From NCBI GenBank assembly GCA_944331715.1, contig CALVIP010000001.1:11067-75066 (forward strand): a DNA stretch of 64,000 bases. Reading direction: 5' to 3'. This document shows positions 1 through 64,000 of the stretch, piece by piece (position 1 is the stretch's first letter; each line of letters opens with the position of its first letter). The notes below the pieces were generated by a model, which saw nothing but the letters and a program-made list of their open reading frames with translations, did no database searches and was not told the origin of the DNA. The DNA is from an uncultured Bacilli bacterium (lineage in GTDB: Bacteria > Bacillota_I > Bacilli_A > RF39 > UBA660). The position numbers were made by a program, and so were the translations under genes.

Positions 1-777
1 ACTATCAATAAATTCATTTATCTTCGCTAAGTCTATTTTCTTAGTAATTTTAATTAAAGAGTTAGTACAATCTTTATATCTACCACTACTTAGAAAATCA
101 AAATAATTTATACGTTTTCCTTCATATGTAATAGCAGATGTTGGAATACTATAGATTCTTTTATTAAGTTCATTTTTGTCAGTAAAAACACTCTTCATAA
201 TATTTTCATCTGCTTGAGGATATAAGCTACTGCCTAAGTCCCAAAGGGGTGCTAATTTAACAGAATCATCTAAAACATTATATAAAAATCCCCAATTACC
301 ATTATGTCTATCCCAATTACCAACAAAAGCATCAGCAACAAATGTATCAAAGAAAAATTCTTTTAATATTTTACAATCAACTACTGTTTGTTTTTCTATT
401 GTCTCCAGAATACTATCTATGTCAGTACCATTTCCTTTTCTAATAGAATCTATTATTTGGTTTTTTAAAGATGCAAAGTCTTGAATAACAAAACCGTCTT
501 TGGCAAAATCTTTGCAAGCTACTACTATTTTTTCTTTTCCATTTACTTTATATGTTCCAAGTAAGGTCTCTTGCACAGGCAAACCTAACATAGATAAAAT
601 ATGACACCCTATATATTCACTAATACACGCATTGGTATAACTCATATTTTTATTAAATTTTGATTCGGTTGTAAATTTTAACATATACCTTTCGCCATTA
701 TATATAACACTTATTTTTTCCCCATTCGCTCCATTATAAGCTTTATTAGTTCTAAAACAATTAGTAAAATCTATCAT
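1..777 (-). CDS. HipA-like (HipA_C / PI3-4-kinase fold) Ser/Thr kinase, toxin type; C-terminus lies beyond the window edge
   Basis: Own translation of the minus strand from ATG 777-775: MIDFTNCFRTNKAYNGANGEKISVIYNGERYMLKF...DTFVADAFVGNWDRHNGNWGFLYN... It is open through all 259 codons to nt 1, so it is absent from the ORF track (no stop in window). GNWDRHxxNxG resembles the HipA_C catalytic-loop signature. Confidence 0.6.
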   Translation of the reverse strand, partial: MIDFTNCFRTNKAYNGANGEKISVIYNGERYMLKFTTESKFNKNMSYTNACISEYIGCHILSMLGLPVQETLLGTYKVNGKEKIVVACKDFAKDGFVIQDFASLKNQIIDSIRKGNGTDIDSILETIEKQTVVDCKILKEFFFDTFVADAFVGNWDRHNGNWGFLYNVLDDSVKLAPLWDLGSSLYPQADENIMKSVFTDKNELNKRIYSIPTSAITYEGKRINYFDFLSSGRYKDCTNSLIKITKKIDLAKINEFIDS

Positions 778-790
778 TTTTAAGTCCCCC

Positions 791-1030
791 TTATAACCCT
801 AAATATTTACTTCTTAAATAAGTAGCTTGTTCACTAGTTATCATATCTTCTACTTCAGCTGCATTTATATCACTTTGTAACTCACAAAAGTTAGAATCAA
901 AGTCATTAGGCATATTGCCTTTTTCTATCTCTTTTAAAGTATCTTTCATCTTTTCTAAAGAATATCTTAGTGGTACTGGTAAATCTAATTCTAAGTAAGT
1001 TTTATCTATTGGTTTACCTGTTTCTTTCAT
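791..1030 (-). CDS. small hypothetical protein (79 aa) immediately upstream of the HipA-like kinase
   Basis: ORF track 791..1063. SD-like AAGGTG lies 6 nt before the internal ATG at 1030 (MKETGKPIDK...). Short gap to the kinase ATG. No HTH motif recognisable. Confidence 0.5.
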   Translation of the reverse strand: MKETGKPIDKTYLELDLPVPLRYSLEKMKDTLKEIEKGNMPNDFDSNFCELQSDINAAEVEDMITSEQATYLRSKYLGL

Positions 1031-1083
1031 TTTAACACCTTCTTTATAAATAAAGTATAACAAAAATAGATGGAAAAATCCAT

Positions 1084-2895
1084 CTATTCTGCAACACTTT
1101 CAAATTGTGAATTGTATAGTTCTGCATAGAAACCATTTTTCTTAAGTAATTCATCATGTGTTCCTTGTTCTACTATATCTCCATCTTTCATTACTAATAT
1201 CAAATTAGCATTTTTAATAGTAGAAAGTCTATGAGCGATAACAAAACTTGTTCTTCCTTCCATTAAATTATCCATAGCTTCCTGTATCAATTGTTCCATT
1301 CTCGTATCTACACTACTAGTCGCTTCATCCAAAATCAAGATTTTTGGATCTTTAAGAATAACTCTTGCGATTGTTAATAATTGTTTTTGACCTGCTGAGA
1401 CGTTATCACTTTCTTCATTTAGAACCATATCATATCCTTCTGGCATTGTTCTAATAAAGTGATCAACGTGAGATGCTATCGCTGCATCATATACCGCTTC
1501 GTCATTAGCATTTAAGTTACCATAACGAATATTTTCTTTAATGGTATCACTATATAGCCATGTATCTTGTAAAACCATACCAAAGAGACTTCTTAAGTCA
1601 TCACGTTTCATATCTTTTATATCAACTCCATCTATTTTAATAGAACCAGAGTTAACATCATAGAATCTCATTAATAGTTTTACAATAGTTGTCTTACCTG
1701 CTCCAGTTGGTCCAACAATGGCAATCTTTTGTCCTTTATGCATTTTTGCACTAAAGTCATTGATAATAATTTTATTCTTATTATAACCAAACTTAACATC
1801 TTCAAAAGTAACTGTGTTACCCATCTTGTCTAAGTCGTATGTTACTTTCTTAACTTCAGGAACTTCTTCTTTTTCTTCTAAGAATTCAAAGACACGTTCT
1901 GCAGATGCTACCATTGATTGAATCATATTACCAATTTGAGCGATTTGGGCAAGTGGATTCATAAAGTTTCTGATATATTGTGTAAATGATAAAATGTCAC
2001 CTACTTCTATTTTGTTTTGAATAACTAAATATCCTCCTAAAATAGATATTAATACATAACCTATATTACCAATAAAGTTCATAATTGGATGCATCATTCC
2101 TGAGAAGAATTGTGCTCTCCATGCTGAATTATATAACTTTTCATTAGTTTTATTAAAGTCTTCTATAGTCTTATCTTCTCCATTAAATAGTTTAATAACA
2201 GTATGACCAGAATAAGCTTCTTCTATTGTACCATTTATATCACCTAAATACTTTTGTTGATTTAAAAAGTATTTTTGAGAGTGTTTCATAATAAAACTCA
2301 TCATGAATAAAGCGATAGGTACTATTACTAGTGTTACTAAAGTCATTAGAGGACTTATTGTTAACATCATAACTACTACACCAATTAAAGTGGTAATAGA
2401 AGTTAATAAATGTGATATTGATTGATCAAGACTTTGAGATAAGGTATCAACATCATTAGTAACTCTTGATAATATTTCTCCTGTTGTTTTTGTTTCAAAA
2501 TAAGAAAGTGGTAATTTATGCATTTTATGAGATATTTGTTCTCTTAAATTAAAGGTAACTTTTTGGTTTACACCACTCATAATAAAAGCTTGTAGGTAAG
2601 AGAAAATTGCACTGACTATATATAGAGATAATAAAGTTAAAAGAATAGTTCCTACTTTAGAAAAATCAATTCCATTAGTAGTTCCCATTACTTTACCTAA
2701 TAGTCCATTAAATATTTCAGTAGTGGCTTGTCCTGATATTTTAGGGCCAATTATTGAGAAAACAGCACTACTAATAGCAAAGATAGTAACAAAGATTAAG
2801 CTTATTTTATAAGTACTTAGATACTTAAATAATTTCTTTAAAGTTCCTTTAAAGTCTTTAGCTTTCTCTACTGCTCCCATTCCTCCTCTAGGCAT
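1084..2895 (-). CDS. ABC exporter, fused permease/ATP-binding subunit (heterodimer partner 2)
   Basis: 603 aa. TM-rich N-terminal half, then an NBD with Walker A GPTGAGKTT, signature SAGQKQ and Walker B ILILDEATS. 8-nt overlap with the upstream partner gene. Confidence 0.9.
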   Translation of the reverse strand: MPRGGMGAVEKAKDFKGTLKKLFKYLSTYKISLIFVTIFAISSAVFSIIGPKISGQATTEIFNGLLGKVMGTTNGIDFSKVGTILLTLLSLYIVSAIFSYLQAFIMSGVNQKVTFNLREQISHKMHKLPLSYFETKTTGEILSRVTNDVDTLSQSLDQSISHLLTSITTLIGVVVMMLTISPLMTLVTLVIVPIALFMMSFIMKHSQKYFLNQQKYLGDINGTIEEAYSGHTVIKLFNGEDKTIEDFNKTNEKLYNSAWRAQFFSGMMHPIMNFIGNIGYVLISILGGYLVIQNKIEVGDILSFTQYIRNFMNPLAQIAQIGNMIQSMVASAERVFEFLEEKEEVPEVKKVTYDLDKMGNTVTFEDVKFGYNKNKIIINDFSAKMHKGQKIAIVGPTGAGKTTIVKLLMRFYDVNSGSIKIDGVDIKDMKRDDLRSLFGMVLQDTWLYSDTIKENIRYGNLNANDEAVYDAAIASHVDHFIRTMPEGYDMVLNEESDNVSAGQKQLLTIARVILKDPKILILDEATSSVDTRMEQLIQEAMDNLMEGRTSFVIAHRLSTIKNANLILVMKDGDIVEQGTHDELLKKNGFYAELYNSQFESVAE

Positions 2896-5095
2896 TTTCT
2901 AACTCCTCCTTTGAAAGTTGACTCTCAGCAATCTCACGATAAACTGCACAACTCTTTATTAAGTCGTGATGAGTTCCAATACCAACTACTTTACCTTCAT
3001 CAAGTACAACAATTTGATCTGCTTTTAGTATAGTATTAATACGTTGAGCGACGATAAAGATAGTTGAGTTTTTAGCATATTCATGTAAAGCTTTTCTAAG
3101 TTCAAAATCAGTTTTAAAGTCAAGGGCAGAAAAACTATCATCAAATATATAAATTTCTGGATTTTTAGCGATTGCACGAGCGATTGATAATCTTTGCTTT
3201 TGTCCTCCAGATACATTAGTACCTCCTTGACTAATAGGACTCTTATATCCATCTTTTTTAGATAAGATAAACTCTTCTGCTTGAGCAATACGTGCTGCTT
3301 CTATCATCTTATCATCAGACATATCTTCATCACTATATTTAATATTAGATTCTATTGTTCCTCTAAATAATATTCCTTTTTGTGGAACATAACCTATTCT
3401 ATCATGTAAATCCTTCTGTAAAACATCTTTAACATTAATACCATCAACTAATATTTCTCCTTTAGTAACATCATAAAGTCTTGGTATTAAGTTAATAAGA
3501 GTACTTTTACCACTACCAGTAGAACCAATAAAGGCTGTTGTTGTTCCAGGTTTAGCAGTAAATGTTACATCTGTAATAACATCTTCATCACTATCAGGAT
3601 ATCTAAAACTAACATTTTTAAACTCTACTAAACCTTTAATTCTCTTACTGTATGTTTTAGGTTTTTTAGGATCTTTAATAGATTCATCTGTTTCTAATAC
3701 TTCCATAATACGGTTCGCAGAAACATTAGCGCGTGGTAACATAATAGAAAACATTGAAATCATTAAGAATGACATAATTATTTGCATTGAGTATTGAATA
3801 AAGGCTAACATATCTCCAACTTGTAATAAACCTTCATCGATTTTATGAGCACCTATCCAAATAATTAGAACTACAATACCATTCATAATAAACATCATAC
3901 CTGGTAACATAAAGTTCATTACTCTATTAACAAAAAGGTTTGTTTTCTTTAAGTTAGTATTAGCTTTACTAAATCTTTCTTCTTCATATTTTTGATTAGA
4001 GAAAGCTCTAATTACGGGAATACCTGTAATAATTTCTCTTGTTACTTGGTTTAATTTATCTATTAATTTTTGTACTCTCTTAAATTTAGGCATAGTAAGG
4101 GCAAATAAAGTAAATATTAATGTTAATACACAAACTATTCCTAACCAAATAATATAAGTCATTGATGAGGCTGTTTCAAATACTTTACCTACTGCACCGA
4201 TTGCAATTATTGGAGCATATATAAATAATCTTAACGTCATAATAATCATCATTTGTACTTGTTGAATATCATTAGTACTTCTAGTAATTAATGATGATAT
4301 ACCTAATTCTTTATACTCTGCTGTACCAAAGTTTAAGACTTTCTTAAATTCTTTCTTTCTAACACGTTTAGATAGACCAGAACCAACTCTGGCACCTAAT
4401 AGTACTGTTAGTATTGTTGAAGTTACACTTATTAGAGATAGTCCTAACATCTTAAGACCTGTAATTATAATGTAATTAGTTTGGATAGCATCAGTATCAA
4501 GACCTACTTCAATATATTCTAATTTTATCGCTGCCACAGCACTTTGACTTATAATGCTATCTGGCATTGCAGAAAACTGATCATTAATAGATTTTCTCAT
4601 ATCATTAAGTTCATTACTAGGTAACATTTTAATGATATCTATTATAGCCATATCTTGCATAGACTCTGGCATTTCCTTTTTAATTTCATTTTGAATGTTA
4701 AGTGCTTCCTTCTCTTTACTAGTTAACATATAATCTACAAGGATAGCTTTCTCTAAGTCACTATTAGAAATACTTTCATCTTTAATGACATAAACTGGCT
4801 CTTCACTTAAGATATCATAGTCATGTTCATCACTTTTTTCAGTAACTAACTCATAATTAGATAAAATCTCTTCTTTTTCTTTATCACTTACAAAAAGTAA
4901 AATCTCATCTAATTTAGATTTTCTAACTACTTTAGGATTAACTTCTTCTATACCACCTTGTTGTACTCCTACATTAATAATATTAGAAGTATACTGAGGT
5001 ATAGTTAAATCACAGTTCGCTTGAACTATTAGTAGTAAAATAATTAGAATAACTGATAAAATATTATCTTTTAAATATCTAAATGTTTTTAACAT
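2888..5095 (-). CDS. ABC exporter, fused permease/ATP-binding subunit (partner 1) with a large extracytoplasmic insert
   Basis: 735 aa. NBD motifs GSTGSGKST, SGGQKQR, IYIFDDSFSALD. About 170 hydrophilic residues sit between TM1 and TM2. Start overlaps the TetR gene stop. Confidence 0.9.
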   Translation of the reverse strand: MLKTFRYLKDNILSVILIILLLIVQANCDLTIPQYTSNIINVGVQQGGIEEVNPKVVRKSKLDEILLFVSDKEKEEILSNYELVTEKSDEHDYDILSEEPVYVIKDESISNSDLEKAILVDYMLTSKEKEALNIQNEIKKEMPESMQDMAIIDIIKMLPSNELNDMRKSINDQFSAMPDSIISQSAVAAIKLEYIEVGLDTDAIQTNYIIITGLKMLGLSLISVTSTILTVLLGARVGSGLSKRVRKKEFKKVLNFGTAEYKELGISSLITRSTNDIQQVQMMIIMTLRLFIYAPIIAIGAVGKVFETASSMTYIIWLGIVCVLTLIFTLFALTMPKFKRVQKLIDKLNQVTREIITGIPVIRAFSNQKYEEERFSKANTNLKKTNLFVNRVMNFMLPGMMFIMNGIVVLIIWIGAHKIDEGLLQVGDMLAFIQYSMQIIMSFLMISMFSIMLPRANVSANRIMEVLETDESIKDPKKPKTYSKRIKGLVEFKNVSFRYPDSDEDVITDVTFTAKPGTTTAFIGSTGSGKSTLINLIPRLYDVTKGEILVDGINVKDVLQKDLHDRIGYVPQKGILFRGTIESNIKYSDEDMSDDKMIEAARIAQAEEFILSKKDGYKSPISQGGTNVSGGQKQRLSIARAIAKNPEIYIFDDSFSALDFKTDFELRKALHEYAKNSTIFIVAQRINTILKADQIVVLDEGKVVGIGTHHDLIKSCAVYREIAESQLSKEELENA

Positions 5096-5703
5096 AAATC
5101 CTCCTTCTTAACACACCCATATTTTAAAATATCTAGTTGTTCATAATAGTCTTTAAGTATCTCTTCATCAAGACTATCACTTTTTAACAACTTAATTAAT
5201 GTTACCATCAATAGGTGCATATTAATGGCAAAAATTACTTCAATATGCTTCTTAGCATTATCATTAAGTAATTCTAAATTGATGTTAGGAATAAGTTCTC
5301 TTAGTAGTCTCTTATCACGAAAACCAAAGGTTTTCTTAGACTCTTCCATAATAGTGACATTTTCTAAAGATTTTTTTAAGAAGTTAATATTATTATTTTT
5401 AAAGGAATTAAATTCTTCTTTAATGTTATTTTGAAACATTTTAAAAAGATCTCCTTTATTCTTTATTAAATCATTTTTCATATTATTAATAAGTATTTCT
5501 AAATGTTGTTCTAAGAGATAAAAATATAAGTCTTTTTTATCTACAAAATACATATAGAAACTTCCTCTTGAGATACCAGCTTCTTTAATAATTCTATTAA
5601 TAGAGACATCATTAAAGTTATACAAAGAAAACTCTTTAAAGCTAGCATCTATTAGTTTTTTCTTCTTTTCATCATTTAATCTCAAGAATGTATCACTAGG
5701 CAT
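5089..5703 (-). CDS. TetR/AcrR family transcriptional regulator
   Basis: 204 aa. N-terminal TetR-type HTH (FNDVSINRIIKEAGISRGSFYMYF). SD GGAGGGAG upstream. First gene of the exporter operon. Confidence 0.85.
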   Translation of the reverse strand: MPSDTFLRLNDEKKKKLIDASFKEFSLYNFNDVSINRIIKEAGISRGSFYMYFVDKKDLYFYLLEQHLEILINNMKNDLIKNKGDLFKMFQNNIKEEFNSFKNNNINFLKKSLENVTIMEESKKTFGFRDKRLLRELIPNINLELLNDNAKKHIEVIFAINMHLLMVTLIKLLKSDSLDEEILKDYYEQLDILKYGCVKKEDLC

Positions 5704-5731
5704 TATACTCCCTCCTAACAGTCACTATACC

Positions 5732-5760
5732 ATTATATGTGACAAGTTGTCATAAGTCAA
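5732..5760 (-). promoter_or_regulatory. sigma-A-type promoter with a TetR-operator-like palindrome in the spacer
   Basis: Minus strand: TTGACT (5760-5755), 17 nt, TATAAT (5737-5732). The perfect palindrome TGACAAgTTGTCA (5740-5752) fills the spacer. A second inverted repeat GTCAC...GTGAC lies at 5721-5743. Confidence 0.55.
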
Positions 5761-5786
5761 CAAAAAAAATAAAAAAGTAAGTAAAT

Positions 5787-6227
5787 TTACCTACTTATGT
5801 GATTTATTTTCTTAAATACTTTTTCACTTTCACCTATACCCTTAACTGTTCTTGCATTCATTTCCATTAATATATTTAATGGTATATCTTTTTCTTTTTC
5901 TAAATATTGTTCTAAGTATTGTAATATTCCAAACTGACCTATAATAATTGCAAGATTCTTATCTGTAATATTATTAAGAGTAAAAGATGCTTCTTTAGAA
6001 ATTATTCTATAACTTCGTTGTAATGTATGATAACAATTATGTCCAACTTTTAAATTAGAAACTTTAGATATGCTTTCTTGCTCTTTTATCTTAGATAACA
6101 TACCTACTAATAATAATACATTATGAGCTTCTTCATAAGGAATAGGTTCTTTATTATTAAAATACTCATCTATTTTAGCGATATGTTTTAATAAAACTTC
6201 TTTGCTATCAACTTTTTCTTTTTGCAT
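5787..6227 (-). CDS. hypothetical protein (146 aa)
   Basis: ORF track only. Follows ORF 6242..6646 after a 14-nt gap. No motif recognised. Confidence 0.5.
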   Translation of the reverse strand: MQKEKVDSKEVLLKHIAKIDEYFNNKEPIPYEEAHNVLLLVGMLSKIKEQESISKVSNLKVGHNCYHTLQRSYRIISKEASFTLNNITDKNLAIIIGQFGILQYLEQYLEKEKDIPLNILMEMNARTVKGIGESEKVFKKINHISR

Positions 6228-6241
6228 AACTTCATCCCCTT

Positions 6242-6646
6242 TTATTTATGACTTGTTATTACCTTTTGAAATTCTTTATGTCTTGATTTTATATTATTCT
6301 TAAGTTGGTAATGTTTACTAAAATTAAGTCCTCTATCAATTTCTACAATATCTTTATACTGTTCTATTACTAGACTTAAAGAATCTAGTGTTAAATCATC
6401 TATAGCAGGTTCTATTTCACTTAATACTAAATCATAATGTCTGTAAAATTCATCTGGTAATGGTTTTTCATTATCACGTAAGAGAATAACAATATCTCTT
6501 ATTAATTCAAGTGTCTTAACATAATAAATATTAGGTAAATCTATTTCTGTTTGTAACTTAAATTTATTTTCTAATAATTGTGTATCTAAAGCTTTTTCTT
6601 TATCAATTAATTCTAGATCAACAATTTTATCTCTTTTTTTAGACAT
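6242..6646 (-). CDS. hypothetical protein (134 aa)
   Basis: ORF track. SD AAGGGGTG upstream of the ATG. Preceded by a structured leader-like region. Confidence 0.5.
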   Translation of the reverse strand: MSKKRDKIVDLELIDKEKALDTQLLENKFKLQTEIDLPNIYYVKTLELIRDIVILLRDNEKPLPDEFYRHYDLVLSEIEPAIDDLTLDSLSLVIEQYKDIVEIDRGLNFSKHYQLKNNIKSRHKEFQKVITSHK

Positions 6647-6689
6647 TTATATCACCCCTTAAAAGTTCTTATATTATACACTATTTCTT

Positions 6690-6905
6690 AAAAAAATGCA
6701 ATAAAAAAGTCCAAAGAAACGTTTTGGATCTACGATAAAACCTATACTTATGTACAGGTGGGTGTATATAGTCAGTCCTTAGGATCCCTAACCAGTGGAA
6801 AGGTCTTCAACACGAACGTGACAATCATCAATACTCCCTTATCGTCTCTTTAGTCGGTTTTATACTAAGTCATCCGCATCATTTTCTTTAGACAATTATA
6901 GTATA
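6690..6905 (-). ncRNA. candidate structured 5' leader or small RNA (class unknown)
   Basis: About 200 nt between the murC stop and ORF 6646, visibly G+C-richer than its flanks. On the minus strand it ends in hairpin UCCAAA-7nt-UUUGGA (6728-6710) plus a U-rich run (6708-6690), about 45 nt before the next SD. Internal complementary segments include ACGAUAA/UUAUCGU and CACG-UU-CGUG. Confidence 0.35.
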
Positions 6906-6921
6906 TCACAGTTAGTTTAAA

Positions 6922-8232
6922 TTATTCAATATTTTCTAATGCTTTTGTGAAATTTTCAATCAAATGAGATACAGTAGCACATCCCATGAAAGCAACTACT
7001 CCATCTTTATCTTTTACTACTTTATTAACAGTATCATCATCTACTAACTCGCTACCTGGTATTAGTTCTATTATATCTTCTGATTTAATTGGTGGATAGT
7101 CTTTTGGATTTTCTCTATCACATTTAATTGGGGTTAAGTATACTTTGTCAGCGACTTTTAGAGCATCAGCGAATTCATTTTTGAAACGTGATGTCCTTGA
7201 ATAAGTATTAGGACGAAATACTACTGTTAATTTTTTATCAGGATATTTCTGTCTAATCGCTTCAAGAGTTACTTTAACTTCTGTTGGATGATGAGCATAG
7301 TCATCTACTATGATTGTATTACCTACTATAGTTTCTGCAAAACGTCTATTAGCATTTTTAAAACTTGGTAATAACTCTTTAATTTTTTCTTTACTAACTC
7401 CTTCATCTAAAGCACAAATTATCGCACTTACTGTATTCATAACCATATGATGTCCATATAAAGGAACGCTAAAGGTATCTATGAACTCATCCTTTTTATA
7501 TAAATCAAAACTTGAACCAGTAGTCTCTAATTTTATGTTTTTGATAATATAATCATTAGATTTATCTTCACCATAAAAGATTACTTCATTATTAAAGTTA
7601 ATCTTTCTGATATTTTCATCATCACCATTTGCAATAATCCTTCTAGCTTTATTGGCAAACTTTTCAAATGTTTTTATAATATCTTCTAAATCTTTATAGA
7701 TTTCTGTATGCTCAAGTTCAATACAAGTAATAATAACAGTTGTTGGGTGGTAAGCAAGAAAGTGGCGATTAAATTCATCTGATTCTATTACTAATAATTT
7801 TTTTTTCATATCAATATGACCATTGCCATCACCTATAAAGTAATTACAGCAGGTAGTATTTTCAAATAAGTGCTTTAATAAAGATGTAGTTGTTGTTTTA
7901 CCATGGGTACCACTAATTGAAATAGTGTTAAATTCTTTAGTTATTTCACCTACTACTTCATTATATGGTTTAAAAGTAAGGCCTAACTCCTTAATCCTTT
8001 TAATTTCAGGATGTTCATCACTAAAAGCACGAGATGCTGTTACAACAGTATCTTTATCTATAGAATGATTACTATCATAAAAGATTTTTATACCACGTTC
8101 TTCTAATCCTTTTTGAGTAAACTTATAATCTTTCGCATCATCATAACCAGTTACCTCATTGCCCATATCATATAACATCTGAGCAAGGGTACTCATTCCG
8201 CTTCCTTTTATTCCTATACAATAATATTTCAT
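6922..8232 (-). CDS. murC: UDP-N-acetylmuramate--L-alanine ligase
   Basis: ORF 6922..8256. SD AAGGAG precedes the internal ATG 8232 (MKYYCIGIKGSGMS...). Mur ligase motifs GIKGSGMS and GTHGKTTT. Confidence 0.9.
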   Translation of the reverse strand: MKYYCIGIKGSGMSTLAQMLYDMGNEVTGYDDAKDYKFTQKGLEERGIKIFYDSNHSIDKDTVVTASRAFSDEHPEIKRIKELGLTFKPYNEVVGEITKEFNTISISGTHGKTTTTSLLKHLFENTTCCNYFIGDGNGHIDMKKKLLVIESDEFNRHFLAYHPTTVIITCIELEHTEIYKDLEDIIKTFEKFANKARRIIANGDDENIRKINFNNEVIFYGEDKSNDYIIKNIKLETTGSSFDLYKKDEFIDTFSVPLYGHHMVMNTVSAIICALDEGVSKEKIKELLPSFKNANRRFAETIVGNTIIVDDYAHHPTEVKVTLEAIRQKYPDKKLTVVFRPNTYSRTSRFKNEFADALKVADKVYLTPIKCDRENPKDYPPIKSEDIIELIPGSELVDDDTVNKVVKDKDGVVAFMGCATVSHLIENFTKALENIE

Positions 8233-8398
8233 AAGACTCCTTCTTTCTTTAATCATTATACCTTATGTTATATGGATTTTCAAATATACTTGATTTTAGT
8301 TATGGCAATCGCTTAAAAAATAATATGTAAAAATTGGTACAATATATTTTTTAAGTAAATAAAATCATGTATTCTTATAATATAATGATATGTGAGAT

Positions 8399-8979
8399 TT
8401 GAAAAGCTTATTTAATAATTTTGAAGTTTTAGAAGACCCAGAGATATTAGAGGTAAAAAACATGTATTAGTTAATATTATAATAATAACTATACTGATTT
8501 TACTAATCTAGGATATTGTTAAAGATAAAGGCATGCATTTAAGTATTGATGATAAAATGATTAAAAGTACAAGAGATAAAGTTAACGGTGGTAATACTCC
8601 ATATATTGTTTCTGCATTTTTAAGTGATATTGATCTATCTATAGGCCAATTAAAAGTGGATGATAAATCAAATGAAATAGCAACAATACTAGAACTTATA
8701 AAACTAATAGATATAAAAGATAAAGTTATTACTATTGATGCAATAGGTACTAAAAAAGATATTTGTAATCTTGTTACATCTAAAGAGAAAAAAGAACATT
8801 TTGTTTTAAAAGCTAAAGATAATCCAAAAAACTTAAAAGATGACATTAAAACGTATTTTGACTTAGGATTAAAAGATGATTCTTTAGATATTGTAATTGG
8901 AGAAACTAACTGGGAAAAAGACCAAGGAATACTAGAAAAAAGAAAATATTTTAATATAAAAAGACCAAAATCATTATAA
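8399..8979 (+). pseudogene. ISAs1-family transposase remnant (frameshift, in-frame stop, 3' truncation)
   Basis: Own translation: TTG 8399 gives KSLFNNFEVLEDP. A 1-nt frameshift at the CCC run then gives PRDIRGKKHVLVNIIIITILILLI, a TAG, then DIVKDKGMHLSIDDK...YIVSAF...GQLKVDDKSNEIATILELI...ITIDAIGTKKDI...FVLKAKDNPKNL. This matches my memory of ISAs1/H-repeat transposases. It ends prematurely at 8979. Confidence 0.6.
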
Positions 8980-9966
8980 AGACTTTGGCCTTTCTTTTTC
9001 TTTATCCAAATAATTAGTATATTCATCTACTATATTTATTTCGCATTTTGATTCTAATAATGCTATATCAACATCATCTAAATTACCATATTCCTCTTCT
9101 ATCATAGAAAACATTTCATCTTTAACTAAGTTCTTCCTATCTATATCTACTTGCCAATTATTTACTTCCTCTACTCTAATAAGAGAATAAGCAAGTTGTA
9201 TAAGTTTTATCTCACTTTTAAATATCTCATATCTAGAACTATTTCTCATATCAGATTCTAGTTTATCTAATACTTTAAATATATCAGTTATATGACTATT
9301 TTCTCTATAATTTGTAGATGATACTCCTCTATTTATATCTCTTCTATAAAAATAATTAATACTTGAAACAGTTACAACTTTAGATGCTTCCATATATTTA
9401 GTATAACTAAAAGGAATATCTTCAAATAAAGAATCTTCTACAAAATAAAAGTCTTTTAAAGTATCTCTTCTAAAAATCTTATTACAAACAGCGGGACTTT
9501 CAAAAATAACAGCATTCTTATCAAGCATAGGATTAATTATTTTCTCTTTACCTCTTGCTAAAAACCCCAAATCTCTATTTGCATAACCATCATCTTTTAC
9601 AAACAATATCTCAGTAGTAACAACTTCTGGATAGTTATTGTTAAGTACAGACTTATACATATCTTCATACATTGTATTTCTAATATAATCATCACTATCT
9701 ACAAAACCTATATATTCTCCAGTTGCAAGACTTAATCATCTATTTCTAGATGCACCTTGTCCTATATTCTTTTCATTATGATAAACTTTTATATTAGGAT
9801 ACTTCTTAGCATAATCTAACAAAATATTTAAACTATTATCAGTAGAGCTATCATCTATTAAAATTATTTCTATATCATCAAGAGTTTGATTAATAAGACT
9901 ATCAAGAAAAGTAGAAACATATTCTTCTTCATTATAAACAAGAACTATTATACTTATTTTAGGCAA
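8974..9966 (-). pseudogene. family-2 glycosyltransferase interrupted by a single in-frame TGA
   Basis: ORFs 9736..9966 (ISIIVLVYNEEEYV...IDDSSTDNS...GQGASRNR) and 8974..9672 are in the same frame. Between them I read RNR-TGA-LSLATGEYIGFVDSDDYI. The TGA (9736-9738) sits where GT2 enzymes have Gly (ARNxGlxxAxGeYixFxDsDD). Confidence 0.75.
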
Positions 9967-10069
9967 AGTTATCCCTGCTTTACAGTTATTGATATATAAT
10001 ACATCTAAAAATAAATTATATAAAGTAATTTATCTAAAACTATGCTATGATTATACTAGGTGAAGGTTT

Positions 10070-12481
10070 ATGATACGGTTTGTTAATGTTAGTAAAGAAT
10101 ATCGGAGTAAAAAAGGACAAATTACTAAAGCTTTAAATGATATTAATATTAATTTAGGTAATAAAGGATTAGTATTTATTATTGGTAAAAGTGGTAGTGG
10201 TAAGAGTACTCTATTAAATATTTTAGGAGGACTAGATAGTAAAACTAGTGGTCATATTTATATTGATAATAAAGATATAGATAGTTTTAGAGAGAAAGAT
10301 TATGATAGTTATAGAAATACTTATATTGGTTTTATCTTTCAAGACTTTAATTTATTAGAAGAATATAATGTCTTTGATAATGTTATGTTATCTGCAAAAT
10401 TATTAAGAAAAAAAGTAGATAAAGAAGAAATACTTAATCTTTTAGAGCGTCTTGGTCTTAAAGGATTAGAATATAGAAATATTAATGAGTTATCAGGTGG
10501 TCAAAAACAAAGAGTTGGTATTGCAAGAGCCCTAATTAAAAATCCTAAAGTAATACTTGCAGATGAACCTACTGGTAATTTGGATAGTCATTCTAGTTTA
10601 GAAACTTTTAAGTTATTAAAAGAAATTAGTAAAGAAAAATTAGTTGTTGTTGTATCTCATGACTTAGAGAATGCTAATACCTATGCTGATAAAATATTAG
10701 AACTACAAGATGGTAATGCTATTAGAAATAATTTAACTACTGAAGAAAAAGATGATAATACTTTCTCTTTAAATAAATCAAGACTCCCTTTTAAAGAGTG
10801 TTTACACTTTGCTTTAACTTCCCTAAAAAGTAACAAAATCAAATTATTCTTTACCATTATCTTAACAATGATATCTTTAGTCTTTATGGGAATATCTGTT
10901 AATACAAGTATGTTTGATAAGAATATTCTTACAACAGATACATTAATAGAAAACAACGAAACTTATTACGATATTAGTTATGTCAATATTATTAACCCAA
11001 GTTTTGAGGAAGTAAGAGAACTTCCTATGACTGATAAAATAATTAGCGATTTTGAAAAAGAAAATAATGTAACTGCAAACCCTATGTATTATATTTATGA
11101 TAACAACAGTATTTTATCTTTTGAACCTATTAATGATAAAGATACTATTATTCCTATTACTACCTATGTAGAGATTAAAGATGATAAACTACTATCTAAC
11201 ATTATAGGTACTATCCCCAAAACTAATAATGAAATAGTTATTCATAAATATCTTGCTGACAATATCATGGAAAAAGGAATTAAAGATATAAATGGTAATC
11301 TCTTTAAACCTACTTCTTATGATAATTTAGTTAATAGTAGAAGAGAACTTCCTTTTGGATTAAATAATGTTATTATTGTAGGAATAATTGATGATGATAA
11401 CAGTCGTTATAGTGATTTAAATAATCAAACAATACAACAAGACTACACTAATTATTATGCTGACAAAGCTTATACTATTTATGGTAAAAACTTAGATTTA
11501 AAGTTTAATACTACAGATGAAGCGATTTTAAACCATGCTATTTTAAATGAAGATGAAGTCTTAAAAGACGGAATTACTGGTATAAAAGTATATAACAATA
11601 ATGGAGATGTTATAACACCAATTACTAATTTAAACAGTGATGAAGTCATTGTATCTCTTAGCTACTTACAAGAATATGTTGATGGTTTTAAAGAAGAGTT
11701 AGATATTTATTTAGCAAATAATAGTGGTGATTATAATGCACTTTTAAGTACTTTTGTAACTAATTATATTACTACTAATAATTTAACTGTTCCATTTGAG
11801 ACTCATTATAATACCAAAGGTTATTATAAAGATTTAAAAATAACAGGTGTTAGTCTAACAGATAATTATATTAGTAAAGATTATTTAGAAGAAATAAAGA
11901 GTGAAGCAGTTCATAAAGAATTAACTTCCTTTAGAGTATATGATGACAATGAAACATCTCTTTTAAAGACATTTAGAAAATATCCTAGTGATAATGAAAA
12001 CACTAGAGGTGAAACTTTATTTATAACCATGCCCTACTCTGATGATATAAATCAACTCGCTTATATCTACAGTTTTCTAAATAAATATATAAATATTGTT
12101 ACTTTAGTATTTATTCTATTTACAATATTACTATTCTCTAACTTTATCTATGTATCTATAAATTATTCTAAAAAACAAATAGGTATACTAAGAGCTTTAG
12201 GTACCAATAAAGGTGATATTATTAGAATATTCTTATATGAAAGTTTAACTGTAGGTATTATCTCTTATATAGTTTCTATTATTCTTTGGTTCATTATTAT
12301 TAATATCTTAAATAATTCTATCTTCGGTAATAGAGGCTTTATCTTTAATGGTATAGTTACTCATCCATTAGTACCAGTTATTATGTTTATCTATACTATT
12401 ATCATCTCTATAATTATTACCATTATATCTTTAAGTAAAATTACTAAGATTAAACCTATAGATGCTATACTTAATAAGTAA
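10070..12481 (+). CDS. ABC transporter, ATP-binding domain fused to FtsX/MacB-type permease
   Basis: 803 aa. N-terminal NBD (GKSGSGKST, LSGGQKQR, ILADEPTGNLD). Then TM, a large extracytoplasmic domain, and three C-terminal TM helices. Confidence 0.85.
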   Translation: MIRFVNVSKEYRSKKGQITKALNDININLGNKGLVFIIGKSGSGKSTLLNILGGLDSKTSGHIYIDNKDIDSFREKDYDSYRNTYIGFIFQDFNLLEEYNVFDNVMLSAKLLRKKVDKEEILNLLERLGLKGLEYRNINELSGGQKQRVGIARALIKNPKVILADEPTGNLDSHSSLETFKLLKEISKEKLVVVVSHDLENANTYADKILELQDGNAIRNNLTTEEKDDNTFSLNKSRLPFKECLHFALTSLKSNKIKLFFTIILTMISLVFMGISVNTSMFDKNILTTDTLIENNETYYDISYVNIINPSFEEVRELPMTDKIISDFEKENNVTANPMYYIYDNNSILSFEPINDKDTIIPITTYVEIKDDKLLSNIIGTIPKTNNEIVIHKYLADNIMEKGIKDINGNLFKPTSYDNLVNSRRELPFGLNNVIIVGIIDDDNSRYSDLNNQTIQQDYTNYYADKAYTIYGKNLDLKFNTTDEAILNHAILNEDEVLKDGITGIKVYNNNGDVITPITNLNSDEVIVSLSYLQEYVDGFKEELDIYLANNSGDYNALLSTFVTNYITTNNLTVPFETHYNTKGYYKDLKITGVSLTDNYISKDYLEEIKSEAVHKELTSFRVYDDNETSLLKTFRKYPSDNENTRGETLFITMPYSDDINQLAYIYSFLNKYINIVTLVFILFTILLFSNFIYVSINYSKKQIGILRALGTNKGDIIRIFLYESLTVGIISYIVSIILWFIIINILNNSIFGNRGFIFNGIVTHPLVPVIMFIYTIIISIIITIISLSKITKIKPIDAILNK

Positions 12482-12509
12482 AAGGACTCTATAAAAATAG
12501 AATCCTTTT
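12481..12509. terminator. bidirectional hairpin between convergent genes
   Basis: AAAGGAcTCTAT-aaaa-ATAGAaTCCTTT, 11 bp with one mismatch, with A/T runs on both sides. Confidence 0.6.
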
Positions 12510-12512
12510 CAT

Positions 12513-12770
12513 TTATGCAAGCTCTTTAATGTAATTTTTTATCTCTCTATCAGTTAAAACATTACCAGTAGAGACAACTTTATCTTCTATCATAAGAGCA
12601 GGAATGACATTTATGTTATACTTCTTTTTATAAGTAGAATCTATTTTCTCAATATTAAATTCCATATCAAGTTCACGTTCTACTTTAGATAAGTTTTTTA
12701 ATATTTTCATACCATTACTACAATTAGCGCCTATAACTTTTATATTTACGATATAATCTCCTCCTTTCAT
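12513..12770 (-). CDS. thioredoxin-fold small protein (Thioredoxin_3-like), monothiol CSNG site; start codon uncertain
   Basis: 85-aa ORF ...NIKVIGANCSNGMKILKNL...VIPALMIEDKVV. The only strong SD (AAAGGAGGAG, 12767-12758) lies inside the ORF, 7 nt before an in-frame ATC. Confidence 0.6.
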   Translation of the reverse strand: MKGGDYIVNIKVIGANCSNGMKILKNLSKVERELDMEFNIEKIDSTYKKKYNINVIPALMIEDKVVSTGNVLTDREIKNYIKELA

Positions 12771-12812
12771 AATTTAAGTATAAAGGAAGATTATGGGAAA
12801 ACTATGGGCTAA

Positions 12813-13100
12813 TTATGAAACATTAACTAAATCAATAATTAAGTCAGAGTATTCTTTATGATTATTAATCCATTTAATAGCATAAGAACAACTACATTTT
12901 ACTTTGATGTTATTTTCTTTAAAATAATTAAAAGCATGAGTTAAAAGAAGATTTGCAATACCTTTTCCTCTTAAGCTTATATCAACATAAGTATGATTAA
13001 TATCTACAACATTAGAAGATATATAAGGATAATCTACTTCTCCTAAAATATTACCTTTATCATCTAAATATATAGTTCTATTCTCTTCTACTTTAAACAT
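12813..13100 (-). CDS. GNAT-family N-acetyltransferase (small, single domain)
   Basis: 95 aa. Motif SLRGKGIANLLL (acetyl-CoA binding R/QxxGxG/A). Confidence 0.7.
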   Translation of the reverse strand: MFKVEENRTIYLDDKGNILGEVDYPYISSNVVDINHTYVDISLRGKGIANLLLTHAFNYFKENNIKVKCSCSYAIKWINNHKEYSDLIIDLVNVS

Positions 13101-13193
13101 TTTATCACCTAAATTAATTATATAGTATAACTTTACTATTTACTAGCATTTTAACATAATGTTATAATAAAACAAAAAGAAAGGAAGATGTTT

Positions 13194-13451
13194 ATGAAAT
13201 GTCCAGTTTGTAAAGATGTTACTCTACTAATGAGTGAAAGATGCGGTGTAGAAATAGATTATTGTCCAGAATGCCGTGGTATCTGGTTAGACCGTGGAGA
13301 ACTTGAAAAAATTATGGAAAAAGAAGATGCTTATATAAAAAAGGAAGTTAAAGAAAGTTCTCACAAAGAATCAAAACATTATGAAGAAAAACCTAGAAAA
13401 CAAAAAAGAGAATCATTTATGAGTGAAATCTTTGAAATGTTTGGAGACTAA
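13194..13451 (+). CDS. TFIIB-type zinc-ribbon protein
   Basis: MKCPVCKD...YCPECRGIWLDRGELEKI, two CxxC pairs. SD AAAGGAAG is positioned for the ATG at 13194 (ORF track start 13188). Confidence 0.7.
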   Translation: MKCPVCKDVTLLMSERCGVEIDYCPECRGIWLDRGELEKIMEKEDAYIKKEVKESSHKESKHYEEKPRKQKRESFMSEIFEMFGD

Positions 13452-13486
13452 AAAATAGTAGTTAAAAACACTACTATTTTTTATTT
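13451..13486. terminator. bidirectional rho-independent terminator
   Basis: AAAAATAGTAG-ttaaaaaca-CTACTATTTTT followed by a T run, between convergent genes. Confidence 0.65.
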
Positions 13487-14247
13487 TATAACCCTATTTT
13501 TTTACTCTCATCTTCCTGTAATATTTCACTTAATACCCATTCATTATTATCATTTTTTACAAATTTCCAAAACTCTACAAAAGATTTATTTTTAGTATCT
13601 CCACTGACTATACTCTTTGTCTTAGTATCAACAATATAATCTACCATTTTTCCTTTTATATAAAACCAAATCAAATCTTTATTATCATCTTTATCATCAT
13701 AAACAGATACTGGTTTTAGATTAACTAATCTTATTTTTTTTAAGATATTTCTTCTATTATTAATATCCATCCACTCAAGTTTAGACTTAAAGTTCTCATA
13801 TAAATCTTTATCCATATATTCTTTCGCTTTACTAATATCGTTATTAGTCCAAGCTTCTTCTACAATATAAAATGTTTCTATTACTCTTTTTTCAATAGTT
13901 TTATACTTCCAAGTAATATCTTTATTATCTAATAGTCTTAAATATCTTTTACTATTAAAAGATGCTCTTAGTACTTTAAAATATAATATTATAGTGGATG
14001 CAAATATTATAAGCATAAATACTATAGCAGAAATAATATTAGAAATAGGACTACTATAACCTCTTCTCCCATAATGTCTACTACTACTAGAACCACCAGA
14101 GCTTGAATGAGATCCACTACTTCCTCCACCTGCTCTTAAAATAGTTATAGGACTCTTATAAGTTGTTTCTTTACCATTTACTACAATAACATTACAAGAA
14201 ATAACTACTAATAAAAGTAAAAAAGATAGTAATAAAATATTTTTCAT
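13486..14247 (-). CDS. Tim44-like domain membrane protein with a Gly/Ser-rich linker
   Basis: 253 aa. N-terminal signal/TM, GGGSSGSHSSSGGSSSS low-complexity run, second TM, then a C-terminal domain resembling bacterial Tim44-like proteins. Confidence 0.6.
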   Translation of the reverse strand: MKNILLLSFLLLLVVISCNVIVVNGKETTYKSPITILRAGGGSSGSHSSSGGSSSSRHYGRRGYSSPISNIISAIVFMLIIFASTIILYFKVLRASFNSKRYLRLLDNKDITWKYKTIEKRVIETFYIVEEAWTNNDISKAKEYMDKDLYENFKSKLEWMDINNRRNILKKIRLVNLKPVSVYDDKDDNKDLIWFYIKGKMVDYIVDTKTKSIVSGDTKNKSFVEFWKFVKNDNNEWVLSEILQEDESKKIGL

Positions 14248-14251
14248 AAAC

Positions 14252-14728
14252 TTAACCTTCTTCTATTATTTTACATACATCTATCCATTCTTTATAATTA
14301 GATGTTTCTTCTAACTCTTTAATAGTAAGTTTTACAGCACTATTACTACTACCACAAGCAGGATAAACTGTATCAAAGTCCTTTAGAGATATATCTAAAT
14401 AAACATCAACACCATCATTTATACCAAAAGGACAAACTCCTCCTACTTTATGACCAATAAGAGGTTCTACCTCATCAGCTTTAAGCATTTTAGCTTTCTC
14501 ATTGAATTTACTTTTATATTTAGCATTATCTATCTTTCTATTACCTGCTGTTACTATTAATATAGGTTTATTATTTACTAAAAATGATAGTGTTTTGGCA
14601 ATTTCTGCTTCCTTGCAGTTTAGAGCAAGTGATGCTTCCTTCACTGTTGCAGATGATGTATCAAATTCTTTTATTTTATTATCTAATCCATATTTTCCTA
14701 AATGTTCTTTCGCATTTTTTAATGACAT
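14252..14728 (-). CDS. ybaK: YbaK/EbsC-type aminoacyl-tRNA editing (Cys-tRNA(Pro) deacylase-like) protein
   Basis: SD AAGGAGTGG precedes the ATG at 14728 (MSLKNAKEHL...). Contains KTLSFLV...HKVGGVCPFG, typical of YbaK. Confidence 0.75.
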   Translation of the reverse strand: MSLKNAKEHLGKYGLDNKIKEFDTSSATVKEASLALNCKEAEIAKTLSFLVNNKPILIVTAGNRKIDNAKYKSKFNEKAKMLKADEVEPLIGHKVGGVCPFGINDGVDVYLDISLKDFDTVYPACGSSNSAVKLTIKELEETSNYKEWIDVCKIIEEG

Positions 14729-14740
14729 AACTTCCACTCC

Positions 14741-15238
14741 TTATCTATTTTCTAACTCATTTAATTTGTCTTTATCTAAATAAATAACTTTTTCTTTAAA
14801 TTTATTTATATAATCTAGCTTTTTCTTTTCTTTCTTATAATAACTATTAACAACTTTAAACATATCTATTAACTGTAATAATGTTGGTGGATAATTATTC
14901 TCTTCCTTACCTTGTCTTTGATTAATCCACCTTCTCATAACTCTTTTATAAACTTCACTTTTCTTTATACTTATATAATATATATTATCACATTTTTCTA
15001 ATCCTTCAATAAATTTACTTCTACCTACATCTTCTATTATAAAAGAATCTTTAGATAAAATATCATTAAACATTTTCTTAATAGTTTTATCATCTCTTCT
15101 AATATGATTATTAAGATCATCAAAAACTAATTTATCAAGTTCATATCTTTTTATATTATACTTTTTACTTAATACCTTACTTAAAGTTGTTTTACCTGAT
15201 GCCGGTGGTCCTATAATATATATCTTCAATATAATCAC
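14741..15238 (-). CDS. P-loop NTPase, adenylate-kinase/topology-modulation-like
   Basis: 165 aa. Walker A GPPASGKTT near the N-terminus. GTG start in the ORF track. Confidence 0.6.
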   Translation of the reverse strand: MIILKIYIIGPPASGKTTLSKVLSKKYNIKRYELDKLVFDDLNNHIRRDDKTIKKMFNDILSKDSFIIEDVGRSKFIEGLEKCDNIYYISIKKSEVYKRVMRRWINQRQGKEENNYPPTLLQLIDMFKVVNSYYKKEKKKLDYINKFKEKVIYLDKDKLNELENR

Positions 15239-15286
15239 TTTCTTTCAATTAGAATTATATCAAGAAAAATAGAACTCTTAAAAGCC

Positions 15287-16519
15287 CTATTTTAAATCTT
15301 CTTTATTATAAATAAAATCTACTATATTAACATTTTTAATACCTTCTACATTTCTTTGTAATACTAAGTCTGATACAAATAGATATCTAGGGTACATTTC
15401 CTTTATTTTATAAAATGGTTTATATTCTCTTTCAGCAGTTTTCTCATCATCTATATTTTTAGTAACTTGAATATAAAAATACTCATATACACCACGTCTT
15501 GCAATAAAATCACATTCTAAATTTCCTATTCTACCTACACTTAAACTATAACCTTTGGTTTTCAGATATGAAAATAGTACATTTTCTAAAACAGGTCCAT
15601 AATTAATTCTATTATCAGTATTTAAGGCATAATATATACTTAAATCTGCTAAATAATACTTCTTTTCTCCTTCTAATACTTTTTTTGATTTCATATCAAA
15701 TAAATCACATGAATATATAATCTTAGCATTTTCTAAAATTTCTATATATGTTTTAATAGTTCTCCTATCAACATTTATTTTTTGTCCTACTAAATAATCA
15801 TATATACTACCTACACTAATAACAGAACCAAAATTATTTACAACAAAGTTTTGTATTACTTCAAATAAATCTTTATCTTTTATTTTTTTATGACTTTTAA
15901 TATCTTTATCAAAAATTTGCCCTATAACATTTCTAGTATATAATAATTTATCTTCATATTTTTCATAATATAATGAACCTGGAAAACCGCCATTTCTTAT
16001 AAATTCTTCAAATTCTAAATAAATATTAGAATTAATGCTTTTATTAAGAAACTTTTTCATATCAACATATTCATAAAAATTAAGTGGTAACATTTCTATC
16101 TCAATATATCTTCCAGTTAATTTAGTTACAAGTTCACCACTAAGTAAATATGAGTTTGATCCCGTTAAAAATATTGAAAAATTACCTTCTTCTCTGTAAG
16201 CATTAACAACAGATTCAAAATCACTAACATTTTCTACTTCATCGATAAAGAGATATTTAAAATCATTATCTTTTATTAAATCATCAATGATTTTTTCAAG
16301 TTCAGTAGGAGTTTTAACATCTTTATATTCTTTTCTATCTAATTCAATATAAATAATATCTTTATCTTTTACACCTTTATCTTTTAATTCCTCTATAACT
16401 GTTTTTAACAAATAAGATTTACCACATCTTCTAATACCTGTAATTACTTTAATCATTGTATCATCATAAAAGCCTCTAATCTTATTTAAATAATCTTCTC
16501 TTTTATATAATTTTTCCAT
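15287..16519 (-). CDS. ATP-binding protein (AAA_14 + DUF4143 architecture)
   Basis: 410 aa. Walker A GIRRCGKSYLL, Walker B LFIDEV. The overall pattern is that of this widespread family. Confidence 0.7.
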   Translation of the reverse strand: MEKLYKREDYLNKIRGFYDDTMIKVITGIRRCGKSYLLKTVIEELKDKGVKDKDIIYIELDRKEYKDVKTPTELEKIIDDLIKDNDFKYLFIDEVENVSDFESVVNAYREEGNFSIFLTGSNSYLLSGELVTKLTGRYIEIEMLPLNFYEYVDMKKFLNKSINSNIYLEFEEFIRNGGFPGSLYYEKYEDKLLYTRNVIGQIFDKDIKSHKKIKDKDLFEVIQNFVVNNFGSVISVGSIYDYLVGQKINVDRRTIKTYIEILENAKIIYSCDLFDMKSKKVLEGEKKYYLADLSIYYALNTDNRINYGPVLENVLFSYLKTKGYSLSVGRIGNLECDFIARRGVYEYFYIQVTKNIDDEKTAEREYKPFYKIKEMYPRYLFVSDLVLQRNVEGIKNVNIVDFIYNKEDLK

Positions 16520-16567
16520 TGTTCTTCACCTATATTAATTATATACTACATGGTGTAAATAGTCAAG

Positions 16568-16614
16568 GTTATCGACCATTTTTGGCATATTACTATTCAA
16601 AATTGGTCGATAAC
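16568..16614. promoter_or_regulatory. 17-bp imperfect inverted repeat abutting the promoter of ORF 15287..16519
   Basis: GTTATCGACCAtTTTTG (16568-16584) and CAAAAtTGGTCGATAAC (16598-16614). Minus-strand TTGACT-17-TATAAT lies immediately downstream. No U-tract, so it is an operator or a non-canonical terminator. Confidence 0.4.
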
Positions 16615-16618
16615 TGGT

Positions 16619-17758
16619 CTAAAATAATGCTTTTTCACTCTTATATTGTTTAATTATTACTATTAAAACTAAAGTAATAATGACAATTGTTGATAGACTC
16701 ATTAATAAAATATTAACAATATCTATATTACCAACAACTATATCTTGGAATAACAGTGTAAAGTTTAAGAAAGGCACTAATGATAAAAGTGGTGATGAAC
16801 TAATACCAGCCATAAAAGCTATCATACCTGGAAAGAAACATATAAATGTTAATGGTGTTAAAGCACTTTGAGCTTCTTTAAAGGTTTTAGATTTACTAGC
16901 AATAGCAATACAAAGACCACTAACTAGTAATGAATAAGCAATAATTACTAATATTGAAAAGATTAAACTACTAGTAGATAACATTAAATTAGTATCTTTA
17001 TATATTTCAAAACTACCATTAGCATACACTAAAGAAATTAACATTAATATTAAACTAACAATACCTGTAATAATTGATGATAAAGAGACACTTAAGAACT
17101 TACCAACAATTATATCTTTACTTTTAATTGGAAAAGTAAGTAATGTTTCAAGTGTTCCTCTTTCTTTTTCCCCTGCTGTTGTATCAGTAGCAGGATATGT
17201 AGCAGATATAGTAATAGCCATAATTATAAAGAGAAAACCATAATTTACAATATAATTACCATAAAAGTTTTCTGTTTCTTTAATATCTTTATTAACAGTA
17301 ATAATAGAAGTAACATCAGTAGGATTTATATTATTACTAGCCAAATAATTAGTTTGTAATGCTTCTTTATAAGTAGCAAAATAAGTATCCATTAAACTTG
17401 TAGCATAAGTACTAGTCTCATTATCTTCACCATTTATAGTATAAGTACTACCATCTTTTGTAATATATAAATCTATTTCTCCATTACTATACTTATCTTC
17501 TAACTCTTCAGTACTTCCACTAATAACTTTAATATCTAAATTATCTGCAATATCTTTTTCCATCTCACTTAATTCATAATCAAAACCTATTTTATTATAA
17601 TCAGTTATAGGCTTATTAGTTTGTGCTTCAAATAAAGCAGACATACCTATTACTAAAGCAGGTATTAAAATAGGAATAATTAACATCATCATAAGAGATT
17701 TCTTATCACGAAACATCTCTCTTAATTCTTTCTTTAAAATATTACCTAAATTACTCAT
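16619..17758 (-). CDS. ABC-2 type permease (NatB-like)
   Basis: SD GGAGGTG lies 6 nt before the ATG at 17758 (MSNLGNILKKEL...). N-terminal TM, extracytoplasmic domain, then five C-terminal TMs. ATGAGTAA overlap with the upstream ATPase gene. Confidence 0.8.
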   Translation of the reverse strand: MSNLGNILKKELREMFRDKKSLMMMLIIPILIPALVIGMSALFEAQTNKPITDYNKIGFDYELSEMEKDIADNLDIKVISGSTEELEDKYSNGEIDLYITKDGSTYTINGEDNETSTYATSLMDTYFATYKEALQTNYLASNNINPTDVTSIITVNKDIKETENFYGNYIVNYGFLFIIMAITISATYPATDTTAGEKERGTLETLLTFPIKSKDIIVGKFLSVSLSSIITGIVSLILMLISLVYANGSFEIYKDTNLMLSTSSLIFSILVIIAYSLLVSGLCIAIASKSKTFKEAQSALTPLTFICFFPGMIAFMAGISSSPLLSLVPFLNFTLLFQDIVVGNIDIVNILLMSLSTIVIITLVLIVIIKQYKSEKALF

Positions 17759-18506
17759 TAGAAACACCTCCTATTAAAGTAAAGAAAGCATCTCTTAAAT
17801 TAGTCGTTTTAGTAGATTTTTTTATTTCACTAGGAGTACCTTCTTTAATTACAATACCTTTATTAATCATAATAACATTATCACAGATATTTTCAGCTTC
17901 TTCCATATAGTGAGTAGAATATAAAATTATCTTCCCACGTTTCTTTTCTTCTTTAATAAAGTCTAAAATAATTTGACTAGAAATAATATCAAGTCCACTA
18001 GTCGCTTCATCTAAAATATAATATTTAGGATCATGAACTAAACATCTTGCAATATTAACTCTTTGAGTTTGTCCTGTTGATAAGTTTTCAATTCTATTAT
18101 ATAGGAAACTATCCATATTTAACTTCTTAGATATTTCTTTTATTCTATCCTCTAATTTACTTTCTTCTACTCCATAAATATTTCCACACATTTTTAATAA
18201 CTCATATGGTGATAAAGTATTATATAGTTTAGTATTTCCTGATAGATAGGCAATGTTTTTCTTAATTTCTATCTCATTATGAAGATAATCTAATTTTCCA
18301 AAAGAAATAGTTCCACTAGTAGGTTCAAGAATTCCTGCAATCATTCTAAGTAGTGTTGTTTTCCCTGCCCCATTTGGTCCTAATATTCCGATGATTTCTC
18401 CATCTTTAGCTTTAAAACTAATACCATTATCAGCATAAAACTCTTCTTTTTTACGTTTAGCATTATACTTAACGAACTTCTTCTTTAAGTCTTTAACTTC
18501 TAACAT
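17751..18506 (-). CDS. ABC transporter ATP-binding protein (NatA-like)
   Basis: GPNGAGKTT, LSTGQTQR, YILDEATSGLD. Confidence 0.85.
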   Translation of the reverse strand: MLEVKDLKKKFVKYNAKRKKEEFYADNGISFKAKDGEIIGILGPNGAGKTTLLRMIAGILEPTSGTISFGKLDYLHNEIEIKKNIAYLSGNTKLYNTLSPYELLKMCGNIYGVEESKLEDRIKEISKKLNMDSFLYNRIENLSTGQTQRVNIARCLVHDPKYYILDEATSGLDIISSQIILDFIKEEKKRGKIILYSTHYMEEAENICDNVIMINKGIVIKEGTPSEIKKSTKTTNLRDAFFTLIGGVSNE

Positions 18507-18745
18507 AATCCACCTCTTCCAAGCAAAATTATAGCATAGGAGAAATACCTAGACAACAAAAAAGAAGAACTTTTTATTCTCCTAATCATATTTAAATATA
18601 TAAAACAAATTTTCTATTAAAAAATGTATCTTGTTCGATTGTTTTATAAATAAAAGTATGATACTATTAACTTAGGAATTACCTAGTATGGGTGTTTGCC
18701 TCTTTCTATCTCTTAATTTTAGGGGGTTAGAAAGGGGAAATGTTT

Positions 18746-18814
18746 ATGAGTAAGAAAGATACTTTAATAGTAATATTATTACTTATTATAATTCTTTTAA
18801 TTATTTATAGATAA
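18746..18814 (+). CDS. 22-aa hydrophobic peptide (type I toxin-like candidate)
   Basis: Own reading: SD AAAGGGG, 8 nt, ATG, then MSKKDTLIVILLLIIILLIIYR and a stop. The SD can pair with CCUCUUUCUA (18699-18708). A terminator follows. Confidence 0.35.
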   Translation: MSKKDTLIVILLLIIILLIIYR

Positions 18815-18818
18815 AAAG

Positions 18819-18870
18819 ACACCCTATTACATCATTGTAACTAGGGTGTTTACACAAGATTTTTTTGAGG
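18819..18870 (+). terminator. hairpin plus T-run after the small ORF
   Basis: ACACCCTA (18819-18826) pairs with TAGGGTGT (18842-18849), followed by ...GATTTTTTT. Confidence 0.5.
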
Positions 18871-18985
18871 TAAATACCCATCTACAAAACTAGGTATTTC
18901 CTCTTTTTTAGTTTATGTAAATTTCTTTTACATATTCATAGTATCATAAATATATATTATTTTCAAGTATCGGAGAATATATATT

Positions 18986-19567
18986 CTACTTCATATATTT
19001 ATTTCCACTATTCCAAGCTTCCCCTACTTTTTCTCCTATTGCATAATATCCATTTTGAAATTGATCAAAGACAAAAGCATTTAACTTAGTAGGATCAACT
19101 TTACCATTAGAATCAAGTACTTCTTCATCTGCTAAAACATTAACTATTTCACCAACTACTCTAAATCCTTCATCATCATTATATATCTTAGATACTTTAC
19201 ATTCTAAGGTAATTGGATACTCTTCAATAATTGGAGCATCTACTCTTTCACTTTTAACCGCGTGCATACCAGTTTTCTCAAATTTATCTTTAACTCTATT
19301 AGCACTTGCAGTACCAAAGTAGTCTGACTCTTCTAAATGAGGAATATCTGCAACACTAATAGTAAAAGCTCCTCTTTCTTTAATATTTTTAGAAGTCTTA
19401 TGACTCTCTGTAATATTTAAAGCAACTTTATTATTACCACAAATACCTCCCCAAGCCATATTCATAACATCAACACTACCATCTTCACAGTATGTTGCAA
19501 TCATTAAAACAGGCATTGGGAACAAATAAGGTTTAACACCTAAATCTTTTTTAGCCATTTTTTTCAT
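18986..19567 (-). CDS. flavin reductase family protein (FMN-binding split barrel)
   Basis: 193 aa. PMPVLMIATYCEDGSVDVMNMAWGG pattern. Confidence 0.75.
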   Translation of the reverse strand: MKKMAKKDLGVKPYLFPMPVLMIATYCEDGSVDVMNMAWGGICGNNKVALNITESHKTSKNIKERGAFTISVADIPHLEESDYFGTASANRVKDKFEKTGMHAVKSERVDAPIIEEYPITLECKVSKIYNDDEGFRVVGEIVNVLADEEVLDSNGKVDPTKLNAFVFDQFQNGYYAIGEKVGEAWNSGNKYMK

Positions 19568-19609
19568 CTCCTAATATTATTATAAAACTAACTACTTTTA
19601 AATTCAATA

Positions 19610-21232
19610 TTACACTAATTCTGTATTTAAGTAATAATAGTAATGAAGTAATTCTCTTTTATATTCTACAATTTTACCTTCTGGTAAGACTAACATTCTA
19701 GTTACACCAATCTGTTCTACAAAAGAAGGATTATGACTTACCATTATTAAAGTACCAGTATAATTCTTAAAGTTCTCTCCAATAATTTTTTGTGTTTCTG
19801 GATCAAAGTGATTAGTAGGTTCATCTAGTATAATTATGTTAGTTCTTTGAATCAGTATTTTACACAATGCTACTCTTGCTTTCTCCCCAGGAGATAATAC
19901 TTTTACTTTCTTAAAGACATCATTATTAGAAAATAGAAAGTTTCCTAAAAAAGTTCTAAGTTCATTATCATTATAATTAGGATTATCTACATTTTCTAGG
20001 ATAGTCTTATCTTCATCTAATATTTCTAACTCTTGAGCATAGTAAGCGATAGATGCTTTATAACCATAAACTATTTCTCCTTTAATAGGTTTTAATTTAT
20101 TCATAATTAACTTTAATAAAGTTGATTTACCTACTCCATTTTCTCCAACTATTAAAAACTTCTCTCCTCTTGCCATTTCAAAAGATAAATTACGATATAA
20201 ATCACTCTTACCGGGATAATGGAAGGTTAAATGTTTTACTTCTAATGGTATTCTACCGCTAACCTCTTTAGGTTCTACTTTCATAGTAACAGTCTTATAT
20301 TTTTCTTCTCTTACCTCTAACTCATCTAATTTTTTCTCTAACATTTTCTTTCTTGATTCACCTAATCTCTTTAAGTTATGATTAGTACGAGAGGCAGACT
20401 CCGCTCTTTTAACAACTTCTTCTAATTTCTTTATTTCCCGTTCTTGTTCTTTTATTCTCAACTCTTTTTGCATCATTTCATCAGCATAAAGTCTTTTAAA
20501 TTCTTTATAATTACCTTTATATACTTTTATTTTATGAGTAACTTTATTAATAAACATTGTCTTTGTTACTACCTCATTTAAGAAATCAATATCGTGACTA
20601 ATTACTAAAACCATACCGTGATAATTCTTCAGATAATCCACTACAAAGTCTTTAGTCTTAGCATCTAAATGGTTTGTAGGTTCATCTAAAAGTAAAATAT
20701 CAGAGTTTGAAAAAAGAAGTCTTGCAAATGCAATTTTAGATTTTTGTCCTCCTGATAAATCTCCTACTTTCATCTCCAATAGTTCACTATCTATTTGCAT
20801 ATTTTCAATCAAAGATAATAGTTCATCTTCTGCGGTATATTGATTAAGACTATCAAGTTCACTTTGAATCTTCTCTGCTTGTCTTAAAAGTTTATTTTGT
20901 TCTAACTCACTTGCACTACTTAATTTTTCATAAATAACATTTAATTCTTGTTCTAACGCCTCAATTGGTCTTCCACTGTATAAATAATCTAAGACATTTT
21001 TCTCTTTATCAGTAAAATTAATCTCTTGAGGAAGATAACCTATCTTTTTATTATTTACAGTTACTTTACCAGCATCTAACGTTTCTTCTTTCAAGATAAT
21101 CTTAAATAGAGTTGTCTTACCTGCTCCATTTACACCAACTACTCCTACTTTATCATTATCTTCAATTAAAAAGGAAGCATCATCATAGATGACTTCGCTA
21201 CCAAATGCTAGATACATATTTTGTCCTTTCAT
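19610..21232 (-). CDS. ABC-F family ATPase (two NBDs, no TM)
   Basis: 540 aa. GVNGAGKTT and GENGVGKST Walker A motifs, separated by a charged coiled linker. Confidence 0.85.
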   Translation of the reverse strand: MKGQNMYLAFGSEVIYDDASFLIEDNDKVGVVGVNGAGKTTLFKIILKEETLDAGKVTVNNKKIGYLPQEINFTDKEKNVLDYLYSGRPIEALEQELNVIYEKLSSASELEQNKLLRQAEKIQSELDSLNQYTAEDELLSLIENMQIDSELLEMKVGDLSGGQKSKIAFARLLFSNSDILLLDEPTNHLDAKTKDFVVDYLKNYHGMVLVISHDIDFLNEVVTKTMFINKVTHKIKVYKGNYKEFKRLYADEMMQKELRIKEQEREIKKLEEVVKRAESASRTNHNLKRLGESRKKMLEKKLDELEVREEKYKTVTMKVEPKEVSGRIPLEVKHLTFHYPGKSDLYRNLSFEMARGEKFLIVGENGVGKSTLLKLIMNKLKPIKGEIVYGYKASIAYYAQELEILDEDKTILENVDNPNYNDNELRTFLGNFLFSNNDVFKKVKVLSPGEKARVALCKILIQRTNIIILDEPTNHFDPETQKIIGENFKNYTGTLIMVSHNPSFVEQIGVTRMLVLPEGKIVEYKRELLHYYYYLNTELV

Positions 21233-21259
21233 AGACTCACCTTCTTAATTTGTTTAAAT

Positions 21260-22096
21260 TTAAATATATTTAATACTAGTTGTAATAGTTAAATTAGGTT
21301 CTTTTTTAACAAGTGTTTTTTGAAGGTTACTATAAGATTCAAATCCAAACTTAGCTCTACTTCTTACTTCTTCAAAGCTTTCATTAGTTAACCCATAATC
21401 TTCTAATAATAAATTATATATTTCATTTGTTATCTCAATTTCTCTTTTATCTTCATTAGTTAATTCTTTTTTACTATCTAATTCTGTAAATAATCGTTCA
21501 TATTCAGCTATTTCAAGTGAATGTTCACGGCTCCATTGTTGAGATGGACCACCTATTTTTTTACGAGGAGATGGATAAGGATTATGTGCGTCATATAGCA
21601 TTTCTAACTTATTCATTACTCTATTTAATTCTTTTTCTCTTAATTCTTTACTTTCTAATGTTTGATACAAATTAACAGTTCCAATTCTCATCGTTTTGTA
21701 TTCATCGGGTATTTTATCATTCAAACTACGATTTTCACTATAATTAAAATGAAACAATCTTACATTTTTATCATTTATTGATGTAGAAATATCTAAACTT
21801 TCAAAACCATTTTCATTACTAGAAATACTAAGTTGCATATCTTGCATTTTAAATAGATTTAAAGCTCTATTATAAATATTATATATTGCTACTTTCTTAT
21901 ATACCTCTAATTCAGATAAAACATCTCTATCTTCATCTTTAATATAATCTCTTATAACAGAAAACTCTAATTCTATTAAAGAATTTAAATACTCTTGCAT
22001 GGGATTAGATAATATTCCTCTATATTCCTTTAATAATTCTAATAGCTCTTCCCTTGTATTAACTCTATTCCAATTATTACTTCTTACAATTCTCAT
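21260..22096 (-). CDS. hypothetical protein
   Basis: ORF 21260..22141. SD GGAGG precedes the internal ATG at 22096 (MRIVRSNNW...). No motif recognised. Confidence 0.5.
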   Translation of the reverse strand: MRIVRSNNWNRVNTREELLELLKEYRGILSNPMQEYLNSLIELEFSVIRDYIKDEDRDVLSELEVYKKVAIYNIYNRALNLFKMQDMQLSISSNENGFESLDISTSINDKNVRLFHFNYSENRSLNDKIPDEYKTMRIGTVNLYQTLESKELREKELNRVMNKLEMLYDAHNPYPSPRKKIGGPSQQWSREHSLEIAEYERLFTELDSKKELTNEDKREIEITNEIYNLLLEDYGLTNESFEEVRSRAKFGFESYSNLQKTLVKKEPNLTITTSIKYI

Positions 22097-22239
22097 ATAA
22101 AATAAACCTCCCAAATAATTTCTTAATATATATTCTAACATATAAATAAGTTAAAAAAGTTAAAATATTTAGAAAATTAAAAAAAGTTAGCATTTCCACA
22201 CTAACTATTTACTTATCACAACATTAACATTTCCTTTTC

Positions 22240-22548
22240 CTAAATTTTTTTTAAGTTATCTACATTATCTATCTTACCAAGTCTTGTATAACTATAAGGA
22301 GTATCAAAATCTTCATAAAAGATAACTAGACAGTCACTTTCATATAACATAATATCTCCAGTACTTATTTTACCAGGTTTATAACTATTAGTAGGAAGAC
22401 TTTCATCAAAATAATAATACTTTTCATTACCATTTAATTCACTCATACTAACTTCTAATGGAAGTTTTTTTAAAAGCTCTCTTGTTGTTTCATTGTCTTC
22501 TAATGTCGCTGTAAAACTATTTCCATTTATTGTTAAATATATCTTCAT
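22240..22548 (-). CDS. cyclophilin-like fold protein
   Basis: 102 aa. MKIYLTINGNSFTATLEDNETTRELLKKLPL...GDIMLYESDCLVIFY pattern of the small cyclophilin-like family. Confidence 0.55.
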   Translation of the reverse strand: MKIYLTINGNSFTATLEDNETTRELLKKLPLEVSMSELNGNEKYYYFDESLPTNSYKPGKISTGDIMLYESDCLVIFYEDFDTPYSYTRLGKIDNVDNLKKI

Positions 22549-22596
22549 ACTTAAATCATCTTATCTCTACCTTAATTTTAATATTTATTTAGTATT

Positions 22597-23817
22597 TTAT
22601 TTATTCTTTAGTCCTCTCTTTTTAACCCCAACATATAAAAATAATATAAAATAAGTAATTACTGCTAATAAAAATGTTAATTTTATAGAGTTTATACTTT
22701 CTTTAAAGATTAGATATGAGATTACAGGTAATGTTGCAGTAACAAGTCCTTCTATAAATCGTTCAAAAGTAACATAAGAAGTCTTGTAATTTTCTTTTGA
22801 ATATTCATATATCGCTATATGATCAAACAGTTCATATGCACTATTACCAAAGCCAAGTAAAATATAAATAATTGGTAACAAAATTATTAGTAGTTTATCA
22901 TTTAACATAAATAATAATATAAAGGCAATAATATATATTATGCTCATCGGTAATAATACTTTGCTCCATCTTCTATCTATAGTTTTTTTTGCCCAAAATT
23001 TACTAAATAATGCATCTGAAAAGTTAATTAAAATATTTAAAAAACTATAAAATATATAATCAATTTCTAAATATCTTAATAAAAATACATTTAAATACAT
23101 TATCCCAATACCGTAAGCAAATCTATTTAAACCACCTATAATAAGAACCTTACGAAAATCTTTATCACTCACTGGTTTTAAAACAGTCTCTTTAATTGAT
23201 ACTTTTTTCTCTTTAATTATAGGTTTGTATGTATGTATTCTAATGTAGATATCTATAAAGGCAATTAAAAATATAACAACAAATAATATAATAAACCCAT
23301 ATAATTCATTACCTTTTGCAGTAAAACTATCAAGTATAACTCCCATAGCTAAACTAAATATCATTACTAAGGTGTTTTTAAAAATATTTCTTGTTGAAGC
23401 GAATCTAGCCCTATCTTCTTTTTTAACTAAAGTCATCCGCCAATTAACAAAAGTAATATAACCAAGCTCTCCTGTTATAGCATATATTGATGCAAATATA
23501 AAAAATAAAAAAGTTCTTAAACCAATATCATCAGTTATAAATGGTATAAAGGAAAAACAGACCGATGATAATCTATAAATAGTATAATTTGTTAATACTA
23601 CCAACTTTGACTGCCCTATTCGTGAAAATATTGGAGCAGCAAACACTTGAATAATATTAGTTATTGTATCTAAAACTGCATAAATACCAATTGCAAAACT
23701 TGATAATCCTAAATAAACTGCAAATGCTGTAATAAATGAACTACTTGCTATTTTATTATTAGCGGTATCTAATACTGAAGAAATTAAATATTTATTATAT
23801 TCTTTTTTATAGTTCAT
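22597..23817 (-). CDS. MFS-type transporter
   Basis: 406 aa, about 12 hydrophobic segments. Confidence 0.7.
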   Translation of the reverse strand: MNYKKEYNKYLISSVLDTANNKIASSSFITAFAVYLGLSSFAIGIYAVLDTITNIIQVFAAPIFSRIGQSKLVVLTNYTIYRLSSVCFSFIPFITDDIGLRTFLFFIFASIYAITGELGYITFVNWRMTLVKKEDRARFASTRNIFKNTLVMIFSLAMGVILDSFTAKGNELYGFIILFVVIFLIAFIDIYIRIHTYKPIIKEKKVSIKETVLKPVSDKDFRKVLIIGGLNRFAYGIGIMYLNVFLLRYLEIDYIFYSFLNILINFSDALFSKFWAKKTIDRRWSKVLLPMSIIYIIAFILLFMLNDKLLIILLPIIYILLGFGNSAYELFDHIAIYEYSKENYKTSYVTFERFIEGLVTATLPVISYLIFKESINSIKLTFLLAVITYFILFLYVGVKKRGLKNK

Positions 23818-24129
23818 TTTATACCTCCATTATTAACTTTAATTTATATATATAATACTATAACTAAAGTTAATATTGCAATAAACCATAATATAATTAA
23901 ATATTCATAAATTAATCTTCTTCTATTATCATCGCTCTAACCATACTAGGTCTATTATGATATCTTTTACCAGTATCTAATACTATTTTCTTAATTTTAT
24001 ATTTCTATCATATTCAATAATAAATTCTTTAATCTCTTTTCTCACTTTTATATACCTTTCCAAAATCATCTTATCATATAGTCAAAAACTTCTAAAAAAT
24101 ATAAGTAATTAATAAAATTAAACTACTTA

Positions 24130-24867
24130 TTAATTCTCCTCTAAAAAATATCTAGCCATTCTTTCATAATTATCTTGACTATTTAAACAAGTATCTATTA
24201 AATAGCCTTTTTCATTATGAAGTTGATATTCTTTAATCCCTCTAATATAAAAATCTTTATTTCTATCTTCAATATAAAATGGCATTATATCATTATATAA
24301 ACATTCTCTAAACATAATCATTCTGCCAACTCTACCATTACCATCTTGAAAAGGATGAATATGCTCAAACTTAACATGAAATTCTATTATATCTTCTAGT
24401 TTTTTATTTTCTATACTATTATACCAATCTAACAAATCCTTCATATCTTTACTAACATCTTTTGGTAAACTTGTTGTAATATTACCAACAAAATTCTTTT
24501 TCTTTTTATATTCACCTACATTAAACCATTCTTTTTCACTATCAGTTAAAGTTCCATCTTTCAAAATAAAATGATATTTCTTAATCATATCTTCATCAAG
24601 AGGATTATCTAATGTATCTAACATATATTTAAATAACGTAAAATGATTTTTAGTTTCTGTAGCATCTTTTAAAACAATTACTTTATCATTACTCGCTAAA
24701 ATCGTTCCAGTATCAAAAATACTTGCAGTCTCATCAGGAGTTATAGTAGAACCTTCCATATGATTAGTGTTATATGCAAAATCAATTTGTGTTTTATGAT
24801 ATAAATTACCTTTCAAATTTATTTTTCTCTGTTCTATTAAAGCTTTTTTAACATCACTTGCTTGCAT
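24130..24867 (-). CDS. Fic family protein (AMPylase-type) with an N-terminal inhibitory TxxxEG helix
   Basis: HIHPFQDGNGRVGR Fic motif and TNHMEG inhibitory motif. SD AGGAGG precedes the ATG at 24867. Confidence 0.85.
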   Translation of the reverse strand: MQASDVKKALIEQRKINLKGNLYHKTQIDFAYNTNHMEGSTITPDETASIFDTGTILASNDKVIVLKDATETKNHFTLFKYMLDTLDNPLDEDMIKKYHFILKDGTLTDSEKEWFNVGEYKKKKNFVGNITTSLPKDVSKDMKDLLDWYNSIENKKLEDIIEFHVKFEHIHPFQDGNGRVGRMIMFRECLYNDIMPFYIEDRNKDFYIRGIKEYQLHNEKGYLIDTCLNSQDNYERMARYFLEEN

Positions 24868-24942
24868 AAATAAACCTCCTAAACTCATTATTTATAATTA
24901 TATTTTATCAAATTATTGAAGAAAAGTCTTTAGTCAAGGCGA

Positions 24943-25356
24943 TTAAATTCGTCTTTTAACATTCATTTTATTTATATCTTCTGTTAACTTTTCATATCTT
25001 ACATCATAAGCATAACTTTGTGGAGGATTAAAACCATATTTTTCTTTTAATTCTTTTAAGGATATATACCCTTCTAACTCATATAAACACTTTATCCCAT
25101 AAGCATATTTAGAACTCTTTAAACCATTATTGAAGTCATCATTACCATAACCTTCTTTAATTATCTTATTAGGATATTTAACTATCTCCCCTAACTCTAT
25201 TATATATTTAAGTTCACAAGTTGGAGATGATTTATAAACATATAAAACATCAATATGTTCTTTAGGATAATAATTTCTAAATTCATAATTTTTCTTTCCT
25301 GTAACTATTCTATTTAAATGTACAGGCTTAATGCTAATATAAATTCCCTTTTTCAA
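24943..25356 (-). CDS. ASCH (PUA-like fold) domain protein
   Basis: ISIKPVHLNRIVTGKKNYEFRNY... pattern. SD GGAG lies 6 nt before TTG 25356, directly after the NUDIX stop. Confidence 0.55.
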   Translation of the reverse strand: MKKGIYISIKPVHLNRIVTGKKNYEFRNYYPKEHIDVLYVYKSSPTCELKYIIELGEIVKYPNKIIKEGYGNDDFNNGLKSSKYAYGIKCLYELEGYISLKELKEKYGFNPPQSYAYDVRYEKLTEDINKMNVKRRI

Positions 25357-25357
25357 T

Positions 25358-25906
25358 CTATTCTCCAAACTCCTTATCAAACATATCAAATAAAATATTG
25401 AATTCCTCAGTATGCATCAATAAATCAGGTTGTTTGTTATTAACCATTTTCCTAAATTCATTATAAGGTACAAAAAATATTTCTGATATTTCTTCTTCTT
25501 GAAATTTCATATCACTAATTTTTTTGTTTGTTCTTAATATATATAAATCATCAAATTCATTATTTATAAAAGTAGAAGTATATTTAGAACTTCTTTTTAA
25601 AGTTTTAATAAATTGTAAATCTTCTCTATTAATATCTAAGTTCAATTCTTCTTTTAATTCTCTAATTGCTCCAGTTAAAGATTCATCACCATCAGTTAAA
25701 TGTCCAGCACAAGATATATCTAGCATATTAGGATTACTATCTTTTGTGGCACATCTTCTCTGTAATAAAATATCACCATTTTCATTAATAATCCAAATAT
25801 GAACAGCTTTATGCCAATCACCATCCCTATGAACTTCACTTCTTAATTTTGTTTTACCTGTTTTATTTCCATTTTCATCTAAAATATCAAAATATTCCTT
25901 TGTCAT
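25358..25906 (-). CDS. NUDIX hydrolase
   Basis: Nudix box GHLTDGDESLTGAIRELKEELNL. Confidence 0.85.
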   Translation of the reverse strand: MTKEYFDILDENGNKTGKTKLRSEVHRDGDWHKAVHIWIINENGDILLQRRCATKDSNPNMLDISCAGHLTDGDESLTGAIRELKEELNLDINREDLQFIKTLKRSSKYTSTFINNEFDDLYILRTNKKISDMKFQEEEISEIFFVPYNEFRKMVNNKQPDLLMHTEEFNILFDMFDKEFGE

Positions 25907-25980
25907 TTTACTTTTCTCCTTTACTATTTACAAATTTTCTATAATCATTATGTACTTCAAACAACAGTAACTTACATCTA

Positions 25981-26973
25981 TTATATCATACCCTTATTTA
26001 ATTCTTCACTTAATTTACTAGTAATACCTCTTGGACTTCTAACAGATTTAACACCACAGCTTTTTAATCTTTCAAAAGTAAACTCATTATCACTATATCT
26101 TTTTAATAGTTTTAGCATCATAAAATCTTCATCTAAAGAAATAACAACACACTTAAACATAATATAAGCATAAGGCTCTGTAATATAGATATAAACAATA
26201 TCATTAATCATAAAGTTATGAGACTTTCGCCAAGTAATAGTATCTGTATTATTAAAAGCATTAACAATATCATAATACTTGGGATTAGTAGGAATAATCC
26301 ATTCTTTTTTTCGATTAGATAAATCAAAACTAATATCTATAAGATTCATAATTTCTTTATTAGATAAAGTATTATCTAAAATAATACTAACCCAACTCTT
26401 TTTACTCATATGATATGCAGGATATATTTCTTCCTTCTTTAGATAATAATCAACTAAATCATCTAACTTTACATTTAATACTTCAACTTCTCCACTCTCA
26501 TTAGGATTAAGTTTACTTCTATCTATATTCATAATAACCCCAAACCACTTATTACTACTTTTATTTCTAAAGATGCCATAATTAGGATTAGATTCCCATA
26601 AGAATTCTGGTATAACGTTATATTTTTCTTTAATTAAATTACTAAGTTCATTAGACTGTTTATAAATGAAATATTCTTTAGTATAACAATTATTTGCAAT
26701 AGATTCTATTACTTTAAGATACTCATCTTTTACTCTATTAACAAAATCTCCTTTAACATTTTCAAGACGAAAGTTAGTATATTCATAATCTCCATCTAAG
26801 TCATATACCCTACCTATAACATTACCTTTACTATCAATAGTAATATCAACTCTAAAAGTATCATCCATAATTAATTTAGAATATTTATAAATATTGTTTT
26901 CTAATGTAAAACCATAAGGAATTAATTTATCTTTATTTAGTTTTCTCTTTTTAAGTACTTCATCCTCTAACAT
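25981..26973 (-). CDS. MmcQ/YjbR-like DNA-binding domain fused to a C-terminal PUA-like (EVE/ASCH-type) domain
   Basis: WFGVIMNIDRSKL...PAYHMSKKSWVSIILD (YjbR-like). C-terminal WIIPTNPKYYDIVNAF...WRKSHNFMINDIVYIYITEP (EVE-like). SD AGGAAGGA precedes the ATG at 26973. Confidence 0.5.
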   Translation of the reverse strand: MLEDEVLKKRKLNKDKLIPYGFTLENNIYKYSKLIMDDTFRVDITIDSKGNVIGRVYDLDGDYEYTNFRLENVKGDFVNRVKDEYLKVIESIANNCYTKEYFIYKQSNELSNLIKEKYNVIPEFLWESNPNYGIFRNKSSNKWFGVIMNIDRSKLNPNESGEVEVLNVKLDDLVDYYLKKEEIYPAYHMSKKSWVSIILDNTLSNKEIMNLIDISFDLSNRKKEWIIPTNPKYYDIVNAFNNTDTITWRKSHNFMINDIVYIYITEPYAYIMFKCVVISLDEDFMMLKLLKRYSDNEFTFERLKSCGVKSVRSPRGITSKLSEELNKGMI

Positions 26974-27022
26974 AGTAGTCCTTCCTAATAAATTCATTAT
27001 ATATTAAAATAATTTTACAAGT

Positions 27023-27319
27023 CTATTTATCTTGAAAAACAAATTGTTCAACTCTCATATGAAGATTATATTTATCTCTAAGATTAGCAATTTCACTCAT
27101 CATTTCTGTTTTATGATGTTTATCTAAGGCTTCTTCATTTTCCCATCTATCTATTAATAAAACTGTTTCTTTATCATCCATAGGAAAGAAATATTCATAC
27201 TTTAAATTACCTTCTTCATTTCTTATTTTTTCTACAAGACCACTTTCTACCATTTCTTTAGCAAAAGCTCTTGCACTACCATTTTTACCTGTATAATATA
27301 TATTTATTGTTAAACTCAT
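27023..27319 (-). CDS. antibiotic-biosynthesis-monooxygenase (ABM) domain protein
   Basis: 98 aa. ...LLIDRWENEEALDKHHKTEMM... pattern. Confidence 0.65.
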   Translation of the reverse strand: MSLTINIYYTGKNGSARAFAKEMVESGLVEKIRNEEGNLKYEYFFPMDDKETVLLIDRWENEEALDKHHKTEMMSEIANLRDKYNLHMRVEQFVFQDK

Positions 27320-27975
27320 TATTGTTCCTCCTTTAGTTCATCAATATCTATAGTTAATATATTATCTTTATCACCATCTAATATACAAACCAATTTATTA
27401 TCTTTCCAACATTTAAAATCAATATCACAACCTAATTCATAATACTTTGAAGGTAGATTAAGCCAATTACTAGAATCTACTATTTCCATAGGTTTAGTAA
27501 AATCTAAAACAATTAATGAATATGGACTTGCAAAGTAACACCCACTAACTACTAATAAACTATTTTTTGGATTATAATTGACATCACACCAAATAAAAGT
27601 TTCTTTATTATCTAAGCGAGATTTACTTGGTATATAGTTAATACACTTTAATGTCTTTAAATTTAAAACACTATAACCATATAAGTCTATAGAAAATAAT
27701 AAATATTTATTACCATCAGAATGCTTTATAATAGTAGCATATCTTGATTTATCATAAATATTTTTCCATTCATAAATCATTTTTTTATCTTTATATAATC
27801 TACATACTTCTCCATCTTTACTACTATCTATATCTTTATAGTAATAATATTTTATAGAATAATTATCATCTAACTCTATTTCATTTGTTGGCCTTAATAA
27901 ATCACATTTAGAATAAACTAATTTATCTAGCTCTTTAATTAACTGATTATATTCTTCACTACCATAATAATTCAT
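27319..27975 (-). CDS. hypothetical protein (218 aa)
   Basis: SD AGAGGT precedes the ATG at 27975, one nt after the stop of the upstream hydrolase gene. Confidence 0.5.
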   Translation of the reverse strand: MNYYGSEEYNQLIKELDKLVYSKCDLLRPTNEIELDDNYSIKYYYYKDIDSSKDGEVCRLYKDKKMIYEWKNIYDKSRYATIIKHSDGNKYLLFSIDLYGYSVLNLKTLKCINYIPSKSRLDNKETFIWCDVNYNPKNSLLVVSGCYFASPYSLIVLDFTKPMEIVDSSNWLNLPSKYYELGCDIDFKCWKDNKLVCILDGDKDNILTIDIDELKEEQ

Positions 27976-27976
27976 A

Positions 27977-28609
27977 TTAATTACCTCTATCTTTCCAAAA
28001 ATCATAAATAGTATTAGCAAGTTCTTTAGGATTATCTACATTAACTTCATGAGAAGAATTATCTATAGTTTTAAAAGAGCTATTGTTAATAGATTTATTT
28101 AATAATTTTGCACTTTCCATATTTTGACTATCTTTAACACCACATAATATTAAAGTTTTACAAGTTACTTTATCTAAGTTAATTTCTATATCTAAATTAC
28201 TCATAGAATTAACAAGAGAAATAAAATCTTTCTTCTCACACCCTATCTTCTCAAAAGTAGATCTAGGCATAATTTTGAATATTAGTCCTTGAACTTTAAA
28301 AAGAAACTTAGGTACTTTATAAGGTGTTCCAATTAATATAAGAGAATTTACTTTATCAGGATGCTCTTTTACATAATCAATTGCAAGTATTCCTCCAAGA
28401 GAAAGGCCACATAGATTTAATTTTTCATCAAAATTATTACAGTAATTAGAAAACTTTTCATATAAAGTAGCATAATCTGATGTAACATCTTTTAACATTG
28501 AATATAAACTAGGAATTTCTACCTTTATACTATTGCTCTTTAACTCTTCTTCTACTTTATTCCAACTTGTTTCATTTTGTCCTAATCCGTGCACCAAAAT
28601 ATTTTTCAT
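27977..28609 (-). CDS. alpha/beta hydrolase
   Basis: 210 aa. HGLGQ oxyanion region and nucleophile elbow GLSLGG. Confidence 0.8.
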   Translation of the reverse strand: MKNILVHGLGQNETSWNKVEEELKSNSIKVEIPSLYSMLKDVTSDYATLYEKFSNYCNNFDEKLNLCGLSLGGILAIDYVKEHPDKVNSLILIGTPYKVPKFLFKVQGLIFKIMPRSTFEKIGCEKKDFISLVNSMSNLDIEINLDKVTCKTLILCGVKDSQNMESAKLLNKSINNSSFKTIDNSSHEVNVDNPKELANTIYDFWKDRGN

Positions 28610-28654
28610 TACAGCACCACTTTCTTCACTTTTCTCTATATAAAAACTATTACA

Positions 28655-28960
28655 TTATTTCATCAAATCTGTATAATAAATAATCTCCTTATTTAAAGAT
28701 TTAGCATACTCTATTTCACTTTTAGTGCTATTACCAATATAACCATCCACATTAACAACAAGTATAGCATCTGATAATTTAATTTTTTCTTTGTGCATTT
28801 TATCAATCATTAAAGCTTCTTCTTGACTATAATCATCTTAATTAAATCTTGATAATTCATTAGGCATCAAGACACAATTACCTTCTAAAGTTAATTTTTC
28901 TACAATATCAACCATCTCTTTTTTGAATTTATAACTACCACATACTGTTATTACTTTCAT
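28655..28960 (-). pseudogene. small Rossmann-like (nucleoside deoxyribosyltransferase-like/DUF4406-type) gene with an in-frame TAA
   Basis: Own translation from ATG 28960: MKVITVCGSYKFKKEMVDIVEKLTLEGNCVLMPNELSRFN, TAA (28840-28838), then DDYSQEEALMIDKMHKEKIKLSDAILVVNVDGYIGNSTKSEIEYAKSLNKEIIYYTDLMK and a stop. Not in the ORF track because both halves are short. Confidence 0.55.
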
Positions 28961-28962
28961 AC

Positions 28963-29526
28963 TTATTTACAACTACCTCCATTATCTTCAAAATATTTTT
29001 CTATATTTTCTACACTATGCTCTATATTAGCATAATCTGTAATATCTTTTAAATATATCATCATATCTTTATTACACTCCATACATTCAAAATAATTATC
29101 TTCTCCAATTGTAATCAAATAATTATTATCTCCAATAGAACAATTTAAATCAGCAGATATTATCTCTGTCGTTGTCTTTTGCTCATTAGGAAAAGCAGTA
29201 AATAAAATTAATGCAATGACAAAAAGTATTACATATATTATTGATAAGATTCCTATTACTTTTAAAATTTTAATTATAATACCTGCTAACTTTTCTGTAT
29301 TACTAACTTTAGCTTCTAAAACATTTTTAATATCATTATCAGTTAATTCATCTAGACTAACATTAAATACTTTAGATAATTCTTTCGCTTGTTTAATATC
29401 AGGAGCTGTCTCACCTAACTCCCATTTAGATATTGTTTGCCTACTAACTCCTATTTTTTCTGCTAATGCTTCTTGAGAAAGATTATTTTTCTTTCTTAAC
29501 TCTAATATTTTATTTCCTATTTCCAT
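28963..29526 (-). CDS. XRE-family HTH protein with a central TM segment
   Basis: LSQEALAEKIGVSRQTISKWELGE, then the hydrophobic stretch IIIKILKVIGILSIIYVILFVIALILF. Confidence 0.8.
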   Translation of the reverse strand: MEIGNKILELRKKNNLSQEALAEKIGVSRQTISKWELGETAPDIKQAKELSKVFNVSLDELTDNDIKNVLEAKVSNTEKLAGIIIKILKVIGILSIIYVILFVIALILFTAFPNEQKTTTEIISADLNCSIGDNNYLITIGEDNYFECMECNKDMMIYLKDITDYANIEHSVENIEKYFEDNGGSCK

Positions 29527-29625
29527 TTTTTCACCTCAGTTAAAAGTATATAATCTTAAGACTTTTTAATCTAGCAATATCTGATGGAAATTATGCTAAT
29601 TTTCTTAACATTATAATAACTAATA

Positions 29626-30075
29626 CTATTTATTATCTTTCCACTCATGATAAAGAATATCTTTTAAAACTAACATACTATCTTGTTCATTATAACAATA
29701 CTCACTAGATAAACTATCAAGCATCATTCTAATTCCTTTAGCATATTTAGATATATCTACCTCTTTTTGATATGTTACTAATACTTTATATTTCTTACCC
29801 CAAGCATTTGTCCAATTAATTTTTGATTCTTTCGCCTCATCAGTATTTTTAATAATTTCTTCTATTTCTTTTAAATCCACATCAAGCTCTATTAACTCAT
29901 CTAAAGATAGTTTATATAATTTTGAAAGTTTTTTGGCCTGATAAATATCTGGAATAGTTTCATTGGTTTCCCATTTTGAAATAGTTTGTCTACTAACCCC
30001 TAATTTTTCTGCAACTCTTTCTTGTGATAACCCTGCCTTCTTTCTTGCCTCAAACAAATTATTTCCTAAACTCAT
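29626..30075 (-). CDS. XRE-family HTH protein
   Basis: LSQERVAEKLGVSRQTISKWETNE. SD GGAGGT precedes the ATG at 30075. Confidence 0.8.
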   Translation of the reverse strand: MSLGNNLFEARKKAGLSQERVAEKLGVSRQTISKWETNETIPDIYQAKKLSKLYKLSLDELIELDVDLKEIEEIIKNTDEAKESKINWTNAWGKKYKVLVTYQKEVDISKYAKGIRMMLDSLSSEYCYNEQDSMLVLKDILYHEWKDNK

Positions 30076-30203
30076 TTTATCAACCTCCAAATTAAGTGTA
30101 CTACCTTAAACTATCTTTTTCTATCAACAATACTTTACATTTTTGCTAGTTTTCTTAACACACCAAGCATATATACTAAAAAATAAAGGAATCTATATCA
30201 AAA

Positions 30204-30509
30204 TTAGAAAATTCCCTTATTATACTTAAATTGCCCATAAAGTAGAAAAACTAGACCAACGATAACTCCTACTAAAGTAATAAGCCATAGACTTTCAATA
30301 TCAAAAATCATTTGTAAAATAGCAGTTATAGTTAAACTAACTCCAATTATTATTGTTCCAAGCCCCATTGCTTCTCCATATTTCCTAGAATTTTCTTTTG
30401 TAATTCTTGTTCTATTATACCAATGAATAGAAGAAATATTACCTTTATAATTTAAAATTCCTAAAACTATAATGCATATACCAAAAATTAACATAAATAT
30501 ATATTCCAT
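30204..30509 (-). CDS. small membrane protein (DUF3784-like)
   Basis: 101 aa with three TM segments. HWYNRTRITKENSRKYGEAMG loop. Confidence 0.5.
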   Translation of the reverse strand: MEYIFMLIFGICIIVLGILNYKGNISSIHWYNRTRITKENSRKYGEAMGLGTIIIGVSLTITAILQMIFDIESLWLITLVGVIVGLVFLLYGQFKYNKGIF

Positions 30510-30670
30510 AATTTTAACCTCTCTTTACCATTACTACTTATAATTATTTATTATCTTTTTTTACTTTTTTGTTACTTCTTCTAAATCAGCATTTGAAATG
30601 CAATTTATATTTCTTATCACTTTTACCTCCACAATTTATAAACGTTCACTTTCTAATAAATATCTTTATC

Positions 30671-31993
30671 TTAAATTCTATGTTTTCTCTTCCATTCCTT
30701 TATCTGCTCTAACCTTTCTTTAAATCTAAGCTCTTTTCCTTCCATAGTAGGTTCATAATATACTTTACCTTTTAAAGAAGGAGGAAGACACTCCATAGTA
30801 GTTAATTTATCTTTACTATCATGAGCATATTGATATCCTTTTCCATAATTTAAGTCTTTCATTAATTTAGTAGGAGCATTTCTAATATTTAAAGGAACAG
30901 GTTCTGCTAACATCTTTTTAGCATCCTCACTAGCTTTCATATAAGCGGTATAACAAGCATTAGATTTAGGTGCTAAAGACATATAAATAACCGCTTCTGT
31001 TAAGTGAACATTACATTCAGGATAACCTATAAAGTGACAAGCCTCGTAAACATTAATCGCTACATTTAAAGCATTAGTATCAGCAAGGCCTATATCTTCT
31101 GCAGCAAATCTTGTAATTCTTCTAGCAATATATAAAGGATCTTCTCCTGCTTCTATCATTCTAGATAACCAGTAAATAGCAGCATCAGGATCACTATTAC
31201 GCATTGATTTATGTAAAGCAGAAATAATATTATAGTGCTCTTCTCCATTCTTATCGTATAATAAAGTCTTTTTAGTTAAACATTCTTCTATTATTTCTTT
31301 AGTAACTTTAATAGAGCCATCAGATAAAACATTAGAATTAGTTATAATCATATCTAAAGAACTAAGAGCACTTCTGGCATCACCATTTGCAAAATCAGCA
31401 ATTATTTTTAAAAGATTATCTTCTATAATAACTTTCTCTTTACCAAAACCTCTATCATCAGTAATCGCTCTTTTTAAAATAACTAAAATATCATCACTAG
31501 TTAATTCTTTTAAAACAAATACTCTACATCTTGAAAGTAAAGCGTTATTAATTTCAAAGGAAGGATTCTCTGTTGTCGCTCCAATTAAAACAATAGAACC
31601 TTTCTCAACAAAAGGCAAGAAAGCATCTTGTTGAGCCTTATTAAATCTATGTATTTCATCTACAAAAACAATTGTCTTAACACCTAATCTTTTATTGACC
31701 TCTGCTTCTTCCATTACCTTTTTTATTTCTTTAATTCCCGATGTAACAGCAGAAAACGTAATAAAATCCGATTTAGTTTCATTAGCAATTATTCTAGCAA
31801 GAGTAGTTTTCCCAACTCCTGGAGGTCCCCAAAAAATCATTGAAGAAACATTATCACTTTCAATTATCTTTCTAAGTAATTTATCTTTACCAATTAAATG
31901 TTCTTGTCCTACAAATTCATCTAAATTAACTGGTCTCATTCTAGATGCTAAAGGTTCATTTAAAGGATTTTCAAAAATACTTGTCTGTTCCAT
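30671..31993 (-). CDS. rarA: replication-associated recombination protein A (MgsA/RarA AAA+ ATPase)
   Basis: 440 aa. GPPGVGKTT, VFVDEIHRFNK, and a conserved C-terminal MgsA region (LHKSMRNSDPDAAIYWL). Confidence 0.9.
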   Translation of the reverse strand: MEQTSIFENPLNEPLASRMRPVNLDEFVGQEHLIGKDKLLRKIIESDNVSSMIFWGPPGVGKTTLARIIANETKSDFITFSAVTSGIKEIKKVMEEAEVNKRLGVKTIVFVDEIHRFNKAQQDAFLPFVEKGSIVLIGATTENPSFEINNALLSRCRVFVLKELTSDDILVILKRAITDDRGFGKEKVIIEDNLLKIIADFANGDARSALSSLDMIITNSNVLSDGSIKVTKEIIEECLTKKTLLYDKNGEEHYNIISALHKSMRNSDPDAAIYWLSRMIEAGEDPLYIARRITRFAAEDIGLADTNALNVAINVYEACHFIGYPECNVHLTEAVIYMSLAPKSNACYTAYMKASEDAKKMLAEPVPLNIRNAPTKLMKDLNYGKGYQYAHDSKDKLTTMECLPPSLKGKVYYEPTMEGKELRFKERLEQIKEWKRKHRI

Positions 31994-31997
31994 ATTA

Positions 31998-32204
31998 TCA
32001 CTGCTTTCCGTCCTTATTATATTTTACAATTGTATATAATAATAGTAAAATTCCTATTAAATTAATACCAATAGATAGTCCTAATAATAATCCTGAAGTA
32101 AATTCTTGGAAACTACTATTACTATCAGAAAAAAATGACAAAGCTAAATATAATAGATTACCTAAAATAATAAGAGCCACACTAACTTTTAATCTCTTTA
32201 ACAT
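31998..32204 (-). CDS. small two-TM membrane protein
   Basis: 68-aa ORF, 4 nt upstream of rarA, with two hydrophobic helices. Weak SD. Confidence 0.4.
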   Translation of the reverse strand: MLKRLKVSVALIILGNLLYLALSFFSDSNSSFQEFTSGLLLGLSIGINLIGILLLLYTIVKYNKDGKQ

Positions 32205-32269
32205 AATTCTCTAACATTCCTTTCTATCGTCCTTCCAGTCCTCTGAAAGGCACAAATTGAGATGAAAAG

Positions 32270-32297
32270 TTGACTTATATCTAAAATCATTTATAAT
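32270..32297 (+). promoter_or_regulatory. near-consensus sigma-A promoter with no ORF behind it
   Basis: TTGACT (32270-32275), 16 nt, TATAAT (32292-32297). Confidence 0.5.
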
Positions 32298-32303
32298 AAC
32301 TAT

Positions 32304-32524
32304 CAGTTGTTGGTACACTACAGAGCACGGTGAGGTGAGTGGTGTTAAGAAATGTTTCTTAAACCCGTATAATTATATGTGTCGTTTATCTCTAGAGTAC
32401 AAATGAGTGTAGCCTGTAGATTATTATTCTACTTTTATGAGCACGGAACCTTAACTTTGGTAAAACAATTCTCAAGTTTTCAAGTGGAGATTTACAGTCA
32501 ATGCCACAACTCATTTATTTTTGT
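32304..32524 (+). ncRNA. candidate ~220-nt structured RNA (class unknown)
   Basis: G+C-richer than its flanks. Long-range helix GUGAGUGGUG (32335-32344) with CACAACUCAU (32505-32514), 9/10 pairs, followed by a UUAUUUUUGU run. Inner helix CUGUAGAU (32414-32421) with AUUUACAG (32490-32497). Perfect hairpin UUAAGAAA-ug-UUUCUUAA (32345-32362). GAGCACGG occurs twice. Confidence 0.3.
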
Positions 32525-32826
32525 CGATAATTATTATGAACACGAATTTTTGCGTTTTCTCACAAAATCTTTTTTGCGTGTTTATTTTTTAGATATTTTT
32601 TTCAACCTTCTCCTCATTAACTTTTCTAAGACTATTATACTTTAGAAGGTTTAGTTTTACAACTAACAAAAAGACTAGCAGTGCTTATATAACTGAGTTA
32701 AAAAATAACTCTCATATTCAATAACTTGAATAAATCATATAAGACTTATATGCCAGTTTTTTACATCAAGTATTTATATATAAATAAAACAAATCTTTTA
32801 AAAAGACTAACAATTTGTACAAATTT

Positions 32827-33609
32827 CTATACTTCAGTTATTATTCCTAAATCAATAAGCATAATACCAATTAAAGAAAGTGCATTAAAATATTTATTAT
32901 TTAAATATTCTTCTGATTCTTTTCTAAATATTTTTAAATTTTCCTTTTTAAAATTTGATGGATCATATTTTCTTATTCCATAAGAATACATTGTTCTATG
33001 CATATTCTCTATCGCTAACATAAGTGATTTTTCATCTATATCAGTTAATTCAGGTATTATTTCTTTCATCTTCTTTTTAGCATCCGTTGCACTACTAAAA
33101 TTAGTTTTCCAAAATTGTTTAATAAAATTTGATAATTCAAAACTTTCAACGCAAGGATAACTGAGTAATAATAATCCATTCATATCATAATCATTATCTA
33201 GGGAACTTGTAAAAGTATTAAGTGCTTTCAAAACAACATCACTAGTATTTGAATCTGCATCTCTATCCCATAAAATATATATAGGTACATTTTTCAAACT
33301 TCTATTGTACTCTTTCTTTAAAAGATTATACAATTTATCTTTATAATTTTTATCTTCCATAATTGTTTTTATATTTGAATTAGATGTATTAGCAACAATT
33401 ATAGTTGAATTTTTATTATTTTTACTTTCAAATTTGTCTTTCATTACTTTATTTCTTCTAACTTGAACATAATTATAATCCAAAATCTTTGTAAAAATGT
33501 GCTTTAATAATTTAAATTCTTCCTTTTCCCCTTCTACTACTATAACAACTTCACCAATTGATTTATTTTTATTAATCTTTAAACTCTTTATTGTATTTTG
33601 GCATTCCAT
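32827..33609 (-). CDS. divergent RloB/Toprim-like protein (partner of the upstream AAA ATPase)
   Basis: VVIVVEGEKEEFKLL (CEGexTE-like), ILWDRDAD (DxD), SYPCVESFELSNF (like RloB sNPcFElW). SD GGAG precedes the ATG at 33609. 38-nt overlap with the ATPase 3' end. Confidence 0.6.
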   Translation of the reverse strand: MECQNTIKSLKINKNKSIGEVVIVVEGEKEEFKLLKHIFTKILDYNYVQVRRNKVMKDKFESKNNKNSTIIVANTSNSNIKTIMEDKNYKDKLYNLLKKEYNRSLKNVPIYILWDRDADSNTSDVVLKALNTFTSSLDNDYDMNGLLLLSYPCVESFELSNFIKQFWKTNFSSATDAKKKMKEIIPELTDIDEKSLMLAIENMHRTMYSYGIRKYDPSNFKKENLKIFRKESEEYLNNKYFNALSLIGIMLIDLGIITEV

Positions 33610-34735
33610 CAAACACTCCATTTAAATACATTTTCTCTATATTTTGTGATTCTCTTGGATTCTCATCTGAAAATCTTTTAATTAGAGTACCTTCTTTAGC
33701 ATCAAATTTAAATGAATAAATTTGGTCTGGTCTTAAAATTGAAGTATCTAATAAATTAGTAGAATGAGAAGTAAAAAATATTTGTGAATTTCCACTATTA
33801 TTAAAGAAATATTTTATTAAAGCTTCTTCTAATTCATTATGAAGTCCACTACTAAATTCATCAACAATAATAATAGAATTATTTTTAGTTACATAATTAA
33901 TAGGTAAAATCATATTCATAAAAGATTTATTACCAGTAGATTCAAGAGGTAAAGGCATTACAAAATTAGTGCCTTTCTTTTTTAAACCAATTGTTTCTTT
34001 AGTAGAATTTATAACTATTGTTTTATCAGTATTAGAAAACTGTTTATTAAATACAACTTCACTATTATAACCTAATTTTTCAATAAGTTTATTCAATTTA
34101 GTTGCATCATTACTTTCAGCATATTTTTCTATAATTTGTTCTGGTAGTTTTACTGGATTATATGACTTTATAGTTCTTCTTCCAAATAAACAGTTAATAT
34201 ATAGAGAGTTTTTTAAAAAATCAAACCATTTATTTAAAACTATATCATTATTAAATCTTGTATTATAATATTCTAATTTTAATAAAGCTAAGCTTGGATT
34301 AATATTATCATTATCTTTTTCTTCTCCAAAATAAGTTTTACCATTTTTCTTTAATCTTTCAAGCTTTAATTCATTATTAACAAATAATTTTTCTGAATTA
34401 ATTTCATTACCTTCAAATTCAACAGAATATTTAATATCATTACCATCAACATTAAATGTATAAACCAAACTAAATTTAGTACCTTTAGTATACATTGATT
34501 TTTTTACTATAAAATTTTGTTCAGTATTATCTAATAATAAGTCAAATAATAATACTATTGCTTGTAATACTTGAGTCTTACCAGAAGCGTTTTCACCAAC
34601 AAAAAGTGCTCCTTTTAATACTCTATTATCACCAACATTTGTTTCGTTTAATATTTTAGAATTAGTAGCTTTAAAATCAAAAGTTGTTTCTTTTATAAAA
34701 GTTGTATAATCTTTTAATGTAATTCCTGTTAGCAC
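33572..34735 (-). CDS. AAA_15/AAA_21-type (ABC-like) ATPase, AbiL/PARIS-class
   Basis: Walker A GENASGKTQ, Walker B IIIVDEFSSGLH, then FFTSHSTNLL. SD AGGAAGG lies 8 nt before GTG 34735. Confidence 0.75.
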   Translation of the reverse strand: MLTGITLKDYTTFIKETTFDFKATNSKILNETNVGDNRVLKGALFVGENASGKTQVLQAIVLLFDLLLDNTEQNFIVKKSMYTKGTKFSLVYTFNVDGNDIKYSVEFEGNEINSEKLFVNNELKLERLKKNGKTYFGEEKDNDNINPSLALLKLEYYNTRFNNDIVLNKWFDFLKNSLYINCLFGRRTIKSYNPVKLPEQIIEKYAESNDATKLNKLIEKLGYNSEVVFNKQFSNTDKTIVINSTKETIGLKKKGTNFVMPLPLESTGNKSFMNMILPINYVTKNNSIIIVDEFSSGLHNELEEALIKYFFNNSGNSQIFFTSHSTNLLDTSILRPDQIYSFKFDAKEGTLIKRFSDENPRESQNIEKMYLNGVFDGMPKYNKEFKD

Positions 34736-34897
34736 TTCTATCACCTTCCTACATTATATTATATTAAATAAATGTAAAAAAAATACAATTAATTTTATTT
34801 AAATGTATTTTTTTTACACTATTATACATTGTTTTCAATATATGTCAATATTCAAAAAGAAATAATCATAACTTCTCATTATATACACACTATATAT

Positions 34898-35269
34898 CTA
34901 CTTATCATAATATGAAATCTCTATTTTATTTCCATCTAAATCTTCAATAGCAAAACAAGTATAATTATCTAAACTATTAGGAATTTTTTCAGGTTCATAT
35001 AATATTTTTGCACCTATTTCTTTACACTTATTAAAAGCTTTATCTATATCATCAGTATATAAACCTAAAACTCCATTATTTCCTATAACTCTTTTATCAC
35101 CTGTCGCTTCAACAGAAATAATACCAAAGTAAGTTCTATTATCTCTATTTTGCCAGTCAGCCCATCTATTTTCAGTTATATTGGTGGGCTCTTCTTCAAA
35201 CAGTTTTGAGTAAAATTTTATTGCTTTGGTTATATCCTCTACCACAAAGTAAAAATTATCTATTCTCAT
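34898..35269 (-). CDS. VOC/glyoxalase-family protein
   Basis: 123 aa. MRIDNFYFVVEDITKAIKFYSKLF pattern. Confidence 0.7.
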   Translation of the reverse strand: MRIDNFYFVVEDITKAIKFYSKLFEEEPTNITENRWADWQNRDNRTYFGIISVEATGDKRVIGNNGVLGLYTDDIDKAFNKCKEIGAKILYEPEKIPNSLDNYTCFAIEDLDGNKIEISYYDK

Positions 35270-35278
35270 AAGTTTCTC

Positions 35279-35797
35279 CTAATCTATCTTATAAATATAA
35301 TTATCTTTTCTTGGCTTTTCTTTCGCTTCCATATCAGGATAGCCTAATATACAGTTACCTATTCCTTCATAGTCTCCAGTAATTCCTAAAGACTTTAATA
35401 TTTCTTTTCCCTCTTCCGTTTCAAATTCTTCTTTTGCTCGATGTATCCAACAACTACCAAGTCCTAAAGAACTTGCCGCTAGCATCATATTTTCCATAAC
35501 TAGGCTACCATCATAAATATATGTAGGAACTGACTTATCTGCTAGCACTACAATTACAACAGGAGCACCATAAAAAGGATCAATATCAACTCCCATAATC
35601 TTAGCATTTAATTTAGATAGCTTATCTCTAAGTTCTTTATTAGTAATAGCAATTATTATAGGAGATTGTCTGTTCATACCAGATGGTGCATAAGTACCCG
35701 CTTTTAATACTTCATCAATTAATTCAGTAGGAACCATATCACTTTTATATTTTTTTATACTTCTTCTTTCTACTATATTTTTAATAACATCGTTCAT
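35279..35797 (-). CDS. nitroreductase family protein
   Basis: RRSIKKYKSDMVP...APSGMNRQS pattern. Confidence 0.8.
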   Translation of the reverse strand: MNDVIKNIVERRSIKKYKSDMVPTELIDEVLKAGTYAPSGMNRQSPIIIAITNKELRDKLSKLNAKIMGVDIDPFYGAPVVIVVLADKSVPTYIYDGSLVMENMMLAASSLGLGSCWIHRAKEEFETEEGKEILKSLGITGDYEGIGNCILGYPDMEAKEKPRKDNYIYKID

Positions 35798-35860
35798 TAA
35801 TTATCCCTCCTACTTTAAGTATAACATTTTACCTAAAAGAAAAATAGTATTTTTAAATTA

Positions 35861-36157
35861 CTATTTATCACAATAAATCTTATCTAATTCTTCTTCTATA
35901 TCTTTGATAGTTTTCTTTAACTTTTCAATATCAGAGCCATCATTACTTTTATCTTTACTATCAATTTTACTAGCATCAATTGTAATTTGCTGAGAAGCAT
36001 ATGTTTGCATAGTAAGACCAACTAATTGTAACCAGTTCCCAATACTATCCTGCTCTTCTAAAGACAACTTTTGTGATAGTATTAAACCTATTAAAAAGGC
36101 CGATGTCGCAAAACTATTAGGTTCAATATTAAAAAATATTCTTTCCATAAGTATCAC
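35861..36157 (-). CDS. hypothetical small protein
   Basis: ORF track only. The likely start is the internal ATG at 36148. Confidence 0.4.
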   Translation of the reverse strand: MILMERIFFNIEPNSFATSAFLIGLILSQKLSLEEQDSIGNWLQLVGLTMQTYASQQITIDASKIDSKDKSNDGSDIEKLKKTIKDIEEELDKIYCDK

Positions 36158-36202
36158 TACCTATTAAAATTATTAATCTTTATAGTATATGCAAATATTA
36201 AT

Positions 36203-37285
36203 TTATGTATTTTTATAAAAAGAACAGTTTTTATCATGGGAATTAATAATACCTATCGCCTGTAAATAAGAATAAATAATGGTACTTCCTACGAATTTCA
36301 TACCTCTTTTCTTTAAATCCTTCGATATAGCATCTGATAAATCGTTAGTAGTCTTATCTGTTTCATAAATTATTTTATCTTCAGTAAATTCTTTTAAATA
36401 ATTATAAAAACTACCATACTCATTCTTTATATCTCTAAAAATATTAGCATTACTTATACTAGCTTTTATTTTTAATTTATTCCTAATAATATCTTTGTTA
36501 TCTAGTAATTCATTAATCTTTTTATCATCATAGGACCAAACTTTATCTAAATCAAAATTATCATAAGCTTTCCTAAAACTCTCTCTTTTATTTAAAACAC
36601 ATTCCCAAGATAGTCCTGCTTGAAATGATTCTAATATTAACATTTCAAATAAATATTTATCATTAAAGTTAGGTATTCCCCACTCTTCATCGTGATATTT
36701 AATGTATATTGGATTATTTAAATTACACCACTTACATCTTTTCATAATGCTGTATGCTGTTCCTTTCTTTGGAATAAATAATTTTTCCATATTAACTTTT
36801 TCGTGTTTTAATAAATAAATTTTCTTATCAATACCACCTGCATAACCAGTTAAACTACCATTAGATCCTACTACTCTATGACACGGTATAATTATAGAAA
36901 TAGGATTATGACTAACTGCACCACCTACCGCTTGACTAGACATCTTTTTAAGACCTTTTTGTTTAGCGATAGTATCTGCAATATCTTTATAAGTAATAAC
37001 TTCTCCATAAGGTATTTCACAAAGTATCTTCCAAACACTTTTTCTAAAGTTACTACCTAAAGGATTTAAATCAAGTTCATTTATACTAGGCTCTTCTCCC
37101 TTAAAATATCTATCTAGCCACTCTTTAGTCTTAATTAATATTTCTTTTTCTTCCTCTTTTATTTCATCTTTTAAGCAAGAAAAATAATATTTCTGGCCTT
37201 CTATCCATAAACCTATTAGTTTATTGTTTTGGGAAGCTAGTAAAATATCTCCTATTGGAGATTTATAATGAGTAGTATAAATCAT
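36203..37285 (-). CDS. fusion of methylated-DNA--protein-cysteine methyltransferase (Ogt/MGMT) and DNA-3-methyladenine glycosylase I (Tag)
   Basis: N-terminal half has the IIIPCHRVVGSNGSLTGYAGG MGMT active site. C-terminal half has CKWC...YHDEEWGIP...FEMLILESFQAGLSW... (Tag). The ATG at 37285 lies 4 nt after the toxN stop (TGA-TAAA-ATG). Confidence 0.8.
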   Translation of the reverse strand: MIYTTHYKSPIGDILLASQNNKLIGLWIEGQKYYFSCLKDEIKEEEKEILIKTKEWLDRYFKGEEPSINELDLNPLGSNFRKSVWKILCEIPYGEVITYKDIADTIAKQKGLKKMSSQAVGGAVSHNPISIIIPCHRVVGSNGSLTGYAGGIDKKIYLLKHEKVNMEKLFIPKKGTAYSIMKRCKWCNLNNPIYIKYHDEEWGIPNFNDKYLFEMLILESFQAGLSWECVLNKRESFRKAYDNFDLDKVWSYDDKKINELLDNKDIIRNKLKIKASISNANIFRDIKNEYGSFYNYLKEFTEDKIIYETDKTTNDLSDAISKDLKKRGMKFVGSTIIYSYLQAIGIINSHDKNCSFYKNT

Positions 37286-37289
37286 TTTA

Positions 37290-37808
37290 TCACCCACTAA
37301 CTTTTTGCTTATTATATTCCCTACATTTTTCTTCTAATAAAGGAAAATTGCAACATCTATCCCTAACATTTTTAGGTAATTTATCAGCTTTATATAAATT
37401 ATACAATAACTTAGATTTAGTATTAATAACTTTTTTATTAGCAGTTAACCATCTAAGTTGATTTCTAAGTAGTTCTATTCTAAACATCTCACTATTTTCA
37501 TTAGCCTTTTTATCCAAATCAAATTCAACATAATTATTACTAGTAATTGGAATCATATTATTAAAATTAACTACACCAAGTTCACCATTATTTATTTTAA
37601 TTAAATCTAAAGTGTTTCTTAAACTTTTATGCTTTGGCTTTGGTGAAGATAAAGGAGCAAAGTACTCACACTTACCTATCGTAAATAATACACCTATAAA
37701 AGGTCTTAAATCTTTTGTACCTGCATTATATGAAACCTTATTATCATATTTTCTCAAATAATCACAATAAAGAGAATCAACTTTTACTATTCTTAATTTT
37801 TTATACAT
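37290..37808 (-). CDS. toxN: type III toxin-antitoxin system ToxN/AbiQ-family endoribonuclease
   Basis: SD GGAGGTG precedes the ATG at 37808. RPFIGVLFTIGKCEYFAPLSSPKPKH...NFNNMIPI...CNFPLLEEKCREY closely parallels ToxN (…YLAPLTSPKKWH…CNFSLLEEKYRDF) as I remember it. Confidence 0.85.
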   Translation of the reverse strand: MYKKLRIVKVDSLYCDYLRKYDNKVSYNAGTKDLRPFIGVLFTIGKCEYFAPLSSPKPKHKSLRNTLDLIKINNGELGVVNFNNMIPITSNNYVEFDLDKKANENSEMFRIELLRNQLRWLTANKKVINTKSKLLYNLYKADKLPKNVRDRCCNFPLLEEKCREYNKQKVSG

Positions 37809-37923
37809 AAGCACCTCCATCTAAATCAATTTTTCTTATTTATTTCTTTTATAAATTAGTGTACTATAGAGAATATATGTTCGTCAATATATAAATTTAA
37901 ATATTTTATCATACAAAATAAAA

Positions 37924-37945
37924 GATTAGAGTTTGCTCTCTAACC
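37924..37945 (-). terminator. hairpin plus U-run separating the repeat RNA from toxN
   Basis: Minus strand UUAGAG-6nt-CUCUAA (37943-37926), followed by UCUUUUAUUUUGU. Confidence 0.5.
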
Positions 37946-37947
37946 TA

Positions 37948-38066
37948 CTTTTTTAACTGCCATTTATAGAGCTGGCTTCACTCACTTTTTTAGCTGCCAT
38001 TTATAGAGCTGGCTTCACTCGCTTTTTTAGCTGCCATTTAAGGCTGGCTTCACCTGCTTTTTTAAT
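37948..38066 (-). ncRNA. toxI: ToxI/antiQ-like antitoxin RNA: 3 full plus 1 partial tandem repeats (37, 37, 35 nt)
   Basis: Units on the plus strand: 37948-37984 CTTTTTTAACTGCCATTTATAGAGCTGGCTTCACTCA; 37985-38021 CTTTTTTAGCTGCCATTTATAGAGCTGGCTTCACTCG; 38022-38056 CTTTTTTAGCTGCCATTTAAGGCTGGCTTCACCTG; then CTTTTTTAAT. They lie directly upstream (minus strand) of the terminator and toxN. Confidence 0.8.
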
Positions 38067-38163
38067 ATTATATGCAAAATTAGCATAACATAATCACTTA
38101 TGTGCTTATAATATACCATATTTTTTTAATGAAGTCTATATATTTTTTTACCATCAACACTAA

Positions 38164-39672
38164 TTAAAAATTACTATATTTCTTAAGTTCACTTCTAAAT
38201 GCAGTTCGCCTTGAATATTTTTGATAATAATTATCTATAAATTTCTCTTTATCATCAACAATCCCATTCGCTTCCATAACTTCGCCTAAAGATACAACTA
38301 GTTTTGCTGCTTTATAATATGATTTTCTATGATTTCCTTCAACTATTGCAGTTACTCTTTTATCTATTACTTCTTCTAGCCAAGTTAAATATTTATCTTT
38401 ATCCAAAAGTTCAAAATTATCTTTCCATTTATTAAATATTAAAGAATAATTATCATCTAAAAACAAAGTGTTATCTTTTATCTTAAGTCTTGAGAAAATA
38501 TCTTCTAAAACATTTAAAAACAGCCCAGATGAAATGTTATTATTTAAAACTAATATCCATAAATATACTGCTGTTTCAATGAAAGAATAAGACCAACCAA
38601 GAGATTTTTTATTGCTTAAACATATATTATAAAACTCCTCGAAATTGCCTAAAAAGAATTGAAGATAACTATAAGTATCTTTATCTACATAATTCTTATT
38701 TAATTCATTACTTTTATTACTATTTGTATTTCCTTTATTAGAGCTTATAATCTTATTAATCTTTTCTTTATATTTTAAATAATATCCATTATTAATTACT
38801 CTAAGTAAATTTGCTACTGTACTATTAGATTCAAAAGACTCAATTATATACATTTCTTTATTACTACTATCATACTTTGCCATAAACAATAATATATCAT
38901 TTCTTATAGTTAAATCTTTATCTAAATAAGATAAAGCAAGATTACCTATTCTTATCACTTCATCTATTCTTTCTTCCTTAACCAAATAATCAAATATATC
39001 AAGATATATTTTAGGGTGATTTACTGCAAAATCTTTAATATATTTTCCATAATTATTAAAGTTGTTATAAACTAAAGTTTCTTTTAATAATCTATAAGAA
39101 ATATCATCTTGTTTATCTATTAAAAGATTAATCCATGATGTAAAAAAGTCGTCAAGCTCAGTTAAAATTTCTGTACCTAATTTAAAAGAATCTTCGACAG
39201 AAACATCCTTAAAGTTTTCATTTTTAAAATAATCATATATATTTTTCGCTCTCAAACTTTTAGGTGAAGACTGATAAGTAGCATAAATTGCATAAGTACA
39301 TATAGTATATACATTTATATTAATTAAACATTCTTCTTGTAATTCTTTTAAAGATATTTCAAAAAAATCTCCACCATCATCATCTAAAAATTGATAATTA
39401 GTATAAATAATTAAATCTAATAACTCTTTAGCATACTTATATTCTTTATGATTAACTAAATTAACTGCATAATATGTCGCTTCTTTTATTAAATCTCCTA
39501 CATTATCATCATCACTATACTCCCAGATCCAGTCTCCCCAATAATAATTATCATAATCCTCATAACCTGTCGCATGAAAATAAAGATCTAAATCATCAAT
39601 CATTTTAAACTTGGTTTTATATTCTTCTATTTTTGATTCTATATTTTCTAACTTATCATCATTACCAAGCAT
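38164..39672 (-). CDS. hypothetical all-helical protein (502 aa), partner of the PrimPol-helicase gene
   Basis: ORF track. No catalytic motif recognised. No SD before ATG 39672, and the frame stays open upstream to 39780. Confidence 0.6.
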   Translation of the reverse strand: MLGNDDKLENIESKIEEYKTKFKMIDDLDLYFHATGYEDYDNYYWGDWIWEYSDDDNVGDLIKEATYYAVNLVNHKEYKYAKELLDLIIYTNYQFLDDDGGDFFEISLKELQEECLININVYTICTYAIYATYQSSPKSLRAKNIYDYFKNENFKDVSVEDSFKLGTEILTELDDFFTSWINLLIDKQDDISYRLLKETLVYNNFNNYGKYIKDFAVNHPKIYLDIFDYLVKEERIDEVIRIGNLALSYLDKDLTIRNDILLFMAKYDSSNKEMYIIESFESNSTVANLLRVINNGYYLKYKEKINKIISSNKGNTNSNKSNELNKNYVDKDTYSYLQFFLGNFEEFYNICLSNKKSLGWSYSFIETAVYLWILVLNNNISSGLFLNVLEDIFSRLKIKDNTLFLDDNYSLIFNKWKDNFELLDKDKYLTWLEEVIDKRVTAIVEGNHRKSYYKAAKLVVSLGEVMEANGIVDDKEKFIDNYYQKYSRRTAFRSELKKYSNF

Positions 39673-39794
39673 ATAAATAACTTCATCATATTTACTTTTT
39701 GGTATCTTTCTAATTAAATTATTAACAATATCTAATATTTCTTGTTTTTCTCTATTTTTAAGTTCATCATTTACTTTTTTTTAAAAATTCACTA

Positions 39795-42152
39795 CTATTC
39801 ATAACTTCCCTCACTAACTATTTCATATCCTAACTTTTCATAGGTACTCTTTCTTTTTAAAAACATATTTCTTGTCTTAGCAAAGTTATCATCAACATAA
39901 TCATATATTAATATCTCTTTTTTATTTTCATTTTTTCTATGAAGTCTTCCTGCATATTGTATAACTCTAGTCTTACCTGATATCGGCATAGTAAGAAACA
40001 AAACATCTAATTTATCATCATCAAATCCTTCTCCTATATATGAGCCTGTAGAAATTATAATCTTATTACTATTATTTAGAGTTATTTCATCATTTAATTC
40101 TTTATACTTTTTAAGAACTTTCTTACCTATACCTCCATAATATTTAAAAATATTACTAGTATACTTACTTAGTTTATCATAAATATAATCTAAATGTTCT
40201 AATCTTTCCGTTAATACTAAAATATTCTTACCATTAAGATACTCTTTTTTAATATCTTTAATTATACTTTCACTTCTTAAAATATCTTTTGCTATAAAAT
40301 CATTTATTTCATTTAACTCATAATTATCTATTTTAGGATCAGTAAAATTCAAATGACTTTTTCTAACAATTACTTTCATAGGGATATTTAACTCTTTATT
40401 GAATTTTAAAGTATCTACCTTATACCTAATATCACCACATTGCATTTTTATAATAGGTGTATGGCCATTTTCTCTTTCAGGTGTTGCAGATATTCCATAG
40501 ACATATTTAGCATTTCCTGTATTTATAGCTTGTTCAAAAGTATAAGCAGCAGTATGATGACATTCATCTATAATAATCATTCCATAATTTTTAGCAATAT
40601 CTAAAACATCTCCATTATTCCATAAAGATTTTATACTAGCAACATCTATTATATTAGTAATATTTTTCTTTTTACCACTTATCTCTCCTACTTCATCTAT
40701 ATTAAGAAAATCTTTAATTCTATCTTTCCACTGTTCAAGTAATTGAAGTTTATTAACAAGTATTAAAGTATTTACTTTTCTTTCTTCTATCAGTTTACAT
40801 CCTATAACTGTTTTACCGAATCCCGTTGGAGCACAAAGTATTCCATTATCATATTTAAGGAGTTTATCTAAAGCAAGTTGTTGTTCTTCTCTTAATTTAC
40901 CGTTAAAGCTAACTGTAATTTTTTTACCTTCACTTCTCTTATCTGTTTTAATTATTTTTATATTATTAGTTTTACAAAGATTTTCTAAATATTCATAAGT
41001 ACCTCTCGGTAACTTTAAATACTTATCATCTTCTTTACTACAGTCAATTACCATAGGCACATTATAAACGGACATTCTTAAGCTTTGTTTTTTATAAAAC
41101 TCTGGATTAGCAAAAGTAGCAAGCCTTCTAAAACTATTTTTAACAATTGAATTTAATCCTGCTTTATCAATATAGACCATATCATTTAATATTACTTTTA
41201 TACTTTTAGGATAGTCAATTTTATTTTTACTTTTAGTTAAAACTTCTTTATTCATATTAACTATCTCATGTCCTATATCTATAGTTTCATTACTTAATTT
41301 TTCTATTGTTTCAAGTACTTCACTCTCTGTTAATTTATGAATAGACTTTAAATATTCTAATTGATTTTCCACTTTCATAAAGTTTCTATCAATAAATATT
41401 GTATTACCATATTTAGAAGGTTCATTTTGAAAAGGCAAAGCTATTAAATTTCCATAACCTCCTTTAGGTAGGGTATCTTGATTAGGAAACATTCTATCAA
41501 AAGAAGATATAGATAAATTACTTATTTCCATAGTTTTAGATAATAACAAACTTCCTAATTTCCTTGCTATTATTGCTTTTATATTAGTAGAAAAGAAAAT
41601 CCATATATGTATTCCATTACCCGATCTACTTCTTTCTAATACAGCAGGTATTTTGTATTCATCACATATATTAAGAAATGCAAGAACTTCTTCTTTAATG
41701 TCATTATCACTATTTTTATTATCAAAATCTAAAGCTAAAAAATAACAAGTATCGTCAGTTAGTAAAGGATAAATTCCTATAGGTTTATTTTCATACATAT
41801 GCTTATAAATAACTTCTTTTGATAATGGTTCATTTTCTCTATATTGACAAGTTTTACATTTCTTACCCATAGTTTTATTACAAACACCTTTTTTCCATTC
41901 ATTTAGACAAGCAGGGATATAATATTTAATATTAGGATTTTCTTTATTAATAGATAAATATGGATATACATCATCTCTACCTTTAAAATAGCTCATAAAT
42001 ATTTTAACTTTTTCTTCTCTTGATAAAGATGATACTTCTTCCTTACTATCTAAAACATTAAGCATTGCTTTTAATTCATTTAGTTCGTTTTTAATATTAT
42101 TTATTGCAATTTCTTTTTCTTTAATTTTATTAATTATTTGATCTCTATTCAT
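39795..42152 (-). CDS. archaeo-eukaryotic primase (PrimPol)-like domain fused to an SF2 ResIII/DEAH-box helicase
   Basis: 785 aa. Coiled coil aa 1-40. Cys cluster C82/C91/C99/C102. AEP motifs LALDFD (139-144), SGNGIHIW (177-184), SFDRMFPNQD (217-226). Helicase motifs APTGFGKT (441-448), IIDECHH (527-533), SATPER (555-560), QYAGRLHR. SD GGGGAG upstream. Confidence 0.8.
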   Translation of the reverse strand: MNRDQIINKIKEKEIAINNIKNELNELKAMLNVLDSKEEVSSLSREEKVKIFMSYFKGRDDVYPYLSINKENPNIKYYIPACLNEWKKGVCNKTMGKKCKTCQYRENEPLSKEVIYKHMYENKPIGIYPLLTDDTCYFLALDFDNKNSDNDIKEEVLAFLNICDEYKIPAVLERSRSGNGIHIWIFFSTNIKAIIARKLGSLLLSKTMEISNLSISSFDRMFPNQDTLPKGGYGNLIALPFQNEPSKYGNTIFIDRNFMKVENQLEYLKSIHKLTESEVLETIEKLSNETIDIGHEIVNMNKEVLTKSKNKIDYPKSIKVILNDMVYIDKAGLNSIVKNSFRRLATFANPEFYKKQSLRMSVYNVPMVIDCSKEDDKYLKLPRGTYEYLENLCKTNNIKIIKTDKRSEGKKITVSFNGKLREEQQLALDKLLKYDNGILCAPTGFGKTVIGCKLIEERKVNTLILVNKLQLLEQWKDRIKDFLNIDEVGEISGKKKNITNIIDVASIKSLWNNGDVLDIAKNYGMIIIDECHHTAAYTFEQAINTGNAKYVYGISATPERENGHTPIIKMQCGDIRYKVDTLKFNKELNIPMKVIVRKSHLNFTDPKIDNYELNEINDFIAKDILRSESIIKDIKKEYLNGKNILVLTERLEHLDYIYDKLSKYTSNIFKYYGGIGKKVLKKYKELNDEITLNNSNKIIISTGSYIGEGFDDDKLDVLFLTMPISGKTRVIQYAGRLHRKNENKKEILIYDYVDDNFAKTRNMFLKRKSTYEKLGYEIVSEGSYE

Positions 42153-42181
42153 ATTGACTCCCCTTTTAATATTTGACGTAT

Positions 42182-42210
42182 ATTCTAATATTTTTTATAA
42201 GGAAAGTCAA
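42182..42210 (-). promoter_or_regulatory. sigma-A-type promoter of the PrimPol-helicase operon
   Basis: Minus strand TTGACT (42210-42205), 17 nt, TAGAAT (42187-42182). Confidence 0.5.
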
Positions 42211-42282
42211 TGAAAAAGATGGCAATAATTACCAACTCTAATTTCAAATTATTCTAATTCTTTTAATCTTTTATCTACTTCA

Positions 42283-42942
42283 TCAAAAAAAACTATAGAC
42301 TGTTGTACAACTTTCTGAATTCGATGGTGTATCTTTAATATGATTTAAATGAATGTTTTTTGCATACTTACGAACTTGTTCTAAAGAACCATATTTAGTT
42401 AATCTATGAAATATTTTCTCATCATTTTTTCTATATCTATATTTTGAACCTTTTGCCTTAAAGTATTCATTTAACTTGCTTTCATAAGATTTTCTATCCA
42501 TACCAGTATCTATATAATTAAAATATAGTAAAAACCAATACTCAATAGCTTGGTTAGACCACAAAGGAATATACCCATTTCTTTCACACATTTCTATTGC
42601 TTTATTAAATGATTCACTACTAAAACTATCTTTATCAAATACAACAAATATTTTTCCATAAGGTATTGTAGAAATTTTATATTCATCTATTTCGTTCAAT
42701 ATATCTTGAGTAGATTTTACTAAAGATGTCGTATTCATTCCCATACCTACTATTTTCACTTTTAACTTATAATCATCTTCTATCAATTCATTAATAGCTG
42801 CAACCGCTCCTTCAAAATAGTTAGGTTCTGTTTCTTTACCTTCACAAACTATAAGCCAATTACTAGATTTTTGTTTTCTAATATTTTCTTTTCTTTTATT
42901 TCTTTCTGCTCTTCGTTTTTTAAATAAATCATCACTACCCAT
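42283..42942 (-). CDS. RloB-like protein (AbiLi-type Toprim-like partner)
   Basis: LIVCEGKETEPNYFEG, VVFDKDSF, IPLWSNQAIEYWFLLYF. ATG lies 5 nt after the ATPase stop. Confidence 0.75.
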   Translation of the reverse strand: MGSDDLFKKRRAERNKRKENIRKQKSSNWLIVCEGKETEPNYFEGAVAAINELIEDDYKLKVKIVGMGMNTTSLVKSTQDILNEIDEYKISTIPYGKIFVVFDKDSFSSESFNKAIEMCERNGYIPLWSNQAIEYWFLLYFNYIDTGMDRKSYESKLNEYFKAKGSKYRYRKNDEKIFHRLTKYGSLEQVRKYAKNIHLNHIKDTPSNSESCTTVYSFF

Positions 42943-42949
42943 AATTCAC

Positions 42950-44155
42950 CTACTTATCTTCGTATGGAATAGCACCAAACTTTCCAGTTAAATATCTCTT
43001 CTCATAATCAGCATCTACTCTTAAATTTCTAAATTCTGATAATGAATATAATCTAGCTTTCCCATATTTGTCTTTTTCTACTAAATAAAGTTCATCTCTT
43101 CTTAAATCATCACTATTGAATAAAAAAGTTGAATGAGCTGTATAAATTAATTGAGCATTATTTTTATTTATTTTTTTATCTTTATACATATTAACAATTT
43201 TTTTAAATAATAACGGATGAAATTTGACATCTAACTCATCAATACATAATAACCCACCATTTTCTAAATTATTTAAAATAGTTGGCATGATATTAAATAT
43301 TTTAATAGTACCATCAGATTCATATTGTAATGGTAGTAATATATGATTTTTATTATCAATATTTTTATGTACTCCACTAAGCTTATAAGATTTATTTTCT
43401 CCACTATCACTAATCTCATCAATTTTAATACCTAATAAACAAGGATCAAATTCATTAATTATTTGTTGAAATCTTTCGTATAGTAAATTATTTTGAGATA
43501 AAAGATTAATACTTGTTTGAGGTTGAAAAACACTTTCTACTCTAAAATCAAACTTATTAATATAATTATAAATATCTCTTAAAATTCCCTTTTCTTCTTT
43601 AATCGCTACATTACTTAAAATTAATAATTTATTTGTACTTAAATTAACATTATCACTAAAAAGATTCCAAGTCTTTTCATAATTAGCATAAGAAGAACCA
43701 AAATTAACCAAGTCTTTATTTCTTTCAAAAATAATTTTTTGAGTTGCTTTAGTAGTAGAAGAAAATTTCTTTTTATATAGCCACTCCTCATCAAAGCCAT
43801 CTTTATTCATTGAAAATCCATATCTATATTCATAATCACCAAGAGAAATTGAAATTTCAAATTCACTATTTTCATTTCTAGCATTATTACTAAATGCAAA
43901 AGAAAATGTAGGTAAATCTTTATTAATATCTATTCTATTTGACATTTTAATAGTTTCAAACATAAAATGTAATGCCTCAAGTGCACTACTTTTACCAGAA
44001 GCATTCGCACCATGAATTTCTATAACTGGTAAAATTTTATTTCCATTAATATCAATTGTGGAATTAATGTGTCTTTTTTCCCAAGTTGCCATTAAATCCA
44101 AAACTGTCTCATCATAAAAACATTTATAATTTTTAAATTTAAATTGCAATAACAT
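42950..44155 (-). CDS. AAA_21-type (ABC-like) ATPase, AbiLii-type
   Basis: Walker A GANASGKSS, Walker B LLCIDELDVKFH, IYTAHSTFLF. SD AGGAAGGTG precedes the ATG at 44155. Confidence 0.75.
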   Translation of the reverse strand: MLLQFKFKNYKCFYDETVLDLMATWEKRHINSTIDINGNKILPVIEIHGANASGKSSALEALHFMFETIKMSNRIDINKDLPTFSFAFSNNARNENSEFEISISLGDYEYRYGFSMNKDGFDEEWLYKKKFSSTTKATQKIIFERNKDLVNFGSSYANYEKTWNLFSDNVNLSTNKLLILSNVAIKEEKGILRDIYNYINKFDFRVESVFQPQTSINLLSQNNLLYERFQQIINEFDPCLLGIKIDEISDSGENKSYKLSGVHKNIDNKNHILLPLQYESDGTIKIFNIMPTILNNLENGGLLCIDELDVKFHPLLFKKIVNMYKDKKINKNNAQLIYTAHSTFLFNSDDLRRDELYLVEKDKYGKARLYSLSEFRNLRVDADYEKRYLTGKFGAIPYEDK

Positions 44156-44345
44156 AATTAACACCTTCCTTTTGGCTATATTTTATCACTTTTTCATATT
44201 TTTGCAATATTTTAGGAGATTTTTTCTCTTAAAGTGTATTATTTCTTTTATATTTTATGCAATTTGTTTAATTATATGCATGTAAAATATATATACAAAT
44301 ATATTAATTCATAAAAAAACAGAACTGCTTCCAACTAAAACAATT

Positions 44346-45200
44346 CTATTTTTTATAAGCTTTCTCATTTTTACTTATTATTTCAGAATAAATATTTTCT
44401 ATCTTTTCTAATTCATTAAATTGTTCTTTAGGAGCATTTCTATTTACCATATCATTTTTAATCTTATTTATTCTTACATCATAATTAAGACAAATTTGAT
44501 CATTACTTTCATCTCTTAAGTCTTGCAATAAAGATAAATAATTATCAAGAGCCACAGGAATAGTTTTAAACTCTTTATCTATTGGTACAATATAATTTAC
44601 TTTTATACCAAGAAACAAACACTTAAAAATAAAGTCAGGTAATAAGTCATAACATTTATTATGTGTCTCTATATTTGATAATTTGGCAGTCTTACTTGAA
44701 AGTATTTCTTTTTCGTATCTTTCCCTTGTTGCAAGTAAACTTGCTAAATTTCCTCTTACCACTACATTTATAACAATATCATAATTTTTAGGTATATTAC
44801 TTATTAAGTCTATTAAACTATAATCAATTGGAGCTTTCTCCCTCAATACAGAATAACCATTTTGTATAGCATAAGAAAATAGTTCATCTCCCCATAAATG
44901 AGCATCAAAATTTGTAAGAGTTGCATAATCTGTTGGATATTTATCTAATATTTCTTTAGAGTACTTATGAAATTGACGATAATTATCAGAATTTATAATT
45001 ATATAATTAGATAAATTTGTACTATCTATATATGTAGTTTTTCCACAACCAGGTTGTCCAACTACAAACATAATAGATGAATTATTTTGAAGAGATTTAT
45101 TTACAAATAAATTTTCTTTAAGTTGTTCTAAAACTATTCTATGCTCATCTTCGAATAATTTATATTTTTCAATATTATCTTTTAATGTTTTGTTTTTCAA
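44346..45200 (-). CDS. zeta-toxin-family P-loop kinase-like protein with a ~80-aa C-terminal helical extension
   Basis: VVGQPGCGKTTY...IINSDNYRQFHKY (zeta-toxin-like Walker A plus the xDxxR region). SD AAGGAG lies 9 nt before TTG 45200. Confidence 0.6.
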   Translation of the reverse strand: MKNKTLKDNIEKYKLFEDEHRIVLEQLKENLFVNKSLQNNSSIMFVVGQPGCGKTTYIDSTNLSNYIIINSDNYRQFHKYSKEILDKYPTDYATLTNFDAHLWGDELFSYAIQNGYSVLREKAPIDYSLIDLISNIPKNYDIVINVVVRGNLASLLATRERYEKEILSSKTAKLSNIETHNKCYDLLPDFIFKCLFLGIKVNYIVPIDKEFKTIPVALDNYLSLLQDLRDESNDQICLNYDVRINKIKNDMVNRNAPKEQFNELEKIENIYSEIISKNEKAYKK

Positions 45201-45252
45201 TATTAACAACTCCTTCGTTTAACTATATTATACTATACAATTAATTAAACAC

Positions 45253-45288
45253 AAACAAAAAGCGGAGCCATAAGGCTCCTTCAGGGGG
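45253..45288 (-). terminator. rho-independent terminator with a conserved CCCCCUGAAG 5' flank
   Basis: Minus strand CCCCCUGAAG-GAGCC-uuau-GGCUC-CGCUUUUUGUUUG. Confidence 0.6.
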
Positions 45289-45403
45289 AAATATTATTAT
45301 CAGTTCGTAACAATTTAATAATTTGTTAAAGTCTTACAAAATAAGGCTTTTTCTTTTATCATAATTTACCAAAGTTTATAAAAATAACTTTATTTTTGTG
45401 GTT

Positions 45404-45432
45404 TAGTATCTAATTTTGGTATCTAGAAAAAT
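45404..45432. repeat. att-associated repeats (TAGTATCTA, TGGTATCTA) including a 16-mer shared with 54763-54778
   Basis: TTGGTATCTAGAAAAA at 45416-45431 is identical to 54763-54778. Confidence 0.6.
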
Positions 45433-45445
45433 AATCATAATTTAA

Positions 45446-48400
45446 TCATTTTTTTCGATTATAAACCATTATTTTATTTCTCTTTGTTAAAACAAACGAT
45501 GAAATAACATTTTCTGATTTTAATTTTTGCAATATCTCTAATAAATTTTGATCAACATCTATTGAAAAATTATTGTTACCAACTCCTATATAATCAAAAC
45601 CATTATTAATCATACATAAATAGTTGTTAGTTACTTCAATATTTATTTCTTCCTTGATTTTGTTTAAATAAGAATATTTTTTACTATCTTCAATATTAGA
45701 ACTAAAGATTAAGTCATTAGAAACATCACTTCTTAAATTATATTTATCATCATATGCAAGGTTAAATAATAATTCAACGTTTAGCATTGTATTTTTTATA
45801 ACTTCATTTTCAAACAATATTGATTTAATATCTTCATCTAACTCTATATTTTCAACTAATTCATTTGCTATATCTTCTATATCAAAATCATCACAATTTT
45901 CAATATAGTATTCTTTATTTAAATTAATAAATAAAACTAATAAGTCTAATGATTTACTCTTAATATAATTAAAATTATCTAAAGTTAATTCTAAAATATT
46001 ATTAGTAATGATTATTTTTAATTTATCATACTTATATTCAAAATTTATATTTTCTAAGTTTGAAATTTTACAATCAAAAGAATTTATGCTTTTTTCTAAA
46101 GTATTTAAGCTAATATACTTGTTATTTATTAAATTTACTAAAAAATCTTTTGGATTATCCAATAAGTCTACATATTCTATACTATCAATATTATTAATAA
46201 TACCAGCTAACTTTTCTGAAATATCTTTTATAAAATTATATAAACATATTACATTATTCCAATTATTATCAATTAAATCATTATTCAAAACGCATTCATA
46301 ATAATCACTAGATATTTTGCCTAAATCTTTTATTTTAGTTTTTTCCTTAATAATAATTTTATTTTTAATATTATCATCAATATTATCGTTATTAAGTATA
46401 TTCAATATAACATCTTCATCATTGCTTTGGTTATCTAATTTATCATAAACGCAATCAACATATAAATCAAAATTATCGTATATATTTTTTTTCATAATAT
46501 TTAATCTTTCATCTTCTATAATTGTTAAAAACTTATTTGAAAATTGTTCGCTTGAATTAATAGTATTTTCTAACAATAATTTCAACATATTTTCATTGAT
46601 TTCATATAAATTGTTTTTTAATATAAAATCAGAAAATTCTTTAGTACAATTTTCATCAATATTTTTAAATTTTATATTTTGTTTAATTATGGTTTCTTTA
46701 TGATTGTCATCTAACAGGGAAAAAAGGTTATAAAATTTATTATGCATACTAATATAACTAATAAATGTATTATCTGTATTTAATAAAAATTTAGGATTAC
46801 TTAGAAATATTTTTACCCATTTGTCAATATAATCTCTATTTTTACTATTTTTCAAATAACATTTTTCCCATATATTATTTTTCTTCAGCAATAAACTATT
46901 TATAAAAGATTTGCTTAGTTCACTTTTTTCTAAATAACTATCTATAAAGTCTAATTTTTCATCTGTAATGATTTCAAACTGTAATAAAATTTTATTTTTT
47001 ACACTTGATTCAACTTTGTTTTTATTATCAAATATATAATCAAACAAGTCGAAATTCAATATACTATCTGATGAATAGTCAAATATATCTAATCTATTAA
47101 CAATTTCATTTAAATTATCTAAATGGTAAGAATAATTTTCCATTTTACTATCCTTCTTTACATTTTTTACAAACTGCATATCTTGGATAGTTAAATTTCC
47201 CTCTTTAAACAATGTAATGTAATCATAATAATCACTAGAGACAAGACCACGTTTTAAAATAAACATTTCAAAATCGTTTAATTCTTCAGTTATAATGTCA
47301 ATACCATATTTCTCAATTAGTTCTTTGAGTGACATTTCTTTTATAGCTCTAATATTTTTTTCTATCAAAGTAATTTCTTTTTGTTTTTCTTCAATAACGG
47401 CTTCTTTATCACCATTTAAATTATCTAATCTTTCTATATAAGAACGTTTTCCTCCAAAAACATCAAAAATTTGTTCCTCGTTAAAATTAGCATAAGGGTA
47501 ACTACGTTTATCAAACGTCATTTTTGTATTTTTAATTTTGTCTATATCAAAATCATCTCTTAAAAATTCAGAAACATTACATTCTGCGTTATTGAAGTTT
47601 AATTTATAATTATTAAGAGTATCACTAGATAGTTTAACTAAGTTCATTATTAATACTTGTTTTAATTCAAGTACATTTAATAATTTTTCGTTTTGAATGT
47701 TATCAATTTCAGTTTGTAAATTGTCATTATCTAATTTTAATTTTTCTGTTAGTTTATTTATAATTTCGTTTTTATTTTGAATTATATTTGGTAGTGTTCC
47801 TTCTCCCTTTAACATCAATGCATATTTTTGAGGATATAAATTTTTATAAAAAAGCATTGCCATTAACTTACAATTATCTAAATCTTTATCAATAAATTTA
47901 TCACTAAATAAAATAAAATCAGCCATTATATTATTTATTGTTCTCATATCATCAACAAATATAGATATATTATTAATAAACTTTTTATCTATCTCATAAT
48001 ACATTTCATTTTCTTGTTCACCATATATGCTCTTAAATTTATCCCATATTATTTCATTTGAATTTGATAATGAAGATACAGGAATAATAGGAATAGTTTT
48101 ATCAAAAAATTTGGTTCTTTCAGTATTTTTCTCAAAAAAATCATCTTTTATTGCATAAATAAAACTTATTTTTCTTTTAATTCTTGAACAAGTATTTAAT
48201 AAATAATTTAGTTCTTTTAGCTTTTCAATAATAAATAATGCTTCATTAAATCTATCAATATCTTCAAAAATTACAACATTATAATCAGAGCACTGAAAAA
48301 AGTAAATAATTTCGTCCAAATATTTGTTAAATATCGACTCTGTTTTCCCATTTATTTCTATTTCAGCATCCTTGTATTTTAATTTACTTATATAAAAATT

Positions 48401-49057
48401 GTCTTTAATGAACTCACGTATTTTATAAATACAGAAAGCAAAAAACGTAACTATTATTCCATATAATAAACTAGTAAATAAATAATTTATATAAATATTA
48501 ATTGATTTTACTTTAAAATTTAAAACCTTTAACACTTCGTTAATATTATTGTATGGTTCAAAAAATCCTTCAAAGAAATTAGGAGCAAAAATAAATAAGC
48601 AAATTAAAACAATCAAAACAAACACAAAAGTTTCAATAAACATATCAGATTTTGAATATTTTGTAAGTCTCTTAAATCTTGATTGCGGAACTTTTTCTTG
48701 ATCTGTTTGATATAGTAATTGTTGCAAAATACTTTTTTCTATTGTTTGATGATATTCTTCTGCTTTTCTTTTTCCAATATTTTCATTATTTTTTCCATAA
48801 GAACCTAGAGTTATATTTATATATTTTCTTTTATTTTTAAAATAAGTTTTTAAAAAACTACTTTTACCAGCACCATAATTCCCAAATATTGCAATATTAT
48901 GTATATCCTCATTTTCTAAACTATAATCTAATATTTCTGAATATTCGTCGATATCAGTTGCGTTTGATGTTGGAGCTAAATTAATAAAATCCTGATAGTT
49001 ATCTACCTTTTTTAATTTTTTCACTTCGTTCACTTCCTTACTACTAAAAAACGCCAA
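45446..49057 (-). CDS. KAP-family P-loop NTPase with TM helices inserted in the NTPase domain (YobI-like, ~1200 aa)
   Basis: Walker A GNYGAGKSS (aa 59-67). Two hydrophobic helices (aa ~140-160 and ~193-212). Walker B VVIFEDIDRF (261-270). About 900 aa of helical C-terminal region. The ORF-track start is TTG 49057; GTG 49024 behind AAGGAAG is a better candidate. Confidence 0.7.
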   Translation of the reverse strand: MAFFSSKEVNEVKKLKKVDNYQDFINLAPTSNATDIDEYSEILDYSLENEDIHNIAIFGNYGAGKSSFLKTYFKNKRKYINITLGSYGKNNENIGKRKAEEYHQTIEKSILQQLLYQTDQEKVPQSRFKRLTKYSKSDMFIETFVFVLIVLICLFIFAPNFFEGFFEPYNNINEVLKVLNFKVKSINIYINYLFTSLLYGIIVTFFAFCIYKIREFIKDNFYISKLKYKDAEIEINGKTESIFNKYLDEIIYFFQCSDYNVVIFEDIDRFNEALFIIEKLKELNYLLNTCSRIKRKISFIYAIKDDFFEKNTERTKFFDKTIPIIPVSSLSNSNEIIWDKFKSIYGEQENEMYYEIDKKFINNISIFVDDMRTINNIMADFILFSDKFIDKDLDNCKLMAMLFYKNLYPQKYALMLKGEGTLPNIIQNKNEIINKLTEKLKLDNDNLQTEIDNIQNEKLLNVLELKQVLIMNLVKLSSDTLNNYKLNFNNAECNVSEFLRDDFDIDKIKNTKMTFDKRSYPYANFNEEQIFDVFGGKRSYIERLDNLNGDKEAVIEEKQKEITLIEKNIRAIKEMSLKELIEKYGIDIITEELNDFEMFILKRGLVSSDYYDYITLFKEGNLTIQDMQFVKNVKKDSKMENYSYHLDNLNEIVNRLDIFDYSSDSILNFDLFDYIFDNKNKVESSVKNKILLQFEIITDEKLDFIDSYLEKSELSKSFINSLLLKKNNIWEKCYLKNSKNRDYIDKWVKIFLSNPKFLLNTDNTFISYISMHNKFYNLFSLLDDNHKETIIKQNIKFKNIDENCTKEFSDFILKNNLYEINENMLKLLLENTINSSEQFSNKFLTIIEDERLNIMKKNIYDNFDLYVDCVYDKLDNQSNDEDVILNILNNDNIDDNIKNKIIIKEKTKIKDLGKISSDYYECVLNNDLIDNNWNNVICLYNFIKDISEKLAGIINNIDSIEYVDLLDNPKDFLVNLINNKYISLNTLEKSINSFDCKISNLENINFEYKYDKLKIIITNNILELTLDNFNYIKSKSLDLLVLFINLNKEYYIENCDDFDIEDIANELVENIELDEDIKSILFENEVIKNTMLNVELLFNLAYDDKYNLRSDVSNDLIFSSNIEDSKKYSYLNKIKEEINIEVTNNYLCMINNGFDYIGVGNNNFSIDVDQNLLEILQKLKSENVISSFVLTKRNKIMVYNRKK

Positions 49058-49212
49058 TACAAAAACTTATATAACATAAGCCTGTACTAGCGCTTCCCTT
49101 TTATATATACTATTATAGCATAAATACTATTATTTTTATTATTAACTGACGCAATGACACACTTATTGTGAGTACCCTACACGCATTTATAGTGTCATAG
49201 TGTCATCTACTA

Positions 49213-49761
49213 TTACTCAAATATTATTTTTTCATTCTCATCAATAAATATTGCTTGATTATTTGTTAAATATATATCATCATTAGAATTAATTACTCCA
49301 TTAGGTGTTCCTTTATCTGAGTGTACATCTAATATATTTTCAATAAATCCAAGTCCATCTTTATATTTTCCACTAGCACAAACACTACCTGCACTAACGC
49401 CAATATAAATACCACCATTTTCTATATATTTATCTATAACTGGTTTTATATTTAATTCTTTAATTCTATCAACTAAATACTTTGTACTTCCTCCACAAAC
49501 ATATATTGCATCATATTTATTAATCTCTTCTTGTGATATTAATTTATGCATATCATAAACTGTTATATTATTATCTGTAATACCACATTTAGTTAAATCA
49601 TCTAAACATCCTGATAGTATTCTAACTGCATCTGGATCATTAGCTGCTGTTATTATAAAAAGTATTTTAGCATCTTTTACATCTACGTTTAATAATTCTA
49701 TAAATTTATTCATTATATTTTCATTATCAAAACCAGTACTTGTTAAAAGTATTTTTTTCAT
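49213..49761 (-). CDS. S51 (peptidase E)-fold / class I glutamine-amidotransferase-like hydrolase
   Basis: 182 aa. IYVCGGSTKYL and nucleophile elbow GVSAGS. TAATG overlap with the upstream gene. Confidence 0.65.
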   Translation of the reverse strand: MKKILLTSTGFDNENIMNKFIELLNVDVKDAKILFIITAANDPDAVRILSGCLDDLTKCGITDNNITVYDMHKLISQEEINKYDAIYVCGGSTKYLVDRIKELNIKPVIDKYIENGGIYIGVSAGSVCASGKYKDGLGFIENILDVHSDKGTPNGVINSNDDIYLTNNQAIFIDENEKIIFE

Positions 49762-50222
49762 TACTTCACCTTCTTATTTTCATTTTGAACTTCAACATAC
49801 ATTGTTGGTATGTTTGATTTTTTAATTTCTTCCTCTATTTTTTGTTGCATATTTTTAGCATTACTAAAGTCAGTATTTCTTAATTTAGTTCTTTCAAGTA
49901 ATAAATCATCATTAATATGTAGATACACTATCAAATCACAGTCCAATAAAACAGTTCCAAACATCGGTGTACCATGTTTAATACTTAATTTTGTCCTAAC
50001 AAGTTCATCCATCTTATTTCCTATTTCTTGAGTCCAAGGTGTTCTACAAACATATTCTGTTTCTTCTTCAGTTAGTAATGGAAATATTTCTTCATCCATG
50101 TCTAATCCTATATTTGTACCTTTTATTAAAGTTGTCTTACCTGTACAAGTAGCTCCTAAAACACATATTCTTTTGTCTCTATTTTCTTCAAATATTTCAA
50201 TTAATTGTTCTATATTAGACAT
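49761..50222 (-). CDS. small P-loop NTPase / nucleotide-kinase-like protein
   Basis: 153 aa. Walker A GATCTGKTT at aa 23-31. Confidence 0.55.
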   Translation of the reverse strand: MSNIEQLIEIFEENRDKRICVLGATCTGKTTLIKGTNIGLDMDEEIFPLLTEEETEYVCRTPWTQEIGNKMDELVRTKLSIKHGTPMFGTVLLDCDLIVYLHINDDLLLERTKLRNTDFSNAKNMQQKIEEEIKKSNIPTMYVEVQNENKKVK

Positions 50223-50271
50223 TTAAATCACCTACTTTTCTTTTTTATATTCTTCAACTTTCTTGTGATTA

Positions 50272-50958
50272 TTAAAGTTTGTTATTTAATTCATTTAAAT
50301 ACTTATTCATATAAAATGCTGTCTTATCTTTATTGTATTGCATTATATATCTTGGGTGTTCAAGAGCAACGATTCTTTTAAAATAGTGATTTTCTTCATT
50401 TAACTTCAATAAATATTGATAATTTTCTCCACTACCTATACAATAACATACTTCTCTGTTAATACCTATCTTTATAAGTTCATCTAAAGATTTTTTAATA
50501 AAATCATTTAGATAACTTTGTAATTTTCTGTTCTCATAATAATTAACATTGACTTCGTTATTTTTATTATTTATATTAACTATTCCTAGTGGACATACAA
50601 ATCCCAAAAAGAAATCACTATAAAATTTATCTATACCGCCATAGTTTTCCATAACATCATATAAAAAATTACTAGAATTCTTATTAATATAAAAATTATT
50701 TATACTTTCTCCAGTTAGTTTATATATATGTTCTTCATCTTCAAAAGGTATTCCAGTAGCAGATGTTCCTCTTCTCGCTGGTGATGCCCCCAATATCAAA
50801 TATCTATTATGATTATCATCAAAGTACTTATTATAGAATACCTCTACTATTTTTATTATCCTTTCCTGCTTATATGGATTAACAATTTTATATTTATCAA
50901 ATAATTCAATATTTTGTAAAGAAAGCCATTTATAATAATCAATAATTTTTTTGTTCAT
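50272..50958 (-). CDS. uracil-DNA glycosylase superfamily protein (SMUG2/DUF4918-like)
   Basis: LILGASPARRGTSATGIPFED (motif A-like, GxxPxxxGxxxTGIPF) and VALEHPRYIMQY (motif B-like HP). Confidence 0.55.
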   Translation of the reverse strand: MNKKIIDYYKWLSLQNIELFDKYKIVNPYKQERIIKIVEVFYNKYFDDNHNRYLILGASPARRGTSATGIPFEDEEHIYKLTGESINNFYINKNSSNFLYDVMENYGGIDKFYSDFFLGFVCPLGIVNINNKNNEVNVNYYENRKLQSYLNDFIKKSLDELIKIGINREVCYCIGSGENYQYLLKLNEENHYFKRIVALEHPRYIMQYNKDKTAFYMNKYLNELNNKL

Positions 50959-50959
50959 A

Positions 50960-51307
50960 TTATTCCCATGTTCTTTCTAAGTTAATTGTTTCTTTTCTTT
51001 TTAAGGCATCTAATAAATCAATATTATACTTATCTGCAATAGTTAATACATATATAAATACATCTGCTAATTCATCTTTTATATTTGAACTATATTTTTT
51101 ATTTATATCCATTTCCATGTTAGATTCATGTTTCCTTATTTCTTTTGCTAGCTCACCAACTTCTTCAGTTAAATAACATAATAATTCTAATGGAGTATTA
51201 TTATAATTATTTTCCTTAAGCATACATTTTATATAGTTTTGAATATCAGACATATTACTTGTTTCATTAAGTTTATTTAATTCTTCTCTTATTTTATCTT
51301 TTGTCAT
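50960..51307 (-). CDS. MazG-type all-alpha nucleoside-triphosphate pyrophosphohydrolase
   Basis: 115 aa. TEEVGELAKEIRK ... DELADVFIYVLTIADKYNIDL (ExxE...ExxD metal sites). Confidence 0.75.
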   Translation of the reverse strand: MTKDKIREELNKLNETSNMSDIQNYIKCMLKENNYNNTPLELLCYLTEEVGELAKEIRKHESNMEMDINKKYSSNIKDELADVFIYVLTIADKYNIDLLDALKRKETINLERTWE

Positions 51308-51380
51308 CTTTTACTCCTCACTTAATATCGCTTCTATTTCATATATTACTTTAGATAATTTATATTTTTTATTTTATAAA

Positions 51381-51914
51381 TCAATTACTTTTTGGTAATT
51401 TATCATAATCATACTTTTTTTCTGCTTCTTCCAATTCATCAAAAGCATATTTTATATCTTCAATAGCTTTATCAATTGTATATAAGCTGTCTTTATTATC
51501 TTTCATAATTTGTAAATGTTCCATAATATAAAATAATTTTTGTCTTGCATCACTTACTTTTCTTCTTTTTTGAGTATCAAAATCTAGCAATTCTAATTCA
51601 GATTCTTTGTATTTTTCAATTAATTCTTTTAAATCTTTGCTAGATTTATCAATATATTTGTCTTTACTCTTATGTGCATGAAAATACAAAGACATTTCAT
51701 CATATCCTGCTGCCTTTAATAGTTTCTGCAATGACATATCTAAAGTTTCAGCAATTTTACGTAGATCATCAATATCTACTTTTTTTATTTTCCCATTAAT
51801 TAAATCATTTAAAGTACTTCTACTAATACCAGTTAATTTAGCAAGTTCTCTTTGTGAAATACCTTTTGCCTCTCTAGCTGATTCAATTAAAATTTTAAGT
51901 TCTTCTGAGTTCAT
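51381..51914 (-). CDS. XRE/CI-like repressor of the integrative element
   Basis: ISQRELAKLTGISRSTLNDLINGK HTH. Probable start is the ATG at 51914. Divergent from the plus-strand module. Confidence 0.75.
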   Translation of the reverse strand: MNSEELKILIESAREAKGISQRELAKLTGISRSTLNDLINGKIKKVDIDDLRKIAETLDMSLQKLLKAAGYDEMSLYFHAHKSKDKYIDKSSKDLKELIEKYKESELELLDFDTQKRRKVSDARQKLFYIMEHLQIMKDNKDSLYTIDKAIEDIKYAFDELEEAEKKYDYDKLPKSN

Positions 51915-52002
51915 AATAACACTTCTTTCTTCCCTTTTTTCTCTCAACAATTTAATTTTAACATGTTTTTGTTTAAATGTCTAGTTTTTCGGTCAAACTG
52001 TA

Positions 52003-52058
52003 TTGACAATATTTCCGGACAGTGTTATATTTGAAATGTCCTTAATATCGGACACTAT
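52003..52058 (+). promoter_or_regulatory. rightward promoter with GGACA/TGTCC operator half-sites
   Basis: TTGACA (52003-52008), 17 nt, TATATT (52026-52031). CCGGACAGTG lies in the spacer. TGTCC-ttaatatc-GGACA at 52037-52054. A related TTCGGTCAAACTG lies upstream. Confidence 0.5.
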
Positions 52059-52078
52059 AAGGAAAGGAGGTTAAGAAT

Positions 52079-52339
52079 ATGAGATTGTTTAAGAAAGATA
52101 ATATAAATGATTACATAATTCCTAAAGATTTATCTATTGGAGCAACTGGTATGCTTAATTCATTATTAATCAGAACTAATGATGAACTTGAAAATACTGA
52201 TCTCTACTCTCTTAGTAATGATAGTAGAAAAGATGTTGCATTAGCATTTAGAGAATTAAGAAAGAAAAAATATATTATCTATAATTCATTAGATGATACA
52301 TATTACGTTTATGTATCACCACAAAAAAAAATAATATGA
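52079..52339 (+). CDS. hypothetical protein (86 aa), first gene of the rightward module
   Basis: Strong SD AAAGGAGG 8 nt upstream. Confidence 0.55.
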   Translation: MRLFKKDNINDYIIPKDLSIGATGMLNSLLIRTNDELENTDLYSLSNDSRKDVALAFRELRKKKYIIYNSLDDTYYVYVSPQKKII

Positions 52340-52354
52340 AAGGAGGAAAAATAT

Positions 52355-52606
52355 ATGTCTGCAGAAGAAACATTAAAATTAATAGCTAAGCAATGGTGCA
52401 CCCTAGAAGATATTATGAATCTTGGTCATCTTGGTAGGAATTCTGCACTAAAGGCTAAAAAGAAAATAAAAGACAAATTAGAAAAACAAGGTTATCTTAT
52501 TCCAAAGTCTGTTGTTCCAACTAAAGAAGTTGTAGCATTCTTTGATATAGATATACCTTATTTAGAATCTAGAGTTTCTAGTAAAGAATTAATTAAAAAT
52601 ATGTAA
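52355..52606 (+). CDS. hypothetical small protein (83 aa; possibly DNA-binding/excisionase-like)
   Basis: Strong SD AAAGGAGG. The position is typical of xis-like genes, but no motif was verified. Confidence 0.5.
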   Translation: MSAEETLKLIAKQWCTLEDIMNLGHLGRNSALKAKKKIKDKLEKQGYLIPKSVVPTKEVVAFFDIDIPYLESRVSSKELIKNM

Positions 52607-52621
52607 GAAAGGAGATACAAA

Positions 52622-53365
52622 TTGAAACAGATAAATGAATTAAATAAAAGCATAAAAAAAGATATCATCGTCGAAAACCTAATGATATCAAATGGAGTTT
52701 ATCTACTTGTATCTCATCCTAAGGTTGGCAAGTCAATGTTTGCTCAGCAACTTGCCTTCTCTCTTACTACTGGAGAAGATTTTTTAGGATTCAAAGTAAA
52801 TCCCTCTCATGTCTTATATATTACCACAGAGGGCGATATAAATCAATTAAATGACCGATTTAAATTGATGAAATTGAAACCTAACGTAAATAAACTACAC
52901 ATTATAGATATAGATGATATTCCAGATTTTTATATCAGAGATATTGAAAGAGATATTCATGAATTAACCTTTGATAAGGAACCTTTAGTTATAATAATAG
53001 ATATGTTTAAAGATATTAAATTTGATACTAGTTATGATTTAAACAATTATCAAGAAATTAATGATGTTGTATTTAAAAAATTAAAAGAACTATGCAGAAA
53101 ATATAATGCTACTTTACTTGTTACACATCACTTAAATAAAAGAGACGAAACTATGGGTAGTGTTGGATTAAATGCTGATGTATCAGGAATTATGAAATTA
53201 AAAGAATCTAAAAACAATTATAATAAACTAACTTTAGATTATAAAGGCAGAGATTTAGGTAGATTAGAATTAAATTTAAAAAGAAATGAAAATCAAACTT
53301 TTAGTGTTATAGATGAAAATACTGATGATGAAACCGATTATAATCTACTACTATTTATAAAATAG
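52622..53365 (+). CDS. RecA-fold AAA_25/RepA-like ATPase (replication/primase-helicase loader type); 3' end defined by the IS junction
   Basis: Walker A SHPKVGKSM, Walker B IIIIDMFKD, LLVTHHLNKRDE. TTG start behind AGGAG. The stop codon TAG (53363-53365) is built from IS terminal bases. Confidence 0.6.
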   Translation: MKQINELNKSIKKDIIVENLMISNGVYLLVSHPKVGKSMFAQQLAFSLTTGEDFLGFKVNPSHVLYITTEGDINQLNDRFKLMKLKPNVNKLHIIDIDDIPDFYIRDIERDIHELTFDKEPLVIIIDMFKDIKFDTSYDLNNYQEINDVVFKKLKELCRKYNATLLVTHHLNKRDETMGSVGLNADVSGIMKLKESKNNYNKLTLDYKGRDLGRLELNLKRNENQTFSVIDENTDDETDYNLLLFIK

Positions 53366-54391
53366 AGTTGTTCGGAAACTAAATTTAGGCAATATCTAAA
53401 TTAAAAAGAGCACAAACCAAAACTGCAAAATATGCAAAATATTTTAAGTTGTTTCTAAATTTAGTACTAAGTATTTTAAATCTTTTAATCCAAGAATTTG
53501 TATGTTCAATATAAATTCTTTCTTTTGCTAATTCTTTATTATATTCTTCTTCTTTCTCTGTTAATGGATGTTTTTTAGATTTTTTATATGGTGTGTTACC
53601 ATTAGTAATTTTATTAATTCCAATATATCCCAAATCTGCTGTATAAGTAATATTATCGGGACTACCTTCAAATGTTCTTTTAAATAAATGAAAATCATGT
53701 TCTTTTCCAGGACCTATTTGTATTTCATAAATAAAACCAGTATTTTTACCTTTAATTATCTGTATTTTCATTGTGTGATAATGTTTTTTACCAGAATACT
53801 TATCTTTTTGATTATATTTTGGCCTTAAAATTCTTATCTCAGTTACATCTAAAAGTCTATCTTCTGATGAATCAAATTTTGTATGATTTTTACCAAATAA
53901 AGTAAAGTTTTTGTTTAATAATAATACTTCTAACACTTCATGAACATAATCACAAACAACACTTTTAGGAAGGTCAAATTGAATACCATAATCTTCCATA
54001 GCATTATAATTTTTTATGTATAAAAGAAGAACAATAACTTTTTCTCTAGATTTAAAATTGCTTGGTCTGCCACCTTTTTTATGTCTTTCTCTGTATGCAT
54101 TTTCTACTGCTTCAACCATAACATTAAAGTCTTCTCTTTTAATTCCCATTAATCTTTTAAATTTTTTATTAGTTAGCTTTGCTAATTTTTCTTCACTATA
54201 TTGATCCATTTTTATTCTTTTTACCTCAAAATAACCTTTATGGAACAACTATAGGAATCATTATTGGTTAAACATGATTAGTTGCTCCATAAAGGCTACT
54301 TTCTTAATTCCTACCTCATGTCTAACCAATATTAATTTATCACATTTTTATAATTTTGTTAACCCCTTTTTAGAGGTTTCCGAACAACTCT
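53364..54391 (-). mobile_element. IS5-superfamily (DDE_Tnp_4 / PIF-Harbinger-like) insertion sequence, 1028 bp
   Basis: 16-bp perfect terminal inverted repeats: AGAGTTGTTCGGAAAC (53364-53379) and GTTTCCGAACAACTCT (54376-54391). Flanked by AAT on both sides (53361-53363 and 54392-54394). Confidence 0.75.
53385..54248 (-). CDS. DDE transposase (HTH_Tnp_4 + DDE_Tnp_4 type)
   Basis: 287-aa ORF (probable start ATG 54209, MDQYSEEKLAKL...). GGRPSNF, LLDVTEIRILRP, ADLGYIG, RIYIEHTNSWIKRFKIL are typical of this family. Confidence 0.75.
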   Translation of the reverse strand: MFHKGYFEVKRIKMDQYSEEKLAKLTNKKFKRLMGIKREDFNVMVEAVENAYRERHKKGGRPSNFKSREKVIVLLLYIKNYNAMEDYGIQFDLPKSVVCDYVHEVLEVLLLNKNFTLFGKNHTKFDSSEDRLLDVTEIRILRPKYNQKDKYSGKKHYHTMKIQIIKGKNTGFIYEIQIGPGKEHDFHLFKRTFEGSPDNITYTADLGYIGINKITNGNTPYKKSKKHPLTEKEEEYNKELAKERIYIEHTNSWIKRFKILSTKFRNNLKYFAYFAVLVCALFNLDIA

Positions 54392-54706
54392 AATGGAAAA
54401 AAGAAGCACTATGGCTTCAATGACAAATGGTTTATCTTCGGTGAACACGAACCATTAACTTTCGGAATGATGTCTAGAATTAATGGTAGAATTGCTAAAA
54501 ATGCAGATATTCGAAGAATTCCACTACACTCTTTTAGACATAGTTGTGCATCTCTACTAATTAATACTGGACAACCTGTAACAACAGTATCTAAGTATTT
54601 AGGACATGCTAGTACTAAAGAAACATTAGATACCTATGCTCATATGTTTCCAAATAATCTTACTAATGTAAAAAATACCATAGATAATTTAAATCTAGGT
54701 ATTTAA
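54392..54706 (+). pseudogene. C-terminal ~100-aa fragment of a tyrosine recombinase/integrase
   Basis: The frame is open from the IS junction: ...RIPLHSFRHSCASLLINTGQPVTTVSKYLGHASTKETLDTYAHMF (box II with the HxxR, H and catalytic Y). The N-terminal ~270 aa are missing. Confidence 0.75.
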
Positions 54707-54728
54707 ATAAGCTTAAATAAAAAATAAA

Positions 54729-54778
54729 TTTGGTATCTGAAAAAAGATTTTTGGTATCTGGCTTGGTATCTAGAAAAA
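54729..54778. repeat. three direct TTGGTATCT repeats (arm-type integrase-site-like); the last is part of the 16-mer shared with 45416-45431
   Basis: TTGGTATCT at 54730-54738, 54751-54759 and 54763-54771, immediately downstream of the integrase fragment. Confidence 0.6.
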
Positions 54779-54803
54779 ATTAAAAACCTCAGAAACCCTT
54801 ATA

Positions 54804-54843
54804 AAACAAAAAGTGTTCCCTCTTTCGAGGGAACTTCAGGGGG
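54804..54843 (-). terminator. recG terminator with a CCCCCUGAAG 5' flank
   Basis: Minus strand CCCCCUGAAG-UUCCCUC-gaaa-GAGGGAA-CACUUUUUGUUUU. Confidence 0.65.
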
Positions 54844-54982
54844 TTCGGTTGAATATAAATCCACACTTAGATCGTGGACTATATCACCATGATAAGCAAA
54901 TAAACTTATCATGTACATTAATCATATCTAAAAATTCCCAACTTGTCAATTTGATTTTGAAAATTTTAGAAAAATTTTACAA

Positions 54983-56968
54983 CTAGCTATGTATAATGGT
55001 ATTAATTAATCTAAGTTTATTAGCATCATTCTCTTTATCTAGTAAGTATTCTAGGGAATCTTCTCTAGCTTGTAACAATATTTTGTAATCTGCTTTTAAA
55101 TCTGCTATCTTGAAAGTCATATCACCACTTTGTTTAGTTCCAAATAAATCTCCATGTCCTCTTAATTTAAAATCTTCTTCACTAATTTCAAAACCATCAT
55201 TAGTGTTTTCCATTATCTCAAGTCTTTTAGTATCGTTATCACTGATTAAAATACAACTAGACTGTAATTCACTTCTTCCTACTCTTCCTCTTAACTGATG
55301 AAGTGTAGAAAGGCCAAATCTTTCAGCATTAAATATTACCATCATCGTTGCATTAGGAACATCTACACCTACTTCGATAACGGTTGTACTAATTAGAATC
55401 TGTACTTTATTTTGTAAAAACTCGTTCATAATTAACTCTTTAGCAGCACTAGCCATTTTACCATGAACTAAATCTATTTTATATTTACTACCAAAAGCAA
55501 GAGTCATCTTTTCTTTTAAGTCATTTACATTAGTTAAATCACTATTTTCACTTTCTTCAATAAGTGGTGCGATAACATATATCTGATGACCTTGTTTTAA
55601 TTCTTCATACATCATTTCTAAGACATCTTTAATTTCTTTATTAGTCTTAACAACAGTTTTAATTTTCTTTCTACCCTTAGGTCTTGTCTTAATAGTAGAT
55701 ACATCCATATCTCCATAAATAGTTAAAGCATAAGTTCTTGGAATAGGTGTTGCACTCATATACAAAGTATCAGGCTTTTGCCCCTTATTCTGTAGATTAG
55801 CTCTTTGATTAACTCCAAATCTATGTTGTTCATCTGTAATAACTAAACCAAGATTATGATAAGTAACATCTTCTTGAATTAAGGCATGAGTTCCAACAAT
55901 TATATCAATATCACCATTTTTTAACTCTTCATAGATTAAATCTTTTTCCTTCTTAGGAGTTGAACCTGTAAGTAAAGCCATATTTAAGTTATAGTTAGCG
56001 AAGATATCTTTTAAATTACTAAAATGTTGTGTTGCAAGTATTTCAGTAGGTGCCATTAAAGCACTTTGATATCCACTTAAATAATTTGCATACATTGCTA
56101 TAAAAGAAACTATAGTCTTACCACTACCAACATCACCTTGTAGTAATCTATTCATTCTACTCTTACTCTTTAAATCTTTAATAATTGTATTAACAGCAGT
56201 TACTTGGTCTTTAGTAAGTTCATATGGAAGATGCGAAATAAATTCATTAACTTTCGATTCATCTATCTCACGCTCAATTCCACTATTCGCTTTCTTATTC
56301 TCTTCTTTTAAATAATTAATTTTAAACATAAACTCAAATAACTCTTCATATTTAAGTCTTATCATCGCTTCTTTTAATTTATCTTTACTAGGAGGATTAT
56401 GTACTATATTTAAAGCCATTCTCTTATTAGAAAAATTATACTTTTCTTGATACTTTAAAGGAATACTATCATGTATTTCTTTACTTTGACTAAGTAGTGC
56501 CATATTAATATATAAAGCCATATTTTTATTAGTCAAACCACTAGTTAAATGATAAACTGGCTCTATCTTTACTTTATTAGATAAAGACTCCATCTTTATT
56601 TCTGATGCTGTTATTACATTTTTAGGCTTATCAAATTTACCTATAACAGTAACAGTAGTACCAACAGTAAGTTGACTTTTTAAAAACGCTCTATTAAATA
56701 TTGATACTCCAACTACCCCACTAGCTGTTACAAGACGAAAATTCATCTTATTAAGTCCTGCCTTAAATCTAACTAATATAGGACTACTTTCTATCTTACC
56801 ATCTATAATTATATGATCTCCATCATTTGTCTCTTCTAAATTGCCTCTAACTAAAAATTCATATCTAAAAGGATAATGTGTAACTAAATCATCTACTGTA
56901 TTTATCCCTATCTTAGAAAGAAGTGTTAAAGCTCTAGGTCCTACACCTTTTATATCTTTTAATGCCAC
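54983..56968 (-). CDS. recG: ATP-dependent DNA helicase RecG
   Basis: 661 aa. Wedge/OB N-terminal region. GDVGSGKT, TDEQHRFG, QLRGRVGR. Confidence 0.9.
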   Translation of the reverse strand: MALKDIKGVGPRALTLLSKIGINTVDDLVTHYPFRYEFLVRGNLEETNDGDHIIIDGKIESSPILVRFKAGLNKMNFRLVTASGVVGVSIFNRAFLKSQLTVGTTVTVIGKFDKPKNVITASEIKMESLSNKVKIEPVYHLTSGLTNKNMALYINMALLSQSKEIHDSIPLKYQEKYNFSNKRMALNIVHNPPSKDKLKEAMIRLKYEELFEFMFKINYLKEENKKANSGIEREIDESKVNEFISHLPYELTKDQVTAVNTIIKDLKSKSRMNRLLQGDVGSGKTIVSFIAMYANYLSGYQSALMAPTEILATQHFSNLKDIFANYNLNMALLTGSTPKKEKDLIYEELKNGDIDIIVGTHALIQEDVTYHNLGLVITDEQHRFGVNQRANLQNKGQKPDTLYMSATPIPRTYALTIYGDMDVSTIKTRPKGRKKIKTVVKTNKEIKDVLEMMYEELKQGHQIYVIAPLIEESENSDLTNVNDLKEKMTLAFGSKYKIDLVHGKMASAAKELIMNEFLQNKVQILISTTVIEVGVDVPNATMMVIFNAERFGLSTLHQLRGRVGRSELQSSCILISDNDTKRLEIMENTNDGFEISEEDFKLRGHGDLFGTKQSGDMTFKIADLKADYKILLQAREDSLEYLLDKENDANKLRLINTIIHS

Positions 56969-57062
56969 TGTCTACCACCTCTTTTTCTGTCTCATATTAT
57001 AGCATAATTTTTAGAATTTTAAAAGAAAATAAATCATAAAATTTTAATAAAGGGAGGAATTT

Positions 57063-57791
57063 ATGAAAGTAATTGCAAATGGTGGTGCTTCTACTAAAAA
57101 CGTTGCTAATAATACATTAGATGCTATTTATTTAGGACTTAAAGCCCCATATATAGATGGCTTTAAATTTAAACTTTATTTAACTAAAGATAAAGAAATT
57201 ATTACTCTAAGTGATGATATAGTAGAACTTTATACTAAAGGTCTTAATGAAATAGATGATTATACTCTAAAAGACTTTTTACTTTTCAATGTAGGTAGTA
57301 AAGTTCAAAAACAACAAATAGTTACATTGAGACAAATTCTTTATATATTCCAAAATACTAATAAATATTTAATTTTAGAACTTGCCAATCAAAAAGAAAA
57401 TAATGCACTATTTACTGATTTAGTTTTAAATATGGTAAGAAGTTATTCTAATAGTATTAATATTTATTTAGAAAGTGAAAATGTAGAAATAGTAGAATAT
57501 TTAAAATCTACTGATAATTCTTATCCTATAGGTATTAGAGTAACTGAAGAAAGTACAGATAACTGGTATATAGATGTTGATTTTTATGATATTAATACTA
57601 CTCTTTTAGATGATTTTAATATAAGAGATAAGGTTAAAGAAAATAAACTTATTATGATAGATGAGGTTAATAGGATGGAAGTATTTGATTTAATCTATGC
57701 TGAATATCAAGATATATTTAATTTTATTTATATTATAACAAATCAAATTGCTAATATTAATAGTAGTGAACAAATACAAAACAGAAGCTAA
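57063..57791 (+). CDS. glycerophosphodiester-phosphodiesterase-like protein with degenerate catalytic residues
   Basis: VIANGGAS...ANNTLDA...ITLSDD occupies the positions of the GDPD motifs AHRGxS...ENTxxA...HD. The His/Arg/Glu residues are replaced. Confidence 0.5.
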   Translation: MKVIANGGASTKNVANNTLDAIYLGLKAPYIDGFKFKLYLTKDKEIITLSDDIVELYTKGLNEIDDYTLKDFLLFNVGSKVQKQQIVTLRQILYIFQNTNKYLILELANQKENNALFTDLVLNMVRSYSNSINIYLESENVEIVEYLKSTDNSYPIGIRVTEESTDNWYIDVDFYDINTTLLDDFNIRDKVKENKLIMIDEVNRMEVFDLIYAEYQDIFNFIYIITNQIANINSSEQIQNRS

Positions 57792-57949
57792 GGTTTAACT
57801 TCTGTTTTTATTAGCAATTTTTCCTATTTTAATTTGTGTTTAAATCAAATACTATCTAGTTTTTCTTATTCAAATGTCTCATATTTTTTATCTTCTACTT
57901 AAAGCAGAAACTTCTTAAAAAAAATAGTAAACTTTTTTCAAAAAAAGTG

Positions 57950-58095
57950 TTGACAAAATGACTTCAAATGATTATTATAAAAAGCACCAATTCGGAATTA
58001 GGCGAATTGGTCGCTAGTATCACACTAGCCAACCCCTTTTTATTCTTTTTTAAGAGACTGCCCTTCAGGGGGTGCAGTCTCTATTTTTATTTTTA
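57950..58095 (+). promoter_or_regulatory. promoter plus structured leader with an intrinsic terminator upstream of the collagen-like gene
   Basis: TTGACA (57950-57955), 17 nt, TATTAT (57973-57978). Hairpins CCAATTCG/CGAATTGG (57987-58010) and GCTAGT/ACTAGC (58013-58029). Terminator GAGACTGC...GCAGTCTC (58054-58081) plus a T run. ACCCCU (58032-58037) can pair with AGGGGU (58067-58073) as an alternative. Confidence 0.5.
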
Positions 58096-58140
58096 AGCAT
58101 GACAATAGTCAAGACAAAAGTAAATATACTTCATATTTTA

Positions 58141-58846
<706 letters not shown>

Positions 58847-58877
58847 CAAAAAGTTCACATCCTACGATGTGAGCTTT

Positions 58878-59588
58878 TTATTTTGCATTACCAAATCTTC
58901 TATCACGTTTTCTATAATTATCTAAAGATTCTTCTAAACACTTACTATCAAAATCAGGAAAATATGTATCTGGAAAATCATATTCAGCATAACTTGACTG
59001 ATAAATCATAAAATTACTTATTCTTTTCTCTCCACTAGTTCTAATAACAAAATCAAGTGGTGGTAAATCTTGATATAAATTTTTACTTACAACTTCTTTA
59101 GTAATATCTTCTATACTTAAAGAACCATCTAATACTTGTCTAACAATTTTCTTAGTCATATCAACTATCTCATAGTCACCACCATAGTTAAGACAAATAT
59201 TTAAAATGCCCTTAATATTATTTTTAGTATCATCTGTAGTCTTATCCATTGCCTCAAGTACACTCTTAGGAAGATTATCTCTTCTTCCAGAAAATACTAC
59301 TTTAACATTATTTTTCTTAATAGATTCTAATTTAGTATTAAATAATGTTACAAATAATTTCATTAAGTAATCTACTTCACACTTTTCTCTTTTAAAATTC
59401 TCAGTAGAAAAGGCATATAAAGAAACAACTTTAATAGAAGTATTATTATAAATATAATCAAGAAGATTAATAAGATTATCTGCACCCGCTTTATGTCCTG
59501 CACTTCTATTAAGTCCTTTTTCTTTTGCCCATCTACCATTTCCATCCATAATAATTCCCAAATGATTAGGATATACTACATCACTCAT
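58878..59588 (-). CDS. uppS: isoprenyl transferase (undecaprenyl-diphosphate synthase)
   Basis: HLGIIMDGNGRWAKEKGL...AFSTENFKR...IRTSGEKRISNF. Confidence 0.9.
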   Translation of the reverse strand: MSDVVYPNHLGIIMDGNGRWAKEKGLNRSAGHKAGADNLINLLDYIYNNTSIKVVSLYAFSTENFKREKCEVDYLMKLFVTLFNTKLESIKKNNVKVVFSGRRDNLPKSVLEAMDKTTDDTKNNIKGILNICLNYGGDYEIVDMTKKIVRQVLDGSLSIEDITKEVVSKNLYQDLPPLDFVIRTSGEKRISNFMIYQSSYAEYDFPDTYFPDFDSKCLEESLDNYRKRDRRFGNAK

Positions 59589-59590
59589 AA

Positions 59591-62500
59591 CTACTCCTTA
59601 TTTTTATTAGTTAAACTTTCATAGTATTCATAACTTTCTTTAGCATTATCTCCATTTTCTAGAAGTAAATCATCTGCTTCCTCACTATTTATAATTTTTA
59701 ATGATTTATATCTATCTTCTCCTGTTAAGTACTCTTGATATTTATTAAAGTCACTCTTTCCATCCATTTTAAACTCTTTAGTATCTGGATTATAATGGAA
59801 TATTGGGAAATATCCACTAAGCATAGCCTTTTTCTCTTCATCAATAGAGTTACTCATTCCTTTTAAAATACCCCAAGCGATACAAGGAGAGTATGCCACT
59901 ATTATACTTGGTCCATTATATTTTTCAGCTTCTAGCATTACTTTAACTGTAGCGGCAGGGTTTGCGCCAAGAGATATTGCACCTACATAGACATTAGGAT
60001 TAGTTAAAGCAATTTTCAAAAGATCTTTTTTAGCAGTCTTTTTACCTGATGAAGCAAATTTTGCAACAGCTCCCATTCTACTAGATTTACTTGCCTGTCC
60101 TCCTGTATTAGAATAAACTTCTGTATCAAGTACTAAGATATTAACATTTTCTCCACTGTTTAAGACATGGTCAATTCCATTATAGCCAATGTCATAAGCC
60201 CAGCCATCTCCTCCTACAGCCCATAAAGAAATAGGCATAATATATTTCTTTAGAGATTTTAAAGGCTTAATCTTAGTATGAGGAATAACAGAAAGTAAAG
60301 CTTTAGCAGTATCTACATTAATATCATTAACATAGTCTAAATAGATATCTTTTTCTTCTTCATCTACTTTAGAAATATTTTCATTTATTATATTCTTTAA
60401 CTGTTGTTTTTTTACCTCGTCAGCTATTTTCATACCAAAACCAAATTCAGCATTATCTTCAAATAAAGAATTAGCCCAAGGAACACTATATGGAGTAGAT
60501 GGACTAGATGCACCATATATTGACGAACAACCTGTAGCATTTGCAATTACAAGTCTGTCTCCAAATAGTTGTGTTAAAAGTTTTAAGTACGGAGTCTCAC
60601 CACAACCAGCACATGCTCCACTAAACTCAAATCTAGGTCTCTTAAACTGACTACCTTTAACAGTACTAACAGAGATTACATCTTTTTCAGATACCTCATT
60701 AAATAAGTATTCAGACTCTTTTAAAGTAATATCATTAACAATTTTTTCTTTACTTACCATCTCTAAGGCTTTAGCACCCTTCTTACCAGGACAAATATTA
60801 GCACATAAGCCACAGCCAGTACAATCTTTATAACTAACGGCAATTGTAAATTTTAAGTTATCGCCTAAATGACTATCAAGTAGTTTATCATTTAAACTAT
60901 TAGGAGCTTTCTCTACTTCTTCTTTATCTAGTAATATTGGTCTTATAACAGCATGAGGACAAACTAGGGAACATAAGTTACAACTAATACAGTTTTCACT
61001 GATTATTTTAGGAACAACTTCACTTATATCACGTTTTTCAAGACGAGAAAGTCCTCCATCAACAGTACCATCAGGTCTATCTAAGAAAGCACTAACAGGA
61101 AGTGTATCACCTTCACGTTTATCGATTATATCAAATAGACTAGAACTAACTTCACTCACCTTTACATAGTCATCACTATTTTCATCTATCTTAAGTAAAT
61201 GAGTTGTATTAATAGCATTATCAACAGCATTCTTATTTTTCTCTGCTAGATTATTTCCTTTAAGCTTAAATCTATCATCAAGATTATCCTTTAACTTCTT
61301 AATTGCATAATCACTATCAAGAATATGACCAAATTTAAAGATTAAAGCTTCCATAATTGCACTTATTTTATTACCAAGTCCTTCTTTCTTAGCAACTTTA
61401 TAAGCATTAGTTACATAAACTTTAATATTATTATCTAAAATATATTTCTTATCTTCACTACTTATCATTGAAAGAATCTCATCATCAGTCTTACTACTAT
61501 TAAGAAGGAATACTCCATTCTTTTTTATTTTATTAATAAATCTAAATTTAGTAAGATAAGCATCTTGTGTACAAACTAATAATTTAGCTTTACCAACATA
61601 ATAAGTAGATCTAATAGGAGTCTTAGAAAATCTTAAATGACTAAGAGTAACACCACCTGATTTTTTAGAGTCATATTGGAAATACCCTTGAACATAAGCA
61701 TCAGTAGAGTCTCCTGTTATCTTCATTAAATCTTTACAAGCGGAAACCATTCCATCACTACCATAACCATAAACAAGAAATGATGTTTGGCCTCTATGAG
61801 GTAAATTAAAGTTTTTATCATAAGGAATACTTAAATTAGTAACATCATCTTCTATTCCAATAGTAAAATTATGATTAAGCATCTCTAAATTATCATATAT
61901 CGCTTTTATCATAGATGGAGTAGTATCTTTACTAGATAAACCATATCTACCACCTACTACTTTAATATCACTACCTAATGATTTAATAATGTTATCTACA
62001 TCAAGAAATAGTGGTTCTCCTGTACTTCCAGCTTCTTTAGTTCTATCAAGTACTGCAATCATTTTAACAGTCTTAGGAATACTCTTTAAGAAATATTCTC
62101 TTGAGAAAGGTCTATACAAATGTACTTCTACTACACCAACTTTTTCGCTCGTTTCATTTAGATAATCTACTGTTTCCTTAATAGTCTCACAAACACTACC
62201 CATGGCAACTATTACTTTAGTAGCATCTCTTCTACCATAATAGTTAAATGGTGCATAGTTTCTTCCTGTTATTTTATTAACCTCCTGCATATACTCGTTA
62301 ACAATATCAGGTAGTTCTAAATAATATTTATTTCTAACTTCTGTCGCTTGGAAATATATATCATCATTTTCACTAGTCCCTCTAGTTACAGGGTTATCTG
62401 GATGAAGACTTCTCTTACGAAAAGCATCAAGAGCTTTCTTATCAATTAGTTTTTTTAATTTATCAGTATCAATAACATCTATTTTCTGTAACTCATGACT

Positions 62501-63019
62501 TGTTCTAAACCCATCAAAGAAGTTCATAAAAGGAACTCTACCTTTAATAGCAGATAGATGAGCAACTCCAGTTAAATCCATTACTTCTTGAACAGATGAA
62601 GAAGCAAGTATTGCAAAACCCGTACTTCTAGCAGCATATACATCTTGATGATCCCCAAAAATTGATAAAGCATGAGTTGCAAGACTTCTTGCAGCCACAT
62701 TAATAACACAAGGAAGTAATTCCCCTGCTATTTTATACATATTAGGTATCATTAATAAAAGGCCCTGGCTAGCTGTATAAGTAGTAGTTAAACATCCCGC
62801 TTGAAGTGAACCATGAACCATACCAGCAGCCCCTGCTTCACTTTCCATTTCTACTACTTTAACAGGTTGATTAAAGTAATTAAGTTTCCCTTCATTTGCC
62901 CATTTATCAGTAAGTTCCGCCATAGGAGATGCAGGAGTTATTGGATAAATACCTGCTACTTCTGTAAAATTATATGAAACATAACTACAAGCTTCATTTC
63001 CATCCATTATTTTTTTCAT
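59591..63019 (-). CDS. nifJ: pyruvate:ferredoxin (flavodoxin) oxidoreductase
   Basis: 1142 aa. Two 4Fe-4S motifs, CISCNLCSLVCP and CTGCGLCANICP. TPP-binding GGDGWAYDIG. Confidence 0.9.
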   Translation of the reverse strand: MKKIMDGNEACSYVSYNFTEVAGIYPITPASPMAELTDKWANEGKLNYFNQPVKVVEMESEAGAAGMVHGSLQAGCLTTTYTASQGLLLMIPNMYKIAGELLPCVINVAARSLATHALSIFGDHQDVYAARSTGFAILASSSVQEVMDLTGVAHLSAIKGRVPFMNFFDGFRTSHELQKIDVIDTDKLKKLIDKKALDAFRKRSLHPDNPVTRGTSENDDIYFQATEVRNKYYLELPDIVNEYMQEVNKITGRNYAPFNYYGRRDATKVIVAMGSVCETIKETVDYLNETSEKVGVVEVHLYRPFSREYFLKSIPKTVKMIAVLDRTKEAGSTGEPLFLDVDNIIKSLGSDIKVVGGRYGLSSKDTTPSMIKAIYDNLEMLNHNFTIGIEDDVTNLSIPYDKNFNLPHRGQTSFLVYGYGSDGMVSACKDLMKITGDSTDAYVQGYFQYDSKKSGGVTLSHLRFSKTPIRSTYYVGKAKLLVCTQDAYLTKFRFINKIKKNGVFLLNSSKTDDEILSMISSEDKKYILDNNIKVYVTNAYKVAKKEGLGNKISAIMEALIFKFGHILDSDYAIKKLKDNLDDRFKLKGNNLAEKNKNAVDNAINTTHLLKIDENSDDYVKVSEVSSSLFDIIDKREGDTLPVSAFLDRPDGTVDGGLSRLEKRDISEVVPKIISENCISCNLCSLVCPHAVIRPILLDKEEVEKAPNSLNDKLLDSHLGDNLKFTIAVSYKDCTGCGLCANICPGKKGAKALEMVSKEKIVNDITLKESEYLFNEVSEKDVISVSTVKGSQFKRPRFEFSGACAGCGETPYLKLLTQLFGDRLVIANATGCSSIYGASSPSTPYSVPWANSLFEDNAEFGFGMKIADEVKKQQLKNIINENISKVDEEEKDIYLDYVNDINVDTAKALLSVIPHTKIKPLKSLKKYIMPISLWAVGGDGWAYDIGYNGIDHVLNSGENVNILVLDTEVYSNTGGQASKSSRMGAVAKFASSGKKTAKKDLLKIALTNPNVYVGAISLGANPAATVKVMLEAEKYNGPSIIVAYSPCIAWGILKGMSNSIDEEKKAMLSGYFPIFHYNPDTKEFKMDGKSDFNKYQEYLTGEDRYKSLKIINSEEADDLLLENGDNAKESYEYYESLTNKNKE

Positions 63020-63130
63020 ATATTATCATCACTCTTTTCTATAGTTCTAATTTAATTATATAATAAAATTATGTTTTTATCTATCTATTTAGAAAAAATT
63101 ATGTTACAATGTATATATGAAGAGATTCTT

Positions 63131-63179
63131 CATAAAATAAAAAATGAGGAACATTTATTTTTGCACGTGAATGTCCCTC
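63131..63179 (-). terminator. rho-independent terminator between ORF 63431..63658 and nifJ
   Basis: Minus strand GAGGGACAUU-13nt-AAUGUUCCUC (9/10 bp), followed by AUUUUUUAUUUU. Confidence 0.55.
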
Positions 63180-63430
63180 CAATGTTTTAATTGGTTAAAG
63201 CACTCTCAATGCTATTGATGAGTGTCTATTTTATTTTGAAGGTTAGAACTAAGAAAGCAAGACTAAATAAAATAACAGGTATGAGCTTTAGCACTTTTAT
63301 AATAAAAGTCTTTGTTTTCATGCCTTTTTCTCCTTTCCTATAGAATAGGAGGCGACACCCACATAAATGTTCCTACATATAGAGTATCACATTAATTTCT
63401 GCATAACAAGAAAAATATGTAATAAATTAG

Positions 63431-63658
63431 TTACGAATTTTCGTAACTATTAACTAAATCATCACCATAATATTTAGAAATATAAGTTGCTCTTAATATC
63501 TTAGAGTCTATTGGTTTAAACAAAACCGCTTCTCCTATTTTATCATCAAAATCTTCTAAAAAATCATGCCTAAAATATAAATATAACTTATCATCACTTC
63601 CTAAAATATAGCCACTACTACTATTTATTTTTTGATAGATTTTCCCAACTAATTCCAT
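63431..63658 (-). CDS. hypothetical protein (75 aa)
   Basis: ORF track. SD GAGGAGG upstream, inside the preceding ORF. Confidence 0.45.
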   Translation of the reverse strand: MELVGKIYQKINSSSGYILGSDDKLYLYFRHDFLEDFDDKIGEAVLFKPIDSKILRATYISKYYGDDLVNSYENS

Positions 63659-64000
63659 ATTCTTCCTCCTCTTTTTCCATGTTTTCTATTAATAAAGGAG
63701 CTTGTGATAAATGTTTAATATAATCTTTTTTAGCCCTTTCATCAAATGGTAATAAATTAGCTAAAATATTATATTGATCATCTATCGCAACATACCAATC
63801 TTTATTTCCTACTATATATTTAAAGGTATTAACATCAATAGTCTTAAAATTTCTTTTTTCTTTATTTTTTCTACTAGTAGGAATATTTTTATAATCAATA
63901 GCAGAATAAGCGATAGAATTAACTATTAATGATAATCTTTCTTTATCATATTCTTTATCAATATTAAATTCATAATCTTCTTTTCTTGCCTGATAAAACT
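63621..64000 (-). CDS. hypothetical protein, N-terminus beyond the window
   Basis: Own translation of the minus strand: ...FYQARKEDYEFNIDKEYDKERLSLIVNSIAYSAIDYKNIP...APLLIENMEKEEEEYGISWENLSKNK then a stop (TAG 63623-63621). Overlaps the next ORF by 38 nt. Confidence 0.45.
   Translation of the reverse strand, partial: FYQARKEDYEFNIDKEYDKERLSLIVNSIAYSAIDYKNIPTSRKNKEKRNFKTIDVNTFKYIVGNKDWYVAIDDQYNILANLLPFDERAKKDYIKHLSQAPLLIENMEKEEEEYGISWENLSKNK

Follow-up and report, generated by a model that had tools for sequence, protein, structure and literature searches.

A probable ToxIN-family type III toxin-antitoxin module on the chromosome of an uncultured gut Bacilli bacterium

In a 64,000-nt stretch of DNA (the window) from an uncultured gut Bacilli bacterium with a small genome, we identified a chromosomal locus that is very probably an intact type III toxin-antitoxin module of the ToxIN family. 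Every sequence feature by which such loci are recognised (PMC3401426, PMC5086642, PMC8860590) was tested here and found, and the locus is an ordinary member of the known ToxIN/AbiQ family. Its layout reads as a putative promoter, a leader, 3.2 repeats, a terminator and toxN; the predicted pseudoknot is strand-specific and covaries in every repeat, and the same cassette recurs in related loci. A sequence-only reading had proposed a complete type III locus resembling ToxIN/AbiQ, and the toxin family, upstream array, terminator, promoter and pseudoknot all bear this out at the level of sequence. The result adds a well-supported, previously un-annotated RNA antitoxin to the chromosome of an uncultured, small-genome gut bacterium; a conserved leader hairpin, a sequence-invariant terminator and extra toxN promoters in relatives are points of modest interest.

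The toxIN cassette

All elements of the cassette, including the array, terminator, Shine-Dalgarno sequence and toxN ORF, lie on the minus strand, and are listed here in the direction of transcription, with stem 1 of each repeat in square brackets and stem 2 in angle brackets.

38110-38138, minus strand: candidate promoter P1, with -35 TAGACT (38138-38133), a 17-nt spacer, TG (38118-38117) and -10 TATATT (38115-38110)
38088-38103, minus strand: leader hairpin 1, ACAUAA-GUGA-UUAUGU, beginning some 7 nt past the P1 -10, where a P1 transcript would be expected to start
38067-38087, minus strand: leader hairpin 2, UAUGC-UAAUUUU-GCAUA (38087-38071), overlapping TGCATATAAT (38076-38067)
38029-38063, minus strand: ToxI unit 1 (35 nt, variant), AAAAAAGC[AGGU]GAA<GCCA>[GCCU]UAAA<UGGC>AGCU
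37992-38028, minus strand: ToxI unit 2 (37 nt), AAAAAAGC[GAGU]GAA<GCCA>[GCUC]UAUAAA<UGGC>AGCU
37955-37991, minus strand: ToxI unit 3 (37 nt), with two substitutions relative to unit 2, both outside the stems
37944-37954, minus strand: partial fourth unit AAAAAAGUAGG (also given as AAAAAAGTAGG), running into the terminator
37913-37946, minus strand: intrinsic terminator, 9-bp stem AGGUUAGAG/CUCUAAUCU, loop AGCAAA, then the U-rich tail UUUAUUUUGU
37858-37887, minus strand: promoter-like remnant, TTGACG (37887-37882), ACATATAT and TATAGT (37868-37863), with 13-nt spacing
37812-37818, minus strand: Shine-Dalgarno sequence GGAGGTG, 5 nt from GGAGG to ATG
37290-37808, minus strand: toxN, 172 aa, predicted ToxN/AbiQ-family endoribonuclease toxin, from ATG at 37808 to a TGA followed directly by TAA

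The toxN product matches Pfam PF13958 (ToxN_toxin) at 151.6 bits over profile positions 1-159 of 159, is called AbiQ by PADLOC (3.4e-36), and in a phmmer search of the PDB finds 4ATO (1.2e-20) and 2XD0 (7.7e-17), as well as 7D8O and 4GLK; the same four structures rank first (TM 0.75-0.80) in a Foldseek search with its AF2 model (pLDDT 88.1). No NCBIfam model matches the toxin. The ToxN active-site residues Lys33, Thr52, Ser53 and Lys55 (Pa/Ec numbering; PMC8860590) have their equivalents in R35, S54, S55 and K57, with serine at S54 as in AbiQ, and Q117 is invariant (PMC8860590, PMC5086642); arginine at the Lys33 position is found in E. coli clusters 4 and 5 as well (PMC8860590, PMC5086642). 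Residues for catalysis and for RNA holding are both conserved. A longer ORF from an ATG at 37820 was rejected, as that ATG overlaps the Shine-Dalgarno sequence and homologues begin MYK.

Tandem Repeats Finder reports a single array at 37947-38065, of period 37 with 3.3 copies and 91% matches (score 182). We resolve it into units of 35, 37 and 37 nt plus a partial fourth (38063-37944, minus strand). The window holds two occurrences of the 25-nt unit core, where 100 shuffles predict 0.00. AAAAAAG is invariant or nearly so at each unit boundary, and the partial fourth unit carries the array's last A-run, which would be the cleavage site that frees the 3' end of unit 3. An A-run and G directly before the terminator likewise closes nearly every related array.

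The terminator folds at -9.8 kcal/mol (z -2.57). Across the clade its core, TAGAG-AGCAAA-CTCTA, hardly varies and its outer pairs covary. The terminator is separated from toxN by 105 nt, a longer spacer than in characterised loci. The promoter-like remnant in this spacer scores at chance (9/12, P=0.50), and we rejected it as a promoter of toxN.

Several claims of the sequence-only reading concerned these elements. Its Shine-Dalgarno sequence (37818-37812) and 172-aa ToxN/AbiQ ORF (37808-37290) stand, as do the hairpin and U-run after the array, now a 9-bp intrinsic terminator at 37946-37913, and the order of repeat, terminator and toxin, which recurs upstream of toxN in relatives and also in ToxIN_Bt and AbiQ/antiQ. 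Three full units and a partial fourth are likewise present, but their order had been given as 37, 37 and 35 nt and is reversed, being 35, 37 and 37 nt when the minus strand is read 5' to 3'. The two-position difference assigned to units 1 and 2 is correct for the two 37-nt units, which are units 2 and 3; the unit with the 2-nt deletion, placed third, is in fact promoter-proximal and first. The interval proposed for the locus, 37290-38100, does contain the elements assigned to it, but is too short, since the better-conserved promoter (38138-38110) falls outside it.

Alignment of the repeat unit with the Rfam ToxI family had been suggested as a check, and the array fails it: RF02519 gives no match at E<=10 in 37200-38300 and nothing at the gathering score (50 bits) in the whole window. 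As a positive control, the same model scores the ToxI_Bt units at 59.2, 47.1 and 37.2 bits, and antiQ at 26.8 bits. RF02519 is specific to the B. thuringiensis type, and because it is so narrow the miss argues against placing the array in that Rfam family, but not against the ToxI class. Four weak Rfam matches (mir-1244, InvR, SprD and a viral pseudoknot) were dismissed as chance. Most ToxI-type arrays thus escape RF02519, even when automatic annotation names the toxin gene.

Pseudoknotted repeats and related loci

ToxI units form hairpin-type pseudoknots in which two stems of 3-4 bp interleave; loop 1a-2a measures 3-4 nt, loop 2a-1b is short, and loop 1b-2b varies in length, up to 7 nt in Group I (PMC3401426). 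Every unit here fits the Group I pattern, with loops of 3, 0-1 and 4-6 nt; in unit 2, [GAGU]GAA<GCCA>[GCUC]UAUAAA<UGGC>, stem 1 pairs 38020-38017 with 38009-38006 and stem 2 pairs 38013-38010 with 37999-37996. Unit 1 differs from units 2 and 3 by compensatory changes in both outer stem-1 pairs (G-C to A-U and A-U to G-C) and has a loop 3 that is 2 nt shorter; the variant first unit is also kept in five related loci (L002 and L008-L011).

We tested covariation on a MAFFT alignment of 19 distinct units, not fitted to the structure, a structure-fitted alignment having been set aside because it is circular. In this alignment 99.3% of cells are paired and four of the eight pairs have compensatory double changes; none of 500 shuffles reaches the observed pairing or covariation score, and slid controls are at most 43.5% paired. 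Pairing of stem 1 is likewise complete (100%) in a second clade, where two of its three pairs are altered on both sides. Across all clades, MAFFT places the 3' arm of stem 2 one column out of register between clades, and covariation was therefore tested within clades. An automated search for H-type pseudoknots recovered this architecture in 52 of the 56 distinct units, ToxI_Bt and antiQ among them; most units are equalled in score by no more than a few of their 200 shuffles. The U·G pairs are invariant and would read C·A on the opposite strand, so the predicted pseudoknot can form only from the toxN-sense strand. Single units show no signal in nested thermodynamic folding (z about +0.3), and among single units and the whole leader-array-terminator (z -0.05 to +0.36) the terminator alone stands out. 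Such a lack of nested minimum-free-energy signal is expected for short pseudoknots, and the case for this one is made by covariation and analogy. The 56 distinct units provide natural covariation support for the ToxI pseudoknot, and could seed a broader covariance model.

An array of 34-37-nt units and a terminator lie upstream of the toxin in 29 of 30 related genome loci, mostly with about 3.2 copies; the thirtieth, L026, has two diverged units. Similarity to plasmid or phage DNA is confined to about 120-200 nt within toxN, at 69-76% identity. The neighbours within 12 kb, comprising AbiL, Tmn, a TOTE AEP-helicase, a second AbiL-like pair and a zeta-like kinase, place the cassette in an anti-phage defence island.

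Promoters, mechanism and alternative readings

P1 is most likely the promoter for the array, supplying the candidate promoter that is preferred, but not strictly required, in this family. It has 9/12 consensus matches with the TG in register, and its position is that of the best-scoring promoter in most relatives, where it reads TTGACA-17-TATATT, with 11/12 matches in seven of them (L008, L009, L012, L014, L017, L019 and L022). The stem of leader hairpin 1 is kept in 12 of the loci scanned, with the GNRA loops GTGA, GTAA, GAAA and GAGA, and ATGA in L002; this loop pattern points to an RNA element, not a DNA operator. The region of TGCATATAAT, previously described as an extended -10-like element, could be a second promoter, P2: its TATAAT (38072-38067) is a perfect -10 hexamer, but the extended -10 is not borne out, the arrangement being TGnnTATAAT, with the TG one base out of the TGnTATAAT register, and there is no -35 (best candidate 2/6). 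Motifs like GCATATAAT recur in many relatives, and such a motif forms the -10 of the B. thuringiensis locus.

Toxicity, neutralisation, processing and abortive infection at this locus we infer by analogy with ToxIN_Pa, ToxIN_Bt, ToxIN_Ec and AbiQ. A constitutive promoter, most likely P1 (38138-38110), would drive transcription through a short hairpin leader and on through the repeats; most transcripts would end at the terminator, so that the antitoxin RNA would be in excess, with read-through yielding the toxN mRNA. ToxN would cut the precursor within the A6 runs to give 35-37-nt pseudoknots with single-stranded, A-rich tails. Phage infection, by halting host transcription or speeding RNA decay, would cause loss of the labile ToxI, and the freed ToxN would then cut A-rich RNAs and stop growth.

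The same machine could instead have been selected for addiction, stabilising the genomic island that carries it, and we regard this as a possibility of some substance, if a clearly less probable one. ToxIN_Bt promotes plasmid retention (PMC4615649), and the cassette lies between unrelated flanks in all relatives but the two nearest genomes, a pattern suggestive of selfish mobility. Moreover, an IMG/VR pattern scan and a protein scan of viral contigs found no phage-borne copy or mimic of the ToxI repeat; the sole IMG/VR match, a single copy inside a 427-aa ORF, was rejected as chance, and the protein scan gave only a partial 42% match. However, toxIN here sits amid AbiL, Tmn and TOTE, which are recognised anti-phage systems; abortive infection has been demonstrated for ToxIN_Pa and AbiQ (PMC5086642), and the two roles are not mutually exclusive. 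Decay of the module into an inactive remnant, with a non-toxic toxin or repeats that no longer neutralise it, is much less probable still. Some relatives are evidently decaying, with toxN frameshifted in L027 and L028 and L026 down to two diverged units, but here toxN is an uninterrupted, full-length ORF that retains its active-site residues, the terminator and Shine-Dalgarno sequence are intact, and both stems are kept in all three units, by compensatory changes where the units differ; furthermore, toxins at 94-97% identity occur in ENA metagenome assemblies and near-identical loci (96-99%) in two MAG genomes. We give almost no credence to the idea that the repeats act as DNA, as iterons or repeated protein-binding sites. 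A regulator might in principle bind tandem 35-37-bp repeats beside a promoter, but the covariation preserves an RNA fold of two interleaved stems, and the invariant U·G pairs hold on one strand only. Moreover, the array in related loci invariably has the orientation of toxN and a terminator after it, and no gene for a DNA-binding protein is part of the cassette.

Expression of toxN from its own promoter downstream of the terminator, uncoupling toxin and antitoxin synthesis, is improbable in this genome. Several long-spacer relatives do have near-consensus promoters between terminator and toxN, being TTGACA-18-TATAAT in L008 (12/12, P<0.001), with others in L011 (11/12, P=0.006), L029 (P=0.013) and L017 (P=0.04); those of L008 and L011 are at positions homologous to the remnant listed above, which the window retains. 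That element is at chance, with hexamers only 13 nt apart, DNA of about 25% GC is rich in promoter-like matches (12 found versus 9.4 expected), and reviews describe a single promoter (PMC5086642). The broader notion, that toxIN of this clade of gut Bacilli and Tenericutes-like bacteria is wired unlike the textbook arrangement of one promoter and terminator attenuation, strikes us as doubtful, with three pointers in its favour: the conserved GNRA-capped 5' leader hairpin between promoter and array, a terminator core that is sequence-invariant while the toxin diverges to about 50% identity, and the separate near-consensus toxN promoter downstream of the terminator in many members, apparently decayed in the window. 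Should these features prove functional, the amounts of toxin and antitoxin would be governed separately, and a role in sensing or stability could fall to the leader or the terminator. The reading we prefer remains an intact ToxIN module of conventional layout.

Comparison with known type III systems

The CptIN and TenpIN families share the logic of repeat, terminator and toxin, but membership of either was rejected, as CptN (4RMO) reaches only TM 0.34 and Pfam reports ToxN_toxin alone. ToxIN_Pa (Pectobacterium atrosepticum pECA1039; 2XD0/2XDB) and ToxIN_Ec (7D8O), founding members of the ToxIN family, are alike in fold (TM 0.75-0.80), gene order, terminator-based attenuation and pseudoknotted antitoxin. 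The ToxIN_Pa array has 5.5 copies of a 36-nt unit. The equivalents of Ser53, Lys55 and Gln117 are conserved (PMC8860590), whereas Lys33 is replaced by Arg and Thr52 by Ser here, Trp57 and Phe88 are not conserved, and the cleavage sites of those enzymes are AA/AU or GAAAU, not inside a pure A-run.

AbiQ/antiQ (Lactococcus lactis pSRQ900; 4GLK) shares the ToxN-family fold (TM 0.77) and has 2.9 copies of a 35-nt unit followed by a terminator and toxin. AbiQ also has serine at the ToxN Thr52 position (Ser51 in AbiQ, S54 here) and an A-rich site, cutting A/AAA (PMC5086642). It is a demonstrated abortive-infection system. It is plasmid-borne, with 29% identity in the toxin, and antiQ has a shorter A-run (AAAA then UU) and a gap of only 42 nt between the end of the array and the ATG.

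Among solved structures, that of ToxIN_Bt (B. thuringiensis pAW63/pBMB74; 4ATO) is the best match both in sequence (E-value 1.2e-20) and in fold (TM 0.75/0.77). Protein identity is only about 30%, its 34-nt units are unrelated in sequence (RF02519 scores 37-59 bits there and finds no match here), it is plasmid-borne rather than chromosomal, its promoter lies 8 nt from the array without a leader hairpin, and the distance from array end to start codon is 62 nt, compared with 140 nt here. Nonetheless, both loci have about three repeats followed by a terminator and toxN, an H-type pseudoknot layout, an NNMIP motif and a variant first unit, and the A-run that opens the units fits the A/AAAA specificity of ToxIN_Bt (PMC5086642).

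Layout of the locus and its toxin

Judged from its sequence, the locus is a bona fide and apparently intact type III toxin-antitoxin system of the ToxIN family, and every sequence-level hallmark of ToxIN membership is present. The order of repeats, terminator, and toxin proposed in the sequence-only reading recurs both in relatives and in characterised systems; the tandem array, its unit lengths (37, 37, and 35 nt), and a partial fourth unit were likewise recovered, although it is the 35-nt unit that lies nearest the promoter.

Features of the toxIN locus and its leader
38138-38110, minus strand: candidate promoter P1, TAGACT-17-TGgTATATT
38103-38088, minus strand: leader hairpin ACAUAA-GUGA-UUAUGU, directly 3' of the P1 -10
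38063-38029, minus strand: ToxI unit U1, 35 nt
38028-37992, minus strand: ToxI unit U2, 37 nt
37991-37955, minus strand: ToxI unit U3, 37 nt
37954-37944, minus strand: partial fourth unit AAAAAAGTAGG, leading into the terminator hairpin
37946-37913, minus strand: terminator hairpin AGGUUAGAG/CUCUAAUCU, 9-bp stem and U-rich tail
37818-37812, minus strand: SD GGAGGTG, 3' of a 105-nt spacer after the terminator
37808-37290, minus strand: toxN ORF, 172 aa (ATG at 37808, TGA at 37292-37290)

TRF reports the array at 37947-38065 (minus-strand reading; period 37, 3.3 copies, 91% matches, score 182), and the 64-kb window contains two copies of the 25-nt unit core, where shuffles predict 0.00. The sole other strong long-period tandem repeat in the window is an 18/36-nt repeat (AGGGCCTACAGGACCAAC..., 58285-58395) near 58.3 kb, which fits a collagen-like Gly-X-Y coding repeat. 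The hairpin and U-run, the SD, and the ORF described earlier were all found, the hairpin folding at -9.8 kcal/mol (z -2.57). We prefer the ATG at 37808 to the automatic start at 37820, since the latter overlaps the SD and homologues begin MYK.

Scanning a single genome for each species, we obtained 30 loci, one of which (L030) is only a 23-residue fragment. TRF was run on the 500 nt preceding each toxN. Of the 29 full-length loci, 28 have an array there that is oriented with toxN, is built of 34-37-nt units (3.2 copies as a rule), and leads into a hairpin terminator; the sole exception, L026, has two strongly diverged units (2860-2990) that TRF cannot score. Two toxN copies lie in tandem in L024 (2251-3492), and L027 and L028 have a frameshift in toxN. 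The terminator core TAGAG-AGCAAA-CTCTA (window 37923-37946, minus strand) is near-invariant among the terminators of L003-L028, even though the ToxN proteins are only ~50% identical and the repeat units differ, and covariation is confined to the outer stem pairs in the window and these loci. The core appears to be under a sequence-level constraint.

Assignment of the ORF to the ToxN/AbiQ family is borne out by a full-length match to Pfam ToxN_toxin (151.6 bits, profile positions 1-159 of 159) and by PADLOC AbiQ (3.4e-36). The nearest solved structures by sequence are ToxN of B. thuringiensis (4ATO, 1.2e-20), P. atrosepticum (2XD0), and E. coli (7D8O), and AbiQ (4GLK); the same four are the top Foldseek matches (TM 0.75-0.80) of an AlphaFold2 model (pLDDT 88.1, pTM 0.82), with CptN far behind at TM 0.34 and MazF lower still. 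The toxin looks catalytically competent because equivalents of the active-site residues are present: ToxN_Ec/Pa has Lys33, Thr52, Ser53, and Lys55, with Gln117 holding the RNA (PMC8860590), and sequence alignments place R35, S54, S55, K57, and Q117 at these positions. E. coli clusters 4 and 5 likewise have arginine at the first position (PMC8860590), and serine at the second is the AbiQ state, Ser and Thr being interchangeable there (PMC5086642). An NNMIP segment is common to the window toxin and ToxN_Bt. The family comprises 2914 database clusters at E≤1e-10, and relatives at 77-78% identity already carry the NCBI name 'type III toxin-antitoxin system ToxN/AbiQ family toxin'.

A conserved pseudoknot in the ToxI units

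The unit sequence, AAAAAAGC[GAGU]GAA<GCCA>[GCUC]UAUAAA<UGGC>AGCU, contains two interleaved 4-bp stems with loops of 3 nt, 0 nt (1 nt with the U·G pair open), and 6 nt, the last being 4 nt in U1. These stems and loops match the ToxI pattern of Blower et al. (PMC3401426), which was drawn from the crystal structure of ToxI_Pa together with an alignment of 39 ToxI sequences and has 3-4-bp stems, 3-4 nt in loop 1a-2a, a short loop 2a-1b, and, for Group I, at most 7 nt in loop 1b-2b. In a plain MAFFT alignment of 19 distinct near-clade units, unfitted to any structure, 99.3% of cells are standard pairs, and both partners have changed in four of the eight pairs: two in stem 1 (both G-C/A-U) and two in stem 2 (G-C/A-U and C-G/G-C). 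Such double changes occupy 17 cells, against 5.2 expected. None of 500 shuffles reached either the observed pairing or the covariation score, and sliding the 3' partners by 1-3 columns gave 14-44% pairing with 0-1 covarying pairs. In a second clade, whose repeats differ in sequence, pairing is 100% in stem 1, where two of three pairs have changed on both sides, and 87.5% in stem 2, short of full only through MAFFT mis-registering six rows.

We also searched automatically for the best H-type pseudoknot that the published loop ranges allow, with 200 shuffles for each of 56 distinct units. The stems fell at the same positions in 52 of them, including those of ToxI_Bt, antiQ, Fusobacterium, C. botulinum, and CV56, and in most cases few shuffles score equally well. 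All 19 near-clade rows have U·G at one stem-1 pair, and the fold is therefore limited to the toxN-sense strand, which rules out a DNA-level role for the repeats. Compared with U2 and U3, U1 carries compensatory substitutions in the two outer pairs of stem 1, and this variant first unit is retained in L002 and L008-L011; the pattern is consistent with edge units that avoid homogenisation yet remain under selection for structure. The AAAAAAG motif shows little or no variation at any unit boundary, and we infer that cleavage would occur within the A-run.

Promoters, leader, and spacer

The element TGCATATAAT (38076-38067, minus strand), originally read as extended -10-like, has a perfect TATAAT hexamer, but its TG lies one base too far away and no -35 accompanies it; it also shares bases with the 3' arm of another small hairpin. 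P1, outside the 37290-38100 interval first delimited, is the better candidate. Its position holds TTGACA-17-TATATT (11/12) in most relatives, the best-scoring promoter upstream of their arrays, and the region spanning P1 and the leader hairpin (window 38088-38138) lies at the same position in L002, L008-L010, and L014-L022. The ACAUAA/UUAUGU stem is kept in all twelve loci with the motif while the loops vary among GNRA tetraloops (GUGA, GUAA, GAAA, GAGA; AUGA in one locus), a pattern that speaks for an element acting as transcribed RNA and so favours P1 as the array promoter. To our knowledge, this conserved leader hairpin and P1 have not been described as part of type III TA loci. As GCATATAAT is the -10 of the Bt locus, TGCATATAAT is possibly a second promoter, P2.

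From array end to ATG the window has 140 nt, versus 42-68 nt in characterised and plasmid loci. Near-consensus sigma-70/A-type promoters lie 3' of the toxI terminator in several long-spacer relatives (L008, L011, L013, L014, L017-L025, and L029): TTGACA-18-TATAAT in L008 (12/12, P<0.001), 11/12 in L011 (P=0.006) and L029 (P=0.013), and 10/12 in the L017 group (P=0.04). A separate toxN promoter is thus possible in these relatives. Reviews describe one promoter for such loci (PMC5086642), and since the best promoter match in the window spacer (the homologous TTGACG/TATAGT, 37858-37887, 13 nt apart) is at chance (P=0.50), we keep the canonical single-operon wiring as the likely arrangement here.

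Genomic context and comparison with known systems

Neighbours of toxIN
45446-49057, minus strand: Tmn/YobI NTPase
44346-45209, minus strand: zeta-toxin-like kinase
42950-44164, minus strand: AbiLi
42283-42942, minus strand: AbiLii
39795-42152, minus strand: TOTE-type AEP-primase/helicase
38164-39672, minus strand: 502-aa ORF, possible TOTE partner, lying between the TOTE AEP-helicase and toxIN, immediately next to the latter
36203-37285, minus strand: ogt-tag fusion gene, starting 4 nt past the toxN stop
33572-34744 and 32827-33621, minus strand: second AbiL-like pair

These genes, with nitroreductase and glyoxalase genes, all lie within ~12 kb on the same strand, and 32827-49057 reads as a defence island. 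The 502-aa ORF has no match in Pfam, NCBIfam, or PADLOC, is kept at 93-94% by the two nearest genomes, and is a possible partner of the TOTE protein. The ogt-tag gene fuses Ogt (O6-methylguanine methyltransferase) to Tag (3-methyladenine glycosylase I), which are separate, overlapping genes in the two nearest genomes (L001 3512-4601; L002), the ogt stop having been lost in the window through a 4-5-nt indel; no terminator separates toxN from it. Because ToxIN sits in this predicted island, an anti-phage role is favoured by the context. The same evidence would also be compatible with a stabilising (addiction) role of the kind shown for ToxIN_Bt (PMC4615649).

The best hit among the 30 loci lies on the circular 1.5-Mb chromosome of an uncultured Bacilli MAG (OZ006970.1, 99%), and the locus is therefore chromosomal. 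The genes that flank it in the window are shared by the two nearest genomes only; since the cassette has unrelated surroundings in all other relatives, toxIN appears to move as a unit.

The antitoxin had been described as invisible to ORF annotation, with alignment to Rfam ToxI suggested, and indeed the 34-nt ToxI model of Rfam 15, RF02519, gives the window array no match at E≤10 and none at gathering score, leaving it outside this narrow family. Its scores are 59, 47, and 37 bits for the three Bt units and 26.8 bits for antiQ, and the Fusobacterium, C. botulinum, and CV56 arrays give no match; among the arrays compared, it recognises only B. thuringiensis-type units above threshold. Most ToxI arrays are likewise invisible to annotation, and annotating ToxI RNAs would need a broader model.

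The window locus shares its anatomy with two Gram-positive systems characterised by experiment, ToxIN_Bt (array of 34 nt x 3.1 copies) and AbiQ/antiQ of pSRQ900 (35 nt x 2.9 copies), and with the Fusobacterium, C. botulinum, and L. lactis CV56 loci. From characterised homologues we infer toxicity, processing, neutralisation, and abortive infection, and the window locus adds one member to the known ToxIN family rather than a new type of system.

Follow-up and report, generated by a model that had tools for sequence, protein, structure and literature searches.

The window, a 64,000-nucleotide stretch of DNA, carries two adjacent genes on its minus strand that are the subject of this report. Gene 1 (39795..42152, 785 aa) encodes a fusion of AEP (PrimPol) and SF2 helicase that belongs to the AEP-TOTE family, and gene 2 appears as an ORF of 502 aa (38164..39672); both ORFs lie where a first-pass annotation of the same DNA had placed them. 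Its account of the surroundings also holds. Upstream, on the same strand, lies a separate known system (42283..44164) made up of AbiLi (42950-44164) and AbiLii/RloB (42283-42942), and downstream, again on the minus strand, lies a type III toxin-antitoxin locus (37290..38065) consisting of 3.3 copies of a 37-nt repeat (37947-38065), a terminator (37923-37946) and ToxN/AbiQ (37290-37820). With Zeta and Tmn also near gene 1, besides AbiL and ToxIN, the neighbourhood is the defensive one that had been described.

Gene 1 is preceded by a candidate sigma-70-type promoter, TTGACT-17-TAGAAT (42182..42210, minus strand), which matches 10 of 12 positions and consists of TTGACT at 42210-42205, a 17-nt spacer and TAGAAT at 42187-42182. 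A ribosome-binding site read from the sequence, GGGGAG (42158..42163, minus strand), stands 5 nt ahead of the ATG. The promoter had been claimed as the operon's own. It is indeed present and scores highest in the region, but promoter-like sites in this AT-rich region show no excess over shuffled sequence (35 observed, 40+-6 in shuffled), so that it is its position that argues for it.

The product of gene 1 is a basic protein (pI 8.8) in which the previously listed AEP and SF2 motifs and the four cysteines are all found at their positions; of the "five parts" attributed to it, that annotation itself named four. Residues 1-36 (42045..42152, minus strand) are modelled as a long N-terminal helix with pLDDT about 90, the sole confidently modelled N-terminal stretch, and are a candidate coiled coil or oligomerisation element. 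Residues 47-280 (41313..42014, minus strand) form the primase-polymerase domain, where Pfam PF22548, "TOTE conflict system AEP domain", aligns over 228 of its 230 profile positions (E=1.4e-83). The TOTE name, given in the first pass, is that of an actual Pfam family, and it is also the product name that PGAP gives to the E. coli ortholog. The catalytic residues are D142/D144 of motif I (DxD; LALDFD, 139-144), S177-H182 of motif II (SGxGxH; SGNGIHIW, 177-184) and D219 of the acidic motif III (SFDRMFPNQD, 217-226), and they are invariant in 8 sequences from four phyla, with Bacilli, E. coli and Streptomyces among them. Inside the same domain, the cluster C82/C91/C99/C102 (41847-41909, minus strand) is invariant in 19 close homologs and is not kept in all distant ones.

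After a linker or middle region (residues 281-418; 40899..41312, minus strand) with no family match and a structure model too poor to use, residues 419-785 (39798..40898, minus strand) form an XPB/Rad25- and ResIII-like SF2 helicase/translocase. Its motifs I, II, III and VI are APTGFGKT (441-448), IIDECHH (527-533), SATPER (555-560) and QYAGRLHR (732-739), so that the Walker A, DExH, SAT and motif VI arginines are all present, as are the two RecA-like domains. K447, DECH 529-532 and Q732/R736/R739 are invariant in the same cross-phylum comparison. Pfam matches include ResIII (9.7e-26), Helicase_C (6.5e-4) and DEAD; the ResIII and Helicase_C values, like that for AEP-TOTE, are far beyond chance.

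Gene 2 differs from its first description. Its true 5' end (39767..39802, minus strand) begins at an ATG (39802) whose sequence overlaps the stop codon of gene 1 (ATGAATAG), with a GAGGGA ribosome-binding site within gene 1 and no promoter-sized gap between the genes. In the window, the frame from this ATG meets a stop after 11 codons only. An A8 homopolymer (39775..39782, minus strand), where relatives have T5A7, T6A6 or T7A6, shifts the frame by +1 and thereby deprives the gene of its start and its first 43 codons. The body (38164..39780, minus strand) would encode 545 aa with one A fewer, and the 502-aa ORF is what remains from the first internal ATG (38164-39672); homologs have 545-549 aa and start at the ATG equivalent to 39802. 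The A8 frameshift could be genuine, as an inactivating or phase-variable mutation, or it could be an error of the assembly. As read, the operon is therefore not intact: gene 1 is whole and gene 2 is broken.

The gene 2 family comprises 1413 representative clusters and has no Pfam, NCBIfam or PADLOC model. The protein is acidic (pI 4.9), and its structure is modelled confidently (pLDDT 87.9) as an alpha-solenoid with two small beta hairpins, and not as the all-helical fold first described. Foldseek searches with this model, which had been recommended, returned TPR-type matches that were weak, SKI3, IFIT and APC among them (E at least 4e-3, TM about 0.2), and 1 of 50 family members reached a TPR model. 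No CSD, S1 or TOTE-OB Pfam match was found in gene 2 and these 50 members, and the four short strands of the model do not suggest a five-stranded OB barrel. The residues that never vary are chiefly aromatic or aliphatic, plus D97, R482 and R492, among which there is no recognisable catalytic set. A fusion to a metallophosphoesterase, seen in one family member, suggests that the gene 2 domain can combine with other enzymes; its Metallophos part bears a weak resemblance to the ligase-associated damage-response nuclease PdeM.

The two genes are coupled, by an overlap of 8-11 nt or by direct abutment, in three Bacilli clades, and in a fourth they lie at most 2 kb apart. Across the coupled clades they diverge in step, with gene 1 identities of 93-100%, 71-72% and 65% and gene 2 identities of 85-100%, about 50% and 45%. 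Outside the window's clade, gene 2 is followed by a third gene for a YkgJ/CxxCxxCC cysteine-cluster protein of 164-169 aa. This gene 3 is absent from the window, where the type III toxin-antitoxin locus fills its slot. The two-gene operon of the first-pass annotation is thus real in its coupling and incomplete in its gene content, because the usual form has three genes. Co-occurrence across Bacillota, by which the pair was to be judged, proved to be confined to a narrow group of gut Bacilli, and both genes also occur alone. The closest relatives of gene 1 (80-83% identity) have no gene 2 nearby, so that gene 2 is dispensable, acts in trans or is functionally unrelated, and the gene 2-gene 3 pair is found without gene 1 and accompanied by large serine recombinases.

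These observations bear on whether there is a two-gene system at all. Gene 1 and gene 2 could be independent single-gene modules that became neighbours by chance in a crowded island, as might be expected from the frequency with which each stands alone, from a gene 2 family that, in the small number of contexts sampled, mostly has no link to gene 1, and from the survival of gene 1 beside a broken gene 2. However, chance would have to account for an overlap or abutment that has persisted in three clades as the two proteins diverged together (gene 1 from 100 to 65%, gene 2 from 100 to 45%), for the fourth co-localisation, and for a gene 2 ribosome-binding site placed inside gene 1. We regard this explanation as very unlikely.

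Gene 1 itself is spread much more widely, as a solo cargo gene in Proteobacteria, Actinomycetota and other Bacillota, standing alone in most lineages, and it therefore has no general need for a gene 2 partner. Its distribution is patchy and horizontal, and the solo copies lie among IS elements, toxin-antitoxin genes and R-M genes. Some homologs come after AbiEi/AbiEii and have a type I R-M system and a NERD protein as neighbours, while others follow HigB-HTH or adjoin a type III-like R-M system. An ortholog is present in 16% of complete E. coli genomes, in the slot after alpA-yfjI-yfjJ that in CP4-57 of K-12 holds abpA/abpB, of which abpA is annotated "anti-bacteriophage protein".

AEP plus helicase fusions are typical of mobile-element replicases (Kazlauskas 2018, PMC5862659), and gene 1 could accordingly be read as a primase-helicase that replicates or maintains an integrative or plasmid element, with gene 2, with or without gene 3, as accessory replication factors. 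The carriage of gene 1 on plasmids and islands resembles that of such enzymes (pRN1 ORF904-type, PrimPol-PV1 supergroup). Full-length homologs are found on 98 plasmids; in E. coli islands gene 1 comes directly after the replication-like genes for YfjI/DUF3987 and an inovirus Gp2-like protein; the Paracoccus homolog adjoins three tyrosine recombinases; and large serine recombinases accompany the gene 2-gene 3 pair, as noted above. Against this, the helicase is an XPB/ResIII-type SF2 enzyme and not of SF3, DnaB, MCM or RepA type, and there is no origin or winged-helix origin-binding domain here. As the first pass had stated, the locus has no iterons, the sole repeats between 37700 and 42400 being of ToxI type, and no integrase or partition gene adjoins the operon among the scanned window neighbours. 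The same is true of a related locus (L013), where the operon is likewise chromosomal and lies between AbiL and ToxIN. On these grounds, a replication-module primase-helicase of SF3/SF4/MCM type was rejected. Moreover, the neighbours of gene 1 vary by lineage like those of cargo and unlike those of a replication core, the K-12 slot is held by abpA/abpB, and full-length homologs occur on 2 of 2.9 million viral contigs and in no phage record. Residence in plasmid or prophage replication modules, which had been named as evidence against defence, is half borne out, by the plasmids and the E. coli neighbours. We consider a replicase role rather improbable.

The same enzyme could instead serve its host. 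A DNA-damage tolerance or repair enzyme that combines PrimPol-like re-priming with XPB-like opening, and that is merely island-borne, would fit a helicase closest to the XPB/Rad25 repair helicases and weakly matched by NCBIfam RadD and Hef. It would also fit the PdeM-like fusion of one gene 2 relative, an ogt-tag repair ORF two genes downstream of the operon, and the aid that the PrimPol domain of DRT7/PPRT gives to oxidative-damage tolerance (PMC12439943). But every NCBIfam repair-helicase score is far under its curated cut-off, ToxIN stands between the operon and the ogt-tag ORF, which is found in relatives regardless of operon state, and the patchy, horizontal distribution of solo copies among IS, toxin-antitoxin and R-M genes is unlike that of housekeeping repair. 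There is accordingly little probability that this is the function of gene 1.

Comparison with characterised enzymes places the two halves of gene 1 separately. The closest solved AEP domain by sequence is that of CAPP (7nqd, E=1.4e-12; also 7nqe and 7nqf), which has the same catalytic motifs, and the NCBIfam PrimPol_Msp and PADLOC CAS-associated PrimPol profiles match gene 1 (PADLOC PrimPol, 6.6e-78). Unlike CAPP, gene 1 combines its AEP domain with an SF2 helicase and lies outside a CRISPR adaptation context. Equivalence to CAPP was rejected, with NF040561 at 85.9 bits against a cut-off of 200 and no cas genes among the scanned neighbours. For the helicase half, all core motifs are shared with archaeal XPB/Rad25, whose solved structures come nearest by sequence (2fwr/6p66, E=2.6e-20), and with the Res translocases of type III restriction systems, but gene 1 lacks the nuclease or methylase partner of the latter and the Bax1-like partner of the former, being fused to a polymerase instead. 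The CP4-57 pair AbpAB (yfjL-yfjK), which is Hachiman-like, is also a two-gene helicase module of similar sizes (538 + 729 aa) and shares its island slot with the gene 1 ortholog of other E. coli strains; in contrast, AbpA is a Cap4-nuclease plus HamA protein and AbpB has no AEP domain. Homology to AbpAB/Hachiman was rejected, since BLASTP and hhalign gave nothing significant and the PADLOC HamB match was marginal (2.4e-5, 64 residues). An experimentally supported precedent is DRT7/UG10 (PPRT), a PrimPol-reverse transcriptase immune protein with an N-terminal AEP/PrimPol domain (PMC9226505, PMC12439943), which indicates that AEP polymerases serve in phage defence. The likeness to gene 1 considered here is that of the AEP superfamily, and the partner domain is a reverse transcriptase rather than an SF2 helicase.

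The name TOTE stands for TPR, OB, TBP and Effector (Aravind, Iyer et al. 2022, in the definition quoted in PMC12458937). The locus resembles such a system in that the AEP domain belongs to the Pfam family named after it, an effector component is present, and a repeat-helical partner, gene 2, is encoded alongside. Measured against the quoted definition, it differs in that neither a TPR-OB (cold-shock/S1) fusion nor a TATA-binding-protein-like gene forms part of the operon or lies less than about 6 kb away; no TPR-OB fusion protein was found among the scanned window neighbours, and no TBP-family match in the ORFs scanned from 29.6 to 54.2 kb or in the called genes of related loci. In addition, the partner comes from an unannotated, weakly TPR-like family, and the third gene of the relatives is of the YkgJ-type cysteine-cluster kind. 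The earlier proposal of an uncharacterised system thus keeps the AEP-SF2 fusion and the defensive context, and has to accommodate a frameshifted gene 2 and the absence of the TOTE partners in the quoted definition.

A bolder reading would take the intact form in the sister clades as an undescribed three-component immune system of PrimPol-SF2 helicase, acidic alpha-solenoid and YkgJ-type cysteine-cluster protein. The solenoid, gene 2, would sense infection and release the enzyme, whose effector step would be de novo synthesis of DNA or RNA on unwound invader DNA. The cysteine-cluster protein might give a redox or methylation input, a guess based on its kinship with FliB and the phage preQ1 methylase DpdM, and the A-run where gene 1 meets gene 2 might be a phase-variable switch. 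Taken together with all of these roles, we hold this reading to be rather unlikely.

We lean, by a modest degree, towards a simpler combination in which gene 1 is a cargo enzyme of defence islands, gene 2 its translationally coupled regulator or adaptor, and the window's copy a reduced one. Gene 1 would then be a self-contained AEP-TOTE accessory enzyme carried by defence islands and mobile elements. In the searchable literature, no phenotype or experiment was found for any member of its family, in agreement with the earlier statement that none was known, and its defence role is thus assigned through guilt by association; most likely, it acts against phages or other invading DNA. Its XPB-like SF2 motor would load on DNA and open it or translocate along it, and the CAPP-like primase-polymerase domain would then start and extend strands there, so that either the invader's replication is derailed or a nucleic-acid product arises that stops the invader. 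The gene 2 protein would be a non-enzymatic regulator, or a sensor or adaptor, of the basic gene 1 protein, in the role that the TPR component of the quoted definition has in canonical TOTE systems, and in the sister clades the YkgJ-type protein of gene 3 completes the operon. Probably, the locus in the window is a reduced and possibly impaired version of a computationally predicted conflict system, in a variant that has not been described.

The two open reading frames proposed by the first-pass annotation were confirmed on the minus strand of the window, gene 1 at 39795..42152 (785 aa) and gene 2, as read, at 38164..39672 (502 aa). Each motif claimed earlier for gene 1, which encodes a PrimPol-helicase fusion, was found at its residue, namely LALDFD (aa 139-144), SGNGIHIW (aa 177-184) and SFDRMFPNQD (aa 217-226) in the primase half, and APTGFGKT (aa 441-448), IIDECHH (aa 527-533), SATPER (aa 555-560) and QYAGRLHR (aa 732-739) in the helicase half, together with the cysteines at aa 82, 91, 99 and 102. 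Pfam PF22548, "TOTE conflict system, Archaeo-Eukaryotic Primase domain", matches aa 47-280 (E=1.4e-83), and the helicase part matches ResIII (9.7e-26) and also DEAD and Helicase_C. The sole strong PADLOC match is the CAS-associated PrimPol profile (6.6e-78), while the NCBIfam matches (CAPP-type PrimPol, XPB and RadD) all lie well under their curated cut-offs. When solved structures were compared by sequence, the AEP (archaeo-eukaryotic primase) domain matched the CRISPR-associated primase-polymerase 7nqd (1.4e-12) and the motor matched archaeal XPB/Rad25 2fwr (2.6e-20). The family to which gene 1 belongs is catalogued, and the TOTE primase-domain name given in the annotation agrees with the conflict-system naming used by both Pfam and PGAP.

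Two active sites are conserved in gene 1. In an alignment reaching homologs from E. coli, Acinetobacter, Paracoccus and Streptomyces (31-40% identity), the AEP residues D142/D144, S177/G180/H182 and D219 are invariant, as are the helicase residues K447/T448, D529-H532 and Q732/R736/R739; because this holds for both halves, both activities are kept by the family. The four cysteines are invariant in 19/19 close homologs, though not in every distant one. The structure model of gene 1 is poor (pLDDT 43.5), since its alignment input consisted of near-identical sequences only (19 sequences, at least 79% identical).

Gene 1 relatives are present in thousands of metagenomic clusters, and a word-indexed search returned matches for at least 7783 of 8000 candidates. 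Full-length homologs (about 40% identity) are found on 98 plasmid records across phyla, where AEP-TOTE domains are nearly always within such helicase proteins. In eight records examined, the context of the homolog varies from record to record, a gene 2-like or TOTE-type partner adjoins it in none, and the gene 1 copy is disrupted in two (Bacillus thuringiensis and Lacticaseibacillus paracasei plasmids). Phage records match the helicase half only, and a full-length relative was found on two of 2.9 million viral contigs. An ortholog, which PGAP names a conflict-system component, was counted in 876 of the 5426 complete E. coli genomes, O157:H7 among them (locus L064, 10001-12361); genes for an integrase, an HTH protein, DUF3987/YfjI and a Gp2-like (yfjJ-like) protein precede it. 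At the equivalent place in K-12 CP4-57 lie abpA and abpB (locus L035, 8352-12154), and abpA is annotated there as "anti-bacteriophage protein". The context of gene 1 is that of defence-island and mobile-element cargo. That it serves instead as the replicase of such an element is unlikely, as replication-module features are absent at the window locus; the annotation had reported no iterons, and our repeat search likewise found neither iterons nor inverted repeats there other than the ToxI repeats.

Those repeats belong to a complete type III toxin-antitoxin locus on the minus strand (37290-38065), comprising 3.3 tandem ToxI-type repeats of 37 nt (37947-38065), a terminator-like hairpin (37946-37923) and ToxN/AbiQ (37290-37820; Pfam 3e-44, PADLOC AbiQ 3.7e-36). 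Rfam returned nothing for window 37-43 kb, the repeats included. Two AbiL-type pairs occur within the one island, also on the minus strand: AbiLi (404 aa) with AbiLii/RloB (219 aa) upstream of gene 1 at 42283-44164, and, at 32827-34744, a second AbiLi-like ATPase (390 aa) overlapping a 264-aa ORF without a Pfam match. The same strand carries, at 44346-49057, a Zeta-toxin-like kinase (287 aa) without an obvious epsilon partner and, next to it, a YobI-type ATPase of 1203 aa (PADLOC Tmn defence profile, 5.8e-63), and, at 36203-37297, ogt (methylguanine methyltransferase) and tag (3-methyladenine glycosylase) as one 364-aa ORF. In L013, a related locus of the two-gene form, ogt and tag are separate though overlapping; relative to it, the window carries a duplication of 5 nt (ACAGCAT ACAGCAT) near 36753, and the joined ORF may be a true fusion or the product of an indel. 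Beyond the island, small nucleotide- or DNA-related genes (AAA_28-like, UDG-superfamily glycosylase and MazG-like pyrophosphohydrolase) lie at 49761-51307 on the minus strand, and a DDE transposase at 53385-54248.

A ribosome-binding site, GGGGAG, precedes the ATG of gene 1 on the minus strand. The promoter proposed for the operon, TTGACT-17-TAGAAT (42210-42182, minus strand), is present and is the top-scoring site of the region, but such sites are as common in shuffled sequence (35 in the region vs 40+-6 in shuffled AT-rich sequence, i.e., no excess), and what backs this candidate is its position.

Gene 2 had been described as a 502-aa protein, and this did not hold: it is a frameshifted 545-aa gene. 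The 122-nt "gap" separating the two ORFs is open in the gene 2 frame, and an ATG at 39802, preceded by GAGGGA, overlaps the stop codon of gene 1 (ATGAATAG); the internal ATG at 39672 lacks a ribosome-binding site. Deleting one A of an A8 run (39775-39782) fuses both pieces into a 545-aa protein, the homologs are 545-549 aa long and span 100% of this reconstruction (the closest at 98% identity), and residues 1-43 are kept throughout the family. In relatives, T5A7, T6A6 or T7A6 stands at the position of the A8 run. The extra A may stem from a true mutation, from phase variation or from one isolated assembly error. The assembly is not generally error-prone, since comparison with three close relatives gave just one other frame-changing coding indel in ~16 kb, namely the 5-nt duplication that fuses ogt and tag. 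Gene 2 homologs are likewise split in two at three related loci (L022 8001-9585, L023 7956-9291 and L030 5-1592); frame disruption of gene 2 therefore recurs among assemblies, with decay, phase variation and sequencing error as possible causes.

The gene 2 family has no consistent match in Pfam, NCBIfam, PADLOC or PDB sequences, whether searched with the single protein or with sets of 20 and 50 relatives, in agreement with the annotation, which had placed no motif in it. An exhaustive profile search nevertheless recovered 1413 representative clusters at E<=1e-3 and 396 at <=1e-30; the members are nearly all full-length (530-610 aa) and carry the source annotation "hypothetical protein". A Pfam-style definition of this large family, for which there is no model in Pfam, NCBIfam or PADLOC, would be of use in itself. 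Plasmid and phage records gave no match to gene 2, and a narrower alignment (A2) matched two metagenome loci only in a locus scan and none of the viral contigs. One family member comes from a cultured organism, Amphibacillus sp. Q70. In a Lachnospiraceae MAG (locus L028, 8001-10190, protein P0274), an N-terminal metallophosphoesterase (Pfam 4.1e-6, weakly PdeM-like) is fused to the gene 2 domain, and a 195-aa unknown gene follows.

The AlphaFold model of gene 2 is confident (pLDDT 87.9) and consists mainly of helical pairs, so that the earlier description as all-helical stands for most of the protein but not for two small beta hairpins. Foldseek against the PDB and viral models gave weak TPR-type matches to SKI3, IFIT5/1, APC subunits and SPINDLY (E>=4e-3, TM about 0.2). 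The protein is acidic (pI 4.9) vs the basic gene 1 product (8.8), and its conserved positions are chiefly aromatic or aliphatic, plus D97, R482 and R492, a pattern that suggests a binding protein more than an enzyme. A reading of gene 2 as an IFIT-like nucleic-acid clamp was considered but given up, in view of its acidic character and the weakness of the fold matches.

Gene 1 and gene 2 are translationally coupled. In close relatives (gene 2 at least 85% identical), gene 1 lies immediately upstream with an identical 8-nt overlap. Among these is a circular chromosome of 1.5 Mb from an uncultured Bacilli bacterium, which shows synteny with the window (AbiL, gene 1, gene 2, ToxN) and in which gene 2 is intact. 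The coupling persists in two further clades, one comprising L069-72 and L021 (gene 1 identity 71-72%, gene 2 about 50%) and the other L073-74 (65% and 45%), which add an overlapping third gene. Gene 3 encodes a 164-169 aa YkgJ/CxxCxxCC cysteine-cluster protein (PF03692) and overlaps the end of gene 2 (L069 8628-9134; L073 4580-5074; L075 5377-5871; L017 6927-7436), an arrangement seen in most non-window Bacilli clades that yields either an operon of three genes or just the pair of genes 2 and 3. The window's clade is without gene 3 and has in its place either ToxIN or DUF952 plus NUDIX.

L017 and L031 carry both genes in the arrangement gene 2, gene 3, AbiEi, AbiEii, gene 1. Each gene is also found without the other. 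Genes 2 and 3 are met as a pair with no gene 1, adjoining large serine recombinases, as cargo with Fic/RhuM genes within an NMT1/ABC-transporter operon (L075 1766-8983; L009/L018 around 7868-12511). Gene 3 is degraded in L009/L018. Gene 2 stands alone in Clostridia and in more distant members; in two Clostridia lineages a Schlafen AlbA_2 + HATPase_c_4 protein is encoded just upstream of it (L005-L007 7345-9843; L022 5859-7544), in one case with a TPR-like protein of 257 aa and a DUF6429 protein in between. Conversely, no gene 2 was found near the closest out-of-clade gene 1 relatives (80-83% identity), of which one follows AbiEi/AbiEii and one an AAA_14/DUF4143 ATPase, nor any hidden gene 2-like ORF alongside solo gene 1 homologs. 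In this sample of about fifteen distinct contexts, which is not a census, the link is real and old within gut Bacilli, yet facultative, because the genes are coupled in several clades and each also occurs without the other. That they are two unrelated neighbours we regard as very unlikely. That gene 1 partners with a solenoid family lacking annotation and with a Cys-cluster protein appears to be undescribed in the searched literature.

As defined in PMC12458937 (citing Aravind, Iyer et al. 2022), TOTE stands for TPR, OB, TBP, Effector, and comprises a TPR-cold-shock-domain fusion, TATA-binding-protein-like genes and often RNase H domains. The window has the effector alone, as the AEP-TOTE domain of gene 1; no OB or TBP component was found in the operon, in ORFs scanned over 29.6-54.2 kb or in related loci. 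Gene 2 is not demonstrably of the family of the TPR component, of which it could be a functional analogue. AbpAB/Hachiman resembles the window pair in sizes and island slot, and identity with it was rejected, as BLASTP, hhalign and Pfam gave no homology. AEP domains serve immunity elsewhere, for example in DRT7/UG10 (PrimPol-RT) and CAPP (PMC9226505, PMC12439943), and prokaryotic PriS-like primases adjoin Argonaute and type III-B CRISPR loci, an association still unexplained (PMC5862659). YkgJ relatives include DpdM, a candidate phage preQ1 DNA methyltransferase (PMC10516641), a likeness that is only a lead for the function of gene 3.

We infer a mechanism in which the SF2 motor would open or track along invader DNA and the PrimPol domain would prime and extend strands on it, so that invader replication might be derailed or a product made that blocks the invader; the acidic gene 2 solenoid would hold or direct the basic gene 1 enzyme. 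A damage-tolerance role for the same enzyme is given little probability. The interpretation offered by the first-pass annotation, an uncharacterised defence operon, is partly supported.

The window copy is a reduced, possibly impaired version of the operon and a poor experimental template, because it lacks gene 3 and its gene 2 carries a frameshift. The gut-Bacilli three-gene operon is a concrete experimental target, and intact templates exist in related loci, with two genes in the L013 type (OZ006970.1, L013 5651-9638) and three in the L069 (4648-9134) and L073 (586-5074) types; the E. coli ortholog (WP_000233452.1 in O157) in tractable strains and the cultured Amphibacillus sp. Q70 are further starting points. 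The gene 1 family is widespread and named a conflict-system component, yet, as the annotation had stated, the searched literature holds no experimental test of it. To our knowledge, only reverse-transcriptase systems among validated ones come near to what it may do: if gene 1 is a true immune effector, it would act by coupling the synthesis of primers or DNA to the unwinding of DNA.

Follow-up and report, generated by a model that had tools for sequence, protein, structure and literature searches.

The locus raises the question of whether four small genes, lying on one strand behind an XRE-family repressor gene of an uncultured Bacilli bacterium from the chicken gut, form a single system directed at nucleotides or DNA bases, and whether such a system could act against phages. 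Both had been suggested by the original prediction, made from the sequence alone. The stretch of DNA analysed here (64,000 nucleotides, hereafter the window) carries the four open reading frames on the minus strand precisely where they had been placed (Table 1), and the motifs listed for each of them were found again. Direct reading of the sequence also confirmed the junctions (TAAtATG, a 49-nt gap and TAATG) and the XRE gene upstream. The four products had been named as a MazG-type pyrophosphohydrolase, a SMUG2-like protein of the UDG superfamily, a P-loop kinase-like protein and an S51-fold hydrolase, and Pfam, solved-structure matches and Foldseek agree with all four identities.

Table 1. 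Features of the cassette and of the element that carries it, in positions of the window
Feature	Position	Strand	Basis
Att-like core TTGGTATCTAGAAAAA, cargo-side end	45416..45431	+	16-nt identity with 54763-54778
Tmn/YobI-type P-loop NTPase, 1203 aa, occupant of the single variable cargo slot	45446..49057	-	PADLOC, Pfam
Peptidase-S51 (PepE/cyanophycinase-fold) serine hydrolase, 182 aa	49213..49761	-	PF03575
Minimal P-loop protein, nucleoside/nucleotide-kinase fold, 153 aa, first of second pair	49761..50222	-	Walker A
SMUG2-family (DUF4918) UDG-superfamily DNA glycosylase, 228 aa	50272..50958	-	PF03167 and 5H0J
MazG-type all-alpha NTP pyrophosphohydrolase, 115 aa, first of conserved pair	50960..51307	-	PF03819
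XRE-family repressor, 177 aa from ATG at 51914	51381..51914	-	HTH_3
Divergent promoter-like region separating XRE from the replication-mobilisation genes	51955..52031	.	Two best sigma-70-like matches
Backbone: orf86, orf83 and C-terminally truncated AAA_25 replication-type ATPase	52079..53365	+	Pfam, sister elements
IS transposase (DDE_Tnp_4/DDE_Tnp_1)	53385..54248	-	Pfam
Tyrosine integrase remnant, C-terminal 79 aa	54467..54706	+	PF00589
Three copies of att-like core TTGGTATCT, recG-side end	54730..54778	+	Repeat count

The four open reading frames are real genes and not chance occurrences, since each has hundreds of homologues and all are covered by metatranscriptome contigs. A ribosome-binding site is present inside the 49-nt gap between the glycosylase and P-loop genes. 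Every junction of the cassette is covered by assembled metatranscriptome contigs from chicken gut, among which carried-over DNA is possible; a single contig of 2.36 kb corresponds to positions 49171-51460 and runs from the 3' end of the XRE gene through the S51 gene, and other runs also bridge each junction. No terminator-like site was found in this repressor-side unit, and the four genes are co-transcribed. No RNA family was detected when the window was scanned with Rfam.

The MazG protein matches PF03819 with an E-value of 1.3e-9 (38.6 bits, cutoff 22), and the metal-binding residues of its EExxE...ExxD motif (E48, E49, E52, E79 and D82) are invariant across the MazG subfamily linked to SMUG2. 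Its closest PDB entries are 5ie9, 4qgp, the integron iMazG 2q5z/2q73, YpjD and DCTPP1. With the integron-cassette iMazG (2Q5Z/2Q73), YpjD and DCTPP1 it shares the single MazG domain of about 100-120 aa and the EExxE/ExxD motifs, and with iMazG also the condition of mobile cargo. Nevertheless the similarity to iMazG is distant (E 3e-5), and the protein described here belongs to the SMUG2-linked subfamily. A SMUG2 neighbour was absent from all 80 of the more distant MazG relatives taken from metagenomes (35-47% identity, close relatives being missing from this collection), so the linkage appears to be confined to one MazG subfamily. These 80 unlinked relatives count against the reading of the two genes as an antiphage pair.

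The gene encoding the glycosylase is translationally coupled to that of MazG, with a gap of 1 nt. Its product matches PF03167 (E 5e-12, 46.5 bits, cutoff 24.3), and residues 4-223 match the SMUG2 structure 5H0J from Pedobacter, one of the solved pair 5H0J/5H0K, at an E-value of 1.6e-53. A sequence search of solved structures with E-values of up to 1 returned SMUG2 only, and the homologues are named SMUG2 or DUF4918 in their sources. The Pedobacter heparinus enzyme (Pang et al. 2017, Biochem J, as cited in PMC10776899) is placed in the family 3 branch of the UDG superfamily. The homology between the two proteins is full-length; they are of equal length and have in common motif 2 (HPRF/Y), the CPLG segment and the UDG fold. 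They differ in that the glycosylase described here is coupled to MazG and borne by an island, and in motif 1, which reads GASPARRG in place of the GINPGRFG of 5H0J and thus departs from the GxNPG of SMUG2 (G(A/S)SPAR against GINPGR, with Asn replaced by Ser and the next Gly by Ala). The motif is GSSPAR throughout the Firmicute and Actinobacteria subfamily, and because of this departure we regard the glycosylase as a member of a distinct SMUG2 subfamily. The Asn of GxNPG positions the catalytic water and is catalytic in SMUG enzymes; family 5 UDGb enzymes do not have the Asn in motif 1 and yet are active. Motif 2 (EHPRY) is kept, LEHPRY/F being invariant in 17/17 sequences as well as in each of the three context groups. 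No specificity-determining differences were found between the MazG-linked and the other SMUG2 groups, whose motifs are identical, so that there is no hint of a specialised pocket.

Among 50,697 GenBank phage records the glycosylase was found only in four unannotated Listeria records, and in IMG/VR it was not found. This near-absence from phages was counted in favour of an antiphage role. For the same reason we no longer consider the gene a genome-hygiene function acquired from phages.

The P-loop protein carries the Walker A sequence GATCTGKTT, and K29, D41, D43, D96, R111 and R115 are invariant; the Walker B-like D96 and the lid arginines R111 and R115, placed on a kinase fold, are those of a P-loop kinase. 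The AF2 model has a pLDDT of 78 and its best Foldseek matches are Fap7/AK6, gluconokinase, adenylate kinases and deoxynucleoside kinases, all with a probability of 1.0 and a TM of only about 0.5-0.57. A match to a 5-hmdU DNA kinase or dNMP kinase was sought among viral structures, which gave generic kinases only, and no match to MazG_C was obtained for this protein. The family is small, with 147 clusters among 1.84 billion representatives. Elsewhere the domain is fused to a Ham1/ITPase house-cleaning domain and also to ASCH, and a 90%-identical variant carries an ASCH gene in place of the P-loop and S51 genes. The two kinds of fusion and this replacement were counted in favour of the explanation preferred below.

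The gene encoding the S51 hydrolase overlaps the P-loop gene by 1 nt. The protein matches PF03575 (E 2e-16, 60.7 bits) as far as residue 131 of 182, and the C-terminal remainder is short and divergent. Its AF2 model has a pLDDT of 93 and is best matched in Foldseek by 3l4e (Lmo0363) with a TM of 0.75, followed by PepE and cyanophycinase; the nucleophile S123 (GVSAGS) and H147 are invariant. No fusion of the P-loop protein to S51 was found, P-loop relatives of about 350 aa bearing other C-terminal domains, nor any fusion of either protein to MazG or UDG. The P-loop and S51 proteins are a separate accessory pair, which is probably also tied to the handling of non-canonical nucleotides.

How the four genes are linked in other genomes decides the first part of the question. 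MazG directly adjoins SMUG2 in 24 of the 80 species-representative SMUG2 loci, being placed upstream in 21 of them (gaps of -10 to +63 nt) and downstream, with a 4-nt overlap, in three Eubacterium loci; at L059 SMUG2 is paired with a different MazG lineage, which makes two lineages overall. The P-loop and S51 genes occur without MazG and UDG in the sister element L109 and in chromosomal settings (L113-L115), and MazG and UDG occur without P-loop and S51 in L009, L024, L049, L051 and others. Moreover, at L036 a distance of 5.5 kb separates the two pairs, whose order is reversed, and at L019 a NUDIX gene is inserted between them. The single four-gene module therefore does not pass the linkage test that had been proposed along with it, each pair being found without the other: the four genes are two separable two-gene modules which travel together in this element lineage. 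Independent occurrence with no conserved linkage had been named as the outcome that would speak against a system; this was observed for the two pairs relative to each other and does not hold for MazG and SMUG2, whose linkage is the only one conserved across species. In the sister elements the proteins of the cassette share 97% identity or more, and they are found together in many contigs. The cassette is accessory cargo, since there are sister elements without one pair or the other, and the element itself can do without either module.

The anatomy of that element and a match to Tmn show the setting to be a mobile element with defence cargo. The locus is a decayed copy of an integrative mobilizable element of about 9.4 kb (45416-54778), situated beside recG. 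The XRE repressor (HTH_3, E 1.5e-15), for which the ATG at 51914 is likely the true start, lies on the cassette strand 73 nt upstream of MazG, and the sister elements have an orthologue of 173-177 aa in the corresponding position. The region that separates it from the replication-mobilisation genes holds two sigma-70-like sites, recognised by consensus match only, on the minus strand at 51983-51955 (10/12, with TG) and on the plus strand at 52003-52031 (11/12, with TG). In intact sister elements the genes Int, Mob_Pre, AAA_25, orf83 and orf84 occupy one strand, and on the diverging side XRE, MazG, UDG, P-loop and S51 are followed by variable cargo. The AAA_25 ATPase (E 5e-25) has 247 aa here against 316-327 aa in intact relatives, and an intact AAA_25 adjoins Mob_Pre and the integrase in L024, L109 and L117-L121. 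The integrase remnant matches PF00589 (E 2.9e-11) at profile positions 115-169 only. The IS has immobilised the element in this locus: judged by the intact sister elements, its insertion eliminated the terminal part of AAA_25 together with the relaxase and the larger part of the integrase. The att-like core TTGGTATCT occurs five times in the window, where 0.82 copies would be expected, and every copy is intergenic and on the plus strand. The core of the cargo-side end, TTGGTATCTAGAAAAA, is likewise located immediately behind the variable cargo in L001, L002, L019, L117-L119, L121 and L123.

With regard to function, we propose that MazG and SMUG2 are a functionally coupled pair, both enzymes of which would act on one and the same non-canonical pyrimidine. 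The likeliest candidates are dUTP/uracil and 5-substituted uracils, for example 5-hydroxymethyluracil. Hydrolysis of the triphosphate by MazG would prevent incorporation of the base, and SMUG2 would excise the base once incorporated, leaving abasic sites in the DNA. In the uninfected cell this activity would be harmless, and therefore no sensor or antitoxin would be required, whereas the DNA of a phage with such a base as a building block of its genome would be both starved and shredded in the manner of Brig1 and Brig2. The pair would be expressed from the transcription unit of the repressor during residence of the element, like lambda rexAB with cI. The explanation that we prefer, though tentatively and as something short of probable, is that the two enzymes form a constitutive filter in two layers, which is directed at a non-canonical pyrimidine and keeps out phages whose DNA contains dU or 5-substituted dU. 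The broader proposal, of a new two-enzyme antiphage system which gut Firmicutes pass on with small mobilizable islands and which is directed, at the level of the dNTP and of the incorporated base, at dU, 5-hmU and related thymidine-replacing bases, with P-loop and S51 as a second nucleotide-directed module, must be considered rather doubtful. We know of no phage with dU- or hmU-DNA for these uncultured hosts.

The antiphage idea keeps its plausibility through the genomic context, the co-transcription with the repressor and the precedents of Brig1 and Brig2, but it is plausible at most because none of the four proteins matched a model of PADLOC-DB v2.0.0; UDG and MazG matched no families there, and P-loop and S51 gave chance-level matches only (E 0.006-0.01). 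Brig1 (PMC11078745) and Brig2 (bioRxiv 10.1101/2025.10.29.685425) are validated antiphage DNA glycosylases with the UDG fold. They resemble the glycosylase described here in being monofunctional enzymes of the UDG superfamily borne by defence islands or mobile elements, and such an enzyme can do without a sensor because its substrate is found in phage DNA only. The same combination is present in this locus, namely a UDG fold (5H0J homology) on a Tmn-bearing element next to AbiLi, TOTE and ToxN; however, Brig1 and Brig2 act as single genes, whereas in this locus glycosylase and NTP pyrophosphatase are coupled. Cellular dut and ung keep uracil out of DNA, and herpes- and poxviruses encode both too. 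The two-layer logic of dUTPase and uracil-DNA glycosylase, removal from the pool and excision of the incorporated base, would be common to the pair, and the MazG fold is common to dimeric dUTPases and the dCTPase DCTPP1. The differences are a small MazG in place of the trimeric Dut, SMUG2 in place of UNG, and genes that are translationally coupled and mobile. Systems of MazG, MazG-C kinase, dUTPase, NMAD and UDG have also been predicted, and not validated, by DefensePredictor (PMC13092281, Fig. 6F, S12). They too bring together an NTP pyrophosphohydrolase and a UDG with a predicted nucleotide kinase as candidate defence, but they come from other taxa, and the P-loop protein of this locus gave no match to MazG_C. 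Lambda rexAB and prophage defence genes are similar in layout only, as accessory genes placed directly behind a repressor and expressed during residence, the present element being a mobilizable island and not a phage. If the pair is defensive, glycosylase immunity as known from Brig1 and Brig2 would reach SMUG2-type enzymes within the UDG superfamily and also Gram-positive gut bacteria, a pool-cleaning pyrophosphatase backing up a glycosylase would be a new design, and there would be an experimental entry to the MazG/UDG candidates flagged by machine-learning screens.

The neighbourhoods of these genes can be read in two ways. Neighbour proteins were pooled through Pfam and PADLOC as a pseudo-alignment, which gives a qualitative mix of housekeeping and defence genes only. 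Further downstream come Tmn, a Zeta-like kinase, AbiLi-RloB, a TOTE primase-helicase and ToxN; the island also carries an Ogt-Tag fusion, which is a plain repair gene. In other species the surroundings of MazG-linked loci include MADS, AbiLi, type I methyltransferase and PDC-S05/S06/M49A genes, and many of these loci have housekeeping neighbours such as Mur ligase, FTHFS and BioB. The housekeeping neighbours and the Ogt-Tag fusion are what would be expected of ordinary genome hygiene, with MazG as a dUTPase-like house-cleaner, SMUG2 as a glycosylase for uracil or deaminated bases, and no phage phenotype; the island may then supply both enzymes to gut Bacilli with small genomes that possibly have no dut and ung. 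This reading also agrees with the strong match to the solved Pedobacter SMUG2, with the presence of the family in non-mobile chromosomal settings of Listeria, lactobacilli and Streptomyces, with active-site motifs that do not change across contexts, and with the strong conservation of the cassette compared with the fast-turnover cargo behind S51. The Pedobacter enzyme is reportedly active on uracil, hypoxanthine and xanthine, as an ordinary repair glycosylase. Nevertheless we consider hygiene, although it is the main rival, a possible account that is somewhat less likely than the filter: one pair or the other is missing in sister elements, the cassette heads an element with defence cargo, motif 1 departs from the characterised enzyme, and elsewhere SMUG2 keeps conflict-type company, beside SIR2 or within a cluster of HhH-GPD, methyltransferase and Nuc_deoxyrib_tr (NDT) genes. 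If the pair is not defensive, small mobilizable islands would be spreading genes for uracil avoidance among gut Bacilli of reduced genome. As a separate remark, the repair function of the solved SMUG2 relative, the identical motifs, the housekeeping neighbours and the Ogt-Tag fusion were also counted against an antiphage reading.

A single pathway in which MazG, SMUG2, the P-loop kinase and S51 all act on one nucleotide or base would agree with the co-transcription and near-zero junctions of the four genes, with their joint travel at high identity, and with the fusion of the P-loop domain to a house-cleaning ITPase, which suits the theme of MazG. It is however improbable in view of the loci that have one pair without the other, the NUDIX gene and the reversed, distant arrangement described above, and the lack of fusions between P-loop and S51 or of either to MazG or UDG. 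It is also very unlikely that the cassette serves the element by sanitising an ssDNA transfer or replication intermediate or by countering nucleotide-directed defences of the recipient, an alternative already raised by the original prediction and favoured by the MobV-type relaxase and AAA_25 replication ATPase of the element family, from which passage through deamination-prone ssDNA would follow, because the genes belong to the repressor-side transcription unit, outside the divergent operon for replication, mobilisation and integration; they are moreover expressed in resident populations, the related element L109 is without MazG and UDG, and the cassette persists and is transcribed in immobilised remnants (this window, L116, L122 and L123).

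Whether MazG and SMUG2 are defensive or not, the element is a compact natural scaffold in which a backbone and a constant cassette are combined with a single exchangeable slot for defence genes, bounded by an att core. With its help new defence genes of uncultured gut lineages can be sought. The 1203-aa NTPase that occupies the slot here matches Tmn in PADLOC (E 5.8e-63) and YobI-ATPase in Pfam (E 1.3e-97), and the 155-nt gap that separates it from S51 holds a promoter-like site of its own (TTGCGT-17-TATAAT). In sister elements the slot after S51 contains instead proteins of 385 and 590 aa with DUF87, of 797 and 97 aa, or of 425 aa together with RNase_T-BRCT.

The genes encoding the MazG, UDG-fold (SMUG2), P-loop and S51-like proteins lie exactly where the original prediction had placed them, all on the minus strand, and the Pfam families agree with the MazG, UDG and S51 identities proposed at that time. 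The junctions it had described are also those read directly in the sequence, namely TAAtATG, a 49-nt spacer containing a ribosome-binding site, and TAATG. The probable start of the XRE regulator gives a protein that matches its orthologues in length. The G+C content of the window is about 25%, the contigs related to the locus belong to uncultured gut Bacilli/'Tenericutes' MAGs, and the RNA runs containing its sequence come for the most part from chicken gut.

Features of the window by position (blank cells, no entry)
Feature	Position	Strand	Remarks
AAA_21 ATPase and overlapping ORF	32827-34744		390 aa; 264 aa, the latter without Pfam match
Ogt-Tag fusion	36203-37297		364 aa; O6-alkylguanine methyltransferase and 3-methyladenine glycosylase; same island, adjoins ToxN
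ToxN	37290-37820	minus	PF13958, E 3e-44
37-nt repeat	37947-38065		3.3 tandem copies; precedes ToxN
502-aa ORF	38164-39672		between ToxN and TOTE gene; no Pfam match
att-like core	39699	plus	fifth copy
TOTE-type AEP primase and helicase	39795-42152		second island segment
RloB/AbiLi (AAA_21) pair	42283-44164		second island segment
Zeta-toxin-like kinase	44346-45209		second island segment
att-like core	45416	plus	directly after Tmn gene; 16 nt identical to copy at 54763
S51-like protein	49213-49761	minus	182 aa; Peptidase_S51, PF03575
P-loop protein	49761-50222	minus	153 aa; weak AAA_28 match
SMUG2 (UDG fold)	50272-50958	minus	228 aa; PF03167
MazG	50960-51307	minus	115 aa; PF03819
XRE regulator	probable start ATG 51914	minus	177 aa; 73 nt upstream of MazG
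IS transposase	53385-54248		in gap left by lost AAA_25 end, relaxase and part of integrase
att-like core, three copies	54730-54771	plus	beside integrase remnant
228-aa ORF	58160-58846		collagen-like triple-helix repeats; between recG and undecaprenyl-diphosphate synthase gene

The four genes had been proposed as a single module, but their order is not conserved and the cassette comes apart into pairs. Its identity is at least 97% across many contigs with differing cargo. In a 90%-identical UDG variant MazG-UDG is followed by genes for ASCH, a 166-aa protein and a Zeta toxin, and in an 82%-identical variant a NUDIX gene separates UDG and P-loop. The 57%-identical relatives have MazG-UDG without P-loop-S51 and locus L109 has the reverse, the element frame being unchanged in both. 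Moreover, P-loop-S51 occurs in chromosomal context in L114/L115, S51 occurs there on its own in L113, and in L036 the pairs are 5.5 kb apart in reversed order. No fusion joining the two pairs was found among the P-loop relatives examined. The conserved unit is therefore the pair rather than the quartet.

Of the 80 species-representative SMUG2 loci, 24 have MazG as the immediate neighbour: it lies upstream in 21 (gaps of -10 to +63 nt) and downstream, with a 4-nt overlap and a MazG of the same subfamily, in three Eubacterium loci. As genomes have one or few MazG genes, adjacency this frequent and in both orders would not be explicable by chance. The MazG-linked SMUG2 genes occupy at least three places on a neighbour-joining tree, and in L059 the adjacent MazG is from a different lineage. 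Around distant MazG relatives (35-47% identity) none of 80 loci had a SMUG2 neighbour. The MazG of the window is small and single-domain, with E48, E49, E52, E79 and D82 invariant in the SMUG2-linked subfamily; its distant relatives include 5ie9, 4qgp, integron iMazG, YpjD and DCTPP1.

The glycosylase is a full-length homologue of Pedobacter heparinus SMUG2 (PDB 5H0J/5H0K, E 1.6e-53), and its homologues carry the source labels SMUG2 or DUF4918. It falls in a Firmicute/Actinobacteria subfamily in which motif 1 is G(A/S)SPAR, whereas the solved SMUG2 has GINPGR (Asn to Ser, Gly to Ala); motif 2, LEHPR(F/Y), is kept. In about 20 other species the same subfamily is found in a conserved same-strand cluster (L063, L067, L072, L077:5921-9565, L080, L083, L085 and about 14 other loci) ordered HhH-GPD glycosylase, 415-aa SAM methyltransferase, SMUG2 and 264-aa nucleoside 2-deoxyribosyltransferase-like (Nuc_deoxyrib_tr) protein. 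The hosts are mostly labelled Lachnospiraceae or other Clostridia, with two Alphaproteobacteria, and the cluster is a further undescribed base-directed gene set.

A sequence search of the PDB gave no relative of the P-loop protein. Its AF2 model (pLDDT 78) adopts the fold of nucleoside/nucleotide kinases, the matches being Fap7/AK6, gluconokinase, adenylate kinases and deoxynucleoside kinases, and a viral structure library returned nothing more specific than generic kinases. It belongs to a very small family, which accounts for 147 clusters in a set of 1.84 billion representatives and includes P0361, P0363 and P0399. Fusions occur in some members, the partner being a Ham1/ITPase house-cleaning domain, PNPOx-like and ASCH domains or an isochorismatase-type hydrolase. 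In several relatives about 350 aa long, uncharacterised C-terminal domains end in an HTH-like segment. The S51 model (pLDDT 93) superposes on Lmo0363 at TM 0.75, followed by PepE and cyanophycinase, and Ser123 and His147 are invariant.

Intact sister loci encode integrase, Mob_Pre relaxase, AAA_25, orf83 and orf84 on one strand and, divergently, XRE, MazG, UDG, P-loop and S51, followed by a single variable cargo. The copy in the window has AAA_25 reduced to 247 aa, no relaxase and a 79-aa integrase remnant. The 9-nt att-like core TTGGTATCT is present in five copies against 0.82 expected, all intergenic and on the plus strand, and in sister loci it directly follows the variable cargo. This placement gives an element of about 45416-54778, which consists of the backbone, the four-gene cassette and a single cargo slot, here occupied by Tmn (PADLOC E 5.8e-63). 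In another lineage (L001:6516-7677, L107, L110) a 239-aa and a 119-aa gene without Pfam match replace XRE, the latter overlapping the MazG start by 26 nt. The metagenome contig L110:1-12549 shows a tandem repeat of these two genes, the cassette, a GT28 glycosyltransferase and genes of 668 and 100 aa, which is either a tandem element array or an assembly artefact.

No terminator-like site was found between XRE and S51, and assembled contigs from four chicken-gut metatranscriptomes bridge each cassette junction, one of them covering 49171-51460, from just beyond the S51 stop to within the XRE gene. The cassette is therefore part of a repressor-side unit expressed during the element's residence, the contigs being unstranded and DNA carry-over possible; replication, mobilisation and integration genes form another, divergent operon. 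A separate promoter-like site belonging to Tmn lies in the 155-nt gap upstream of it. As the pairs are dispensable for the element and are expressed with the repressor, both can be argued to benefit the cell in which the element resides and not the element's own transfer.

The simplest coupled chemistry would be for MazG and SMUG2 to act on one non-canonical pyrimidine, at pool level and at DNA level. A defence role for this pair is a tentative reading, held at somewhat less than an even chance. It is favoured by the defence cargo surrounding the pair in the window and in other species, by the company of SMUG2, which adjoins SIR2 in Listeria or lies in the HhH-GPD cluster, and by its near-absence from phages (none in IMG/VR and four unannotated Listeria records among 50,697 GenBank phage records). 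Moreover, Brig1 (PMC11078745) and Brig2 (bioRxiv 10.1101/2025.10.29.685425) are validated UDG-fold defences, and DefensePredictor has predicted, without validation, MazG/kinase/UDG defence candidates. The main rival, a plain hygiene role, is somewhat less probable. In its favour, the glycosylase is closely related to a repair enzyme, its motifs are identical in every genomic context compared, many loci have housekeeping neighbours and PADLOC models did not match any of the four cassette proteins. The literature search returned no description of the MazG-SMUG2 pair, mentions of SMUG2 concerning other topics; on MazG, glycosylases and defence it returned only the DefensePredictor predictions (PMC13092281). 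The pair is at most a variant form of glycosylase-based defence, or else uracil avoidance in mobile form.

Over its left 30 kb the window consists of ordinary chromosomal sequence, and the whole island is bounded by rarA/mgsA and recG. Between att-like cores, 39699-45431 resembles a second remnant without integrase, as if elements had accumulated in tandem at the recG site. The stretch 37290-38065 is a type III toxin-antitoxin locus, its repeats resembling a ToxI antitoxin RNA array, with no Rfam match to the array. The Ogt-Tag gene is followed by genes for a nitroreductase and a glyoxalase-fold protein, and the AAA_21 ATPase with its overlapping ORF may be another two-gene defence candidate. 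The kilobase around the collagen-like ORF is locally G+C-rich (0.36 against about 0.25).
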